From an uncultured Methylomirabilota bacterium (GTDB taxonomy: Bacteria > Methylomirabilota > Methylomirabilia > Methylomirabilales > 2-02-FULL-66-22): a stretch of DNA of 64,000 nucleotides. The first letter of the stretch is position 1. Each line of letters starts with the position of its first letter. Made by a program: the position numbers and the translations under genes. The notes beneath the pieces are model-generated. The model had not been told where the DNA came from, made no database searches, and was given only the letters and a program-made list of their open reading frames with translations. This document shows, in pieces, positions 1 through 64,000 of the stretch. The stretch lies in contig CAWJSJ010000001.1 in assembly GCA_963845565.1 (NCBI GenBank), positions 576,001-640,000 on the forward strand, in the 5' to 3' direction.

Positions 1-1074
1 CCATCGCGAACAGCAGCACGACGAAGACGATGGTGACCGCCTTGCCCAGGTTGAAGATGAACTCGTTGGTGGCCGCGCGTGACCGCCTCGGGCTGGAAGT
101 TGATCTCGCCGATCTCGATGCCGATCGGCTGGTCGGCTTTGAGCTCCTCGAGCTTTCGCCGGACGCCCTCGCCCATCGTCACGACGTTGCCGCCCTGCAC
201 CGTGGAGATGCCCAGGCCGATGGCCGGCTTGCCGTCGTAGCGCAGCAGACGGCGCGGCGGGTCCTGATCGCCGCGCGCCGAGCGTGGCGACGTCCCGGAG
301 GAAGAGCTGGCGGCCCGTCCGGTCCGAGCCGATCACCAGATCGAGCATGTCCTCGGCCGAGCGGAAGCCGCCGTGCGGATCGAGCGGCGATGTGCTCATC
401 GCCGACGCGCACGCGGCCGCCGTCGGCGGCGACGTTCCTCGCCTGGAGCTGGCGGTAGATCTGCTCCTCGTTGATGCCGAGCTGCGCCAGCCGTTGCCGC
501 GAGATTTCGAGGAAGACGACTTCCTGCTGCTGCGCCGAAGAGATCGACTTTCTTGACGTCCGGCACCAACAGCAGCTCGCGGCGGAGGAACTCGGCATAG
601 CGGCGCAGTTCCGGGAACGAGTAGCCTTCGCCGGTAATGGCCAGGAAGATGCCGTAGACGTCGCCGAAATCGTCGATCACCATCGACGTGCCGCGCACCG
701 AGGGCGGCAGCTGCGGCTGCACGTCGGCGATCTTGCGACGAAGTTCGTCCCACACCTGCGGAATCGCGTCCTTGTGGTACCGGTCCTTGATGACGGCGGA
801 GACGACCGACATCCCGCGCGAGGATTCCGACTCGACGCGCTCGAGCTGGCCAAGCTGCTGGCAGGCGCTTTCGATCGGGTTGGTGACCTCCTTGGCGACC
901 TCTTCGGCGCTCGCCCCGGGATATGGCGTGATGATCAGCGCTTCCTTGATCGTGAACTCCGGATCTTCGAGCCGGCCCATGTTGCTGATAGGCCACGACC
1001 CCGCCGACGAGGACGAGGAGCATCGCGACGAAGACGACGCGGTTGTTGCGGACGGAGAATACGCCGGGGTTCAT
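1..1074 (-). CDS. RND efflux transporter permease (AcrB/AcrD/AcrF family), N-terminal part; runs off the window; several frameshifts
   Basis: ATG at 1074 gives MNPGVFSVRNNRVVFVAMLLVLVGG. It continues as MGRLEDPEFTIKEALIITPYPGASAEEV...DDFGDVYG (ORF 396..980), a typical RND N-terminus. The start overlaps the MFP stop (ATGA). Confidence 0.85.
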   Translation of the reverse strand, partial: MNPGVFSVRNNRVVFVAMLLVLVGGVVAYQQHGPARRSGVHDQGSADHHAISRGERRRGRQGGHQPDRKRLPAAWPARARRVGILARDVGRLRRHQGPVPQGRDSAGVGRTSSQDRRRAAAAAALGARHVDGDRRFRRRLRHLPGHYRRRLLVPGTAPLCRVPPPRAAVGAGRQESRSLRRSSRKSSSSKSRGNGWRSSASTRSRSTASSRRGTSPPTAAACASAMSTSPLDPHGGFRSAEDMLDLVIGSDRTGRQLFLRDVATLGARRSGPAAPSAALRRQAGHRPGHLHGAGRQRRDDGRGRPAKARGAQSRPADRHRDRRDQLPARGGHARPPTSSSSTWARRSPSSSSCCCSRW

Positions 1075-2369
1075 GGCTGGCCGCCTCCGAGCGCGTCGCC
1101 CAGATCGCGCACCTTCATCCCTTCGCGCAGGAACGACACGCCGGCCACGGCGATGCGATCGCCCGGTTGCAGTCCCGTCCGTGATTTCGATCTCGCCGCC
1201 CGTCGCCTCGCCGAGTTTCACCGGGCGGCGCGAGACGGTTTGATCCGGCCCGACGACCCACACCACTTGCTCCCCCTTGCCGTCCTTGAAGACGGCAGAG
1301 ATCGGCACGAGGATCCGGTTGCCCCGGCTGCCGGCACGGAGCGTAGGTGAGGACGACCGTGGCCGTCATGCCCGGCAGCACATTCACGTCGGGCGGGGAC
1401 TTCATGGCGACCCGGACCTGGAAGGTCTGCGTCATCGGGTCGGCCGCCTGCGCCATCTCCGGATGCGCACCGGAAACTGACAGCCCGGGGGCGCTGCTGA
1501 ACGTCGCGATCACTTGCACAATGTCGGCCGGGCGAATGTCGGCGACCATGACCGTCTCCGGCACGTCCACGACGATGTCGATCTCGTCCACGTCCTGGAA
1601 CTGCACGACCGGCTCCTTCGCCCTGACGTTCTGCCCCTGTTCGACGAACCGCTGGGCGATCACGCCGTCGTAGGGGGCGCGCAGCGTGGAATCCTTGAGC
1701 TCGATGTTCGCTTCGACCACGCGGCCTTCCAGCCCGCGAACCTCGGCCTCCTGGGCCTCGATGTCTTCCGGACGGGCAGATCGCTCCCTTCTCGAGCATC
1801 TGCAGGGCGGCCTTGTAATCTTCCTGGGCAACGCGGTAGTTGGTTTCAGCACGGTCGAAATCGGCGCGCGGGACGGCCTTCAACTGGATCATCCGCCCGA
1901 AGCGCTCAAATTCCGTCCGGGCGTTCGCGAGCCTCGCCTCGGCCGCCCGCACCTGCGCTTCCCGTCGCAGCCGCTCCTCGGGTCGTTCCCCCGCACGCAA
2001 CGCGTTGAGGGCCGCGCGAGCCTGGTCGAGCTGGCCTTGCACGGTCTTCAGCCGGGCCTGAAATTCGTCCTGCCGGAGTTGGGCGATCACCTCGTTCTTG
2101 GCGACGCTCTGCCCCTCCTTGACCGGCAGCTTGACCAGCAGACCGGGGACCTGGAATGCCAGGTCGACGCTTCTCGACCCTTGAACCCTTCCAGGGAAGG
2201 AGCGTACTTGCGTTGCATCCCCGGCTGCCACGACCATCGTTTGCACGGGGCGAACCACCTCTGGACGAGGCGCCTCCTGCTGCGAGCATCCGACGGCGAA
2301 AGAGATTACTGATAACGCGATGGGCAGACTTGGAGCGAGGCCCCTGCGAGCGAAACGTCTGGGGTTCAT
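1071..2369 (-). CDS. RND efflux periplasmic adaptor (membrane fusion protein), lipoprotein; frameshifted
   Basis: MNPRRFARR...FAVGC lipobox, VDLAFQVPGLLVKLPVKEGQSV lipoyl half-motif, coiled coil, and TLRAPYDGVIAQRFVEQGQNV in a second frame (ORFs 1218..2546 and 1115..1852). Confidence 0.85.
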
Positions 2370-2804
2370 CACTGATTCTCCCCTCTGTGGGTGGGATTTC
2401 CCCGCAATGCCGTGGGATTGGCCCCTCGGGCCGTCACCACAAACAGAACCCGGCAGTCCACCAACCGGGATCGCCGGGTTGTCAACCAATGCTCGGAGGT
2501 CAAGCGTCTCTGCCGGCGGGGCGTCGCCGGTGTCCCCTTGGCACACGGCGAGTCTCCAGGCGAAACGGCCACCCCTTGGCTACTGGCACGTGTTTGTGCC
2601 CACTTAAGCCCCTGCTCCTGGAGCGTTAAGACTAGTAACACAGCAAGGCACCGTTGACAACTAGCGAAAATCGGCTCTGTGCAATGCCGAGTGGTGTTGG
2701 TCGTTGACCGCTGGGGTCAACCGGAGAGTGTGAAGACCAAAGTCCTATTGACACGGAATCCACACCATGGGATGTTTTTTTCTTGCTGCGGCCACTTCCG
2801 GGCT

Positions 2805-3014
2805 CGCGCCGACCTCGCGGGCGCCTCCAAAAACCGGGGCCTCTTCGCCGGGATCTCGGTCGAAGGGGCTGTCGTGCGGGTGCGGACGTCGCTCAACCGG
2901 TCCTACTTCGGTAAGGCCGTCACCCCAACGGACATCCTGGTGCGCCGGTCGGTCAAGAACAGGAATGCCAACAGCCTCCTCGACGCGGTCAAGAAGGCCG
3001 CCGCGGCGAGCTAA
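2805..3014 (+). pseudogene. 3' fragment of a SYLF/Ysc84-like lipid-binding protein gene
   Basis: [45 protein letters not shown] resembles the SYLF C-terminus (GLFAGxSxEG...N..YYG). No recognisable N-terminal part lies upstream. Confidence 0.6.
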
Positions 3015-3049
3015 GCGTCCGTCACAAGCTAAGGAAAGGAGACGATGTC

Positions 3050-5218
3050 ATGGGATCACCGTTCAGGGCAGTCGTTGCGCTGGCCATGGCGGCGGCAATG
3101 GCCGCGACCCTCATGAGCTGCACCGGAATCTCAAGCACCCCGGGAACCGCGCAAATCGCTCCGGCTGCCGCCCTCGCCCAGACTCCCGGCGCCTCTCTGA
3201 TGCCGGCCGACCAAGGCGCGACCGTCGCGAAGCACTTCGACCCACTCGGCAACCCGCCGTCGAAGTTCACGCTCGAACTGCGCAACGGCGTCAAGGCCGA
3301 GTTGCCGTTCGCCGACAAGCGCGACTTCGACGAAGCGAAGCGCGGCTTCATCGCCGAGCCTCCCTACACGAAGATCATAGCCGACGCCGGCCACGTCGCC
3401 TGGGACATGGGCAGCTACGGCTGGCTGCTGACCGGCAAGGACTTCGAGAGCATTCATCCGTCGCTGCAGCGCCAGGCCGTGCTCAATATGGCCTACGGGC
3501 TGTATGAAGTCGTCCCGGGGCGCATCTACCAGGTGCGCGGCTACGACCTCGCCAATATCAGCTTCATCAAGGGCGACACCGGCTGGATCGTCTTCGATCC
3601 GCTGACCGCCAAGGAGACGGCACGGGCGGCGCTTGGAGTTCGTCAACGAAAAGCTCGGCAAGCGGCCGGTCGTGGGCGTCGTCTACTCGCACTCGCACGT
3701 GGACCACTTCGGCGGCGTGCGCGGCGTGGTGGACGAGGCCGACGTGCAGAGCGGCAAGGTGATGGTCATCGCGCCGGAGCACTTCCTCGAGGCGGCGATC
3801 TCCGAGAACGTGTTCGCCGGCAACGCGATGACGCGGCGCTCGCAATGGCAGTACTCCGTGCTGCTGCAGCGTCGACCCCAATGGCCACGTCGACCAGGCG
3901 ATCGGCAAGAACGTGGCCAGCGGCAACACCGGGCTGATCCCGCCGAACCGGCTGGTGAGCAAGGACTTCGAGGAGATCACGCTCGACGGCGTGAAGATGG
4001 TGTTCCAGAACTCGCCCGACACCGAGGCGCCGGTCGAGATGAACACGTACTTCCCGCAGTTCAAGGCCCTCTGGGCGGCGGAGATCATCACCGGCACGAT
4101 CCACAACATCTACACGATTCGCGGCGCCGCCGTGCGCAACGCGCTCAACTGGTCGAAGGAGATCAACGAAGCGCTCTACAAGTTCGGCCAGGAAGCGGAG
4201 GTGATGTTCGCCTCGCATAGCTGGCCGCGCTGGGGCAACGCCCGCATCCAGGAAGTGCTGCGCGCGCAGCGCGACGCCTACGCCAACCTCAACAACCAGT
4301 CGCTGCACTACGCCAACCGGGGCGTCACGATCAACGAGATCCATAACGTCTACGAAGTGCCGAAGAGCCTGCGCGAGCAATGGGCGGCGCGCAGCTACCA
4401 CGGCGACGTGCAGAACAATACGCGCGGCGTGATCAACCGCTTCCTCGGCCACTACGACGGAAACCCGACCAACCTGATTCCGCTGTCGCCGAAGGACTCC
4501 GCGCCGCTTTATGTCGAGATGATGGGCGGCTCGGCGAAGATCATCGCCAAGGGCCAGGAGCTGATCGCGCAGGGTAAGTACCTGCATGCCACCGAGATTC
4601 TCAACCGGCTGGTGTTCGCCGAGCCGCAGAACCAGGCGGCCCGGCGGCTGCTCGCCGACGCCTTCGAGCAGCTCGGCTACCAGGCGGAGAGCACCAGCAC
4701 GCGCAACAGCTTCCTGCAGGGGGCTTTCGAACTGCGCAACGGTCTTCCGGGTGGGGTCCCGCCGCGGACGACGGGGCCGGACGTCGTGCGCGCGATGTCG
4801 ACGGAGCAGTGGCTCGACTTCATCGGCATCAGCATCGATCCGAAGAGGGCCGAGGGGCTGAAGTTCACGTTCAACCTCCTCACGCCCGACAACGGCGAGC
4901 GCTACGCGATCGAGATGAGCAACGCGACGCTTACCAGCATCAAGGGCTTCCAGGCGAAGAACCCGGACCTCACCGTGACGGTGAACCGCGCCGACCTCAA
5001 TCAGGTGATGATGGGGCGCAACATCGTTCGACGACCTGATCGCGGCCGGGAAGGCGAAGTTCGAGGGCAACCGGACGGGATTCGACCAGCTGCGATCCAT
5101 CCTCGTCCCGTTCACGCCGGACTTCGAGATCCTGCCCGGCACGGCGCCGAAGGAGCGGGCCGCCCCGCCGAAACCGTTCGAGGTTCGTGACCTCGTCAAC
5201 CCGCTGGTCGGCGACTGA
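3050..5218 (+). CDS. Alkyl/aryl sulfatase (SdsA1/BDS1-like; MBL fold, dimerisation and SCP2-like domains); about 3 frameshifts
   Basis: [53 protein letters not shown] and GYQAES across ORFs 3050..3937, 3633..4220 and 3913..5190. The last frame ends at TGA 5216-5218. Confidence 0.9.
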
Positions 5219-5252
5219 GCGCTGGGTCCGATGGGTTGTTTCCGCTGGGCGG

Positions 5253-5324
5253 CCCGGGACGCCGACGAAGGCCCCGAAGGCGTTCGAGGTGCCCGAGTTG
5301 CTGTCGGCACAGGTGACCGACTGA
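5253..5324 (+). pseudogene. Relic 3' end of a paralogous alkyl-sulfatase gene
   Basis: Encodes PGTPTKAPKAFEVPELLSAQVTD*, echoing the upstream gene's tail [27 protein letters not shown] (5135-5218). Confidence 0.45.
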
Positions 5325-5483
5325 GGCACGCAACCCAGGATTGAGGAGTGGGGTACCATGCAGAGAAGCTGCGAAGTCGCGCGGAGATTCCGTCTCCCGG
5401 CGGGTTCAGAACAGGGTCCGAGACATCTGCATGCCCATGGAACACCGCCCGGAATAACCCGGAGTCTTCACGCAGGAGGAAAT

Positions 5484-6616
5484 ATGAGAACATGGAGCCT
5501 GGCGATCGGCGTCGTGCTGGCCAGTGTCTTCCCGGCGGGGCGGCGGACCCGCCGCTGATGTGCTTCGGTAACGAGCCGTCGTGGGGCTTGGCCCTCGAAC
5601 AGCCTGGCACGGCGCAGCTCATGCTGCCGGATGCGCCTCCCACGGCGTACGAGGGAACGGACACGCGCCTTGAGCCACTCCGGGAACGAGTGTGGCGCGG
5701 CAGGCTTGCCGGGGGCACGGGTTCCGACCTCGTGGCCTTCCTCCGCGAGGCCGAATGCAGCGACGGCATGTCTGACGTGAAGCACCCCGTGGTGGCGCGG
5801 GTCTCGCTGCCCGACGGGCGGTTCCTGGTAGGATGCTGCCGGCTCGTGGCTTCGGGAACCCCGGCGCCACCTGCGGTGGGCGCGGCGCCGAGCGCGGCGT
5901 CCGCCACGCTCGAAGGGCCCCTCTGGCGACTGACCCACCTCCGCGGACAGGACGAGAAAGCCTTCGCCGCGCTGCCGACGGGCATCACCGTCCGGTTCGG
6001 GGCCGGACAGCTCCAGGGGTTCGACGGCTGCAACCAGCTCGCGGGCTCCTACACCATCGACCGCGACCGCGTGATCCTCGGCACCCTCGCCGGAACGATG
6101 ATGGCATGCCCGCCGCCGGTGATGACGGTCGAGACGGCGTTCAGGGGCGCCTTCACCGGCGCGCTCCGCTTCAGCGTGGCCGACGGCCGCCTGACCCTCA
6201 CTGCGGAGTCGGACACGGACCCGACGCTCGTCTTCGCGGCCGCGCCCCCACCCCGCCTCGAGGGGATCGCCTGGGAGGTCACGGGCTTCAACAACGGCCG
6301 TCAGGCGGTGGTGAGCCCACTGACCGGCACCACGATCACCGTGTCCTTCCAGGACGGGTCGGTGGTGGGCCACGCCGGGTGCAACAGCTTCCGGGCGACC
6401 TACAAGCGCGAAGGGACTCGCCTCGCCGTCGGACCCGCGGCAACGACGCGGATGCACTGCGCCGGGGAGGGCCTCATGGAACAGGAGCGTCAGTTCCTGG
6501 CGGCGCTCGAGTCGGCGACGAGGTGGGCGATCGACCGCGACATGCTTGACCTGCATCGCGCGGACGGCGAGCGTGTGCTGCTCGCTCGCCGGGGCGGTGA
6601 AGTAGCCGGAATCTGA
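5484..6616 (+). CDS. Secreted META (HslJ-like) double-domain protein with an N-terminal GNEPxW domain; frameshift near the signal peptide
   Basis: GGAGGA RBS, then MRTWSLAIGVVLA, CFGNEPSWGL, and two META repeats (GFDGCNQLAGSY...TMMAC; GHAGCNSFRATY...TTRMHC). Confidence 0.85.
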
Positions 6617-6877
6617 CTCGCGCACCTCGCCCGTACACTCTCGATCCCTGGCCCGGCCGCGCGCCTGGGTTCGCGCCCACGATTTCCCGCAGCGGCAGCG
6701 GATAATCTATTGACACGCTCGCGCTACCATGGCACTTTGCTTTTCGGCCGCGGCCGTCCCCTTGATTACGTTGGGCTTGCGGGCGTTTGCGGGCGGCACG
6801 ACCCGGCAGTACAGCAGTACATTCGGATCACGAAGGGCGTTCTTCACCACGACGGACAACGGACAAGGAGACAGGGC

Positions 6878-7372
6878 ATGGCGAGCACACTGGTGGCGAT
6901 CGAGTACGACGATCCGCACAAGGCGGAGGAAATGCGCCTCAAGCTGATCAAGATGCAAAAGGAGTATCTCATCGATCTCGAGGACGCGGTCGTGGCCGTG
7001 AAGGACGACAAGGGGAAGATCAAGCTGCACCAGTCGATCAACCTGACGGCCCACGGTGCCACGAGCGGCGGCTTCTGGGGCGCGCTGGTCGGCCTCCTCT
7101 TCCTGAACCCACTCCTGGGCATGGCGATGGGGGCGGCCGCCGGGGCGGTCTCGGGGGCCCTCACCGACCTGGGCATCAATGACAAGTTCATGAAGGAATT
7201 GGCCGCCGGTATGACGCCCGGGGGTTCGACGCTCTTCGTCCTGGTCAGGAAGGCCACACCGGAGCGGGTGCTCGAAGAGATGCAGGGCACGGGCGGCAGG
7301 ATCCTGAAAACGTCGCTCGCGCACGAGGATGAGGCCAAGCTCCAGGCCGCGCTGAGCGCCGCCAAGGGTTAA
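6878..7372 (+). CDS. DUF1269-family membrane protein
   Basis: AAGGAG RBS; LIDLEDAVVAVKDDKGKIKLHQ...GGFWGALVGLLFLNPLLG...DLGINDKFMKELA...SLAHEDEAKL. Confidence 0.85.
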   Translation: MASTLVAIEYDDPHKAEEMRLKLIKMQKEYLIDLEDAVVAVKDDKGKIKLHQSINLTAHGATSGGFWGALVGLLFLNPLLGMAMGAAAGAVSGALTDLGINDKFMKELAAGMTPGGSTLFVLVRKATPERVLEEMQGTGGRILKTSLAHEDEAKLQAALSAAKG

Positions 7373-7413
7373 CCCGCTTTATTCGCGAACGCAGATCGCG
7401 AATAAAGCGGGTT
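7371..7413. repeat. Family A palindrome, copy 1
   Basis: AACCCGCTTTATTCGCGA-acgcaga-TCGCGAATAAAGCGGGTT; perfect 18-bp arms; starts inside the TAA stop of the DUF1269 gene. Confidence 0.9.
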
Positions 7414-7563
7414 GAATTCCACCCCGTGCCCGTGCGGTCGGCGATCCGGGAGGGATCAGGCGTTGCCGGTACGCGGTGACGCCGCCCCAACCTGGCGGAC
7501 GGTACCCGGTCCGCCCACCACCACGTATCCTCCCGCTGCAGGCGGGAATGGCTGCTGTCAGGT

Positions 7564-7606
7564 AAACCCGGATTATTCACGAATCCTTCGTGAATAATCC
7601 GGGTTT
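7564..7606. repeat. Family A palindrome, copy 2 (variant)
   Basis: AAACCCGGATTATTCACGAA-tcc-TTCGTGAATAATCCGGGTTT; perfect 20-bp arms. Confidence 0.85.
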
Positions 7607-7706
7607 GGCGGGCCCCGATCCCCTCGGTGTCTTCCTGCCTTGGTTGTGAAAAGAATGAAAGAATGTCGGATCGAGGCTAACACATTCGATTGTAAGGAGT
7701 GGCGTC

Positions 7707-9338
7707 ATGAGCGAGGCGAAAGACGCTCCAAAGACAATGATGCAGAGAGTCCTGGACGTGGTCGAGAAGGTGGGGAACAAGGTCCCTCACCCGGCGATCA
7801 TCTTCCTTCTCCTCATCGCCATCGTCGTGGTCGTCTCCGCCCTCCTGGAGGCGACGGGGACGAGTCACTCCACCTATGAGGTGATCGTTCCGGAGCCGCC
7901 CGCGATCGCGACGGGAGCAGCCCCCGGCCCCAGTGTGTATGATTCGGGAACGACCGTCGCCTATCAGGCCATCGATCCGGCGAAGTACAGGATCGAGAAG
8001 CGAACGGTGTCCGCCAAGAGCCTGCTGACGGCGGAGGGCATCCGCTTCATCTACTCGTCGCTGATCCCGAACTTCATGAGTTTCACGGCGGTCGGCCTGA
8101 TGATCGTGGCCATGATCGGCGCCGGCGTCGCCGAGGAGTCCGGCCTGGTCAGGCGCTGATCCGCAAGCTGGTGATCGTGTCTCCGGGCTGGGCGCTGACC
8201 TACATCCTGGCCTTCGTCGGCATCCTGTCGAGCATCGCCGCGGATGCCGGCTATCTGGTCCTGATTCCGCTCGGCGGGGATCGCCTTCCTCAGCGTCGGC
8301 CGACATCCGCTCGCCGGGCTGGCCCTGGGCTTCGCCGCGGTCGCCGGCGCCTTCACCGTGAACATGCTGATCAAGCCGCTCGATGCCGTCCTGGTCGAGT
8401 TCACCAACGACGCCATCCATCTGGTCGATCCCAGCAAGTCGATCGGTCTGACCTCGAATCTCTGGTTCTCCATCGCCTCGGTCATCTTCCTGACGTTCCT
8501 CATCGCTTCATCACCGAGACGAATCATCGAGCCGCGTCTGGGCGAAGTACCAGGCGAGAGAAGCCCGACGAAGCAGGGTGCGGAGCTCTCCGCCGACGAG
8601 TCACGCGGCCTGCGCTGCGCGGTGCTCGGCCTCCTCGGGGTTCTCGTCGTCTTCGGCCTGTTGACGCTACCGCCGGGCGCGCCGCTGCGCAATCCGGACA
8701 CGCGGCGAACTGATCGGCAACTCGCCGTTCATGAACGGCCTGATCGCCCTCATCATGGTGATGTTCCTGGTGACCGGGGCCGCTACGGCATCGGCGCCGG
8801 GACGCTGAAGAGCGCTGACCGACGTCATCAAGGCGATCGAGAAGGCGCTGGCCGGCATGGGCGGCCTGATCTTTCTGTTCTTCATCCTCAGCCAGTTCGT
8901 CGCCTACTTCAACTACACCAACATGGGCACGATCATGGCCCTGAAGATGTCCGACGTGCTCAAGACGGCCAACATCGGCCCGTTCTGGTTGCTGCATCGG
9001 CTTCATCGTCGTGGTCGCCATCATCGATCTGCTGCTCACCGGCGCCATCGCCAAATGGGCGATCTTCGCGCCGGTCTTCGTGCCGCTGCTGATGAAGCTC
9101 GGCGTCGATCCCGAGGCCGTGCTGGCGGCCTACCGCGTCGGCGATTCGCCGATGAACGCGATCACGCCGCTCAACGCCTACTTCGCGCTGGTCGTCGGCT
9201 TCGCCCAGAAGTACGACAAGAACGCCGGCGTCGGCACCGTCGTGTCGCTGATGCTGCCCTACGTCGTCGATCATGTTCGTGCTCTGGACGCTGCTCTTCG
9301 CCGTCTGGCAGTTGCTGGGACTGCCCTGGGGCCTGTGA
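7707..9338 (+). CDS. AbgT-family transporter; multiple frameshifts
   Basis: VEKVGNKVPHPAIIF, GAGVAEESGL, SSIAADAGYLVLIPLG, KWAIFAPVFVPLL and AAYRVGDSPMNAITP across several frames. Confidence 0.9.
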
Positions 9339-9440
9339 CGAGCAGCGGGCATCATCGCCCGAGCAGTGCAGCTGATGCGCGGCCGGCAGGATCAATATCC
9401 CGAGGTCGATCGTACTCGGTACGCAGAAAGGAGCCACGCC

Positions 9441-10643
9441 ATGAGCACACCACCATTCCCCTCGACGTGAAGGCCGCCGAGGAACACCTGATGCGCTTCC
9501 TCGCGGTCGAAGGCGTGACCGGCCAGGAAGCGGCAATCGCCGCCGCGGTCACCGACGAGCTGAAGAAGGTCGGCGTGCCCGCCTCCGCCATCCGCTTCGA
9601 CACCGTCAACAAGCGCATCCCGCTGCCGACGGAGACCGGCAACCTGATCGTCGACCTGCCCGGCACGCGCCCGGGCCCGCGGCTGCTGTTCTCGACGCAT
9701 CTCGACACCGTGCCGCTCTGCGCCGGCGCAAAGCCGAGGCGCGAGGGCGACCGCATCGTCTCCGACGGCACGACCGCGCTCGGCGGCGACAACCGCACCG
9801 GCTGCGCCGTGCTGGTGACGCTGGCCGAGACGCTGCTCAAGCACAAGCTGCCGCACCCGCCGATCACGCTGCTCTTCACCGTGCGCGAGGAGAGCGGCCT
9901 GCACGGCGCGCGCGAACTGGATCCGACGGATCTCGGCGGCGCCGCGATGTGCTTCAACGTCGACGGCAAGCTCGCCGCCGAGCTGATCATCGGCGCGGTC
10001 GGCCAGGAGAACTGGGAGGTCGAGATCAACGGCAAGGCCTCCCATGCCGGCGTCGCGCCGGAGAAGGGCATCTCGGCGACGCTCGTCGGCGCCCTCGCGC
10101 TGACCGAGGCGCACCGCGGCGGCTGGTTCGGCAAGGTGGTGAAGCCCGACGGGCAACGGCACCAGCAACGTCGGCATCTTCGGCGGCAAGGACGGCAAGC
10201 CGGCCGGCGACGCCACCAACGTCGTGACCGACTACGTCCACCTCAAGGGCGAGGCGCGCAGCCCGGAGGCGGCCTTCGCCGCCGCCATCGCGAAGGCGTA
10301 CCGCGAGGCCTTCGCCAAGGCGCAAGCGGAGGTGAAGGACGCCGACGGGGCGACCGCCGAGGTGAAGTTCACCAGCAAGCCCTCCTATCCGCCGTTCAAG
10401 CTGGCCGAGGACGCGCCGGCCGTGCAGCACGCCAAGAAGGCGGCGGAGTCGCTCGGCCTGAAGCCGACCACGGTGTTCTCCAACGGCGGCCTCGACGCCA
10501 ACTGGCTCGACAAGCACGGCGTGCCGACCGTGACCATCGGCGCCGGGCAGTACGAGATCCACACGGTCAAGGAGTACGTCGACCTGCCGGAGTTCGCCAA
10601 CGGCTGCCGGCTGGCGGTGGCGCTGGCGACCCTGGAGGGCTAG
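9441..10643 (+). CDS. M20/M25/M40 metallopeptidase (peptidase T-like); one frameshift near 10150
   Basis: AAGGAG RBS; FSTHLDTV, LGGDNRTG, VREESGLHGA, GKASHAGVAPEKG, GGLDANWL and IHTVKEY. Confidence 0.9.
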
Positions 10644-10882
10644 GCCGTGGCCGTGCCGCGGAAAAGCGGCAGGCTTCGCCGCGCCGCGCGGCTGACGGGT
10701 AGACGTAACGCCAAGCCAAGGACGGATTGCCGGAAGCGGAGACCGACGAGGTGTCCGATCGTGCGCACCGCCCAAACTGGCGGCCCAGGCGGCGATCCCG
10801 TAGGTTCCCCGGGTTGCGTCGCGAGCGGCGCTGAGACCAAGCGGCGGGGCGGGGACACGCCCCGCAGAGGAGGAGGCAGCGA

Positions 10883-11365
10883 ATGGCGGCACACAGACGC
10901 TCGTGCATGATACTCCTGACGGTCGCCGTGGCGAGCGCGCTCGGCGCGGCGGGCGCCGGGGCGCAGCAGCTCTTCATCTATCCGCAGCGGGGCCAGAGCC
11001 CCCAGCAACAACAACAGGATCGCTTCGAGTGCCACCAATGGGCCGTGCAGCAGACCGGCTTCGACCCCATGATGGGGACGGCGCCGCCGCCGCCGGCGCC
11101 GGCGCCGACGACGGGCGCCGTCCGGGGCGCCGCGCGCGGGGCGGCCCTCGGGGCGGTCGGCGGGGCCATCGGCGGCAACGCGGGCCGGGGCGCGGCGATC
11201 GGCGCCGGGACCGGGGCGGTGTTCGGGACGATGCGGCGCAACGACCAGATTCGCCAGGGCCAGGCGCAGCAATCGGCCCACGCCCAGCATTCTGGCCAGC
11301 AGATGGAACGATTTAACCGAGCGGTCGCCACTTGCCTGTCGGGGCGCGGCTACACGGTCAACTAG
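10883..11365 (+). CDS. Secreted glycine-zipper (YMGG-like) protein
   Basis: Signal peptide; IYPQRGQSPQQQQQDRFECHQWAVQQTGFDP; GAARGAALGAVGGAIGG; CLSGRGYTVN. Confidence 0.85.
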   Translation: MAAHRRSCMILLTVAVASALGAAGAGAQQLFIYPQRGQSPQQQQQDRFECHQWAVQQTGFDPMMGTAPPPPAPAPTTGAVRGAARGAALGAVGGAIGGNAGRGAAIGAGTGAVFGTMRRNDQIRQGQAQQSAHAQHSGQQMERFNRAVATCLSGRGYTVN

Positions 11366-11520
11366 TAGGCTGCTGAAAAAGGCCCATCTGCGGCGTTGGT
11401 CCGCCTCGCCACTCGCTGCGGCGTACCTGCAGTACGCCTCACTCGGGCTGCGGCGGGCCGCCTTGCACCTGGACCTTTTTGAGCAGCCTGGGCAAAGAAC
11501 GGATTTTTCAGCAACCTACT
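11364..11520. mobile_element. Family B MITE-like element, copy 1
   Basis: Ends AGTAGGCTGCTGAAAAA ... TTTTTCAGCAACCTACT. Internal AAAAAGGCCCATCTGC...GCCTTGCACCTGGACCTTTTTGAGCAGCCTG is shared with the copies at 19527 and 31470. Confidence 0.75.
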
Positions 11521-11546
11521 GGGTTCGCACCCAGACGGAGCGACAC

Positions 11547-11957
11547 ATGAACGCTTGGACGAAACCTGTCGTGTGCGCGATTCTCCTGACGGCGTTGGCC
11601 GGGGCGCCCGGCCTCGCCGCGGCCGGCCCCTATGACGGCGGGCGCCCCTTCCTGTGCGCCGTGACGGCGATCCTGGAATGCGGCGCCGCCGGCGAGTGCG
11701 AGCGCCACCTCGCCGACGACGAGACCGCCCCCGCCATCCTCAAGGTCGACGTGGCCGGCCAGACGGTCACCACCGGGACCGCCCGGAAGAGCGCGATCAA
11801 GAGCGTCACGCGCCTGGACGGCCAGTTGATCCTGCAGGGAGGCGAGAACGGGCGGGGCTGGAGCGCGACGGTCGACGAGGACACCGGACGCATGGCCGTC
11901 GCCATCGTCGACAACGACTACACCTTCTCGCTCTTCGGCGCCTGCACCCTCCCGTAA
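11547..11957 (+). CDS. Small secreted hypothetical protein with 4 Cys in the mature part
   Basis: GGAG RBS; signal peptide MNAWTKPVVCAILLTALAG; FLCAVTAILEC...LILQGGENGRGWSATV...LFGAC. Confidence 0.75.
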   Translation: MNAWTKPVVCAILLTALAGAPGLAAAGPYDGGRPFLCAVTAILECGAAGECERHLADDETAPAILKVDVAGQTVTTGTARKSAIKSVTRLDGQLILQGGENGRGWSATVDEDTGRMAVAIVDNDYTFSLFGACTLP

Positions 11958-12001
11958 CCGCCGGCGGGGCCATCGGGCGGCCAGGGTACCGGTGTGCGAC
12001 C
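11619..12001 (+). repeat. 383-bp direct repeat, copy 1
   Basis: Matches 14800-15182 with 2 substitutions seen; offset 3181 bp. Confidence 0.95.
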
Positions 12002-12134
12002 ATCCCGCTGGGTGCTCGTGCGCGGGGCGGACGCGAACCTCGGCCCGACGAGGGTCCGACGGCCGTCGGCATCGTCAAGGCGCCGATTGCCTTTCTCGGC
12101 TCGTCCAGATTCCTGCGTGTCAATGAGCGTTAAC

Positions 12135-13331
12135 ATGCTGAGACCGCTTGTGCTCGTCGGCCTGATTGCCGCCCTGGCGGGATGCGGGTTCCTGCCGCGC
12201 AACGCGGTCCCGCCCGAACTTTCGGCCCAGGCGGCGATCCCGCATATGCCCGAGGTTCGGGCTTGGGCGGGAACACCGAGCCCGGTCATGGAGCGCGATC
12301 TTGCGGCCTCCTTCGACCAGGAGTCCTCCGAGGAATTTCCGGAAGCGGCCGACGGCGTCGTAGCCTACGCGCATCTCGCGCTCTCCGGCGGCGGTCCGAA
12401 CGGCGCCTTTGGTGCGGGATTCCTCAACGGCTGGTCCGCCACCGGCAAACGACCGGTGTTCAAGATCGTCACCGGCGTCTCGACGGGCGCGCTGATGGCG
12501 CCGTTCGCCTTCGTCGGTCCGTCGTACGACGAGTCCCTGCGCCAGTTCTATACGACCACCGCGTCGCGCAACATCTTCCGGATGCTCTCGATCATTCCGC
12601 AGCTCCTCGCGGGAGAATCGCTCGCCGACTCGGGTCCGCTCGCGGCGCTGATCGAGAAGCACATGGACACAGCGCTGCTCGGGCAGGTCGCGGACGCGCA
12701 CCGCCGGGGCCGGCGCCTGTACGTTGGCACCGTGGACCTCGACGCGCAGCGTTTCGTCGTGTGGAACATGGGACTCATCGCGACGAGCGGGCGTCCGGAA
12801 GCGCTGGAGCTGTTCCGCAAGGTGATATTCGCATCTGCCTCGGTGCCGGTCGCGTTCCCGCCGGTCTTTTTCGACGTCGAGGTGGCGGGGCGCCTCTACG
12901 ACGAAATGCACGTCGACGGGGCCGTGGCGGCCCGCGTGTTCTACAACGGCGGCGTGTTTGACCCCTCGATCATCCGCAGCCGCGCGGGCCGCGGCACGGG
13001 GCGCGAACACATCTACGTGATCCACAATGGTCAGTTGCTGCCGGCTTCGAAGCCGGTCCCGCGATCGCTGCGCGGCATCGCGCTGCGAGTGCTCGCCTCC
13101 TCGGGGAAGGCGGGGATGATGGGCGACCTCGTTCGCATCTATGCGTTCACCCGCGAGGCGCAGGCGAGCTTTCAATGGGTCACGATCCCCGAGGCCGTCG
13201 ATATCGACGGGGACGAGGTGTTCGACCCGGTCATGATGACGCGGCTCTACGAGGTCGGGTACCGGACCGCGATCGCGGGCCCGGTGTGGACGACCCGTCC
13301 GCCGGGATTCCAGTTCGAGCCGGCGCGCTAG
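12135..13331 (+). CDS. Patatin-like phospholipase lipoprotein
   Basis: LAGC lipobox; LSGGGPNGAFGAG, GVSTG and HVDGA catalytic motifs. Confidence 0.9.
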   Translation: MLRPLVLVGLIAALAGCGFLPRNAVPPELSAQAAIPHMPEVRAWAGTPSPVMERDLAASFDQESSEEFPEAADGVVAYAHLALSGGGPNGAFGAGFLNGWSATGKRPVFKIVTGVSTGALMAPFAFVGPSYDESLRQFYTTTASRNIFRMLSIIPQLLAGESLADSGPLAALIEKHMDTALLGQVADAHRRGRRLYVGTVDLDAQRFVVWNMGLIATSGRPEALELFRKVIFASASVPVAFPPVFFDVEVAGRLYDEMHVDGAVAARVFYNGGVFDPSIIRSRAGRGTGREHIYVIHNGQLLPASKPVPRSLRGIALRVLASSGKAGMMGDLVRIYAFTREAQASFQWVTIPEAVDIDGDEVFDPVMMTRLYEVGYRTAIAGPVWTTRPPGFQFEPAR

Positions 13332-13372
13332 CCCGCATTATTCGCGAACACAGCTCGCGAACAATGCGGGCT
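13330..13372. repeat. Family A palindrome, copy 3
   Basis: AGCCCGCATTATTCGCGA-acacagc-TCGCGAACAATGCGGGCT; begins in the TAG stop of the patatin gene. Confidence 0.9.
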
Positions 13373-13447
13373 TAACTGGGTGTCCATTTGGCTCACGGCG
13401 GATCCGCGCTGGGTATAGCGGGGCGCCTCGGAAAGGAGAGCCTGTCG

Positions 13448-14782
13448 ATGGGTTCGAAATGGACAGCGGGGCGTGCTGCGAGGGGCACGGGCACCCCTGC
13501 GCACGGTCGATCTCAACGGCCCGCGTGCCTCCTACCCACGCTCCTTTTCCTCGGGCTCCTCGCCGGTTGCGATTCGGCCGAGGTCGCCCGGCCCATGATG
13601 CCGGCGCCGATCATCATGAAGGACGCGCGGCTCGACTTCACGCGCCGCGTCGCGCCGGAAGACCGCCAGACCAATACCGTGCGGGTCCTCTATGCGACTC
13701 CTCGCGTCCCAGCCCCGGCGGGGGCGCCGGAGCGGTACCTGGCGCGCGCCGACTCCGCGGTGCGCCTGGGCGTGGCCCACGTGGAGCTGGGCGAACCGGG
13801 CTGGTCCTTCGCCGACCTCGTCGAATCGGACCGCACCAGCACGCTCGACACCCCGCGTCCTGCCCGCGTCGCGGCGATCGACACGTTCGGCGAACTGGGG
13901 GGCGCAGGCGAGCAGGCCTTCATCGACGCCGTCGACCGCCAGGTCCGGCGCTCACCCACCGGCGAGGCGGTGATCTACGTGCCGGGGTACCGCGTCACCT
14001 TCAACCAGGTGATGACGCTCATGGGCGCCTGGGCGCACTACCTCGGGCGCTCCTCGGCCGTGGTCGCCTTCAGCTGGCCCACCGGGACGCAGTGGTGGAA
14101 CTATCTGATCGACTGTCCGCGCGCCCGCGCCCACATCCCCGACATCGCGCGGCTGATCGCCTTGGTCGCCGAGCGCAGCCAGGCCAAGCGCCTGAACCTG
14201 CTCGGCTTCAGCTGCGGCTCGCCCCTGCTGGCCGAGGCGCTGGTGCAGCTCCGTGCGCGCCATCCCGGGGAGGACCACGCGGCGCTGCAGCGGCGCTATC
14301 GGATCGCCAACGCCATCTTCGTGGCCGCCGACATCGACCTCACGACCTTCACCCGGGCGCAATTGCCGGCCCTCTACGACCTCGCCCGGCGCACCGAGGT
14401 CTACGTGTCGGAGGACGACGTCGCGCTCAAGGTCTCGGGCTGGCTGGCCCGGGCCTCGCGGCTCGGGCGCCCGCGTCTGGACGAGCTCACGCGCGACGAC
14501 CTGGAGACCCTCGCGAGCAACACACGCCTGGTGGGTATCGACGTGGCCGGCGTGTATGGCGCCCACGAGCTGACGGGCATCCGCGGCCACGGGTACTGGA
14601 TCGCCAATCCGCGGGTCTCCACCGATGTCCTGCTGTCCATGATCTACCCCTTCGATCCCGCCTGGCGCGGGCTGAGTCACTCGCCGGGTGTGGGCATGTG
14701 GACCTTCCCGGACGACTATCCCCAGCGCGTCGGCGCCGCGGTGTACGGGGCCGCACCCGCGCTGCGGCGCGAGGGGCGCTGA
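13448..14782 (+). CDS. Alpha/beta hydrolase (DUF900-like) lipoprotein
   Basis: LLAGC lipobox; VLYATPR, IYVPGY, AFSWP, GFSCG nucleophile elbow, FVAADID and GHGYW. Confidence 0.8.
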   Translation: MGSKWTAGRAARGTGTPAHGRSQRPACLLPTLLFLGLLAGCDSAEVARPMMPAPIIMKDARLDFTRRVAPEDRQTNTVRVLYATPRVPAPAGAPERYLARADSAVRLGVAHVELGEPGWSFADLVESDRTSTLDTPRPARVAAIDTFGELGGAGEQAFIDAVDRQVRRSPTGEAVIYVPGYRVTFNQVMTLMGAWAHYLGRSSAVVAFSWPTGTQWWNYLIDCPRARAHIPDIARLIALVAERSQAKRLNLLGFSCGSPLLAEALVQLRARHPGEDHAALQRRYRIANAIFVAADIDLTTFTRAQLPALYDLARRTEVYVSEDDVALKVSGWLARASRLGRPRLDELTRDDLETLASNTRLVGIDVAGVYGAHELTGIRGHGYWIANPRVSTDVLLSMIYPFDPAWRGLSHSPGVGMWTFPDDYPQRVGAAVYGAAPALRREGR

Positions 14783-14799
14783 GGCCGCGATGGTACCGG

Positions 14800-15182
14800 G
14801 CGGCCGGCCCCTATGACGGCGCGCGCCCCTTCCTGTGCGCCGTGACGGCGATCCTGGAATGCGGCGCCGCCGGCGAGTGCGAGCGCCACCTCGCCGACGA
14901 CGAGACCGCCCCCGCCATCCTCAAGGTCGACGTGGCCGGCCAGACGGTCACCACCGGGACCGCCCGGAAGAGCGCGATCAAGAGCGTCACGCGCCTGGAC
15001 GGCCAGTTGATCCTGCAGGGAGGCGAGAACGGGCGGGGCTGGAGCGCGACGGTCGACGAGGACACCGGACGCATGGCCGTCGCCATCGTCGACCACGACT
15101 ACACCTTCTCGCTCTTCGGCGCCTGCACCCTCCCGTAACCGCCGGCGGGGCCATCGGGCGGCCAGGGTACCGGTGTGCGACC
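14800..15182 (+). repeat. 383-bp direct repeat, copy 2; 5'-truncated duplicate of the 11547..11957 gene
   Basis: Same mature-protein coding sequence (AAGPYDG...GACTLP*) without the start codon or signal peptide. Confidence 0.95.
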
Positions 15183-15841
15183 TAATGTTGCAGGCGCTCA
15201 AGAGCCGCGACCACCATTTGAGTGCCTCCGCTGGCCAGGAGGGACACGGCGATCGCCGTGAGCAAGATGCCAGAGATGCGTTCGAGGAGCATTTGCACCC
15301 TCGGGGACGTGCGGCGCTCGACCTGACCGGATAGATACAGTGTGATGCCGGTAACAGCAGCATAGGCGATTCCGGCGATCGACAGCGCGACCACCTCCGA
15401 CACGTTCTCAGCCCGAGAGCGGAACCCGACGAGGATCGCAAAGGTGGTGCCGCCCACGGTCATCGGGAATGTGACGGGCATGAACAACACCGATCGCCAC
15501 GACGCGGCCTGTGCTCCTGGGTCAGCCCCGTCCAGGGATTCCTGTGGCGTCGGCTCGTGAGTGCCCCGCATCAAGGGAACCCCAACGTAGATGAGCGCGA
15601 TACCGCCCGTGAAGGCCAGCGCGGCGGTGCTAATACCCAGCAGTTCGAGGAGCGGTTCCCCGATCCAGAGGGCGGTCATCGCAAAGATAACCACGTACGC
15701 GAACAACCCGAAGGCGAGACGGCGCTGGTCTGCCGGCCCGAGCCGCCTGACGATCGAGAAGTAGGACGACAGCGCCGCGACTGGGCTGTACAGGGCGAGC
15801 AGGGCCATGAACATCATCAGCGGATTCTCGAGCAACGGCAT
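15182..15841 (-). CDS. MarC-family membrane protein
   Basis: GAAGGAGG RBS; GEPLLELLGISTAALAFTGGIAL, FMPVTFPMTVGG and LERISGILLTAIAVSLL. Confidence 0.85.
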   Translation of the reverse strand: MPLLENPLMMFMALLALYSPVAALSSYFSIVRRLGPADQRRLAFGLFAYVVIFAMTALWIGEPLLELLGISTAALAFTGGIALIYVGVPLMRGTHEPTPQESLDGADPGAQAASWRSVLFMPVTFPMTVGGTTFAILVGFRSRAENVSEVVALSIAGIAYAAVTGITLYLSGQVERRTSPRVQMLLERISGILLTAIAVSLLASGGTQMVVAALERLQH

Positions 15842-16168
15842 CGCGCATCCTCCTTCAGTTAGCGAACGACCGGCTGGGGCTCGATGGGATGAAGCGGCGG
15901 ACCCCCACCTCGACCCGTCGTCCAAGAACCGCCACTGCGACGCAACACCGTAGCACATATCACCGCCGTCGCGAGAGAGAAATAACCGCTCCGGTCGGAG
16001 ATCGACGGACCTCCGGAAGAAGGAATACCGGACAGCAACGCTGCGGCCGCATCCTCCGATCGAGACGTTTCTCACCCACCGGGGTTCTGGGTGGTCGCCG
16101 CGCATTACCCGCCCGTGGCGGGGTAGCCGTCACCCCATGGCCAGGTTCCGGAATCTCAGGGAGCGCTG

Positions 16169-17384
16169 ATGTCACTCCATCTGTCCGCTTTGCCGCGAAA
16201 CCTGCGAGGCTTGCTTCTCGCGCTTCTCGGTGGTCCTTCCGGACGCAACGGCTTCGGCCGAGGCCCTCTACCCCGAAACCGCCTCCCTGGTGGAGAGGGC
16301 CTTCCAGGGTCTCGGGACAGCCCCCATCGTGGACTTCCACGTGCACCTCGTGGCCCTGGAAGCCGAGGGTGCCTATGTGAATCCGAAGAAATTGAGCCCC
16401 TCGAGACCGTTGGAGTGGGTCAAGACGCGCCTCTACCTCCGCGCGAGCGGTGTGGGGGATCTCGCCCGTTTCGACGAGGCCTATGTTGAACGCCTGCTCG
16501 AACGCGCCAGCGCCTTCCCGCACCCCTTCCAGTTCTATCTTCTGGCCATGGACTACCACTATGGGAAGGACGGGCAGCGCGATCTCGCCCACACGGAATT
16601 CTTCGTTGCCAATGAGCTGGTGGTGTCCCTGGCCGAACGTCACCCCGAGCGGATCGTCCCGGTGGTCTCGGTGCACCCCTACCGAAAAGACGCCCTGGAG
16701 GAACTGGACCGCTGGGCGGCACGGGGCGTCCGTTTCGTGAAGTGGCTTCCCAACGCCCAGGGGATGGATCCTTCGGATCCCCTCTGCGATCCCTTCTATG
16801 CCCGCATGAAGCGGCATGGAATGACCCTGTTGAGCCATGCCGGAGAAGAGAAGGCGGTGCATGCCAAGTCGGCCCAGGCTTTGGGGAATCCGCTGAAGCT
16901 GCGCCGTGCCCTCGACGCGGGAGTCAGGGTGGTCATCGCCCACTGCGGAAGCCTCGGCCGCAACGAGGACCTGGATCGCCCCGGTCGGCTGGCCTCAAAC
17001 TTCGACCTCTTCCTTCGCCTGATGTCTGAGGAACGCTATCGCGGCCTCCTTTTCGGCGACATCTCCGCGATGACCCAGGTCAACCGGATGCCGGGCCCGC
17101 TTCGGACGATTCTGGAGCGCCCGGACCTTCAAGAGCGCCTGGTCAACGGCAGTGACTATCCGCTGCCCGGCATTCCGCTGCTGACTTTCATCCGTCAGTT
17201 TGCGTACCTCGGCTTTGTGACCGAGGTTGAGGCGCGAGCGTTGGCGAAAGTGTTCAAGTCCAACCCCTTGCTCGGGGACTTCGTCCTCAAGCGAACGATC
17301 CGGGATCCGGCGAGCGGCAGGGGCTTGGATCCGAGGATCTTCACAGGCCACGCACTTCGCAGTGCTCCTCCGGCGTCTCGGTGA
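16169..17384 (+). CDS. Amidohydrolase_2-family metallohydrolase; start uncertain (16169 needs a frameshift; in-frame GTG at 16230)
   Basis: VDFHVH, SVHPY, KWLP, LSHAGEE, IAHC and NGSDYP. Confidence 0.85.
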
Positions 17385-17553
17385 GATGCGGCCGGACCGG
17401 CCCGCCGTCCGCGAATCAGCCGACGACCTCGAGATCCAGGAGATCCTGAGGGAGCTGGACGAAGGGTGGGAAGCCTGGGGCGAGATGATGGGCGACGCGA
17501 TGTTCGCGGCGAAAACTGATGCTGGGGCCGGTGGACCTGATGATACCCTCCTA

Positions 17554-18051
17554 TCAACTCATCTCGCCGGACGAGGGGCCGGATAGCCAGGCGTGTACGA
17601 TTCCCTCGGCGCGCTCAATGACGGCTGGCAGGGAAGCCTCGACAGGTTTACTCAGGCCCTCTAGAACTTCATACGGATTCTCGACTTCTACCGCAACTAT
17701 TTGAAATATTGTAGGAAAACATATACCGAGGCTCTCGGCGAGTTGGATAACTGTGGGCAGGCCGGCGTAGTGGGGGGAGGGGGCGTCGTCCTTCTTGAAG
17801 TCTTCGGCAGAGAACTCTAGGATGGTTCCGGGCGGGTGCGTGCCGGTCAGAATGGCGTCGAGAAGGAGGGCTCGTTCGTAGCCTTCCAGCGCATCCAGGA
17901 GATCCAGCCCGCCGCCGCCGGACTCGACGACGTCCACGGTCTCGGGCAATAAAGCACGAAGCCGTCGGGCCGCTAGTAGCCCGACGGCGTCGTCTCCAAG
18001 GATGTCGTTGCCGAGGCCCAGCACCAAAATGCGCGGGGGCGCGTCGCTCAC
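17554..18051 (-). CDS. Hydrogenase maturation protease (for MvhA)
   Basis: LVLGLGNDILGDDAVG, LLDAI and SPH; overlaps the mvhA stop. Confidence 0.9.
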   Translation of the reverse strand: MSDAPPRILVLGLGNDILGDDAVGLLAARRLRALLPETVDVVESGGGGLDLLDALEGYERALLLDAILTGTHPPGTILEFSAEDFKKDDAPSPHYAGLPTVIQLAESLGICFPTIFQIVAVEVENPYEVLEGLSKPVEASLPAVIERAEGIVHAWLSGPSSGEMS

Positions 18052-19512
18052 CGCCGAAGTTCCTGCACGATCTGACCGGAGGCGTCCCGGATCGAGACGA
18101 TCAGCGGCATCTCGCCGGGGAGCGAGTGGGTCGCGCAGCCGTGGCAGGGGTCGTAGGCCCGAAACGCCATCTCGATCATGTTGAGGATACCGTCATCCGC
18201 CTTCCCCTGGTGGATGAGGCCCTTGGCGCTCTTTTCCACCCCCATCGCCATCCGGGCGGAGTTGCCCTGCGTCGCCACGATCAGATTGGCCTTCCGGATC
18301 AATCCGTTCTCGTCGGTCTCGTAGTGATGGAAGAGGGTGCCGCGCGGGGCTTCGACCACGCCGATGCCCACCGACGGCGTGGCGGTCGGGATCGTCCGGA
18401 TGTTCTTGCCGGTGATCTCGGGGTCGTTGACGAGCTCCCGGATCCGCTCGGCGGCCTGCAGCATCTCGATGACCCGTGCCCAGTGATTGGCGAGGGTGAA
18501 GTGGACGGGCTTCCCGCCCAGTGTGGAGAAGTATTCCTCGCACGCCTTCTGCGCCTCGGGCGTGGCCATCCCGTCTGCCGCATTCAGCCGGGCGAGCGGC
18601 GCCACGGAGTAGATGCTGCTCTCGGGGCCGTCGATGAACCCCTTCCAGCCCAGCGGCTTCAGGTAGCAGAACTTCACATAGCTCCACGGCTCCACGTGTT
18701 CGCCGACGTAGTCCAGATACTTCTGGACCGGGAACTTGGCGTACTCTTTCCCGCTCGGGTCCACGACGCGGATCTTCCCGTCGTAGAAGTTCACCCGGTT
18801 GTTCTCGTCCACCAACCCCATGTAGTAGGTCTTGTGGGTATAGGTGTCCGAGGTGATCAGCTTGACGTACTCGGGGTTCTTGAGGACGATGTCCTTGAAC
18901 ACCTGCAAGGTGAACTGCGCGAACTCCACGCCGTCCTCGGCGAGTTGCTTGAAGCCCGACAGGTCGTCCGGATTGAGGCCCTTCGACACACCGCCGGGCA
19001 GCCCCAGGACGGGATGGATGACCTTGCCGCCGAAGTACGAGATCAGGTCGCGGAGCCGTCGACGCATGGAGATGACCTTCTTGCCCGACGTCCACGCCGA
19101 CCTTCTGGATCACGCCCACGACGTTCCGCAGGGCCTTGGGAGCGTCCGGCCCCACGATGAAATCCGGTCCCCCGAGGATATAGACGTGCAGTGCGTGATC
19201 CTCCAGCATGAAGGTGTTGTAGACCAACTCGCGGATCTTCCTGCCGGTCGGCGGCGCCTCGATCTTGTAGAGGTCGTCCAGCGCCTTGGTCCCCGCCATG
19301 TGGTGGGCGGTGGGGCAGACGCCGCAGATCCGGCTGGTGATCTGGGGCATGTCCTCGGCCGGTCGGCCGATACTGAAGGTCTCGAAGCCCCGCAGTTCGG
19401 GGACCTGGAAGTACGCGCGTTCCACCTCGCCCCTGGCGTCCAGGAAGATGTCGATCTTGCCGTGGCCTTCCAGGCGGGTGATCGGATCGATGGTGATCGT
19501 TCGTGTTTGCAT
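18048..19512 (-). CDS. mvhA: [NiFe]-hydrogenase large subunit, MvhA-like (group 3c); single frameshift near 19085
   Basis: IDPITRLEGHGKI, L1 [18 protein letters not shown]2 DPCHGCATH plus C-terminal extension. One extra G in a run splits the ORF. Confidence 0.9.
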
Positions 19513-19526
19513 CGGTCGGTCGCCTC

Positions 19527-19706
19527 CTAACAGGCCGCTGAAAAAGGCCCATCTGCGGCGACCATCCTGCGGATGGGTACCCCGCGCGCTCGCGCGGCGC
19601 TGCGACGTACGTGCTAAGTACGTCTCGCGCCACGCATCGCGCGCTGCCTTGCATCTGGGCCTTTTTGAGCAGCCTGAGCAAAAACGAGTGTTTCACTATT
19701 CTGCTA
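19527..19706. mobile_element. Family B MITE-like element, copy 2 (between mvhG and mvhA)
   Basis: CAGGCCGCTGAAAAAGGCCCATCTGCGGCG...GCCTTGCATCTGGGCCTTTTTGAGCAGCCTG plus a degenerate outer end overlapping the mvhG TAG. Confidence 0.75.
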
Positions 19707-20684
19707 TACCTCAGCCTGCCGGCCCATGCGGGCGCGGAGCAGGGAAGCGGCAAGCCCATAGCGATAGAACGTCCCCACCGGGTCGGGGATGGTGGCGAGG
19801 GTCGCGTCAATCTCCTTCTCATCCGTGGCGACAACGTTGGAGCAGATCGAGGAGAGAAACTTCGCCCCTTGATCTTTGACCCGTGAGGTGGGTCCGAAGC
19901 AGCCGGAACAGGGCATGTTCCCCTGCACACAGAGCGCCTCGCAGCCGCCGCGGGTCGCCGGGCCCATGCACAGGAACCCTTGGGTCAAGAGGCACTTCTC
20001 CGGATCCAGCTCCGACGTGTGTGGGCGCTTGAACGCCGTGAACGAAAGGTCAGGCGGCTTGGTCTCCTTGCGCGGACACTCCTCGCAGAGGGCAATATCG
20101 GGGGAGAGGACGCTGCCCTTGGGCGGCGCGGCGCCGGAAAGCAGCGCAGTCAGGGCCTGTTGGAGGAGTTTCGGTGTCGGGGGACAGCCGGGAAGGTAGT
20201 AGTCCACCGGGATCACCTGGTCGAGTGTCCGCACCAGCCGATGCATCTCCGGCAGCGTGACAGTCCGGCCGTCCTCCTGGAACTTCAGGGTAGGGTAGGT
20301 CCTCTCGGTATTCTGGGTCGAGGGCGACTCTTCGTACACGAACTTCAGGATCTGCTCCCGGTCGAACTGGTTGGCCAGGCCCGGGATCCCGCCGAGATGC
20401 GCGCACGCCCCGTAGGCAATGACCAACTGGCTCTTCCGGCGGAGCATGCGCACCATCTCTTCCTGTTCCGTGCTCCGGACGGCACCGTTGATCATACTGA
20501 CGAGGATAGAGCCGTCGGCCATCGCCTCGACGTCGCTCCGCTTGAAGTCCATGGCCACCGGCCAGAAGATGATGTCCACGGCGTCCACGACGCCGAGGAT
20601 GCCCTCCGCAAGGTCCACGACCGATTCCTCGCAGCCCCCGCAGGAGGCGCACCAGTAGAAGGCGACCTTGGGTTTATCCGGCAT
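19704..20684 (-). CDS. mvhG: [NiFe]-hydrogenase small subunit MvhG
   Basis: WCASCGGCEES, YGACA, PGCPP, CEECPR, CLL..GFLCMGPATRGGC and PCSGCFGP. Confidence 0.9.
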   Translation of the reverse strand: MPDKPKVAFYWCASCGGCEESVVDLAEGILGVVDAVDIIFWPVAMDFKRSDVEAMADGSILVSMINGAVRSTEQEEMVRMLRRKSQLVIAYGACAHLGGIPGLANQFDREQILKFVYEESPSTQNTERTYPTLKFQEDGRTVTLPEMHRLVRTLDQVIPVDYYLPGCPPTPKLLQQALTALLSGAAPPKGSVLSPDIALCEECPRKETKPPDLSFTAFKRPHTSELDPEKCLLTQGFLCMGPATRGGCEALCVQGNMPCSGCFGPTSRVKDQGAKFLSSICSNVVATDEKEIDATLATIPDPVGTFYRYGLAASLLRARMGRQAEV

Positions 20685-21198
20685 GGGCGACCTCCTTCAC
20701 TCCGGCCTCGGCTTCGAGGTGTTCCATCTCTCGATCGAAATCCTTGAACTGGCCCGGCATACCAAGCGGGCCGAGGGCCTTGACCTTCTCCGCCATGTCG
20801 TTGATCACGAGCTTGACCTTCTCGCCCTCGGAGGCGGAAATCCACTCCAGCCGGAATCGGTCGGCCTCGATCCCCATGTCCGCGAGGACCCGCCGGAGCA
20901 TCCGGATGCGCCGGGCCGCCTTATAATTCCCTTCGGAGTAGTGGCAATCGCCGAAGTGGCATCCGCCGATCAAGACGCCGTCGGCGCCCTTGGCGAACGC
21001 TTCCAGGACGAACTGGGGATCGACCCGGCCCGAGCACATGACCCGGATGATTCGAACGTTGGAGGCGTGCTTCATGCGCGAGACACCCGCCAAGTCGGCC
21101 GCGGTGTACGTACACCAGTTACAGAAGAACGCCACGATCCGCGGCTCCCACTTGGCGGGAGGATTCCCGTTCGATGGTTTGTCAGTCGGCTGCGACAC
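20674..21198 (-). CDS. mvhD: MvhD [2Fe-2S] subunit
   Basis: FFCNWCTYTAADLAG, RVMCSGRVDP, GGCHFGDCHY and WISASEG. Confidence 0.95.
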   Translation of the reverse strand: MSQPTDKPSNGNPPAKWEPRIVAFFCNWCTYTAADLAGVSRMKHASNVRIIRVMCSGRVDPQFVLEAFAKGADGVLIGGCHFGDCHYSEGNYKAARRIRMLRRVLADMGIEADRFRLEWISASEGEKVKLVINDMAEKVKALGPLGMPGQFKDFDREMEHLEAEAGVKEVAHAG

Positions 21199-21215
21199 GA
21201 TTGGCCTCCCTCACG

Positions 21216-23225
21216 CTAGACCTGGGCCAGCTCCGAGAGCAGCCCATCGATCTCGTTGAAGATTTGCTCGTCCTCGAAGAGATTCTGCACGATGGAACCG
21301 GACGGGCACGCCGCCACGCAGGTGCCGCAACCCTTGCACAGGGCCTCGTTGATCCATGCCTTCTTCTTGTCCTCCAGGAAGGAGATGGCCTTGTAGGGAC
21401 ATAGCGGCACGCACGACTTGCAGCCCGAGCAGTCCTCTTCCCGGATGTAGGCGGTGTTCGGTTCCAGCTCCATGTGGCCCGCGTCGATCAGGGCCAGGGC
21501 CTCGGCGGCCGCAGCCCCCGCTTGGGCCACGGTGTCTGGGATGTCGCGAGGCCCCTGACACGCGCCGGCGATGAACACCCCGTCGGTGAAGGTGTTCACC
21601 GGCGCCAGCTTGGGGTGCCGCTCGAGGAAGAAGCCCTCGGTGGCGCAGGAGATGTTGAACATGCGCCGGACATCCTGGGCATCGGCGCGCGGCTCCAGCC
21701 CTTGAGCCAGGATCACCATGTCCAGGGGGACCCGGCGGACCGAGCCGATCAGGGTGTCTTCCACCCGGACGACGAGCTTGCCTTCCTCTTGCGGGGTCAT
21801 CGCCCAGTCGGTCACCTCGGCCACGCGCCCACGGATGAAGTGCACGCCTTCCTTCAAGAGCTTGTCGTAGAACTCCTCGTAGCCCTTCCCCGGGGTCCGC
21901 ATGTCGATGTAGAAGTTGTAGACCTCGGCTCCGGTGTGTTCCTTCACCAGATGCGCCAGTTTCAGGGAGTACATGCAGCAGACGCGGGAGCACCACCGAT
22001 TGGTTTTCTCGTCACGCGAGCCCACGCAGTGGATGATCCCCACCGCCTTGGGATGGCTGCCGTCCCGCAGGACGACCTCGCCGCCGGTGGGGCCGGAGGC
22101 GTTGACGAGCCGTTCCACCTCCAGCGCGGTGTAGACGTTCGGGTAGGTTCCGTAGCCGTAATACGGCGTCTTGGCCGGATCGAAGGGCTGGAACCCGGTA
22201 GCCAGGATGATGGTCCCAACCTCGATGTCCTTGAACTCCTCGGTTTGCGTGAAGTCGATGCACTCCCGATCGCAAGCCTCGATACACGTCTGCTTGCACT
22301 TTCCCTTCTTGAGTTGCAGACACGTCTCGGGGTCGAAAAGGACGACCTGGGGCGTGGCCTGGGGGAAGGGGATGTAGACGGGCTTCCGCTTGCTCAGGCC
22401 CACGTTGAACTCGTCGGGGAAGCGGGCGTCCTTGTAGATGCAGGCCGTCACGCATTCCATGCAGCCCACGCAGAGGTCTTCTTTGATATAGCGGGGCTTC
22501 CGTTTCACCTTGATCTTGTAGTTGCCGACGTAGCCCTCGACGTTTGCCACCTCGGAGTAGGTCCAGAGGGTGATGTTGGGGTGTGATTTGACCGCCGACA
22601 TCTTGGGGGTCAGGATACAGGCGGCGCAGTCGAGCGTCGGGAAGGTCTTGTCGAACATGGCCATGTGGCCGCCGATGGTCGGTTCACGCTCGACGAGATA
22701 CACATGCTTCCCTGCGTTCGCCAAGGTCAGCGCCGCGTGGATGCCGGCGATCCCGCCGCCGACCACGAGCACGGCGGCGTTGATGGGGACCTTCTTCGGC
22801 TCCAGAGCCTTGTGGGAAAAGACGCGCCGGATCGCAGCCCGGGTGAGGTCCTTGGCTTTCTGTGTCGCGGCAGCCTGATCGGTGTGCACCCAGGAGACGT
22901 TCTCGCGGATGTTGACCATCTGGAAAAAGAACGGGTTCAACCCGCCCTGTTCCGTGGCGTGGCGGAAGGTGTGCTCGTGCAGCAGGGGAGAGCAGGAGGC
23001 CACCACGATCCGGTTGAGCTTCTGTTCCCGGATATCCTGCTGGATCAGCTCCTGCCCCGGATCGGAGCACATGTACTTGTACTCGCGCGACACGACGACG
23101 CCGTTGAGCGTGGCGACGTAGTCCGCCACGGCCTTCACGTCCACCGTGCCCGCGATGTTCGTGCCGCAATGGCACACGTAGAACCCGATGCGTGGTGTCC
23201 CGTTGGTGGGCGTCGCGTCAGGCAT
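21216..23225 (-). CDS. hdrA: Heterodisulfide reductase subunit A (FAD, FeS)
   Basis: CHCGTNIAG, VASCSP, VVGGGIAG, DKTFPTLDCAAC, HCVGSRD, CSRVCCMY, C-terminal ferredoxin. Confidence 0.95.
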   Translation of the reverse strand: MPDATPTNGTPRIGFYVCHCGTNIAGTVDVKAVADYVATLNGVVVSREYKYMCSDPGQELIQQDIREQKLNRIVVASCSPLLHEHTFRHATEQGGLNPFFFQMVNIRENVSWVHTDQAAATQKAKDLTRAAIRRVFSHKALEPKKVPINAAVLVVGGGIAGIHAALTLANAGKHVYLVEREPTIGGHMAMFDKTFPTLDCAACILTPKMSAVKSHPNITLWTYSEVANVEGYVGNYKIKVKRKPRYIKEDLCVGCMECVTACIYKDARFPDEFNVGLSKRKPVYIPFPQATPQVVLFDPETCLQLKKGKCKQTCIEACDRECIDFTQTEEFKDIEVGTIILATGFQPFDPAKTPYYGYGTYPNVYTALEVERLVNASGPTGGEVVLRDGSHPKAVGIIHCVGSRDEKTNRWCSRVCCMYSLKLAHLVKEHTGAEVYNFYIDMRTPGKGYEEFYDKLLKEGVHFIRGRVAEVTDWAMTPQEEGKLVVRVEDTLIGSVRRVPLDMVILAQGLEPRADAQDVRRMFNISCATEGFFLERHPKLAPVNTFTDGVFIAGACQGPRDIPDTVAQAGAAAAEALALIDAGHMELEPNTAYIREEDCSGCKSCVPLCPYKAISFLEDKKKAWINEALCKGCGTCVAACPSGSIVQNLFEDEQIFNEIDGLLSELAQV

Positions 23226-24126
23226 GGGCCGTTTTCCCTCCTTCCTGGGCCGCCGGCACCCGGGCGGGCGGGACGAACATTCGTTGCAGGCCAAGCGCGG
23301 TGTCCGATAACCCGAACGCCTGGCCGATCATCTGGGTCAGGTACATGACCGGAAGTCCTACATCGTCATGGAACTTCCGGCGCATTTCTCCCTGGTAGCA
23401 TTCGAGGTTGAACTGGCAGAGAGGACACACCGTGACGATGGCGTCCGCCTTGCGGCGCTTCGCCTCGTTCAGAAGGATCCGGTTGAGGCGGAGGCCAACC
23501 TCCGGGATCGTGCCGTTGAGGGTTCCCCCGCAGCATCGGGTCTTCAAGGGCCAATCCACCGGTGTCGCGCCCAGCGCGGTCACGAGGCGGTCCATCGTCG
23601 TGGGGTTGTGGACGGTATCGAAAGCCGCAAAGGGCCGGACGACCTGACACCCGTAGTAACAGGCGACTTTCATTCCCTTGAGCGGCTGTGTGACGCGCCT
23701 GGCAATCCGGTCCGTCCCGACATCGTTCACCAGGACGTCCAGGGGGTGGCGAACCTGGACGCGGCCCTCGTAGGAAAGATGGATAGCCTGCAGGCCGGCA
23801 GTGACTTTTTGCTTGAGGTCGGCGTGCTCGGCGAGGTAGCGCTGCGTCTTGAGGAGGACGAGATAGCACGCCGCGCAGGGCGCGAGGATCTGGGCGGGTT
23901 TCCCGTTGGCGCCGCCCGGCGCGTTTTCGGCCAGGGCCAGATTCCGGGCGGCCAGGGCAAACGCCTGGACTTCGTCCACGGCCATGTACGCCGTGGCGCC
24001 GCAGCAGTTCCAGTCGTCGATCTCCTCGACCGGGACCTCGAGCGCGCGGAGGACGGCCAGCAGGGATTCCTCGTAGGAGCGGCCGCTGCTCTTCAGGGAA
24101 CAGCCGGGAAAGTACTGGTAGCGCAT
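23218..24126 (-). CDS. hdrB: Heterodisulfide reductase subunit B (two CCG domains)
   Basis: YFPGCSL, WNCCGA, PCAACY, YYGC, RCCGG and CPLCQFNL. Confidence 0.95.
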   Translation of the reverse strand: MRYQYFPGCSLKSSGRSYEESLLAVLRALEVPVEEIDDWNCCGATAYMAVDEVQAFALAARNLALAENAPGGANGKPAQILAPCAACYLVLLKTQRYLAEHADLKQKVTAGLQAIHLSYEGRVQVRHPLDVLVNDVGTDRIARRVTQPLKGMKVACYYGCQVVRPFAAFDTVHNPTTMDRLVTALGATPVDWPLKTRCCGGTLNGTIPEVGLRLNRILLNEAKRRKADAIVTVCPLCQFNLECYQGEMRRKFHDDVGLPVMYLTQMIGQAFGLSDTALGLQRMFVPPARVPAAQEGGKTAHA

Positions 24127-24770
24127 CACCGTCCTCCTTCCGGCTGCTTGGCGGCGCGCAGGAGTGTTCCGATATCACCCGGGCGCTTCATGCGTTCCTC
24201 ACGCAGCGAGAGCCGGCCCGTGCGCCAGAGCCGGAACGCCAGCATGGTGTTTTTCAGCATGCCGAACGGGTTGGTCTTCAGGAAGAACTTGACCATGAGG
24301 GGGCCTTCGCTGTTCCGGCCCGTCTTCTCCACACCGCGGAAAAATTCTCGGGCGAGCACGGGGGCTGGGAAGCGCTTGGGGTACATGCCTTGCGCCATGG
24401 CCTCTTGCTTCAGGGCGTACATGACATCGGTGATCTTGATCTCGCGCGGACATTCACACGTGCAGGAGTAGCAGGAGGCGCAGAGCCAGATGGTGACACT
24501 GTTCAGGACCTCTTGCCGGAAGCCTTCCCGCACCATGGCGATGATCCGGCGGGGCGTGAAATCCATGTAGTGGCTGACGGGACAGGTACCGCTGCAGGTG
24601 CCGCACTGGATGCAGCTGAACATCTTCTCGCCATACGCGAGCGTGGCGATTCGATCGCTGAAGGTGGGGTCCAGCTCGGATTCGTACTTGATGTTGCGTC
24701 GAAGGTCTGCGGGTTGGCGAACGGGGGGAGAGGATGCCGGTGGTCGCGGGGGTGCGGGGTCACGCTGCAT
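24126..24770 (-). CDS. hdrC: Heterodisulfide reductase subunit C
   Basis: CIQCGTCSGTCP and [28 protein letters not shown]. Confidence 0.95.
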   Translation of the reverse strand: MQRDPAPPRPPASSPPVRQPADLRRNIKYESELDPTFSDRIATLAYGEKMFSCIQCGTCSGTCPVSHYMDFTPRRIIAMVREGFRQEVLNSVTIWLCASCYSCTCECPREIKITDVMYALKQEAMAQGMYPKRFPAPVLAREFFRGVEKTGRNSEGPLMVKFFLKTNPFGMLKNTMLAFRLWRTGRLSLREERMKRPGDIGTLLRAAKQPEGGR

Positions 24771-24935
24771 GGCGCTCAGCCTCCTCCTTGAATGGTCACC
24801 ACACGGGATCGGTCACACAGATCGTACACCTCGAGATAGGTACGCGGTTGTCCGCCAGGAAGAGGGCCGACGGCTCAACTCCCCGACTCCACACGGCGTT
24901 TTCGGCGGGTTGCGGACACCCAAAACAGAACGAGG

Positions 24936-24951
24936 ATCAATCCTGTTGCCA
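24936..24951 (-). promoter_or_regulatory. Possible sigma54 (-24/-12) promoter for the hdr-mvh operon
   Basis: Minus strand TGGCAACAGGATTGAT versus consensus TGGCACGNNNNTTGCW; correct spacing, but GA instead of GC at -12. Confidence 0.35.
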
Positions 24952-25102
24952 GGGTGAAACGCAGTCTACGCCGTCCGGACGCCAGGTCAAGGGGTGATGG
25001 AGGTTTGTCTGCGCGGCCATGCATTGGGTGGGTGGGAAGGGAACATCCACGACAAGCCCGGATCGGTGGACAGTTTGTCAGTCGGGATCTGGAGGTCAAT
25101 CC

Positions 25103-25951
25103 CTAGTGGGCCGCCCGCGCCGGGCGGTCGCGGAGGTAGGTGTACCACGCCTCCATCCCCTGGCCCGTCTTGGCGGAGACCTCGAAAATGGTCGCGTCGG
25201 GCGCGACCCGGCGGATGTTGCGGAGCGCCGTCTCCCGATCGAATCCCACGGCGGCGGCGAGGTCCATCTTGTTGACCACCACCACCTGGGCGCTCTGGAA
25301 CATGACCGGGTACTTCAGGGGCTTGTCTTCGCCTTCGGTGACGGACAGCAGCACCACGCGGGCGCGCTCGCCCAGGTCGTAGACGGCGGGGCAGACGAGA
25401 TTGCCCACGTTCTCGATGACCAGGACGTCGAGGGCGCTCAGGTCCAGGCGCTCCAGGGCGCGGGCGACCATCTCGGCGTCGAGATGGCAGACGCTGCCCG
25501 TGGTGATCTGGATCGCGGGAATGCCATGCCCGCGGAGGCGGATGGCGTCATTGTCCGTGGCCAAATCCCCCACGATGACGCCGAGGCGGAGGCGCGTCCC
25601 CAGATCGGCGGCCGTCCGTTCGAGGAAGGCGGTCTTGCCCGCGCCGGGCGACGCCAGGACGTTCAGGACGAACAGCCCCTTCGCCTGGAAGTAGCCCCGA
25701 TTGCGTTCGGCCAGGCGATCGTTCTTCTGCAAGATTCCCTGCTCGACCTGGAGCGTCCGGTGCTCGTCGTGGGCATGCGGGTGCCCGTGGTCGTGCGCAT
25801 GGTCATGATCGTGCCCGTGCGGATGCGGGTGCGGATGGCTGTGGTCATGGGGGTGCTGGTGCTCGTCGGAATGGCTGGGGCCGGCTGCGCCCACTCGCGC
25901 ACCATCGATGGCCACGTCGCCGGGGAGTCCGCACCCACAATCCTTACACAT
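25103..25951 (-). CDS. hypB: Hydrogenase nickel-incorporation GTPase HypB
   Basis: CKDCGC, His-rich tract, [32 protein letters not shown] and NKMDL. Confidence 0.95.
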
Positions 25952-25952
25952 C

Positions 25953-26294
25953 TCAGGATACCTCCAGGCTGGTCAACTGCAACTCACGGCCGCGGCGGAT
26001 ATCTGTGCTGGGCCGGGCGCATCGCGGGCACTCGCAGACGAGATCCGCCGGCGTGAATTCCTGGGCACACGCGGGACAGAAGCACGTGACGGGGATGCGC
26101 TCGATGTCGAGCGTGGCCCCCTCGGCCATCGTCCCCTTGGCGACGATCTCGAAGGCAAACTCCAGCGTCTCCGGGACGGCGCCCGAGAGGGCGCCGACCT
26201 TCATCGCCACTCGATGAATCCGCTGGGCGCCCGCCTCGCGCGCCTGCCGGGTTGCGATGATGACCGTATCCTGCATCAGACTGACTTCATGCAC
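25953..26294 (-). CDS. hypA: Hydrogenase nickel metallochaperone HypA
   Basis: GTG start after [33 protein letters not shown]...CPRC and GRELQL. Confidence 0.95.
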
Positions 26295-26422
26295 CTCGTG
26301 TCCCCTCCGATCGGCAGAGCCCACCATCACTCTGCCACAGCAAGCCACGATCGGCAAGGTGGGACGCCCGATTGTACGAGAATGCGTTGATCCGGCCAAC
26401 CGCGAGCCTTCGCGGGAACCGC

Positions 26423-28736
26423 TCAGTTGTCGTCCGTCGCGTCGCGTCGCGTTTTTTCTTGGGCGGCCTTGCGGAGGGCGAGGCTGAACCAGTCGTTGGC
26501 GGGCTTTGCCGTCGCACGCGGGGCCCGCGGCGCTGCGGGGCTGGGGCGTCGGCCGGCGTCGGCCGGCGCGCCCTGGGAGGTGCGGGTGGCGTCGGGGTCG
26601 GGCTGGCGCTTCATGGAAAGGCCGATTCGCTTCCGCGCCAGGTCGACTTCCAAAACGGTGACCTGGACCCGCTGATGGACCTTGACCACGTCCGCGGGCT
26701 CCTTCACGAAGCGGTCGGCGAGCTGGCTGACATGCACCAGGCCGTCCTGATGGACGCCGATGTCCACGAAGGCCCCGAAGGCGGTGACGTTGGTGACGAT
26801 GCCCGGCAGCGTCATGCCGGGTTGGAGGTCTTCCAGTCTGGTCACGCCCTCGGCGAAGGCAAAGGATTCGAACTGCGCGCGCGGGTCGCGGCCGGGCTTG
26901 GCGAGTTCCTCGAGAATGTCCTGCAATGTCGGCAGGCCGACCGTATCGGTGAGGTACCGCTCCAGCCGGATCTGGGCACGGAGGTCCGGACGGGCCATGA
27001 GGTCCTGCACCGTGCAGCCGAGGTCGGCGGCCATCCGTCTCCACCACGCCGTAGCTCTCCGGGTGTACCGCGCTGGCGTCGAGGGGGTTTTCCCCGTCGC
27101 GGATGCGCAGGAATCCTGCCGCTTGCTCGAACGCCTTCGGGCCCAGACGTTTCACCTTGAGCAGGTCCCGGCGTGACGTGAACGGGCCTTGCTCGTTCCG
27201 GTGGAGGACGATGTTGGCCGCGGTCACGCCGTTCAGACCAGAGACATAGCTCAGGAGCTGCTTGCTGGCGGTGTTGACCTCGACCCCCACGGCGTTCACG
27301 CAGCTCCCGACCACCTCGTCGAGCGAGCGCTTGAGGGCTTTCTGGTCCACATCGTGCTGGTACTGGCCCACCCCAATGGATTTGGGATCGATCTTCACCA
27401 GCTCCGCCAGCGGGTCCATCAGGCGCCGCCCGATGGACACGGCGCCCCGCACGGTGATGTCCTGATCCGGGAACTCGTCTCGCGCGGCCTCGGAGGCGGA
27501 GTAGACGGACGCGCCGCTCTCGTTCACGACCACCACGGAGATCGCAGGGGGCAGGTCCAGCGCGCGGACGAAGGCTTCCGTTTCGCGGCTCGCCGTGCCG
27601 TTGCCGATCGCCACGGCGTCGATCTGAAAGCGACTGCATAGCGCCAGGACGGTCTGCCGGGCGACGTCGCGCTGCCGGTCGGATTGCTCGATGAAGATGA
27701 CGTCGTGGTGGAGGAGCTTCCCTTGCCGGTCCAGGCACACGATCTTGCATCCGGTCCGGAAACCAGGGTCGATGCCCAGGACGGTCTTTCCGCCGAGGGG
27801 CGGGGAGAGGAGCAACTCGCGCAAATTGGCGGCGAAGACACGGATCGCTTCCGCATCCGCACGCTGCTTGGCTTCCAGCCGTGCCTCGGTCTCGATCGAG
27901 GGTTCGAGCAGGCGCCGGTACCCGTCCTCAATGGCGAGACGGACCTGCTCGGCGGCCGGACTGGCGTTCTTGAGGAACATGCCGTTCAGCAGCACGATGG
28001 CCTCGTCTTCGGGCGGCATCAATCGGCTGGTGAGCATACCTTCCGTTTCGCCCCGACGGATCGCCAGGATCCGGTGCGACGGCGCCTTGGCGGCAGGCTC
28101 CTCCCACTCGTAGTAGTCCTTGAACTTGGCGCCGTCGACTTCTTTGCCGGGGACGACCTTCGAGCGCAGGACGCCCTTGGTGGTGAAGAGGCTGCGGACG
28201 GCCATGCGGGCAGCGGTATCGTCGCTGACCCGCTCCGCAAGGATGTCACGGGCCCCGGCCAGCGCCTCATCGGCGGTTGCAACGCCCGCCTCTTGGTTGA
28301 CAAACGGCGCGGCGCCGCCGGACGGATCGGTGGCCGGGTCCTGCGCCCACAGCAGGTCGGCGAGCGGCTCCAGCCCCTTCTCCCGGGCAATCATGGCGCG
28401 CGTGCGGCGTTTCGGACGGTAGGGTTGATAGATATCCTCCAGCGCGGTCAACGTCGCCGCGCCCTCGAGGGCCGCCGCGAGGTCATCGGTCAAGAGTTGG
28501 CGTTCGACGAGGGATTTCACGATCGCCTCTCGCCGCTCGGCCAGGGCCTGGAGTTGCTCGAGACGGTCGCGAATGCCAGCGACGGCGACCTCGTCCAGCG
28601 AGCCGGTCTGCTCCTTGCGGTAGCGGGCGATGAAGGGAATCGTGCCGCCGTCCGCCAAGAGCGCCGCGGTCGCTTCGACCTGGCGTCGCGGGATGTGCAA
28701 TTCTTCGGCGATCGTCTCCAGGAATGTGTCGCGCAT
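26423..28736 (-). CDS. tex: Tex-family RNA-binding transcriptional accessory protein (C-terminal S1 domain); frameshift near 27036
   Basis: TIPFIARYRKEQTGSLDE, GIDPGFRTGCK, SIGVGQYQHDV, VHPESY; second frame KPGRDPR...GAFVDIGVHQDGLVHVS. Confidence 0.93.
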
Positions 28737-28810
28737 ATGATACTCGCTCCTTGGGGTTTCAGGACAGTCGGCCGGGGATGTCGCAGCGGCGTGTCCGTGC
28801 AGAGGGCAGC

Positions 28811-28839
28811 CTTGTACACCGCGGCGAGGCGGATGTCAA
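28811..28839 (-). promoter_or_regulatory. sigma70-type promoter for tex
   Basis: TTGACA-17 bp-TACAAG on the minus strand, about 75 bp upstream of the ATG. Confidence 0.5.
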
Positions 28840-29029
28840 GCGCGGCCCCGGCGTTTTTTCTTTGACACCACCGCGGCGAGTGGGCGAGAGTTGCGTGACC
28901 GTGGGCGAGGCTCGGCTGGGCGACCTGGCCGTCTCTGGAATCCAGGCGGCGGCGCGCCGAGGGCGGAAAGCGCGGAGGTACGGACATGCGTTGGGATAAC
29001 CGCAGGCGGATCATCACGAGAGGAGCGGG

Positions 29030-30154
29030 GTGACGACCTTTTTTGCCACAGCATCCGCCGGGACCGAGGATCTACTCGCCGACGAGCTGCAGACGCTCCA
29101 ACTGCGGAGTGTGCGCGCCGGACGGGGCGGCGTGCGATTCGTGGGCGACATTGCCGACGCCCTGCGCGCCTGTCTGTGGTCGCGTATCGCCATGCGGGTG
29201 CTGCTGCCGATCGCCGATTACGCCGCCGCCGACGCCGACGCGCTGTATGCCGGCGCGCGCGACGTGCGCTGGGAGGAGCATGTCAACGAGCGCCTGACAT
29301 TCGCCGTGGACGCAGTGGGACGCACCGAAGCGCTCGGTCACACGCATTTCACTGCACTCAAGGTGAAGGACGCGGTCGTGGACGTCCTGCGGGACCGCCG
29401 GGGGGCACGTCCCAGCGTGAACGTGGAGGACCCGGACGTGCGGATCGTGGCGCATCTTGCCGGCGGTCGGGTGCACCTCGCCCTCGACCTGGCCGGCGAG
29501 CCGCTCTTCAAGCGCGGCTGGCGGTTGGCCCAGACCGAGGCGACGCTCAAGGAGACGCTGGCGGCGGCCATCCTGCGGGCCTGCGGTTACGATGGGACGC
29601 GGCCGCTGATCGATCCGATGTGCGGCTCCGGCACGCTCGCCGTGGAGGCGGGGCTGATCGCTCAGAACCACGCCCCCGGCATGCACCGGAAACTGGGAAT
29701 CGAGCGATGGGCCTCCTTCGACGAGACCCAGCGCGCCGAGCTCCGGCGCCTGCGCGACGAGGCCCGGCGAGGCGTGCGGCGGGGCGCGCCGCCGGTCATC
29801 GCGGGCGACCGCGATCCCGAGGCGATCCTCGCGACCCGGGCGAACGTCAAGCGTGCGGGGTTGCCGATCGAGGTGCGGCAAGCGGACGCGCGGGCCCTCG
29901 AACCCCTCGACCCCCCGGGGTTCGTGGTCGTGAACCCGCCCTGGGGGAAGCGTCTCGATGGGGGAGGACGCCGGCAGCTCAAGACGTTCTTCTGGCAACT
30001 CGGCCAGGCGTGGCGCGAACTGCACGGTCACCGCCTGGCGGTGCTCGCCGGTGGGCCGGAGTTCGAGAGCGCCTTCGGCGCTCGTCCCCAATCCCGGCGG
30101 CTGCTCTGGAACGGCCCGGTCCGCTGCATGCTGCTCATCTACGATCTCGACTGA
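29030..30154 (+). CDS. THUMP-domain class I SAM-dependent RNA methyltransferase (RlmL-like)
   Basis: CLWSRIAMRVL, LKVKDAVVD, LKETLAAAIL, DPMCGSGT and VVNPPWG. Confidence 0.9.
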   Translation: MTTFFATASAGTEDLLADELQTLQLRSVRAGRGGVRFVGDIADALRACLWSRIAMRVLLPIADYAAADADALYAGARDVRWEEHVNERLTFAVDAVGRTEALGHTHFTALKVKDAVVDVLRDRRGARPSVNVEDPDVRIVAHLAGGRVHLALDLAGEPLFKRGWRLAQTEATLKETLAAAILRACGYDGTRPLIDPMCGSGTLAVEAGLIAQNHAPGMHRKLGIERWASFDETQRAELRRLRDEARRGVRRGAPPVIAGDRDPEAILATRANVKRAGLPIEVRQADARALEPLDPPGFVVVNPPWGKRLDGGGRRQLKTFFWQLGQAWRELHGHRLAVLAGGPEFESAFGARPQSRRLLWNGPVRCMLLIYDLD

Positions 30155-30176
30155 CCCGGTGAGAAAGGGAGGGGCG

Positions 30177-31340
30177 GTGTTTTCCCGCCGCACGACCTGG
30201 CAGGTGACGCCAAACCGTATCGCCGCGGCGCTGGCGGAGTACCGCCGGTCGGGACGACCATGGCTCGATCTCACCGGGACCAACCCGACCCGGGTCGGGT
30301 TGCCGATGCCAGCAGGGGAGATTCGCGAGGCGCTCGCGGATGCCCGCGGACTGTGGTACCAGCCGACACCGTTCGGCCATGTCGAGGCGCGGGCGGCGGT
30401 GGCCGCCTATCACGGGGGGGCGGTGTCGCCGGAGCGCGTGGTGCTGACCGCGAGCACCAGCGAGGCGTACGCGCTCCTGTTCAAGCTCTTGGGGAACCCC
30501 GGCGACCGCATCCTGGCGCCCGTGCCGAGTTACCCTCTGTTCGAGTACCTGGCGGGCCTCGAGAGCCTGGAGGTCGTGCCGTATCCCTCCCGGTGGGACG
30601 GCGACGGCTGGTCCATCGACCTATCCGCGCTGGACGAGCGCATCGACGACCGGACGCGGGCAATCCTGGTGGTCAGCCCGAACAATCCCACCGGGGCGGT
30701 CATCCGGCGCGCGGAAGCCGACCGGGTGCTGGCGCTGTGCCGGGAGCGAGGTCTGGCGCTCATCAGCGACGAGGTCTTTGCGGATCATGTGTTCACCGAG
30801 GCACCCTCGTGTTCGCGGTCGTTCGCCGGACGGAGCGAGGCACTGGTCTTTGTCCTGAGCGGGTTGTCCAAGATCTGTCTCCTGCCGCAACTCAAGGCGG
30901 CGTGGATTGCGGTGAGCGGCCCCCGCGACCTGGCCGACGACGCCCTGGCGCGCCTGGAGGTCGTGACCGATACCTATCTGTCGGTGAACACGCCGGTTCA
31001 ACTCGCGCTCCCGCGGCTCCTGGCGCTGCGCGAGCGCATCCGGGCGCCCCTCATGGCGCGGCTTGCGGCCAACCGCGCGACCCTGGAGACGGCTCTGCGC
31101 GGCAGCGCGGCGACCCCGTTGCGGGCCGATGGGGGGTGGTCGGCGGTCATCCGGGTGCCGCGTCATCCGGGCGAAGAGGAGCGGGTCCTGCGCCTGCTCG
31201 CGCGCCACGGACTGTCGGTGCACCCCGGTTTCTTTTTCGATTTTCCGACGGAGGCATTCCTGGTCGTGAGTCTGATCGGGCCCGAAGACGACTTTGCCCG
31301 CAGTGCCTCGATCCTGGCAACGGATGCGGACGAGGTCTGA
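30177..31340 (+). CDS. PLP-dependent aminotransferase, class I/II
   Basis: LTASTSEAY, PSYPLF, SPNNPTG, ISDEVF, SGLSK and HPGFFF. Confidence 0.9.
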   Translation: MFSRRTTWQVTPNRIAAALAEYRRSGRPWLDLTGTNPTRVGLPMPAGEIREALADARGLWYQPTPFGHVEARAAVAAYHGGAVSPERVVLTASTSEAYALLFKLLGNPGDRILAPVPSYPLFEYLAGLESLEVVPYPSRWDGDGWSIDLSALDERIDDRTRAILVVSPNNPTGAVIRRAEADRVLALCRERGLALISDEVFADHVFTEAPSCSRSFAGRSEALVFVLSGLSKICLLPQLKAAWIAVSGPRDLADDALARLEVVTDTYLSVNTPVQLALPRLLALRERIRAPLMARLAANRATLETALRGSAATPLRADGGWSAVIRVPRHPGEEERVLRLLARHGLSVHPGFFFDFPTEAFLVVSLIGPEDDFARSASILATDADEV

Positions 31341-31369
31341 GGGCGTGTTGCACGGCACAGTGTGTGTAC

Positions 31370-31469
31370 GCCGCTGTCAAAGAATGACTTGACTGGAGAC
31401 ATGCCGGAAACGACATAAGGAGCCGTAACGAAATTTCAAAAATGGCCATGTTATTTCGTAAAGGCTCCC
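31370..31469 (+). repeat. Family C element (about 100 bp), copy 1
   Basis: GCCGCTGTCAAAGAATGACTTGACTGGAGA...CCGGAAACGACATAAGGAGCCGTAACGAAAT...ATTTCGTAAAGGCTCC; homologous to the reverse complement of 38848-38950. Confidence 0.8.
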
Positions 31470-31627
31470 AACAGGGTACTGAAATACCCATTTCCGCTCA
31501 GGCTACTCAAAACGGTCCAGATGCAAGGCGGCGCGTGATGCGAGGTGCGAGGCGTACTTACGCGTACGCCGCAGCGCCGCGCGAGCGCGCCAACGCAGTA
31601 GATGGGCCTTTTTCAGCAGCCTGCTTA
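31470..31627. mobile_element. Family B MITE-like element, copy 3 (inverted), upstream of ettA
   Basis: CAGGCTACTCAAAACGGTCCAGATGCAAGGC...GATGGGCCTTTTTCAGCAGCCTG is the reverse complement of the core of copies 1 and 2. Confidence 0.75.
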
Positions 31628-31640
31628 AAGGGGGACAAGG

Positions 31641-33332
31641 ATGGCGAAGCCCAGCGAACCGAACAAGATCATTTACTCGATGGTCGGCGTGGGGAAGGTG
31701 CATGGAACGAAACAGGTGCTGAAGGAGATCTCGCTCTCGTATTTCTACGGGGCGAAGATCGGTGTTCTGGGATTGAACGGGTCAGGGAAGAGCACGCTGC
31801 TCCGGATCATGGCGGGCGTCGAGACGGCGTTCCTCGGCGAGACGCATTGCTCGCCAGGGTACACCATCGGCCTCCTGGAGCAGGAGCCGACGCTGGACCC
31901 CGGCAAGACGGTCGGCGAGGTGGTGCGCGAAGGGGTGCAGGAGACGGTCGATCTCTTGAAGGCGTTCGAAGAGATCAGCAGCAAGTTCGCCGAGCCGATG
32001 TCCGACGACGAGATGAGCGCACTGCTCGAGAAGCAGGGGGAGGTGCAGGACAAGCTCGACGCCACCGACGCATGGGATCTCGACAGCCGCCTGGATCTCG
32101 CCATGGACGCGCTGCGCTGCCCGCCGGGCGACACGCCGGTGAAGGTGCTGTCGGGCGGCGAGCTTCGCCGGGTGGCGCTCTGCCGTCTCTTGCTCCAGAA
32201 ACCTGATATTCTGCTGCTCGACGAGCCGACGAATCACCTCGATGCCGAGTCGGTGGCGTGGCTGGAGCAGCACCTGCAACAGTACGAGGGGACCGTCATC
32301 GCCGTCACCCACGACCGGTACTTCCTCGACAACGTGGCGGGGTGGATCCTGGAACTGGACCGGGGGCACGGGATTCCCTGGAAAGGGAATTACAGCTCGT
32401 GGCTGGCGCAGAAACAAGAGCGGCTGCAGCGCGAGGAGAAGTCGGAATCCGATCGCCAGCGGACCCTGGAACGGGAACTGGAGTGGATCCGGATGTCGCC
32501 CAAGGGGCGGCACGCCAAGGGCAAGGCGCGCATCAGTGCCTATCAGTCTCTCCTCCAGCAGGACCACGAGCAGCTTGCGCGCGACCTGGAGATCTTCATT
32601 CCGCCCGGACCGCGACTCGGGGACGCGGTGGTTCGCGCCGAGGGGGTGGCCAAGGCGTACGGTGACCGCCTGATTTTCGAGGAGATGACCTTCACCGTCC
32701 CGCCGGGGGCCGTGGTGGGCATTGTCGGGCCGAACGGGGCGGGCAAGACGACGCTGTTCCGGATGATCACCGGGGAGGAGCAGCCCGACAAGGGGGCGTT
32801 GACCGTTGGGCAGACGGTGGCTCTCGCCTACCTGGATCAAGCCCGGAGCGACCTTGACCCATCCAAGAGCGTCTGGGAGTCGATCTCGGGAGGGCAGGAC
32901 CAGATCGCGCTCGGGAAGGCGCTCGTCAATTCGCGTGCCTACGCGGCGCGCTTCAACTTCCTCGGTCCCGACCAGCAGAAGAAGGTGGGTGGGTTGTCGG
33001 GCGGCGAGCGGAACCGCCTGCATCTTGCCCGGATGCTGCGCCGGGAGGCGAACGTCATCCTGCTCGACGAACCAACCAACGACCTGGACGTCAACACCAT
33101 GCGCGCGCTCGAGGATGCCGTCGATCGCTACGCCGGGTGCATCCTGGTCATCTCGCACGATCGGTGGTTCCTGGACCGGGTCGCGACACACATCCTGGCA
33201 TTCGAGGGGGACAGCAAGGTCTACTGGTTCGAGGGAAACTGGAGTGAATACGACGCGGATCGGAAGCGCCGCCTCGGCGCCGCGGCCGATCGGCCGCACC
33301 GGATCCGGTATCGGCCGCTCACCCGAGCGTGA
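31641..33332 (+). CDS. ettA: Energy-dependent translational throttle ABC-F protein EttA
   Basis: GAKIGVLGLNGSGKSTLL, LSGGE, ELEWIRMSPKGRHAKGKAR and HRIRYRPL. Confidence 0.95.
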   Translation: MAKPSEPNKIIYSMVGVGKVHGTKQVLKEISLSYFYGAKIGVLGLNGSGKSTLLRIMAGVETAFLGETHCSPGYTIGLLEQEPTLDPGKTVGEVVREGVQETVDLLKAFEEISSKFAEPMSDDEMSALLEKQGEVQDKLDATDAWDLDSRLDLAMDALRCPPGDTPVKVLSGGELRRVALCRLLLQKPDILLLDEPTNHLDAESVAWLEQHLQQYEGTVIAVTHDRYFLDNVAGWILELDRGHGIPWKGNYSSWLAQKQERLQREEKSESDRQRTLERELEWIRMSPKGRHAKGKARISAYQSLLQQDHEQLARDLEIFIPPGPRLGDAVVRAEGVAKAYGDRLIFEEMTFTVPPGAVVGIVGPNGAGKTTLFRMITGEEQPDKGALTVGQTVALAYLDQARSDLDPSKSVWESISGGQDQIALGKALVNSRAYAARFNFLGPDQQKKVGGLSGGERNRLHLARMLRREANVILLDEPTNDLDVNTMRALEDAVDRYAGCILVISHDRWFLDRVATHILAFEGDSKVYWFEGNWSEYDADRKRRLGAAADRPHRIRYRPLTRA

Positions 33333-33520
33333 ACGCAACGGCGCCGGTCCGGGACGGCGCGGCCGTGGTGTGTCTGGCAGGGAGCTGCCTGAGGCCCCTG
33401 TGTCTTGGTGACCCGACGGGGCGGGTCGACCTCATGACGAGTTGCCCTTGGTCAGACATGCGTGCCAATTCCCGCAAATGGGCTTGACGCCCTTGGGCGT
33501 CCCGCGCAATGCTGTACCCT

Positions 33521-33563
33521 AGCCCGCAGTATTCGCGAACAAAGCTCGCGATTACTGCGGGCT
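33521..33563. repeat. Family A palindrome, copy 4
   Basis: AGCCCGCAGTATTCGCGA-acaaagc-TCGCGATTACTGCGGGCT, upstream of the rubredoxin gene. Confidence 0.9.
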
Positions 33564-33605
33564 AAATTGAAACCCGTGTGGATCTTTACCTCAGGGAGGG
33601 CGCTC

Positions 33606-33764
33606 ATGGAAAAGTACGAGTGCGGGATGTGCGAATACACCTACGATCCGGCCATCGGGGACCCGGCTCGCGGTATCCCGCCCGGCACGTCCTTCGACGA
33701 TCTGCCGAACGACTGGAAATGCCCGAAATGCAACGCGGGCAAGAACATGTTCACGGAGGCATAG
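33606..33764 (+). CDS. Rubredoxin
   Basis: [12 protein letters not shown]...[20 protein letters not shown]. Confidence 0.95.
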
Positions 33765-33767
33765 ACT

Positions 33768-34949
33768 ATGCAACCGGTCGAGGTCATTCCCGGAATCCAA
33801 TGGGTGGGAGTGCTCGACACCCAGTTGCGGGTGTTCGACGTGATCATGCAGGCGCAGCACGGCACCACCTACAACTCGTACCTGGTGCGGGGTCGGGACA
33901 AGGTGGCGCTGATCGACGCCAGCAAGGGGATGTTTTCCGAGACGTTTCTCGACACATTGCGCCCCGCCATCGACCCCAAAGACATCGACTACATGGTGTG
34001 CAATCATCTGGAGCCGGACCATTCCGGGGCGCTGGGCGACGTCCTCGACGTTGCGCCCAATGCGCAGGTGGTGGTGACCAAGCCCGGGAGAAATCTCGTG
34101 CGGGCCATCCTGAACCGGGATGTCAAGCCCATCGTCGTCGGAGAAGGCGATCGGATCGATCTGGGCGGCCGGACGCTCCGGTTCATCTCGGCGCCGTTTC
34201 TGCACTGGCCGGATACCATGTTCACGTATCTCGAAGAGGACCAGGTGCTGTTCTCGGGCGACTTCCTGGGCGCGCACTACTGCGATCCTCGGCTCTTCAA
34301 CGATCTCATCGTGAACTACGACGAGGCGTTCCAGTACTACTTCCAGGTGATCATGCGGCCGTTCAAGGAGTATGTCCGCGAGGCGCTGGCCAAGATCGAC
34401 ACGCTGCCGATCAAGATCGTCTGTCCGGTCCACGGCCCCATCCTGCGCAGCGACGTCGGCCGCTATCTCGAGAAGTACCGCGTGTGGAGCGCCGAGCCCC
34501 CGCGAGGCAACAAGAAGCGGCTGCTCGTCTTCTACGTGAGCTCGTACGGCAACACCGAGCGAATGGCCCACGCCGTCGCGCGGGGCATTCGGGAGGCGGG
34601 AGCGGATGCGGACGTGCTGGATCTGACCAAGGTGGATTACCGCGCGATGCTCGACGACATCGAGGCGGCCGAGGGGATCGTGGTCGGCACCTGCACGATC
34701 AACGGCGACGCACTGGAGCATGCCTGGAGCCTGCTGAGCTCGATGACCACCATCAAACTCAAAGACAAGCTGGGGGCATCATTCGGGGCCTTCGGCTGGA
34801 GCGGCGAGGGTCCGCTCATGATCGCCGAGCGCATGAAGGGCCTCAGGTTCCGGGTGCCGGAAGAGCCCATGCGGGTGCAACTCGTCCCCAGCGAGGCGGA
34901 CCTGAAGGCGTGTGAGGAATACGGCCAGAGACTCGTCGCCGCCTTGTAG
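33768..34949 (+). CDS. fprA: FprA-family A-type flavoprotein (flavodiiron protein)
   Basis: GTTYNSYLV, NHLEPDHSG, LHWPDTM, GDFLGAH, SYGNT and FGWSGEG. Confidence 0.93.
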   Translation: MQPVEVIPGIQWVGVLDTQLRVFDVIMQAQHGTTYNSYLVRGRDKVALIDASKGMFSETFLDTLRPAIDPKDIDYMVCNHLEPDHSGALGDVLDVAPNAQVVVTKPGRNLVRAILNRDVKPIVVGEGDRIDLGGRTLRFISAPFLHWPDTMFTYLEEDQVLFSGDFLGAHYCDPRLFNDLIVNYDEAFQYYFQVIMRPFKEYVREALAKIDTLPIKIVCPVHGPILRSDVGRYLEKYRVWSAEPPRGNKKRLLVFYVSSYGNTERMAHAVARGIREAGADADVLDLTKVDYRAMLDDIEAAEGIVVGTCTINGDALEHAWSLLSSMTTIKLKDKLGASFGAFGWSGEGPLMIAERMKGLRFRVPEEPMRVQLVPSEADLKACEEYGQRLVAAL

Positions 34950-35240
34950 GAAATACCCGTACCGCCCGGCCGAGGCGGATCGTTCACGCGCCGGCCGGGC
35001 GAATTGCATTGCGCTGCACCGTTTTCACCCCCTCCCTGCCCCGCTACCCGTTGGATCTTGCGATCTCCTCGTTTCCAGCGCACACGCCACGACCGGACTC
35101 TTCACGTTCACGCCCGGATGGCGCTGCGGTTCCGTCTGAAACCCAACGTTGCTCTTGATCGGCAGTTCCGCTTGCAGGTCAGGTGTTACGACGTTTGGTT
35201 GAGGACGTCGTTCCCGGCAGTGGTGCCCGGCGAATCCGCT

Positions 35241-35267
35241 TCAGGAATCTGTCTGGCTGGCCGATAG
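35241..35267 (+). promoter_or_regulatory. Probable sigma28 (FliA/WhiG-type) promoter
   Basis: TCAG-N15-GCCGATAG versus consensus TAAA-N15-GCCGATAA; about 100 bp upstream of the 35368 ATG. Confidence 0.6.
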
Positions 35268-35367
35268 GAAGAGTAGTCCTCCTTTCCCGGCAGGTGACGT
35301 GGGCCCGCGGACGGAGGCGGAGCCGACGGTCCCGTCCGAACGAAACGCAATACGCAGGGGGTGCCGA

Positions 35368-36600
35368 ATGCGAATCGAGTCGTCAACCGTCCAATTCACC
35401 AGCGTGCGTCAGTACCTGGCGCAACAGACGAGGAGCGAGTCCGTTCGGGTTTGGAGCGGCCAGCAGCCTCGTCCAACGGCTGAGCAGGCACCGCCCACGG
35501 AACCTGTCGGTGCCGGGGCCCGCGACCGAGGAGTCGGGCGACCACACGGAGCAGGCGACCCCGAGGGACTGCGTGCGGGAGGCAGGCAGTGGCCGAGGTG
35601 GCGTCATGCGCCGGCGGCGTTTGCGCCGGACCGTGATGCCGGGTCATCCGTAGTGCACGGTTCAACGCCACGGCGGCACGGCCGAGATGATGAGGCGCCT
35701 CACGCGTCCACGCGCGCCGGAGAGGTGTCCCGCGGCGGAACCGAGGCAGTCGCTGCCGGCGAGATCGACGAGGACGCCGGGCTGCCGCCGAAGCTCGGCC
35801 TCGTGAAACTGATTCTGGAGCGGCTGCTTGGGGTCCGGATCAAGATTTCGGAAGCGTCGGACGCGTCGGACGCGTGTCCATGTCCGCGGGCCGAGACACC
35901 CGCCTCCAGCGACGCCCAGAGACCGCGCCGGCAGGGATGGGGGGCGGAGATCACGGTCGCGGAGCGACAGTTCGAGTCCGAGACGACGGCCTTTGCCGCC
36001 GTCGGCGCCGTGAGGACCGCGGACGGCAAGGAGATCTCCTTCAACCTCGCGCTGACCATGCACCGCGAATTCCTGCAGGAGGGGCGTGTGACCCTGCGGG
36101 CCGGCGACGCGGCTCTCGACCCGCTGGTGGTCAACTTCGCGGGTACGGCGGCGCAGCTCTCCGATGTCACGTTCAGCTTCGATCTCGACCGGGACGGGCA
36201 GACCGAGGCGCTCCCCACCTTGGGGTCAGGCAGCGGCTTCCTGGCGGTCGACCTGAATGGCGACGGCAAGATCAACGACGGCGGGGAGCTGTTCGGGCCG
36301 CGGTCCGGCGACGGGTTTGCCGATCTGGCACAATACGACGGCGACGGCAATCGCTGGATCGATGAAGCCGATCCCATCTTTGGGCGGCTCCGCCTCTGGC
36401 AACCGGATGCGGACGGCGCGGGAACGCTGGTGACGCTGAGTCAAAAGCAAGTCGGGGCCATCTACCTCGGCCAGGCGGCGACCCCCTTCGCGGTGAAGAG
36501 CGCGCAGAACGAACTCCTAGGGCAGGTCGTCTCGTCCGGTATCTACCTGGCCGAGACCGGCGGCGTGGGGAGCGTGCAGCAGGTGGACCTGGCGGTGTGA
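35368..36600 (+). CDS. Hypothetical protein with C-terminal Dx[DN]xDG (VCBS/EF-like) Ca-binding motifs
   Basis: VRTADGKEISFNLAL, DPLVVNF, FDLDRDGQTE, DLNGDGKINDGGELFG and DGDGNRWIDEADPIF. Confidence 0.75.
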   Translation: MRIESSTVQFTSVRQYLAQQTRSESVRVWSGQQPRPTAEQAPPTEPVGAGARDRGVGRPHGAGDPEGLRAGGRQWPRWRHAPAAFAPDRDAGSSVVHGSTPRRHGRDDEAPHASTRAGEVSRGGTEAVAAGEIDEDAGLPPKLGLVKLILERLLGVRIKISEASDASDACPCPRAETPASSDAQRPRRQGWGAEITVAERQFESETTAFAAVGAVRTADGKEISFNLALTMHREFLQEGRVTLRAGDAALDPLVVNFAGTAAQLSDVTFSFDLDRDGQTEALPTLGSGSGFLAVDLNGDGKINDGGELFGPRSGDGFADLAQYDGDGNRWIDEADPIFGRLRLWQPDADGAGTLVTLSQKQVGAIYLGQAATPFAVKSAQNELLGQVVSSGIYLAETGGVGSVQQVDLAV

Positions 36601-36678
36601 TCCGGATGTCCGCAGTTGAGTGGCGTGGGACAGCCGCAGGACGAATCGATGTCCGGGGCGGGGAGCACGGGGCGCCGG

Positions 36679-37215
36679 CTACACGCGTTCCAGCTTCTGA
36701 TAGACGACCATCTCCGCTTGGGTGCGCAGGTCTTCCGGGTGGTAGCGGGGGATGGGGGATTCGATCTGCTTGAGCTTGACCGGAGAGACCTTCTTGTCCA
36801 CCAGGCCGACCGCGACGGCGATGCCGTAGAGGATGGCCTCGGGGCGGGGAGGGCAGCCGGGGATATAGAAGTTGACGGGGACCACTTTCTCGACAGGGCC
36901 GAGCACGCTGTAGGTGTCGTACCAGAGCCCGCCGCCGGAGGCGCAGGAGCCGATGGCAAACACGAGTTTCGGCGCCGCCATGGCGTCATACGCGCGGCGC
37001 AGGGCCTTGGCGGTAGCGCGCATGGCAGGCCCCTGGCAGAGCATGACGTCCGCGTGGCGAGGCGAGCCGACCAGACGGATTCCGAACCGCTCGACATCAT
37101 AGTAGGGCGTCAAGACATTCAGCACCTCGATGTCGCACCCGTTACAGCCGCCGCTGTTGGCGTGGTACACCCAGAGCGAACGCGGAAACATCTTGCGACA
37201 CAATGCGGTCAGCAC
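36679..37215 (-). CDS. hycG: Group 4 hydrogenase small subunit (HycG/NuoB-like)
   Basis: GTG after GGGAGG; GGCNGCDIE, SPRHAD, GSCA and IPGCPPRPEA. Confidence 0.85.
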   Translation of the reverse strand: MLTALCRKMFPRSLWVYHANSGGCNGCDIEVLNVLTPYYDVERFGIRLVGSPRHADVMLCQGPAMRATAKALRRAYDAMAAPKLVFAIGSCASGGGLWYDTYSVLGPVEKVVPVNFYIPGCPPRPEAILYGIAVAVGLVDKKVSPVKLKQIESPIPRYHPEDLRTQAEMVVYQKLERV

Positions 37216-37365
37216 GGGCAGCCTCCCTGAGGAAAACGAACAGCGGCCAGGTGGTTCCTCTCCGCAGTTCTCCGAGATGACCCACATGCTCCAGCAACAC
37301 CTCGCCGCGGGACGTCCGTCGATCTGCGAACCCTGTGGGTCATGGGTCTCCGTCGCGCGTGATCG

Positions 37366-37893
37366 TCAATCCAGCTCGATGTCGATGTCGCGCACCGTCG
37401 CTTCTTTGTCCAGATAGGACTTGGCGTCGTACACCCACCGCTCCGTATCCAACTGATCCAGTCGATAGCCCTTCATCATGAGCTGCTCCAGCGGGCCGGG
37501 CTCCTTGAAGCAGCGGCCGCAGCGCTGGCAGGTGCCCATGAACAGCTCCAGCCGCTGCTGCATGTCGCCGATGTCGTTGGTGGCGTTCTCGAACTCGGTG
37601 CTCATGGTGATGGCCTTCTCGGGGCAGACGTCCGCGCAGCGACCGCAGTACGTGCAGCGCCGGCCGATGTACTGGATGATTCGGATCTCTTGGCAGATGT
37701 CGTGGACCAGGATCTCGCGGGCCGGACAGTTGTTGGCGCAGCCTGCGCACCCGATGCACTTGGCGATATTGAAGAGGGGCCGGCCCCGGAAGCCGGGCGC
37801 CGGCGCCGGCGCCGCCTGCTGCGGATACGGCAGGGTCACGCGACCGGCCTGGAGGCAGATGATGGTTTCCTTGAGTTTGCTCACCAGCGACAT
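37366..37893 (-). CDS. hycF: Group 4 hydrogenase 2[4Fe-4S] subunit (HycF/NuoI-like)
   Basis: TLPYP, GFRGRP, CIGCAGCANNCP, CTYCGRCADVCP and CQRCGRCF. Confidence 0.85.
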   Translation of the reverse strand: MSLVSKLKETIICLQAGRVTLPYPQQAAPAPAPGFRGRPLFNIAKCIGCAGCANNCPAREILVHDICQEIRIIQYIGRRCTYCGRCADVCPEKAITMSTEFENATNDIGDMQQRLELFMGTCQRCGRCFKEPGPLEQLMMKGYRLDQLDTERWVYDAKSYLDKEATVRDIDIELD

Positions 37894-37908
37894 GGTCGCC
37901 CCCATTCC

Positions 37909-38841
37909 TCAATATCCGTACAGCGCCAACAGCAAGGCCACCAGGGAGACGCCCAGGAGCACCCCGTAATAGCGAATCGCCTGGTCGATCCGGTAGCGCG
38001 CGTGCGTGGCGGCCACCAGGGTCACCACCAGGACGAGGAACCCCAGTTTCAGGAGGAGCGAGACGAGATTCAGCGGAACCGGCAAGCCGCTGCCCCAGGG
38101 GGCAAAGAGGGAGACCACCAAGGCGCCGTACACCACCAGCTTGGCCATCTGCGTGAACTTGAAGAGGGCCAACTTCGGTCCGGAGTATTCCATCAGGGAG
38201 CCTTCCATCAATTCCGTTTCGGCCTCGGCGATGTCGAAGGGAAGGCGCCCGACCAGGGCCTGGAACGCCAGAATCGCCACGCCCAGCATCAGGAGCCCCG
38301 CCAGGGGCCATGCGGCGTGGGCGTAGGCCGACCCGGCGAGGACGACGTCCAAGCGCAGCGACCGGGCGTGCACCACGCCGATGACGACGGCCACGGCCAG
38401 CAGGGGTTCCAGCGTCATGAGCGACATCATCTCGCGGCTCATGCCGACCAGCGAATAGGTGGAGCCCGCCGCGAGGCCCGCCAGCATCGTCGAGACGCCG
38501 CAGACCGTGAGGAGATAGATGAGGAGATAGGCGTCGGCGGCTCCGGACAACGGGGGGGTCGTCCCCATGGGCACCAGCAGGGCCACGGTCAGGATGGCGG
38601 CCAGCGAGAGCCAGGACGCGAATCGTTGCATCGCCGGGCTTTCGCCGGACTCGAGGTCCTCTTTGCCGAGCAGCTTGAGGAGATCGTAGTACGGCTGCCA
38701 GATCGGCGGCCCCTGGCGGGACTGGACCCGGGCGGTCACCTTCCGCAGGATCCCCTCGCAGAGCGGGGCGAGCGCCAAGACCAGCGCGAGGTTCATGCCG
38801 CCGGAAAACACGCGGACCGCCAGACTTGTCTCCATCGCCAC
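37909..38841 (-). CDS. hycD: Group 4 hydrogenase membrane subunit (HycD/HyfC/NuoH-like)
   Basis: RKVTARVQSRQGPPIWQPYYDLLKLLGK and RLPFDIAEAETELMEGSLMEYSG. Confidence 0.88.
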   Translation of the reverse strand: MAMETSLAVRVFSGGMNLALVLALAPLCEGILRKVTARVQSRQGPPIWQPYYDLLKLLGKEDLESGESPAMQRFASWLSLAAILTVALLVPMGTTPPLSGAADAYLLIYLLTVCGVSTMLAGLAAGSTYSLVGMSREMMSLMTLEPLLAVAVVIGVVHARSLRLDVVLAGSAYAHAAWPLAGLLMLGVAILAFQALVGRLPFDIAEAETELMEGSLMEYSGPKLALFKFTQMAKLVVYGALVVSLFAPWGSGLPVPLNLVSLLLKLGFLVLVVTLVAATHARYRIDQAIRYYGVLLGVSLVALLLALYGY

Positions 38842-38847
38842 GTTTCC

Positions 38848-38950
38848 TTAGGAGCCGTTACGAAATAGCTTGTCCATTTGTCGTAATTTCGTTACGGCTC
38901 CTTATGCCGTTTCCGGAAAATCTCCCGTCAATCCATTCCTGCACAACGGC
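38848..38950 (-). repeat. Family C element (about 100 bp), copy 2, between hycE and hycD
   Basis: Hairpin GGAGCCGTTACGAAAT...ATTTCGTTACGGCTCC; homologous to 31370-31469. Confidence 0.8.
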
Positions 38951-40633
38951 TCAGGGTGTGCGAGTCACGCCCCGCGCGAGTCGCAGGAGATCCTCTTGCG
39001 TGTAGAGGCGGTGCGCGCCGGAGCGCAGGTCCACACTCTCCATCCGGTCCGTGCAGGAAAAGCACGGATCGATGCTGCCCAGCGAGATCGTCATGTCGGC
39101 GATCTGCTGGTCCTTGATCATGGCGGGGACGCCCTGCAGGTTCTGGTAGGTGGGGGCGCGCACCCGCCAGCGCCGCGGCCGGTTGTTCTCGCCGGTGATC
39201 ACGAAGTGGTGCGCCTCGCCGCGCGGGGCCTCGACCGACGAGAGGCCGACCCGACCGACGGGCAACTCATCCTGGATGGATGCCTGCAGCGGCCCCTCCG
39301 GAAGGTGATCCAGGCACTGTCGGATGATCTTGATGGACTCGAAGACTTCCAGGGTCCGGACCAGGACCCGGGCCCACACGTCGCCGCCTTGCTGGGTGAT
39401 GACGTTGAACTCCACGTCGCCGTAGGCCGCATACGGATGGTCGCGCCGGGCGTCGATGTCCACGCCGGCGGCCCGGGCCACCGGGCCGATCAGCCCAGCC
39501 TCCTTCACGAGCGTCGCGTCCGCGACCCCCACGCCACGCGTCCGCTTCTGGATGTTTCGGTCTCCTGCCACGGCGTCCGCCACGGCGCGCCATTCCGTTT
39601 CCAGTGTGGCCAGGACCCCGCTGAGTTCACTCCGCAACGCCGGGGTGATGTTCCAGCGGACGCCGCCGATGACGCACAGGGCGTAGGTCTTCCGGTTGCC
39701 GCTGATCTTCTCGGCGATCCACATGATGGGCTCGCGGATCCGGAAGGACTGCATGAAGAGCGTGTCGAAGCCCAGGATATGGCAGGCGAGGCCGACCCAG
39801 AGGAGATGGCTGTGGAGTCGCTCGATCTCCAGCATGATGGTCCGGATGCCGCGGGCGCGCGGAGGAACCGTCAGGGCGGCCGCTTGTTCCACGGCTTGCG
39901 CGTACGCCACGTTGTGCACGCACCCGCAGATGCCGCAGATCCGCTCCGCGGCCATCGGGATCTCGTTATAGGTGAGGACTGAGTCCCCGAGCTTCTCGAT
40001 GGCTCGATGGACCATGAAGCCGCGGTATTCGCAGCCGCGCACCACCTCGCCATCGACGTAGAGGCGGAAGTGGGTCGGCTCATCCAGGGTCGGGTGGAAG
40101 GGGCCGAAGGGCACCACCACGCAGCGGTCGGGAGGGTCGTCGAAGTCGAAGGTCCGGTTCTCGTCGTAGTCGGGCGGGACGGCGTCCCAGGGATAATCGC
40201 GGCGCAGCGGATGAATGCCGTCAGGCCAGCCGTCCGGCAAGATCAGGCGCTTGGGGTAGGGGTGGCCCACCGGCTCGATCCCCACCAGGTCGCGGAACTC
40301 GCGCTCGGACCAGTTGGCGGCCGGCACGACGTCGGAGATGCTGTCCACGCGCGGCGAACTGCCGGCCAGGTAGGTCATGACACTGCAGAGCACCTGCTCC
40401 CTGTCGAAGGCGAAGTCGTGCGCCACCAGGAACTTGCCGGAGACGGGGCGATCGTCCAGGCCGATGCCGACGACGTACCGCGCGTTCAAGTCGCGGAAGA
40501 TATACCGGCACATCTCCCGAAGGGCCTGCGGCTCTACGTACAGGAACAGCCGGCCGTCCTCCGGCACGTCCGTCCGCTGGATGACCGGCGTGAAGCGCTC
40601 CGTGATCCGTTTCAACACGACGTGTGCCGACAT
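38951..40633 (-). CDS. hycE: Group 4 [NiFe]-hydrogenase large subunit (HycE-like, NuoC-D fusion)
   Basis: ANWSEREFRDLVG, GPFHPTLDEP, L1 RICGICG, EAPRGE, L2 DPCFSCTDR plus a 30-aa extension. All four Ni-ligand Cys are present. Confidence 0.92.
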   Translation of the reverse strand: MSAHVVLKRITERFTPVIQRTDVPEDGRLFLYVEPQALREMCRYIFRDLNARYVVGIGLDDRPVSGKFLVAHDFAFDREQVLCSVMTYLAGSSPRVDSISDVVPAANWSEREFRDLVGIEPVGHPYPKRLILPDGWPDGIHPLRRDYPWDAVPPDYDENRTFDFDDPPDRCVVVPFGPFHPTLDEPTHFRLYVDGEVVRGCEYRGFMVHRAIEKLGDSVLTYNEIPMAAERICGICGCVHNVAYAQAVEQAAALTVPPRARGIRTIMLEIERLHSHLLWVGLACHILGFDTLFMQSFRIREPIMWIAEKISGNRKTYALCVIGGVRWNITPALRSELSGVLATLETEWRAVADAVAGDRNIQKRTRGVGVADATLVKEAGLIGPVARAAGVDIDARRDHPYAAYGDVEFNVITQQGGDVWARVLVRTLEVFESIKIIRQCLDHLPEGPLQASIQDELPVGRVGLSSVEAPRGEAHHFVITGENNRPRRWRVRAPTYQNLQGVPAMIKDQQIADMTISLGSIDPCFSCTDRMESVDLRSGAHRLYTQEDLLRLARGVTRTP

Positions 40634-40635
40634 GG

Positions 40636-42609
40636 TTAGGCCCCGAGGTGCGAGGAATTCGTGTCCGCTCTCTGGGGGAGCGCGTCCGCGGGTCGCGTGG
40701 CCCCATTGTCAGCGGTTCCTGTCGGCGTCCTGCCGACCCATGGGAGATAGCGGGTGATCTCGCGGTACAGGTTGCGCGCGCCGTAGCGCATCTGATCCGA
40801 CTCGACCACGTAGCCGCAGAGCCACGGCTCGGCGGTCCGCCGCAGGGCTCCGCCCAGGAGGGAGATCCCTGCGGCGAGGCAGAGCAGGGCGCCGAAGACC
40901 AGGGCAACCACCAGCGGCGACAGGATCGCCAATCCGGCCGGCCCCTCCACGCCGGTAAGGCCGGCGGCTGGGAGCGGCGGGAGCTTGGCCAGGGTCGCGC
41001 CGAGCCCCTGTGGACTGCCCAGCAGGGCGCGGTGGATGAGCTGGTAGCCGAGGTGCGGGGCGAGGCCAAGAATCACGCACAAAGCGGCCAAGAGGATCTG
41101 GGGTGCCAACATGGGCCAGCCGGTTTCCGCAATCTGGCCGGACGCCGCCCGTTCGGCAACGTGACGGCTCACGCGGGAGAGGAAGCTCGTGCCGAAGAAC
41201 TTGAGGAAGAGCGCCAGGGTCAGGACGCTGGTCAGCATGGCCAGGACCGCGAACACGGCGAGATAGGGGGCGTGCGCACTCCCCAGGATCGTGGTGATGA
41301 AGATGCTCCATTTGCTGGCAAAGCCGTTGAACAGTGGCACGCCTGCGATGGAGAACGTCCCGATCAGCGCCGTGACCGCCGTGGCCGGAAGGTATTTGAT
41401 CAGGCCGCCCATCCGGTTCAGGTCCTGCGTCCCGGTGGCGTAGAGGAGCGACCCGGCGTTCAGGAAGAGCAGGCTCTTGAACAGCCCGTGGTTCAGCATG
41501 TGGAAGACGGATGCGGAGAAACCGATGGTGGCCAGGAAGAGCACCGCGTCGTCGGTTCGCCCGGGCTTGATCAGCGCGAGACAGGCGCCCAGGGGGAGGA
41601 GAATATAGCCCACCTGGCCGATGCTGCTGAAGGCGAGGAGCCGCTTCGACTCGTCCTGCCCCAGGGCCTGCGTGGTGCCGATGAAGAGGGTGGCCGTCGC
41701 CAGGGCCGCGATGACGAGACCCCAGACCTCGCTGGGGTACGCGTCCGCCGCCTCGGCCGGCACGAGCCAGAGGAAGGAGCGCATGAGGCCGTAAATACCC
41801 GTCTTGATCATGACGCCGGACAACAGGGCGCTCACCGGGGACGGGGCGGCGGGGTGGGCGGCGGGCAGCCACCATTGCCCAAAGGGCCACACGCCGGCCT
41901 TGATGCCGAACCCGATCAGGAAGCACACCATGCCCGCGGCGGCCTGGCCGGCCCCCGTCCGGAGGAGATCCGGCATCCCGTGGCTGATGGCGTCGAAGTC
42001 GTAACGCATCAGCGTTTCGCCCGCCAGGGTGACCGATCCCTGTGCCAAGATGCCCGCGCCGAGGAGGATGAAGGCGCAGGCAACTTCCATGGCGATGAGA
42101 TACCGGTTGGCCGCGCGGACGTTCGCGCGGTGCTTGTAGTCGAAACGGACCAGGAAGTAGGAGGAGACCGTCATGAGTTGCCAGAGCAGGAAGAACCCGG
42201 CCATCAGGTCGGTCACGATCACGATTCCATACATGCCGGCGACGAAGAGCAGGAAGTAGGGATAGTACCGGTACAGGCCGTAGTCCGGGTAGTGCTCCAT
42301 GTACTGGATGGAATAGAGGGCCGACAGCGCCGAGATCACGGCGATGAGCAGCAGGAACAGGGCGCTCAGGCCGTCCACGTAAATCCGGAGGGCGGACGCG
42401 TATTGCGGCAACGTCCAGACGGTGACCGCCTGTCCCGGTCCCGAGGCCAAGACGCTCACGGCCGCGCCGATGGCCAGGAAGCTGGACAACGCTGTGACGC
42501 CGCAGGCCACCTGGCCGGCCAACACCCGGTTCCGGGATACCGGGATGACCAGCACGGCGCCGCCCAGCAACACGACAAAGGCGGCCATCATGACGGTTGC
42601 AGCAGTCAT
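40636..42609 (-). CDS. Antiporter-like membrane subunit (HycC/HyfB/NuoL-like)
   Basis: GFGIKAGVWPFGQWWLPAAHPAAPSPVSALLSGVMIK, KRLLAFSSIGQVG, NHGLFKSLLF and PLFNGFASKW. Confidence 0.9.
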   Translation of the reverse strand: MTAATVMMAAFVVLLGGAVLVIPVSRNRVLAGQVACGVTALSSFLAIGAAVSVLASGPGQAVTVWTLPQYASALRIYVDGLSALFLLLIAVISALSALYSIQYMEHYPDYGLYRYYPYFLLFVAGMYGIVIVTDLMAGFFLLWQLMTVSSYFLVRFDYKHRANVRAANRYLIAMEVACAFILLGAGILAQGSVTLAGETLMRYDFDAISHGMPDLLRTGAGQAAAGMVCFLIGFGIKAGVWPFGQWWLPAAHPAAPSPVSALLSGVMIKTGIYGLMRSFLWLVPAEAADAYPSEVWGLVIAALATATLFIGTTQALGQDESKRLLAFSSIGQVGYILLPLGACLALIKPGRTDDAVLFLATIGFSASVFHMLNHGLFKSLLFLNAGSLLYATGTQDLNRMGGLIKYLPATAVTALIGTFSIAGVPLFNGFASKWSIFITTILGSAHAPYLAVFAVLAMLTSVLTLALFLKFFGTSFLSRVSRHVAERAASGQIAETGWPMLAPQILLAALCVILGLAPHLGYQLIHRALLGSPQGLGATLAKLPPLPAAGLTGVEGPAGLAILSPLVVALVFGALLCLAAGISLLGGALRRTAEPWLCGYVVESDQMRYGARNLYREITRYLPWVGRTPTGTADNGATRPADALPQRADTNSSHLGA

Positions 42610-43124
42610 GGTCGCTCCCCACAGACCGCCGGGGGTTGGGTTCCGGCCGGCAGGACCTCGGCCAAGAGGTCGCGCAAGACATCGAGCGTCGTTTGCACCG
42701 GCTCCGACAGGCCGGGGGCCTGGTCCACGGATTGAGGTTGGACGCCGAGGAGGACGACACGCGTCGCGCCGTCCGTCTCGATCTCGATCAGTCGAGCCAG
42801 CGTTCCCAGCGACAGCTTGTGGGTGGAGAGCTGCGGGTAGCGCCCCACGATCTCGCAGGCATCCCACAGCGCGACGTCCCCGGGCGCCGCGCCCATCTCC
42901 ACGGTATCCAGGAAGAGGATGGTCTGGAAGTCTCCTCGACGCAGTGGTGGCACGAAACGCTCCGGCGTCCGCTCGGCCACGATCACGTCGGAGACGCCGA
43001 GGGCATGCACGGCTTCCGCCAGCCGCACCCCGAACCCGTCGTCGCCACGGTCGGGGTTTCCGATACCCACCAGACAGGTCCGACCCGTAAGCCGTTGGCG
43101 CAATGCGTTCCGGAGGTCGGCCAT
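42606..43124 (-). CDS. hycI: Hydrogenase maturation protease (HycI-like)
   Basis: VGIGNPDRGDDGFG, TPE, STHKL and LGVQP. Confidence 0.85.
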   Translation of the reverse strand: MADLRNALRQRLTGRTCLVGIGNPDRGDDGFGVRLAEAVHALGVSDVIVAERTPERFVPPLRRGDFQTILFLDTVEMGAAPGDVALWDACEIVGRYPQLSTHKLSLGTLARLIEIETDGATRVVLLGVQPQSVDQAPGLSEPVQTTLDVLRDLLAEVLPAGTQPPAVCGERP

Positions 43125-43972
43125 CAGATATCCTCTCCGAGCCGCTTGATCTGCTCGTACGTGAAGACCGGGCCATCGGCGCAGACGTAGGCCAAGCCGA
43201 TGCAGCAGTGACCGCACTTGCCCACGCCGCACTTCATGTACCGCTCCAGCGTGGACATGATGTTTCGGTCCTGGAACCCCATCAACTTGAGGTCCCGGAT
43301 CACGAACCGGAACATGATGGGGGGACCGCACACGAAGGCCGTGGTGTCCTCGACGGGGACCGTGACGCCGGGCTTGCGGAACAGGCTGCCCACAACGCCG
43401 ACGTGGCCGGTCCACTGGTCGTCGCCCCGATCCACGGTGAGATAGCACTCGAAGCCCCGGGTCATCTCCCACTCGCGGAGCGCCCCCAGATACATGAGAT
43501 CCTTCAGACCGCGCGCCCCATAGAAGAGCTGGATCTTGCCGTAGCGGTGCCGATTGTCCAGGGCGTAGTTGAGACAGGAGCGGAGGGGGATCAACCCGAT
43601 GCCGCCGGCCACGAACAGGAGGTTCCGGCCGAAGTACTGGGTCATCGGGAATCCGTTTCCATACGGGCCTCGCACCGCGAATTTGTCCCCAGGCTGCAAC
43701 TGGTGGAGGGCGGCGGTGACGCTCCCCACCCGGCGGACGGTGAAGAACAATTCGTCCTCGGTGGGGCTCGGCGGAAGCGAGGCCGGGAATTCGCCCGCGC
43801 CAAAGACCGACACCTGGGCGAATTGGCCGGGGAGGAACTTGCGAAAGGCCGTCTGCTCGGCCGGGTCCTCAAAATGCCAGTAAAACGTCTTGACGTCCGC
43901 GATCTCCTCCACCACGCGGTCCATGATCGCGATCTTGGGGAGATAGACGTTCTCAGGTTGCGGCTGGCTCAT
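43124..43972 (-). CDS. FAD/NAD(P)-binding [2Fe-2S] protein (AsrB/HydG/FlxA-like)
   Basis: PGQF, RGPYGNGF, AGGIGLIPLRS, CGPPIM and MKCGVGKCGHC...CADGPVF. Confidence 0.9.
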   Translation of the reverse strand: MSQPQPENVYLPKIAIMDRVVEEIADVKTFYWHFEDPAEQTAFRKFLPGQFAQVSVFGAGEFPASLPPSPTEDELFFTVRRVGSVTAALHQLQPGDKFAVRGPYGNGFPMTQYFGRNLLFVAGGIGLIPLRSCLNYALDNRHRYGKIQLFYGARGLKDLMYLGALREWEMTRGFECYLTVDRGDDQWTGHVGVVGSLFRKPGVTVPVEDTTAFVCGPPIMFRFVIRDLKLMGFQDRNIMSTLERYMKCGVGKCGHCCIGLAYVCADGPVFTYEQIKRLGEDI

Positions 43973-45035
43973 GTCGCTCGCTCTCCGCCGTGGTGCGGCG
44001 CACGATCTCCACCACGTTGGGCATGCCGATGTCCCCGTGACAGACCTCGACGCAGCGCCCGCAGCCCACGCAGGCCACCGACAGTTCCCGCTGGATGAAG
44101 TAGTGGGCCAGCTTCCGGAAAAACCGCCGATTGCGGCGGTCGTGGGCGGCCTTCCGGGGGTTGAAGCCCCCGGCCATGCGGGTGAAGCCGCCCAAGGCGC
44201 AGGCGTCCCAGAGGCGCACGCGCTCGTAATCGGCGGGCCCGACCTGGCGTTCCGTCACGGTGAAGCAGGTGCAGGTCGGACACATATAGCTACAGCCGCC
44301 GCATTCCAGACACCGGTTGCCGATCTGCTCCCAGGTCGCGTCGCTGACCTGCTCGGAGGTGATGTAGTGCACGGTGGACCAGTACCAGCTCGTCGCCAGT
44401 CGGAAGCGCTTGCGCACGTCATTCAGGATCTGCCGTCGGCGGGCCAGGTGGGTCGGCGTGCCCTTGCGGAACATGGGGTGGGCGAAGAGGGCTTCGCCTT
44501 TGTCGGTGCCGGCGACCACCAGGAATTCGTCCCCCAGGTCCATGAGCTGCAGGTCGAAGTGTTCGCGGGCGGCTGGACCGGTGTCGGCGCACATACAGAA
44601 ACAGTCGTTGTCGATGTCGAGGTCCGGGTCGGTGCAGACCACGTTCACCAGGAACAGGTTGCGGCGGTGCTGCTCGTAGTAGGTGTCCTTGAAATCGCGG
44701 CCCAGATAGAAGCGATCGAGGTGATAGATGCCCGCGGTGTCGCAGGAACGGATGCCGAAGATGGCGCGGGGCGGGGCCTCGCAGGTCGCGTGAATGCGCG
44801 GGTGCGTGTTGAGGTGAATCTGGAGGAGCCGCTCGATGTGCGGGAGGACATATCGCTTGGGCGGATAGTACGGGTTGGGAATATGTACCTGGACCAGATG
44901 CCGGTTGGCGTCGGTGACGGAATCGAAGCAGGTGTCGCGTCCCCGGCCGTAGAAGGGGGCGATGACCTCGTATTCTTCGCGCAGGAGGTCCACCAGCGAG
45001 AGCAGGTTGGCCTTGTCCATGATTCGTGCCCGCAT
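43953..45035 (-). CDS. 4Fe-4S dicluster protein (AsrA/HydB/FlxB-like)
   Basis: FGIRSCD, CFC, CLECGGCSYMCPTCTCF, RLWDAC and CVGCGRCVEVC. Confidence 0.9.
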   Translation of the reverse strand: MRARIMDKANLLSLVDLLREEYEVIAPFYGRGRDTCFDSVTDANRHLVQVHIPNPYYPPKRYVLPHIERLLQIHLNTHPRIHATCEAPPRAIFGIRSCDTAGIYHLDRFYLGRDFKDTYYEQHRRNLFLVNVVCTDPDLDIDNDCFCMCADTGPAAREHFDLQLMDLGDEFLVVAGTDKGEALFAHPMFRKGTPTHLARRRQILNDVRKRFRLATSWYWSTVHYITSEQVSDATWEQIGNRCLECGGCSYMCPTCTCFTVTERQVGPADYERVRLWDACALGGFTRMAGGFNPRKAAHDRRNRRFFRKLAHYFIQRELSVACVGCGRCVEVCHGDIGMPNVVEIVRRTTAESERHEPAAT

Positions 45036-45037
45036 CG

Positions 45038-47068
45038 TCAGACCCTTTCCAGCCGGACGCAGACGGGGAGACGTCCGCCGCGCGACGAGGCGGCCGCGTC
45101 ACCCAGGAGCTGCCCCCGGACCTCGCGGAGAAAATACGGGACGAAGATCATGCCCGACTTCACCTCGCGGGTGACACGGGCCCAGGTGGTGGCGACGCCG
45201 GTCACGCCGACCAAGCGGACCTTGGCGCCGTCCCGAATCTCCAGCCGCTTGGCGTCGTCGGCGTTGACGTCCACGAAGCCCTCGGGGTAGTCGAGGAGGA
45301 GAATCTGATACTCGCGCTTCAATGTTTCGCTGTGCTGGACCAGCACGTTCTGATGCCAATAGTACAGGGAGTGGCCGAAACTGAGCGTGAAGGGGTAGTC
45401 GTCGGACGCGCAGGGGGGCTGGCTGGGCCGCGGGATGGGGACCAGGCTGAAGGGCTGCCCGACGATCCCCTCCTCGAAGAGGAAGCGGGTCCCCAGCGGT
45501 TTGTCCGTGCCGCACGGCCACTGGCGGCCGTAATCCCGGGCCAGATTGTCGTAGGTCGCGGCCCCATAGAAGGGGACGGCCCGTCCGATCTCTCGCATGA
45601 CGTCGGCGGCGGCGGCGTACTCCCATCCGGCCCCCAGGCTGTTCGCCATGCGGACGATCTGCCGCCAGGCGGGCGCGAGGCCGGAGGGCGGGTCTACGGC
45701 CTTGCCGACGAGCTGGATCCGACGCTCGGTATTCGTGAAGGTGACCTGCTCTTCCCCAAAGGCCGCCACCGGTAGGACGACGTGGGCGTACTTGGCGGTC
45801 TCGGTGAGGAACGGGTGCTGGACGATGACCAGGTCGAGTTGCCGAAGGACGGCCGACGCGTCGGCAGAGGCCGCCATGACCGGGTCGTGTCGGCAGAGCC
45901 ACAGGGCACGCACGGCGCCTTTCCCGTGTCGCCCGAGCAGTTGCTCCGCCCCCTGGCCGGGCTTGATGGGAAGGGGCGCCCCCCAGAGCACCTCGAAGGA
46001 ACGGCGTCCGGCATCGTCCGCCACCGGCACGTAGCCGGGCAGTCGGTTGGGCAGCATCCCCATGTCGCAGACGCCCTGGAGATTGTTGTGCTCGGTCAGC
46101 GCGAAGACGCCCGCCCCCGCCTTCCCGATATTACCGGTGAGCAGGGCCAGATTGACCAAGGCCTGAATCGCCTCGGCGCCGCTGGCTTCCACACCGGTCG
46201 AGAAGAGGATGGCGGCGGCGCGGGCACGACCGTAGGTGACGGCGGCCTCCTCGATCAGTTCCGGCGGGATGCCGCAGGCGTCGGCCGCCCACAGGACGTC
46301 GTAGGCGTGGACCGCCTCCAGGAACGGCTCGACATTCCTGCAGTGGGCCTTGAGGAAGCGTGCGTCGAACAGCCCCCGATCCACAATGACCTTCGCCAAG
46401 GCCCCGTACAGGGCCGCGTCGCTGCCCGGACGCACCTGGAGAAAGACGTCGGCATGTTCCGCCAGCCGATGTCGCCGCGGGTCGATGACGATGAGCTTCC
46501 GACCCTTCAGCTTGGCGCGCATGACGCGGCCGCCGATGGTCGGGAGCTGCAACCCCAGGTCCACGCCGTTCACGATGATGGCGTCGCTCGTGTCGAGCTC
46601 GGCGACGGAGTTGGTGCTCGCTGGGACACCCAGCATGGCCAGCAACACGTCGATGCTGTTGTTGCGATACACTCCGAGCCCATGGTCCACGTTGTTGGTA
46701 CCGATGATGGCGCGGGCGAATTTCTGGAGAAGGTAGCTTTCTTCGTTGGAGCCGCGCGGGGAATTGATGAAGCCCACGGCGTTGGGTCCGGCCTGCGCCT
46801 GGACCTGCCGCAGGCGATCGGCCGTATAACCGAGGGCCTCTTCCCAGGTGGCTTCCTGCAACGCGCCGTGCTTGCGGAGCAGCGGGGTGAGGAGACGATC
46901 GGGGGCGCTGGCGACCTCGTTGACGTGCCAGCCTCGCACGCAGATCCGGCCTTGGTTGGTGGGATGGGTCATGCTGGGGTAGGCGCCGGTGAGGCGAGAC
47001 CCAGCGCTCTCCAGGTAGATCCCACAGCCCACACCACAGAACGTGCAGGTGGTCAGCGTGTGGGGCAT
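45038..47068 (-). CDS. FdhF-like molybdopterin-oxidoreductase-fold protein with a degenerate active site
   Basis: CTFCGVGC...C 4Fe-4S motif and the FdhF scaffold (NEESYLLQKFAR, NNLQGVCDMG, FTNTERRIQ) are retained. The active-site loop reads NNVDHGLGVYRNNS, with no Cys/Sec-His. Confidence 0.85.
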   Translation of the reverse strand: MPHTLTTCTFCGVGCGIYLESAGSRLTGAYPSMTHPTNQGRICVRGWHVNEVASAPDRLLTPLLRKHGALQEATWEEALGYTADRLRQVQAQAGPNAVGFINSPRGSNEESYLLQKFARAIIGTNNVDHGLGVYRNNSIDVLLAMLGVPASTNSVAELDTSDAIIVNGVDLGLQLPTIGGRVMRAKLKGRKLIVIDPRRHRLAEHADVFLQVRPGSDAALYGALAKVIVDRGLFDARFLKAHCRNVEPFLEAVHAYDVLWAADACGIPPELIEEAAVTYGRARAAAILFSTGVEASGAEAIQALVNLALLTGNIGKAGAGVFALTEHNNLQGVCDMGMLPNRLPGYVPVADDAGRRSFEVLWGAPLPIKPGQGAEQLLGRHGKGAVRALWLCRHDPVMAASADASAVLRQLDLVIVQHPFLTETAKYAHVVLPVAAFGEEQVTFTNTERRIQLVGKAVDPPSGLAPAWRQIVRMANSLGAGWEYAAAADVMREIGRAVPFYGAATYDNLARDYGRQWPCGTDKPLGTRFLFEEGIVGQPFSLVPIPRPSQPPCASDDYPFTLSFGHSLYYWHQNVLVQHSETLKREYQILLLDYPEGFVDVNADDAKRLEIRDGAKVRLVGVTGVATTWARVTREVKSGMIFVPYFLREVRGQLLGDAAASSRGGRLPVCVRLERV

Positions 47069-47149
47069 CCCGTATTCCTCCTGTTGGGTCGCGCGCTGTC
47101 GTTCACGACCGGAGCGCCTCCTGGGGATGGCGCAAAGAACCGGCTTAAC

Positions 47150-47641
47150 TCACGGGGCGGTGACTCCTTCGCAACGCGCCGGCGCAACCGCCACGGGCGG
47201 CAGGTCGATCAGGGGCGCCACGAGCATCAGGGCATCGGCGATGCCGCCTTTGGTGAGCGGAGAGATCGGCGCGCCGAACCCGAAATCTGCGGCAGGAATG
47301 GTGATCCACCAGGCATCCGGCGCGCGGCCGAATGCGGTCACCGCCAGGCGGAGCACGCGGTCCGGTTCGACGGTGTGGGCCGGACCGGTGTCGTCGGCCG
47401 TCGGGTGGAGACGGCGGACCCGCACCGCGGGATCCTCGGCAGCGGGATGGGCGTCCAGGAAGATGGCGCGCTCCGCCGCGGAGAGCGGGGCGGCCAGTTC
47501 GGGGGTGAGTTGATGGAGGGTGAACACGCGGACGGCGGGGTGGCCCCAGGCGGCGACGCGGCCCGCGGCGACGCGGCCCGCGGCGTCATCGCCGCGCAGG
47601 TCGTTCCCGTAGCCGATCACCAGGATCGAGTCGGAACGCAT
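47150..47641 (-). CDS. hoxW: Hydrogenase maturation protease HoxW
   Basis: VIGYGNDLRGDDAAG, HQLTPELA and FLDA; directly follows hoxH. Confidence 0.88.
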   Translation of the reverse strand: MRSDSILVIGYGNDLRGDDAAGRVAAGRVAAWGHPAVRVFTLHQLTPELAAPLSAAERAIFLDAHPAAEDPAVRVRRLHPTADDTGPAHTVEPDRVLRLAVTAFGRAPDAWWITIPAADFGFGAPISPLTKGGIADALMLVAPLIDLPPVAVAPARCEGVTAP

Positions 47642-47666
47642 CTCCCCCTCCGCCCGGCGAAGTCCC

Positions 47667-49091
47667 TCAGGTGCGCCAGGCTTCGTCGAGGACCACACCG
47701 TCGGATCCCACCAGGGTCACCTGGAGCGGCATAGTGCCGGCGGCATGGGTCGAACAGCTCAGGCAAGGGTCGTAGGCGCGGATCCCCGCCTCGACCCGGT
47801 TCAGCATGCCTTCCGGAATGTGGGGTCCGCGCACGTAGTGACGAGCGATCTGGGCCACGGTCCGATTCATGGCCAGATTGTTCTGGCCGGTGGCGATGAT
47901 CAGGTTCACCTTCTGGATCAGCCCGTATTCGTCGACCCGATAATGGTGGAAGAGGGTGCCGCGCGGCGCCTCGCTCACCCCGACCGCTTCCAGCTGGTTG
48001 ATCCCGGCGTCGGCACGCAGCCGGTCGGACATCAGGTCGGGATCGTCCAGGGCGCGCTCGATCTTCTCGACGGCTGCCAGGATCTCGATCAGTCGCGCGT
48101 GGTGATAGCGGAACGAGGAGGTCACCGTGCCGTTCCCGCGATCGCGAAACTCGCGGAGTTCCTGGTCCGCCAGGGGGGTGCCGATGTGCGAGCAGACGTT
48201 CAGCCGCGCCAGCGGTCCGACGCGGTAGATTCCGTCGGGGTAACCCAGCGGCCGATAGAAGGGCGACTTCAAGTAGGAGTGCGATTCCACCGCCTCGCCG
48301 ATGAACTCCTGGTACCGCCGGGCCTCCAGCCGGTCCGCGATGACATTGCCGGCGCTGTCCACGAAGCGGAGGTGGCCGTCGTAATGCTCCCATGCGCCGT
48401 CATGGCCGACCAGGCCCATGAAGAGGCTGGGGAAGTTGCCGAAGATGTGGGCCTCTTTCTCGAAGGAGGGGAGCATTCGTTTGAAGCGGCCCAGCGTCTC
48501 GAGGATGGTGGCGCGCGCCTCCGGGATGCGGGTACGGATCTGGCCGTGCGACTCCTGCGAGAGCGCCGAGCGGACACCGCCCGGCACGGCCCAGGCGGGG
48601 TGGATCTTCTGCCCGCCGAGGTGCGCGATGATCTCCTGTCCGAATTGGCGCAGGCGGATGCCGGAGCGCGCCAACTCGGGCTCGGCGGCGACCAGGCCGA
48701 AAATGTTCCGGGTGGCCGGGTCGCTATCGAATCCCAAGATGAAGTCAGGTGCGCTGAGGTGAAAGAAGCTCAGGGCATGGGACTGCAGGATCTGGCCCAG
48801 ATTCATCAGACGCCGCAGCTTCTCCGCGGCGGGGGGGACGCTCACCGCGAGAATCGCGTCGCCCGCTTTGGCGGAAGCCAGGAGGTGGCTGACCGGGCAG
48901 ATCCCACAGACACGGGCGGTGATCCCGGGCATTTCGTAGAGCGGGCGGCCTTCGCAGAACCGCTCGAAGCCGCGGAACTCGGTGACGTGGAATTTGGCAT
49001 CGACCACCTGTCCGGTGTCGTCGAGATAGATGGTGATCTTGGCATGGCCTTCGATGCGGGTGACGGGATCGATGACAATCCGCTGAGTCAT
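47667..49091 (-). CDS. hoxH: Bidirectional NAD-linked [NiFe]-hydrogenase large subunit (group 3d)
   Basis: [23 protein letters not shown] and [12 protein letters not shown]. Confidence 0.95.
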
Positions 49092-49156
49092 GGACGAATT
49101 CGTCTCCGTGTGTGCGTGAGTCCTCGGCACCTGGTCTCGCTGCGTGCGGGCGGTGC

Positions 49157-49699
49157 CTACCCCGCTTTCAGGTCCCGACCGGTCAGGACGGGTACCTTGC
49201 CTGCCAGAAGTTGCTCCAAGACGGCCCTGATGCGGTCCGCCGGCGGCGGGCAGCCGGGCAGGAAGGTCTCCACCGGCACGACCTCGTGCACCGGCTGGAC
49301 CCGATCCAGGAGGACCGGCACGATCCCCGGATCGGCGGGGATCTGGGCGGCGATGTCTGCCCCCTCCAGATAGGCACGGGTGAGCACGTGCTCCGCGGAG
49401 CCAAGCGGGTTCCGCATGGCCGTGACGTTGCCGGTGACCGCGCAATCGCCGAACGAGACCAGATGCGTCGTGTGCCGTCGGATCCGACGGATCAGGTGCA
49501 AGTGCTCGTCGTTGGCCACGGCACCTTCGATGAGGGCTACGTCCACCCCTTCGGGGTACTCCTTGACATCGGCGATCGGGCTATACACCAACCGGACGTG
49601 GCCGGCGAGAGTGATGAGCCATTCGTCCAGGTCGAGGAACGACATATGGCAACCCGAGCAGCCGCCCAGCCAGACGGTGGCCAGCCTTATCGGATCCAT
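49157..49699 (-). CDS. hoxY: Bidirectional hydrogenase small subunit
   Basis: [30 protein letters not shown] and PGCPP. Confidence 0.95.
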
Positions 49700-50403
49700 T
49701 GTTTCTTCTCCCGTGCGGTGACGATGAATTCCAGGCGCCAGCGGTCCCGCTCCATCTCGGACACGGTGACGCCGCGGCGGAAGATGGCACCGGTCGGGCA
49801 GGCGTGCACACATTTGCCGCAGGCGGTACAGCTCTTGGCCTGGCCCCAGGGCTGGTTGAGATCGGTGATGACGAGGGTATGCGCGCCGCGGCCCGCCATG
49901 TCCCAGGTGTGCGCGCCCTCGATCTCGTCGCAGACGCGCACGCAACGGGCGCACAGGACGCACCGATTGTGGTCGACCCCGTACCGCTCGTGGGTGACGT
50001 CCACGGTGTGCGGCGGGAACATGTAGTCGAAGCGGACGTGATCCATCCCCACGGCGATGGCCAGGTCCTGCAGTTCGCAATGGCCGTTGGCGACACAGAC
50101 GGCGCACACGTGGTTTCGCTCCGCGAAGAGCAGCTCCATGATCATCCGGCGGTAGTCCCGGATCCGATCCGTGTTGGTGCGGATCTCCATGCCCTCGGCC
50201 ACCGTGGTGACGCAGGCGGGCACCAGCCGGTTGCTGGCGCCGACCTCAACCAGACAGACCCGGCAGGCGCCGACGGGGGTCACGCCTTCCAGGCGGCAGA
50301 GGGCGGGGATGAAGATCCCAGCCTCGTGGGCGGCCTCGAGGACCGTCTGGTCCTCGTGGGCGCTGACGAGCTGTCCATCGATGGTGAGTGTCTTTACGGC
50401 CAT
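49687..50403 (-). CDS. hoxU: Bidirectional hydrogenase FeS subunit
   Basis: [38 protein letters not shown] and [15 protein letters not shown]. Confidence 0.95.
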
Positions 50404-50434
50404 GATCGCCGACCTCGCGCGCGAGTGAACGTGA

Positions 50435-52061
<1,627 letters not shown>

Positions 52062-52084
<23 letters not shown>

Positions 52085-52610
52085 TCTCGAGCCATCCTTT
52101 CACGTGCGTCACGACACTGTCGGGCGTCTGGTTACCCACCACGACGCCGTCGAGGACGACGGCGGGGGCAATGCCGCAGGCGCCGATGCAGCGCGCCTGG
52201 ATGAGCGACATGCTTCCGTCCGACCGGGTTTCCCCGGAGCGGACCTTTGCGTAGTCTTCGACGGTCTTGACCAGCGTGGCCGCGCCTTTCACGTAGCAGG
52301 CCGTTCCCATGCAGACCACACAGGTGTGTCGACCCTTCGGCTTCAGGGAAAAGAAGTGATAAAAGGTGGCGACGCCATAGACGCGGCTGGGGGGGAGCTT
52401 CAGACCCTGCGCGATATACACCAAGAGTTCGGGGTCGAGATACCCGTAAAGTTCCTGTGCCGTGTGGAGGACCTCGATGAGTGCATCGGCTTGGTATTGG
52501 TGGCGTTTCATTGCGGCAGCCAGCATTTTTTGCCGGTTGTCGGCCGCCAGCCCTTTGGTCGGAATTCGGCCGTTTCCCTGTGTCTTCGCCGTGGCAGTGG
52601 CGGACGCCAT
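52062..52610 (-). CDS. hoxE: Bidirectional hydrogenase subunit HoxE (NuoE-like)
   Basis: [27 protein letters not shown] and [10 protein letters not shown]. Confidence 0.93.
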
Positions 52611-52717
52611 AATCACCCCCTGCGTGGGGCCGTCCCAGCGACTCACAGACAACATCCGGGGTCGCGGTCCCGACGCACCACCGAGAATAGCTTTAGACAC
52701 CAACGAGCAAAAGAGTC

Positions 52718-52733
52718 TGTAAAGAAAGTCACA
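52718..52733. promoter_or_regulatory. Possible Crp/Fnr-family binding site upstream of hoxE
   Basis: TGTAA-N6-TCACA, one mismatch to TGTGA-N6-TCACA, in an AT-richer intergenic region. Confidence 0.3.
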
Positions 52734-53115
52734 TTGCCAGAGTGGCATTTTGCAATTCTGATGCTAAACTCTTCGATCGGAGGAACAAAACGGCGAGGTG
52801 TAGCCGGAAATCCAAGTCAATCTGGGCAATCGGTTGTTCGAAAGGTTCCCATCGGACCAGTCTGGTGTTCCGGTAAGCCGATGCGAAGATGACTGCCGGA
52901 ATTCAGTTTTGGGAATTTCTGTCTCAGACTTGCCCCATATTTCACAAGTACAAGCGTTCGCAAATACCGCAGGATGGGGGTCAAGGCGAACACGACGTCT
53001 CACGTGCGCCGGACGAGCCAATCGTGCTTGGCGAGCACCCACAAACCCCGGGGGATCTGGCGGCGAGTAGAGACCCGCGAATCCGGCGTCGGCCGGGAGG
53101 AGGGCAGAATTTTCC

Positions 53116-53144
53116 TTGACAAAGATCGTCGAAATCCCTATTGT
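53116..53144 (+). promoter_or_regulatory. sigma70 promoter of rplM-rpsI
   Basis: TTGACA-17 bp-TATTGT. Confidence 0.75.
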
Positions 53145-53203
53145 ACCCCGGTTCGTGGGGACATTGGGAGTCGTGGACCGTCACGGAAGGGATCGCGTGT
53201 GTC

Positions 53204-53635
53204 ATGAAGACCTATCAACCCAAGGCGGGTGAGATCGAACGTCGTTGGTTCCTCGTGGATGCGACGGGGCAAAACCTGGGACGATTGGCCGTACAGGTCG
53301 CCAACCTCCTTCACGGAAAAGGGAAGCCTTCCTTCGTCCCACACCTGGACGTCGGGGACTTCGTCGTCGTGATCAATGCGGAGAAGGTGGCGGTCACCGG
53401 GAAGAAGCTCACCCAAAAGACGTACTATCATCACTCGCAGCATCCGGGCGGCATCAAAGCTATTTCGCTCGGCAAGCTCTTGGACGAAGCGCCGGAGCGC
53501 GTGATCGAGAAGGCGGTGCGCGGCATGCTCCCCAAGACTAAGCTGGGCGACGCGCTCTTCTCGAAACTGAAGGTGTACGCAGGTGCCGTTCATCCCCATG
53601 CCGCACAGCAGCCGGTGGCGCTGGCGGTGCAGTAG
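53204..53635 (+). CDS. rplM: 50S ribosomal protein L13
   Basis: [31 protein letters not shown] and HPHAAQQP. Confidence 0.98.
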
Positions 53636-53654
53636 ATCGAGGAGATAAGGTCGG

Positions 53655-54053
53655 ATGATGGAAGCCACGATTCGCTATTACGGTACGGGTCGCCGCAAGG
53701 CCTCCGTTGCTCGGGTGTGGTTGCAAGCGGGTGCGGGCAAGATCGAGGTGAACGAGCGCTCGATGGACGAATTTTTCCCGCGCCAGACCTTGCGAATGAT
53801 CCTTTCGCAGCCGCTGCGGGTGGCGGGGGTCGAAGGGAAGTACGACGTCATGGCGACTGTGATTGGCGGCGGGATCAGCGGCCAGGCGGGCGCCATTCGG
53901 CTGGGGATCGCCCGAGCGCTCCTCAAGCTGGATGTGGCCATGCGGTCCACCTTGAAGAAGGCGGGACTTCTGACCCGAGATCCGCGGGCCAAAGAACGAA
54001 AGAAGTACGGCCAGAAGGGGGCGCGGGCCCGGTTCCAGTTCTCCAAACGGTAG
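53655..54053 (+). CDS. rpsI: 30S ribosomal protein S9
   Basis: [14 protein letters not shown] ... [19 protein letters not shown]. Confidence 0.98.
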
Positions 54054-54073
54054 CACCCGGTGCGGGAACGAAC

Positions 54074-54105
54074 AGGGAAGGGCCTTCGGGCCCTTCCCTT
54101 TTTTT
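54074..54105 (+). terminator. Rho-independent terminator after rpsI
   Basis: AGGGAAGGGCC-TTCG-GGCCCTTCCCT followed by a T-tract. Confidence 0.92.
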
Positions 54106-54187
54106 GTGTCCGCCGCCTCCGGTGGGACGCGCTGGTGCGGGGAGTGTGGCGCGGATGAGTTCTCTCGCCGAGGAAAGGGGTCAAGCC

Positions 54188-55252
54188 ATGACGATGCAGG
54201 GTGAGGCACGGGTGCGGCGGGTCGCCGTGGCCGGCGCCAGCGGATACACCGGGGTCGAATTGCTTCGCTTCCTGGTCCAGCACCCGGCCGTGCGACTGGT
54301 GGCGCTGACGGCGGAGACGCATGCCGGGCAACCCATCAGCCAAGTCTTCCCGAACCTCAAGGGATTCGTGGACCTTACCTGCCGTCCGCTGGACGCCGCC
54401 GCGCTGGCCACCGACGCGGAGTTCGTCTTTCTGGCGCTGCCACACAAAGCCTCGATGACGGTGGGCGCCGACCTGGTAAAACGCGGGGTCCGGGTCCTGG
54501 ATTTGAGTGCCGACTTTCGACTCAAAGAGGCGGCGGCCTACCCCACCTGGTACGGCTTCGAACACGCCGCGCCGACGCTTCTTCGCGAGGCGGTCTACGG
54601 GTTGCCCGAACTCCATCGAGACGCCATTGCGACGGCGCGACTGGTCGCGGTGCCGGGTTGCTATCCCACCAGCGCGATTCTGGGACTCTCCCCGCTCCTG
54701 GCGCATGGCCTCGTGGATGCGGAGACGATCGTCATCGATTCGATTTCCGGCGTCTCGGGCGCGGGGAGGAAGCCGGAGCTTCCCACGCATTTCTCGGAGG
54801 CGAACGAGAGCCTGAAGGCCTACGGCGTTGCCAAGCATCGGCACACGCCGGAAATCGAGCAGGAGCTTTCCGGCGTGGCCGGGCGTCCGGTCACGGTGAC
54901 CTTCACCCCGCATCTCGCGCCGTTGACGCGGGGAATCCTGACTACGATCACCGCCCGGTTGGCGCGACCGCTGACGACCGCCGACTTGCTGGCCGTGTGC
55001 CGTGCGTTCTATCAAGATCGGCCATTCGTCCGGGTCCTCGACGAGGGGCGACTCCCCGAGACCAAGCACGTCTTGCACTCCAACCTGTGCGACATCGGTG
55101 TGGTGGCGGATGCCCGCACGGGACGGGTCGTGGTGGTGTCGGCCATCGACAACCTGGCCAAGGGGGCCTCGGGCCAAGCGGTGCAGTGTTTCAATCTGAT
55201 GGCGGGACTCGACGAGCGCGCGGGGCTCTGGGTTCCAGGCCTGTTCCCCTGA
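54188..55252 (+). CDS. argC: N-acetyl-gamma-glutamyl-phosphate reductase
   Basis: GASGYTG, DLSADFRL, PGCYPT, SGVSGAGR, HRHTPEI and IDNLAKGASGQAVQ. Confidence 0.96.
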   Translation: MTMQGEARVRRVAVAGASGYTGVELLRFLVQHPAVRLVALTAETHAGQPISQVFPNLKGFVDLTCRPLDAAALATDAEFVFLALPHKASMTVGADLVKRGVRVLDLSADFRLKEAAAYPTWYGFEHAAPTLLREAVYGLPELHRDAIATARLVAVPGCYPTSAILGLSPLLAHGLVDAETIVIDSISGVSGAGRKPELPTHFSEANESLKAYGVAKHRHTPEIEQELSGVAGRPVTVTFTPHLAPLTRGILTTITARLARPLTTADLLAVCRAFYQDRPFVRVLDEGRLPETKHVLHSNLCDIGVVADARTGRVVVVSAIDNLAKGASGQAVQCFNLMAGLDERAGLWVPGLFP

Positions 55253-55317
55253 GCCGCCCGCCGGGGTGGGTTGAGGTCGAGCGCGCTCGGGCGACCGCGG
55301 CGCGGGAGGAGGGAATC

Positions 55318-56544
55318 ATGCGAGCTGGGACGGGCGCGTTGACGACGAAGCGGGGTGGGTTGTCCGGGGTGGCAGGCGTCCGGGCGGCGGGCGTGGCCTG
55401 CGGCCTGAAGAAGACGGGTCGGCCCGACCTGGCCTTGGTAGTGTCGGACCATCCGGCCGCGGTCGCGGCGACGTTCACCCTAAACCGGGTGCAGGCCGCC
55501 CCGGTCCTGGTCTCCAAGCGGCGCCTCCGGGGCGGTCGGTTCGCGGCCATCGTCCTGAACAGCGGCAACGCCAACGCCTGCACCGGACGACAGGGGATCC
55601 GGGATGCGGAAGAGACCGCCGCCGAGGTGGCCCACCTCTTGAGCCGGCCTGTCGGACAGGTGTTCGTGGCCTCGACGGGGGTGATAGGGCGGCCGCTGAA
55701 CATGGAGGCGGTTCGCGCCGGCGTCCGGGAGGCCGCGCGACGACTGAGCGCGAAGGGCGGCGCGCAGGCGGCGAGGGCGATTCTCACCACGGATACCGGG
55801 GCCAAGGAAACTGCGGTGGAGTTTAGCGTAGGGCGTCGGCGCGTGACTGTCGCCGGAATGGCGAAGGGGTCGGGGATGATCGCCCCCCACATGGCGACCA
55901 TGCTGGCCGTGATCGCCACGGATGCGGCCGTGGATCCCGGCACCTTGCAGCGCGCGTTAGGGGAGGCGGTGGCCGGGAGCTTCAACTGCATCACGGTGGA
56001 CGGGGACACCAGCACCAACGACATGGTCCTGTGCTTTGCCACTGGGGCGGCCGGGGCGCCTCCCCTCCGGCCTGGGACCTCGGCGCTTGGCACCTTCCGG
56101 TGCGCACTGGAGCAGGTATGCCTGACCCTGGCCAAGATGATCGCGCGGGACGGCGAAGGTGCCACCAAGTTGGCAGAGATCCGCATCCAGGGGGCGCGGT
56201 CGGTGCGGGAGGCCCGTCAAGCCGCCGAGGCGGTCGCCACCTCGCCGCTGGTCAAGACCACGCTGTTCGGACAGGACATCAACTGGGGCCGGGTGATGGC
56301 CGCCTTGGGTCGGTCGGGGGCCCGCTTCGACCCCGCGCGCGTGGATCTCTCCGTCGACGAGGTCCCGGTGGTGCGCCGGGGGCTCGGCCTGGGGCCGCGG
56401 GCCGAGGCGGCGGCGAACCGGCGGCTCCGCCGGCGGGAGTTCGGGCTGACCGTCGCGTTACACGCCGGGGCAGCGGCGGCGCGGCTCTGGACGACGGACC
56501 TGTCCGAGGCCTACGTTCGGATCAATGCCGGTTACCGGTCGTAA
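55318..56544 (+). CDS. argJ: Bifunctional ornithine acetyltransferase
   Basis: NSGNANACTG, STGVIG, KGSGMIAPHMATML, DGDTSTND and RDGEGATK. Confidence 0.96.
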   Translation: MRAGTGALTTKRGGLSGVAGVRAAGVACGLKKTGRPDLALVVSDHPAAVAATFTLNRVQAAPVLVSKRRLRGGRFAAIVLNSGNANACTGRQGIRDAEETAAEVAHLLSRPVGQVFVASTGVIGRPLNMEAVRAGVREAARRLSAKGGAQAARAILTTDTGAKETAVEFSVGRRRVTVAGMAKGSGMIAPHMATMLAVIATDAAVDPGTLQRALGEAVAGSFNCITVDGDTSTNDMVLCFATGAAGAPPLRPGTSALGTFRCALEQVCLTLAKMIARDGEGATKLAEIRIQGARSVREARQAAEAVATSPLVKTTLFGQDINWGRVMAALGRSGARFDPARVDLSVDEVPVVRRGLGLGPRAEAAANRRLRRREFGLTVALHAGAAAARLWTTDLSEAYVRINAGYRS

Positions 56545-56588
56545 CCCCTCGGGTCCCGTCGGAGATCGGGACGCCCGCGGGAAAGACC

Positions 56589-56618
56589 TTGCCGGTCTTG
56601 GCGCAGCTATGATATAAA
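56589..56618 (+). promoter_or_regulatory. Probable sigma70 promoter of rpsB
   Basis: TTGCCG-18 bp-TATAAA with a TGn extended -10. Confidence 0.45.
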
Positions 56619-56624
56619 ACACGA

Positions 56625-56753
56625 CGGCCTGCCGTTGCGGCAGGCCAAATTCACACGCGCGCGGATCCCCGCGGGGGTGTCCGTCCGGGAGGATGGATTC
56701 CGTAGGGGCGCGAGGCGCGCGGCGGATTAACCGACGAGACGAGGAGGCGAGAG
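56625..56753 (+). ncRNA. rpsB 5' leader, probable S2 autoregulatory structure
   Basis: Structured leader with CACAC...GGGUG...UAACC motifs recalled from rpsB leaders; hairpin GGCCTGCCG/CGGCAGGCC. Confidence 0.5.
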
Positions 56754-57544
56754 ATGAGTGCAGTGACGATCAAGGACCTGCTGGAAGCGGGCGTGCACTT
56801 CGGGCATCAGACGAAACGCTGGAACCCGAAGATGAAGAAGTTCCTGTTCGGCGAACGGAACGGGATCTACATCATCGACCTCCAGAAGACGCTGAAGCGG
56901 TTCGAGGAGGCGCAGCGTTTCGTGCACGACCTGGCGGCGCGGGGCGGTACGGTTCTCTTTGTGGGGACGAAGAAGCAGGCGGTGGACACCATCCAAGAGG
57001 AAGCCCTGCGGGCGGGGATGTACTTTGTCAATCGCCGATGGCTGGGCGGCACGTTGACGAATTTCCAGACCATCACCAAGAGCATCTCGCGACTCAAGCA
57101 GTTGGAGGACATGAAGGCGACCGGCAAGTTCGAGGCCTTCTCGAAGAAGGAGGTCCTCAAAATGCAGCGCGAGTTGGACAAGCTCAACAATGCACTGCTG
57201 GGCATCAAGCGCATGGAGCAGATACCGGGCGCCGTGTACGTCATCGATCCGAAGAAGGAGCGCATCGCGGTCCAGGAGGCGCGGCGCCTGGGTGTCGCGG
57301 TGATCGGATTGGTGGACACGAACTGCGACCCGGACGAGGTGGATTTCCCGATTCCGGGGAACGACGACGCCATTCGCTCCGTGCGCCTGATCACGGCGGG
57401 GCTGGCCGATGCCATCGTGGAAGGGCGGGGCGAGGGCGCCAAGTCCGGCATGACGGATGTCGAGGCCGAGATGGCAGGTGGTGCCGCGCCGGCCTCGGGC
57501 GCGGAGGCGGCCCCCGGAGAGATCGGCAGACAGAAGGAGATGGC

Positions 57545-57548
<4 letters not shown>
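56754..57548 (+). CDS. rpsB: 30S ribosomal protein S2
   Basis: [19 protein letters not shown] and PGNDDAIRS. Confidence 0.98.
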
Positions 57549-58453
<905 letters not shown>

Positions 58454-58507
58454 AGGGGTCGCAGACGATCGAGCACGGGGGGACGGACGCGTAGAGCGGC
58501 GAGGCCT

Positions 58508-59227
58508 ATGGCAGTCCTGGTGTACAAGCGGATCCTGTTGAAGATCAGCGGCGAAGCCCTGGCGGGGGGACAGGACTACGGTCTCAGCACCGCGGTGATC
58601 GATTTCATTGCGGGGGAGGTTAAGACCGTTCACGCGCTGGGGGTCCAGATCGCCATGGTGGTGGGCGGTGGGAATATCTTCCGCGGCGTGGAGGGCAGCG
58701 CGCGGGGGATGGACCGGGCGTCCGCGGACTACATGGGGATGCTGGCGACGGTGATCAACGGTCTGGCCCTGCAGGCCGGCCTGGAGAAAGCGGGGGTCGA
58801 TACGCGCGTCCAGACCGCCATCGAGATGCGCGAGGTGGCGGAGCCGTTCATCCGTCGGCGGGCCCTGCGTCACCTGGAAAAAGGGCGGGTGGTGATCTTC
58901 GCGGGCGGGACCGGCAACCCCTACTTCACCACGGACACCACCGCGGCGCTGCGCGCCATGGAAATAGGCGCAGACGTGGTTTTCAAGGCGACCAAGGTGG
59001 ACGGCGTGTACACGGCGGACCCCAAGACGGATCCGACGGCGACGAAGTTCGACGAGTTGACCTACCTCGAGGTCTTGAGCCGGCGCCTGAAGGTCATGGA
59101 TTCCACCGCCATTTCCCTGTGCATGGACAATCGGTTCCCGATCGTGGTGTTCAATCTGCACGAGCGGGGCCGGCTCCAGCAACTGGTGCACGGGGAACGG
59201 GTCGGCACTCTGGTCAGGGGAGGCTGA
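58508..59227 (+). CDS. pyrH: UMP kinase
   Basis: [21 protein letters not shown] and [11 protein letters not shown]. Confidence 0.98.
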
Positions 59228-59233
59228 GCGATC

Positions 59234-59788
59234 ATGCAGACCGTCGTACGCAAGGCCGAACAGGACATGAAGCGGGTCATCGACGCCACGCTGAAGAACT
59301 TCAACGGGGTCCGTACGGGCCGCGCCTCCGTCGCGCTGGTCGAAGGAATTCATGTCGACTATCACGGGACGATGACGCCGCTCAACCAGTTGGCCAGTTT
59401 GGCGGTTCCGGAACGCCGGCTGGTCACCATACAACCCTGGGATCCCTCGGCAGTCCAGGCCATCGAGAAGGCCATCCTCAAATCGGATCTCGGCATCACG
59501 CCGGCCAGCGACGGCAAGATCATCCGATTGGCGATCCCCACCTTGACCGAAGAACGCCGGAAGGAACTGGTCAAGGTCGTTCACAAGATGGCCGAGGAGG
59601 GACGCGTCATCATCCGGAACCACCGCCGGGATGCCAACGACGCGCTGAAGAAGATGGAGAAGGCGAAGCAGATCTCGGAAGACGACGTGCGCAAGGGTGC
59701 CGAGCAGATTCAGGATCTCACCAACAAGATGATCAAGGGCCTGGACGAACTCCTGACCAAGAAGGAAAAGGAGATCATGGAGTTCTAG
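59234..59788 (+). CDS. frr: Ribosome recycling factor
   Basis: VRTGRAS, LTEERRKELVK, IRNHRRDAN and KEKEIMEF. Confidence 0.98.
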   Translation: MQTVVRKAEQDMKRVIDATLKNFNGVRTGRASVALVEGIHVDYHGTMTPLNQLASLAVPERRLVTIQPWDPSAVQAIEKAILKSDLGITPASDGKIIRLAIPTLTEERRKELVKVVHKMAEEGRVIIRNHRRDANDALKKMEKAKQISEDDVRKGAEQIQDLTNKMIKGLDELLTKKEKEIMEF

Positions 59789-59821
59789 TCCATCCGGCCG
59801 CATCCGGGGGACGAGCCGATA

Positions 59822-60616
59822 ATGCATCGCCTGCGGATTGTGAGCGCGCTGGTCCTCGTCCTCCCGTTCCTCCTCGTCGTCCAGTTCGGCTCGCCCATTT
59901 CCCTCCACCTGCTCGTGTCGGTGGCCATCCTGCTGTGCGCCTGGGAGTTCGCGTGGCTCTGTCCCGGCGGTGGGAATGCCGGGATGGCGATCCTCACCGT
60001 CGTCGGGGCGTTGGCGTGGCAGTGGCTCATGGTGTGGGGGCTGCCGCCCACGATCATCGCGCCCCTGGCGGCGGCCGCCATGCTGGTCCGAGTCCTGGTG
60101 ACTGGGGAGGAACTTCGGGCCGGGGTGATCCGTGCCGCCTGGACCGTGCTTGGTGTGGCCTTTGTCGGCGGCCTCTTCACGTACGGCGCGTTGTTGCGGA
60201 ATCAGGGGGATGGCCGTCAGTTGATCTATTTCTTGACGTGTACGACCTGGGCCGGGGACATCGGGGCGTACTATGTCGGATCGCGGCTCGGGCGGCGTCC
60301 CCTGGCCCCCCATATCAGCCCCAAGAAGACGATCGAGGGGGCACTGGGTGGCATCGCCGCTCCGGTGCTGGTGGCAGTGGTGTGTCAGCCTTGGATCTGG
60401 CCCGCTGTGGCCGTGGGGACGGCGCTCTGGGTCGGCGGTGTGCTGGCAGCGGTTGGGATGCTCGGAGACCTGGCGGAATCGGCGATCAAGCGCGCCGCCG
60501 GCGTGAAGGATAGCGGACGCCTCATCCCCGGTCACGGCGGCGTCCTGGATCGCCTGGATAGCCTCTTCTTTGCGGGGCCCACATTGTACGCGCTGCGATG
60601 GCTGGGTTGGGTGTGA
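59822..60616 (+). CDS. cdsA: Phosphatidate cytidylyltransferase
   Basis: ISPKKTIEG and GDLAESAIKRAAGVKDSGRLIPGHGGVLDRLDS. Confidence 0.95.
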   Translation: MHRLRIVSALVLVLPFLLVVQFGSPISLHLLVSVAILLCAWEFAWLCPGGGNAGMAILTVVGALAWQWLMVWGLPPTIIAPLAAAAMLVRVLVTGEELRAGVIRAAWTVLGVAFVGGLFTYGALLRNQGDGRQLIYFLTCTTWAGDIGAYYVGSRLGRRPLAPHISPKKTIEGALGGIAAPVLVAVVCQPWIWPAVAVGTALWVGGVLAAVGMLGDLAESAIKRAAGVKDSGRLIPGHGGVLDRLDSLFFAGPTLYALRWLGWV

Positions 60617-62199
60617 CCGAGGCAACCGGACACGCGCGCATGGCGTGGGAGCGCAGCCGGAGAAGCCTCCTGGCGGTGTCGAGCGGCCTCCTCTGTGCCG
60701 CCGCGTTTCCGCCCTGGGATGTGGGGCCGTTGGCCTTCGTCGGCCTGGCGCCCCTGTTGGTCGCGGTGGGCGAGGTGTCCCCGCAACGAGCGGCGGGCCT
60801 GGGCTACGTGTCCGGGCTCAGCTTTTACCTGGCGGCGATTTGGTGGGTCATCAATACGATGACCACCTTCGGCGGGATGTCGCTGGCCCTGAGTCTGATC
60901 GCGTTAGGACTCCTGGCCGGCGTCCTGGCGGGCTACACCGGAGTATTCTCCTGGGTGTACGCCCTGGGCGCCCCGTCTCTGCCGCCGGCGCTGCGCCCCG
61001 CCGCCGCGGCGGTGCTGTGGACCGCGTTCGAATTCCTCCGCAGCGTTCTGTTCTCCGGCTTCCCGTGGGTCCTGTTGGGATACACGCAGTACCAGCAACC
61101 TGGACTTCGCTTGCTCGCGGCGCTCACGGGGGTGTACGGTATTTCGGCAGTGCTGGTCTTGGTGAATGCGACGGTCGCCGAGACGGTCGGCTGGTGGACG
61201 CGCCGCGCCGCGGGGACCGTGCGACCTCGAGATCTCGTGCTCGCGTGGGGACTCGGCGCGGTAACGCTCGCCGGCGCCTGGGGGTATGGCGCCGTATGGT
61301 GGCGCGACCTGACGGGCGGCCCGGCCGTCGGGGTGGGGCTCCTGCAGGGAAACATCGACCAGGCGATAAAGTGGGATCGAGCCCACCAGGCGCGCACGCT
61401 GGACACCTACGAGCGCTTGGCGCGGCAGGCGGCGAAAACGAGGCCGTCGCTGATCGTGTGGCCCGAGACCGCGGTCCCCTTTTTCCTGCGACGCGAGCCC
61501 GAACTCGGGGCGCAGGTTCGGTCCGTGGCCGTGGCGACGGGCGTTCCGATGCTGGTGGGAAGTCCGGACCTGGGTGCGGACGGGCTCCTCTATAACAGCG
61601 CGTTCCTCATCGATCGGGACGGCCGACTCGCGGGACGGTACGATAAGCGGCACCTCGTCCCCTTCGGGGAGTACGTGCCGCTCCAGCGTGTCTTCTTTTT
61701 TCTGAACAAACTCGTCACGGGGATCGGCGATTTCGGGCGGGGGCAAACGGCCACGGTGTTTGCCGACGGGTTCGGCCGATTCTCGGTCATGATCTGCTAC
61801 GAAGTCATCTTCCCCGGCGAGGTGCGGGAGTTCACCCAAGCGGGCGCCCAACTCCTGGTCAACATCACCAACGATGCCTGGTTCGGGCGGAGCGGGGCGC
61901 CCTACCAACACCTGGCGATGGCGGCCATCCGGGCGGTCGAGAACGGCAGCTACCTGATTCGGGCTGCCAACACCGGCGTGACCGCTATCATCGCCCCGAC
62001 CGGAGAGATCCTGCGTCAGACGCCGATCTTCACCGAAGCGGTCCTGACCGGGACGGTCCGCCTGCGACAGGGGCACACTCCCTACGCACGATATGGTGAT
62101 GTCGTGGCGTGGGGTAGTCTGGTATTCTTAGTACCATACGGTCTGATTGTGTGGAGGGCCCGCCGACGCGGCGGCGTCCTCACGGCGCCAGTGGGGTAA
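60613..62199 (+). CDS. lnt: Apolipoprotein N-acyltransferase (start 60613 or 60640)
   Basis: FPWVLLGY, QGNI, WPETA, YDKRHLVPFGEY, ICYE, TNDAWF and RAANTG. Confidence 0.95.
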   Translation: MTEATGHARMAWERSRRSLLAVSSGLLCAAAFPPWDVGPLAFVGLAPLLVAVGEVSPQRAAGLGYVSGLSFYLAAIWWVINTMTTFGGMSLALSLIALGLLAGVLAGYTGVFSWVYALGAPSLPPALRPAAAAVLWTAFEFLRSVLFSGFPWVLLGYTQYQQPGLRLLAALTGVYGISAVLVLVNATVAETVGWWTRRAAGTVRPRDLVLAWGLGAVTLAGAWGYGAVWWRDLTGGPAVGVGLLQGNIDQAIKWDRAHQARTLDTYERLARQAAKTRPSLIVWPETAVPFFLRREPELGAQVRSVAVATGVPMLVGSPDLGADGLLYNSAFLIDRDGRLAGRYDKRHLVPFGEYVPLQRVFFFLNKLVTGIGDFGRGQTATVFADGFGRFSVMICYEVIFPGEVREFTQAGAQLLVNITNDAWFGRSGAPYQHLAMAAIRAVENGSYLIRAANTGVTAIIAPTGEILRQTPIFTEAVLTGTVRLRQGHTPYARYGDVVAWGSLVFLVPYGLIVWRARRRGGVLTAPVG

Positions 62200-62210
62200 G
62201 GGAGGCACGG

Positions 62211-63351
62211 ATGATTCCCGATCTGGAGCGGACCCTCGACGAAGTAAATCGGAAGCTCGGCCAGTTGCGGGTGTTTCTTTGACGTTCCAGGAAAGCTGGC
62301 CAGGCTGGGAATCCTGGAGGCCCAGACGGCCGCCCCGGAATTCTGGGGTGACCCCGACAAGGCGCAAGCGGTCCTGAAGGAGCAGAGCGCCCTGCGGCAG
62401 ACGCTCGACCAGCACGCGGCGCTGGTCAAGGCCGCGGAAGAGCAGCGCCTCCTCCTCGAGATGGCCGTCGAAGAAGAGGATACGGCGACGCTCGGCGAAG
62501 TGGAGGTGGGACTTGCGGACCTGGGCAAACGGTTGCGGGGCCTGGAACTCCAGAGCGCGCTCTCGGGCGAGTACGACGGTGGGAACGCGATCTTGAGCAT
62601 CAACGCGGGCGCCGGCGGGACCGAGTCGCAGGACTGGGCGCAGATGCTCCTGCGCATGTATCTGCGCTGGGCAGAGCGGAAGCGGTTCCGGGCCGACGTC
62701 ATTGATATGCTCGCCGGCGACGATGCGGGGGTCAAGAACGTCACCGTCACCGTCGAGGGGGCCCATGCCTACGGCCTGCTGCACGCGGAAAGCGGTGTGC
62801 ACCGGCTGGTGCGGATCTCCCCCTTTGATGCCAACAAGCGGCGACACACGTCGTTTGCCTCGGTGTTCGTCTATCCGGATATTCCCGATGACATCGACGT
62901 CAAGATCGAGGACAAAGATCTGCGGATCGACGTGTATCGCTCGACGGGCCCCGGCGGGCAGAGTGTGAACACCACGGACTCGGCCGTCCGGATCACCCAT
63001 CTGCCTACGGGCATGGTGGTGACCTGCCAGGACGAGAAGTCCCAGCACAAGAACAAGGCGAAGGCGATGAAGGTGCTGCGCGGGCGACTGTATGATCACT
63101 ACAAGCGGGAGCGGGACGAGGAGTTGTCGAAGCTGGACGGGACGAAGCAGGCCATCGCCTGGGGTAGTCAGATCCGCTCCTACGTCCTGGCGCCGTACCA
63201 ATTGGTCAAGGATCACCGGACCGGCGAGGAGACCGGTAACGTCAGCGCGGTTCTCGATGGGGATGTGGACCGATTCATCGAAGCCTTCCTCTTCAAACCC
63301 CCGGACGTCAAGGCGGCGACGCCGCCGAGCAAGGAGGCCGACGATGTCTGA
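62211..63351 (+). CDS. prfB: Peptide chain release factor 2 with programmed +1 frameshift (CTT TGA C at 62277-62283)
   Basis: MIPDLERTLDEVNRKLGQLRVFL-TGA; the +1 frame continues DVPGK... to the SPF and GGQ motifs. Confidence 0.96.
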
Positions 63352-63586
63352 GCAGGACCTTCAGGCCGAATTGGAGCGATTGAAGGCCGAGAACGAAGCG
63401 CTGAAGGCGAAGACGACGCGTGCAACGTCAATCCGGGTGAGCGAGAAGGGGGGCGTGTCGGTGTACGGCCTGGGGCGGTTCCCCGTGACGCTGTACAAGG
63501 AGCAGTGGTTGAAACTGCTCGAGATGGCGGAGGAGATCCGCCGGTTCATCGCGGAGAACGACGCGAGGCTCAAGACCAAGGGATGA
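63344..63586 (+). CDS. Small hypothetical protein (80 aa): coiled coil plus SEKGGVSVYGLGRFPVTLYKEQW
   Basis: AAGGAGG RBS; start overlaps the end of prfB. Confidence 0.8.
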   Translation: MSEQDLQAELERLKAENEALKAKTTRATSIRVSEKGGVSVYGLGRFPVTLYKEQWLKLLEMAEEIRRFIAENDARLKTKG

Positions 63587-63641
63587 TCTCCCCGGTCCCG
63601 GTGACGGCTCTGCCGCGAGCGGGGTCGTCGCCGGCGCCGGC

Positions 63642-63670
63642 TTGACACCCCGCGTGGCCCTCCTTATAAT
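63642..63670 (+). promoter_or_regulatory. Consensus sigma70 promoter of lysS
   Basis: TTGACA-17 bp-TATAAT. Confidence 0.85.
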
Positions 63671-63700
63671 CGCGCACTTCACACCGATATCGGAGGCAGT

Positions 63701-64000
63701 GTGGACGACGTTACCCCGTTCATGCGCGAGCGGCTCGCGAAGCTCGACGAGTTGTCTCGCGAAGGCATCGATCCCTTCCCGAGCATCTTCCCCGTCAGTC
63801 ATCCGCTTGGCGAATTGACCGACGCCTATGGTCCGGCCGATGACGCGGCGCTGACGGGTGCGCCGGCCGTGGCGGTGGCGGGTCGCATTGTGTCGCTGCG
63901 GGGGCACGGGAAAGCCTCGTTCGCCCATCTCCAGGATCGGACAGGCCGGATCCAGATCTACGTGCGGTTGGACGGCGTGGGGGAAATGGCATACCGGCTC
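63701..64000 (+). CDS. lysS: Lysine--tRNA ligase (class II), N-terminus; runs off the window
   Basis: GTG after GGAGG; ERLAKLDELSREGIDPFP...VAGRIVSLRGHGKASFAHLQDRTGRIQIYVR. Confidence 0.93.
   Translation, partial: MDDVTPFMRERLAKLDELSREGIDPFPSIFPVSHPLGELTDAYGPADDAALTGAPAVAVAGRIVSLRGHGKASFAHLQDRTGRIQIYVRLDGVGEMAYRL

Follow-up and report, generated by a model that had tools for sequence, protein, structure and literature searches.

In Escherichia coli, formate hydrogenlyase FHL-1 (FdhF-HycBCDEFG; PDB 7Z0S/7Z0T) combines a HycC/D/E/F/G core with a two-subunit membrane arm whose TM5/TM7 pair is broken at the Lys (PMC9474812), and the available text of PMC13277316 describes it as non-pumping. Group 4 hydrogenases with a different electron input have been described in silico. 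In the group 4b clusters of Takano et al. (2026; PMC13582414), a dead, Cys/Sec-less Fdh is accompanied by homologues of SHI-beta and SHI-gamma, by HycI and by a fused HycE; the accessible parts of that paper call group 4b paraphyletic and tabulate no Verrucomicrobiota, the rows carrying L1 motifs other than those seen here. The 'enigmatic' group 4 hydrogenases of Saganbacteria RX5A and RX6A also adjoin an unclassifiable molybdopterin-fold protein and AsrA/AsrB, an arrangement interpreted as an oxidoreductase module, but a CooF/HycB-like gene and Mrp subunits are still present in them, and catalytic loss was not worked out there (Matheus Carnevali et al., 2019; PMC6349859). In complex I, the C-terminal domain of NuoG has a molybdopterin fold without the chemistry and one retained [4Fe-4S] cluster, the off-path N7, which superposes with cluster A1 of FdhF (PMC9474812). 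The HydDB table defines none of its nine group 4 subgroups by a link to NAD(P)H, our literature search found no biochemical test of this design, and the cassette is not described in the accessible parts of PMC9723716 and bioRxiv 2025.08.29.672306. For related lineages the general design has already been reported from in silico work (PMC13582414; PMC6349859), and the clade analysed here is a variant of it, represented by an operon in a 64,000-nucleotide stretch of DNA from an uncultured Methylomirabilota bacterium (contig CAWJSJ010000001.1, positions 576,001 to 640,000), hereafter the window.

Results

All nine minus-strand genes named in a preliminary description of this DNA were found in the order claimed, with intergenic spacings of -20 to +150 nt (Table 1). 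One start was corrected and two more were fixed, giving likely starts at 43124 for hycI, 42609 for the antiporter gene and 37215 for hycG, whose proposed end at 36679 stood, whereas the start of the 202-aa ORF first assigned to it lay too far upstream. A scan for promoters and terminators gave no signal above shuffled sequence.

Table 1. Positions in the window of the nine cassette genes and the adjoining hox operon.
Gene	Product	Position	Strand	Features
fdhX	FdhF-fold protein, 676 aa	45038..47068	-	[4Fe-4S] C8, C11, C15, C43 kept
asrA	AsrA/HydB, SHI-beta-like Fe-S protein, 360 aa	43953..45035	-	16 near-invariant Cys including extra C149
asrB	AsrB/HydG, SHI-gamma-like FAD/NAD(P)/[2Fe-2S] protein, 282 aa	43124..43972	-	D181 at nucleotide-specificity position
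hycI	HycI-like maturation protease, 172 aa	42606..43124	-	
antiporter subunit	HyfB/HycC/MbhH-like, 657 aa	40636..42609	-	TM5 Gln144 replaces Glu
hycE	[NiFe] large subunit, NuoC+D fusion, 560 aa	38951..40633	-	four Ni ligands, cleavable tail
hycD	HycD/NuoH-like membrane anchor	37909..38835	-	E143, E204, E206, E208 kept
hycF	HycF/NuoI-like 2x[4Fe-4S] protein, 175 aa	37366..37893	-	extra CxxCxRC, without C-terminal CPxC
hycG	HycG/NuoB-like small subunit, 178 aa	36679..37215	-	four cluster Cys kept
hoxE, F, U, Y, H, W	group 3d bidirectional hydrogenase	47150..52610	-	81 nt from fdhX, upstream

Across 119 related loci, which represent at least five phyla, the gene order is preserved (all nine genes being present in 47), with at most 542 nt between matches inside the cassette. 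Because the order is the same in every locus as far as each extends, with three explained exceptions, the arrangement is not due to chance, and the synteny of the input genes with the hyc genes that the preliminary description had singled out for checking proved to be conserved; in a sister lineage the input module is linked to the hydrogenase in 16 of 20 loci. The lack of a HycB-type linker, also noted before, held throughout: searches at E<=1e-8 returned no HycB/HyfA match in the 119 loci. HyfE was likewise found in none of them, and HyfD, HyfE and HyfF are missing from the membrane arm of the clade, which has one antiporter gene per locus (two paralogues in four loci). No conserved flanking genes were found except an hdrBC/two-component block in four loci, with hdrBC directly upstream of the cassette. 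Two apparent FdhX-AsrA fusions (P0001 and P0002) were discarded as frameshift-ridden artefacts. We conclude that this nine-gene operon, which encodes a membrane-bound hydrogen enzyme, is real and widespread. In the residue counts that follow, correlated states share one origin and are not independent tests.

Directly upstream, on the same strand, lies an intact hoxEFUYHW operon absent from the preliminary description, with HoxU and HoxE scoring above the NCBIfam cut-offs. It adjoins the cassette in 14 of 18 close loci and in 0 of 54 distant loci; hox is adjacent only in close relatives and is not part of the conserved cassette, and HoxEFU was rejected as a general model for the cassette's diaphorase because of this absence from distant loci. 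Near-identical short contigs covering fdhX, hycE and hox occur at low depth in three sediment metatranscriptomes from one study that has no silent control, and among the metatranscriptome pieces listed none spans the hoxW-fdhX junction.

Alignment to E. coli HycE (PDB 7z0s_E) located the Ni motifs RICGIC (C233, C236) and DPCFSC (C524, C527), the latter followed by TDR530 and a 30-residue tail. C233 and C236 are present in 61/61 HycE sequences and C524, C527 and R530 in 58/61, the other three being truncated, which bears out the earlier statement that HycE has four Ni ligands and a cleavable tail; HycI is encoded in the operon. The NuoB-, NuoI-, NuoH- and antiporter-like subunits of group 4 hydrogenases are all present and, judged by these motifs, the core is a true [NiFe] group 4 hydrogenase. 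In a FastTree phylogeny of 145 sequences, the HycE sequences group in a clade of their own (support 1.0), outside the HycE/HyfG clade and sister to 4b-type sequences, the sister lineage being the one that carries the Ni motifs listed by Takano et al. as 4b. In HydDB, group 4b is the formate/CO-respiring, Mrp-linked type, marked by a Mrp/multi-antiporter module together with a working Fdh or CODH, whereas this clade has one antiporter gene, no HyfE and a dead Fdh; likewise, the typical cluster of Takano et al. has HyfE, several antiporters and several ferredoxins, whereas this clade has one TM5-Gln antiporter, no HyfD/E/F and one ferredoxin-like subunit.

With E. coli FHL-1 the cassette shares the HycC/D/E/F/G core, the two-subunit arm, a broken TM5/TM7 pair and the equivalent of HycF Arg122, but it lacks HycB, has a dead FdhF and adds AsrAB, the disrupted member of its pair is the Glu, not the Lys, its HycE falls in a separate clade, and the single-metal site of HycF has become CxxCxRC (C122, C125, C128). 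This motif occurs in 52/52 clade and 17/17 sister sequences, whereas HycF has the E. coli-type motif in the 3/3 loci without the AsrAB module. HycD E143, E204, E206 and E208 correspond to E. coli E138, E199, E201 and E203, and E143, E206 and E208 are conserved in 53/53 sequences. Two further residues were set aside: HycF C67 as a fourth cluster ligand is not general (missing in 17 sister loci), and loss of HycD E189 was dropped as a sign of uncoupling, since sister loci also lack it and E189A is active in E. coli.

Among solved structures, AsrA (E 6e-36) and AsrB (E 3e-58) have their best homologues in the beta and gamma subunits of Pyrococcus furiosus soluble hydrogenase I (group 3b; PDB 9NEZ), a soluble, NADPH-linked enzyme that lacks an equivalent of AsrA C149; the earlier reading that an NAD(P)H-type module substitutes for a formate input is supported. 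AsrB D181 is present in 99/99 sequences and aligns gap-free with the Asp of rat cytochrome b5 reductase, presumably the residue whose substitution D239T brings NADPH use according to the accessible part of PMC5817062. The same position is occupied by Asn in Physarum b5 reductase and by Thr in the NADPH-using SHI-gamma. The evidence leans towards an NADH rather than an NADPH enzyme, one Asp being a weak predictor. AsrA C149 was found in 100/100 clade proteins, 16/16 sister proteins and 2/2 further hydrogenase-linked proteins, and in 0/58 and 0/4 free homologues. This gain of a Cys in AsrA, together with the three-Cys motif in HycF, suggests that AsrA docks directly on HycF, leaving the dead FdhF off the path.

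We propose that the product of the cassette is a reversible NADH:H+ oxidoreductase anchored in the membrane. Electrons would pass from NADH to the FAD and [2Fe-2S] cluster of AsrB, through the Fe-S clusters of AsrA to a third site on HycF, formed by the three HycF cysteines and perhaps completed by AsrA C149, and onward through HycF and HycG to the NiFe site in HycE. FdhX would be a molybdenum-free relic that came with AsrAB from an FdhF-AsrAB module and was retained as an off-path scaffold, and the two-subunit arm with its broken TM5 Glu/TM7 Lys pair would probably serve as anchor and substrate-proton feed with no net pumping, like FHL-1. With H2 below tens of Pa, such an enzyme would release the electrons of NADH as H2; above that, it would work in reverse. 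As a whole explanation, an NADH-linked, non-pumping membrane hydrogenase with an off-path FdhX, for which we infer assembly, cofactor, wiring, lack of pumping and direction, has in our judgement about an even chance of being right. Against this explanation speaks the neighbouring soluble, NAD-linked Hox enzyme (14/18 close relatives), which would duplicate the function of an uncoupled NADH enzyme.

The membrane arm bears on pumping. Gln replaces the TM5 Glu in 59/59 clade antiporter subunits, a change that the preliminary description did not mention, whereas the sister Hyf-like lineage has Glu in 42/42 antiporter matches; the equivalent residue of complex I, NuoM E144, is essential (PMC5061711). 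TM5 Gln also occurs in a deeper nine-gene relative (L271), and since a separately reduced sister locus (L187) retains the Glu, reduction of the arm does not in itself force the change to Gln. The TM7 Lys237 is kept in 56/59 sequences and K269, H370, H374, K378 and K433, comprising the TM8 Lys, TM11 His and TM12 Lys/Glu positions, in 59/59. By calculation, NADH oxidation to H2 yields 4.7 kJ/mol at 10 Pa and 10.4 kJ/mol at 1 Pa, less than the 14-17 kJ/mol cost of one H+. Ion coupling, which the preliminary description had assumed from other group 4 enzymes, looks doubtful from these residues, given the two-subunit, FHL-1-type arm and the lost TM5 Glu, and the gradient-assisted NAD(P)+ reduction derived from it is likewise not supported. 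We consider it unlikely that the same complex translocates ions as an H2:NAD(P)+ oxidoreductase, for which the workable direction would be gradient-driven NAD(P)+ reduction by low H2. That reading would account for Hox next door, the ancestor probably pumped (all TM5 Glu are intact in the sister Hyf-type arm), and the conserved central-axis antiporter residues and HycD glutamates fit a working channel, which counts against the non-pumping explanation; Ech, moreover, pumps with a two-subunit arm. Against it stand the TM5 Gln in all 59 sequences and L271, the missing HyfD, E and F, and the Glu that L187 kept despite its reduction.

The model of FdhX (pLDDT 87.8) has a TM-score of 0.87-0.91 to E. 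coli FdhF, and a fold search gave 31-38% identity to FDHs. Tyr134, Arg135 and Thr325 occupy the positions of FdhF Sec140, His141 and Arg333, and the Cys/Sec, His141 and Arg333 are missing in 194/194 FdhX relatives, in agreement with the earlier view of an FdhF-like protein without catalytic residues; the Lys44 position is Arg in all 191 relatives covering it. FdhX has lost 84 of 158 columns conserved among 46 intact FdhF, and most of the residues assigned to the cofactor pocket are gone; 40 positions are newly invariant and its cluster cysteines are kept. Across phyla FdhX retains 54-64% identity, a level of conservation that a mere scaffold would not obviously require and that tells against the whole explanation above; its relics in the sister lineage are shorter (509-532 aa). 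A Cys after the lost ligand position was rejected as a substitute Mo ligand (only 103/194), and a salt bridge between FdhF Glu621 and HycF Arg122 was uninformative, the Glu621 position being Arg in 184/194 relatives and variable in intact FdhF. In 10 of 32 carrier genomes, the same ones for each gene, none of the Moco genes moaC, moeA and moaA was detected (MAG completeness is not given, and moa genes can be linked), whereas hypD was detected in 31/32. Because catalytic residues are missing throughout and these carriers lack detectable Moco genes, formate is probably not the electron donor. The enzyme probably exchanges electrons with NADH instead. Where the preliminary description had the dead FdhF as a scaffold or wire, an off-path scaffold is the more likely role, AsrA being the better candidate for contact with HycF. 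In its fold and its retained cluster FdhX resembles NuoG, but it is a separate, FdhF-derived protein paired with AsrAB, not NuoEF.

A quite unlikely alternative to this off-path role is the three-way bifurcating or confurcating enzyme of Takano et al. (2026), in which a third partner joins H2 and NAD(P)H and the FdhX cluster is the entry for ferredoxin or another substrate. In the available part of that paper, an AlphaFold3 model of a sister-type complex has a wire that branches to HycE, SHI-gamma and the Fdh-like protein (PMC13582414). The retained cluster cysteines, the 40 newly invariant positions and the hdrBC genes of four loci speak for it; a catalytic FdhX is, however, at odds with the 10 carriers without detected Moco genes and the short sister relics, and AsrB is a PyrK/FNR-type single-FAD protein. 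This family is not known to bifurcate by itself. Very unlikely is a pair of co-regulated but separate enzymes, a ferredoxin-driven Ech-like hydrogenase and a soluble FdhX-AsrAB NAD(P)H:ferredoxin module: intact FdhF-AsrAB modules do occur with no hydrogenase nearby and FdhF binds FHL only loosely, yet linkage is strict in the 119 loci and 16/20 sister loci, and the matching Cys changes in AsrA and HycF are found only in linked forms. A conventional formate hydrogenlyase served in trans by FdhX or some other FDH, which the FdhF fold, the database names and the position of HycE near groups 4a/4b might evoke, is highly improbable given the catalytic residues missing in 194/194 relatives, the lack of HycB and a source genome in which no intact FdhF-like gene was found (best other matches 25-28% identical).

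Discussion

Whereas Takano et al. propose NADPH and an unknown third substrate, our data for the clade tend to favour NADH and an absence of Mo chemistry. We tentatively go further, at well short of an even chance, and suggest a group 4 hydrogenase fed directly by NADH through an AsrAB diaphorase and an inter-subunit Fe-S cluster shared between three HycF Cys and AsrA C149, in a clade that would have independently repeated the FHL-2 to FHL-1 transition, its arm cut back and its Glu/Lys pair disrupted from the opposite side. The complex I superfamily would then contain a natural pair of NADH:H+ oxidoreductases, one coupled and one uncoupled.

If the complex assembles, it would represent a second, independent way of placing a nicotinamide module on a complex I core. 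FdhX is a large family, with 918 clusters at E<=1e-150 of which not all were checked, and databases label many of its members 'formate dehydrogenase major subunit' or the like, so that formate metabolism may be misassigned to many uncultured bacteria. The sister lineage, with a full arm and Glu, and the present clade, with a minimal arm and Gln, would together offer a direct test of the pumping determinants in complex I-like enzymes.

The cassette is conserved and lies in a hydrogenase island

The minus-strand run of hydrogenase genes named in the preliminary description is present as nine open reading frames, and HycE, which aligns with E. coli HycE, has the expected Ni ligands (both motifs) and cleavable tail (at an Arg). 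On the same strand, hoxEFUYHW, absent from the preliminary description, lies directly upstream, separated by 81 nt, and with a group 3c system these clusters make the window a hydrogenase island. The closest named relatives are Methylomirabilota. Within the island, mvhA is split, either by a sequencing error or as a pseudogene, and a Tex-family frame runs into hypA, which probably reflects a lost stop or an error in assembly and not a genuine fusion. A rubredoxin and a flavodiiron protein encoded just downstream of the cassette possibly provide oxygen protection. One copy of a short intergenic repeat, between hycE and hycD, is a high-depth spot in sediment metatranscriptomes; the repeat has about 200 BLAST matches on contig C1 alone, the best at 80-89% identity.

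Features of the window, its genome (G000; contigs C1 and C2) and locus L066
Feature	Position	Strand	Remark
fdhX, asrA-like, asrB-like, hycI, antiporter-like, hycE, hycD, hycF, hycG	window 47068 to 36679	minus	cassette
hypB, hdrC, hdrB, hdrA, mvhD, mvhG, mvhA, protease	window 17554-25951	minus	group 3c, Hdr-linked
mvhA	window 18048-19512		two overlapping frames near 19070-19130
Tex-hypA frame	window 25953-28736		927 aa, continuous
Rubredoxin, flavodiiron protein	window 33591-34949	plus	
ORF, up to 433 aa	window 35299-36600	plus	convergent with hycG; matches neither Pfam nor NCBIfam
Intergenic repeat	window 38845-38945, 31430-31640		
Group 4-like hydrogenase clusters	G000:C1:531000-535300, C2:303000-310800		two
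Complex I	C2 ~650-663 kb		complete
Dead Fdh fused to HoxU-like domain	L066:3423-9974		hoxE/hoxF-like genes follow

A genome scan with FdhX, the FdhF-fold protein of the cassette, returned at least 80 loci, with 32 at 54-86% identity and 48 at 35-38% among the matches listed. The set of cassette carriers, called the clade below, pools the 32 genome loci at 54-86% with 7 from close relatives, after removal of one duplicate, and with 80 metagenome loci retrieved by an AsrA search. Across these 119 loci, which are not independent because they were selected by one gene, include many close kin and contain an AsrA (L099) identical to that of the window, gene order is kept in 119/119 as far as each extends, with all nine genes in 47; the exceptions are L031 (antiporter gone from its place, present on another contig), L018 (hycDFG about 7 kb downstream) and L015 (hycG fragment inverted at a contig end). 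Two antiporter paralogues occur in four loci, and HycB matches in none of the 119, in agreement with the reported lack of a HycB-type linker. Named carriers belong to Methylomirabilota, Verrucomicrobiota, Acidobacteriota, Nitrospirota and Armatimonadota. Since hox adjoins the cassette in 14/18 loci with FdhX identity of at least 68% and in 0/54 others, the conserved unit is the nine genes; the cassette is real and conserved. In four Verrucomicrobiota (L004, L007, L009, L024) a histidine kinase, a response regulator, hdrC and hdrB immediately precede fdhX.

FdhX is predicted to be catalytically dead

The FdhX structure model is confident and FdhF-like in fold. When 194 FdhX sequences were surveyed against 46 intact FdhF homologues, the proposed loss of catalytic residues was complete: Cys/Sec140, His141 and Arg333 occur in 0/194, and position 140 is Tyr (179), Phe (9), His (5) or Ser (1). 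Lys44 is replaced by Arg and the columns of Met297, Arg581, His585, Gln655 and Lys674/679 are altered; these residues line the cofactor pocket. FdhX has lost 84 of 158 conserved FdhF columns and retains all four cluster cysteines. As judged from these residues FdhX is catalytically dead and probably Mo-free; the cassette is not a formate hydrogenlyase. Each of moaC, moeA and moaA was undetected in the same 10/32 carrier genomes, and hypD was detected in 31/32, including 9 of these 10; since genome completeness was unstated and moa genes may lie close together, this absence supports, without proving, Mo independence. In the genome that contains the window, moaA is present and tblastn found no intact FdhF-like gene. 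A Nitrospiraceae genome encodes a second, unrelated dead Fdh lacking Cys, His and Arg (L066).

AsrA may replace HycB

Among solved structures, the gamma and beta subunits of P. furiosus soluble hydrogenase I (SHI) are closest to AsrB and AsrA, respectively. AsrB D181, found in 99/99, aligns gap-free with the Asp of YTVDK in rat cytochrome b5 reductase, which we infer to be D239; substitution of D239 by Thr moves that enzyme toward NADPH (PMC5817062, accessible part), and SHI-gamma has Thr at the D181 position. This single NADH-type residue favours NADH as the AsrB cofactor.

In E. coli HycF, one metal is coordinated by CxxC...CPxC (PMC9474812, accessible part). In the clade the second Cys pair is gone and CxxCxRC is found in 52/52, as in 17/17 loci of the sister lineage in the HycE tree; the E. 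coli pattern is retained in 3/3 related loci without an AsrAB module. An extra AsrA cysteine, Cys149, occurs in 100/100 clade members and 16/16 sister proteins. A search with a free AsrA retrieved 60 homologues; Cys149 is present in two of them, both hydrogenase-linked, and it is missing from the other 58, from four more free homologues and from SHI-beta. The AsrA/HycF cysteine correlation has a single origin. It suggests that AsrA would stand in HycB's place and may share an Fe-S cluster with HycF, with FdhX, earlier proposed as a scaffold or wire, on a side branch of the electron path.

Origin and relation to described enzymes

In the HycE tree the cassette clade (support 1.0) is sister to 4b-type sequences. 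Sixteen of 20 sister loci carry a degenerate Fdh (509-669 aa) with AsrAB; of the remaining four, three lack a nearby module and one is truncated; HyfD, HyfB and HyfE occur in 15/16 module-bearing loci and HyfF wherever the region extends far enough. In sister loci L186 and L190, hycE has two in-frame stops where the N-terminal Ni cysteines would be encoded, matching the UXXU type described by Takano et al. In Nitrospirota group 4b-like clusters L182-L184, the input module and hycG were not found within the fetched 20 kb.

Free-standing intact FdhF-AsrA-AsrB triplets (L211-L225, L234, L265-L270) occur in Nitrospirota and in one genome of Thermoplasmata, and the regions retrieved around them contain no hydrogenase. 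FdhF catalytic motifs are present in 5/6 regions of such modules, the sixth being frameshifted. The triplets are candidate NAD(P)-dependent formate dehydrogenases with a non-NuoEF diaphorase. In the AsrA tree, with modest support, hydrogenase-linked proteins cluster (0.85) beside Nitrospirota FdhF-linked ones (0.82); the Thermoplasmata protein is placed elsewhere.

In the accessible parts of earlier work, Matheus Carnevali et al. (2019; PMC6349859) describe Saganbacteria group 4 hydrogenases accompanied by AsrAB, CooF and a Mo-fold protein that could not be classified, group 4b clusters with a Cys/Sec-less Fdh and SHI-beta/gamma are proposed to bifurcate (Takano et al., 2026; PMC13582414), and HydDB defines no group 4 subgroup as NAD(P)H-linked (PMC5037454). 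The Takano table has no Verrucomicrobiota row and, among rows listed, carries sister-type motifs, so the reduced clade may fall outside that analysis. The literature searched, with most subscription papers beyond reach, yielded no biochemical study of the cassette enzyme. By sequence comparison, the cassette is a reduced variant of an enzyme type known in silico only.

Ion coupling is doubtful

The preliminary description proposed an ion-coupled enzyme, but in the clade's sole antiporter Gln replaces the TM5 Glu (E. coli HycC E135) in 59/59, and likewise in L271, a deeper nine-gene relative. Glu is kept in 42/42 sister antiporter matches, in the minimal sister locus L187 and in five antiporter-like genes that belong to other complexes of the window's genome. 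In favour of coupling, the remaining antiporter axis residues are conserved, the neighbouring Hox would be redundant beside an uncoupled enzyme, and Ech pumps despite its small membrane arm; on balance we consider coupling doubtful. The same Glu/Lys pair is broken in E. coli formate hydrogenlyase-1, there via Lys to Leu208 (PMC9474812); this enzyme tolerates E135A (PMC5061711) and is reported incapable of pumping (PMC13277316; all accessible in part).

From standard potentials and a 1:1 pool, NADH to H2 yields -4.7 kJ/mol when H2 is at 10 Pa and -10.4 kJ/mol when it is at 1 Pa, below the 14-17 kJ/mol needed for one proton, so a coupled enzyme could run only in the direction first proposed, from H2 to NAD(P)+, or with ferredoxin. 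Relative to the literature searched, the TM5 Gln, the carriers in which Moco genes were undetected, the NADH-type AsrB residue, the paired cysteines of AsrA and HycF and a route of origin are new. If uncoupled, the cassette enzyme would be a redox valve.
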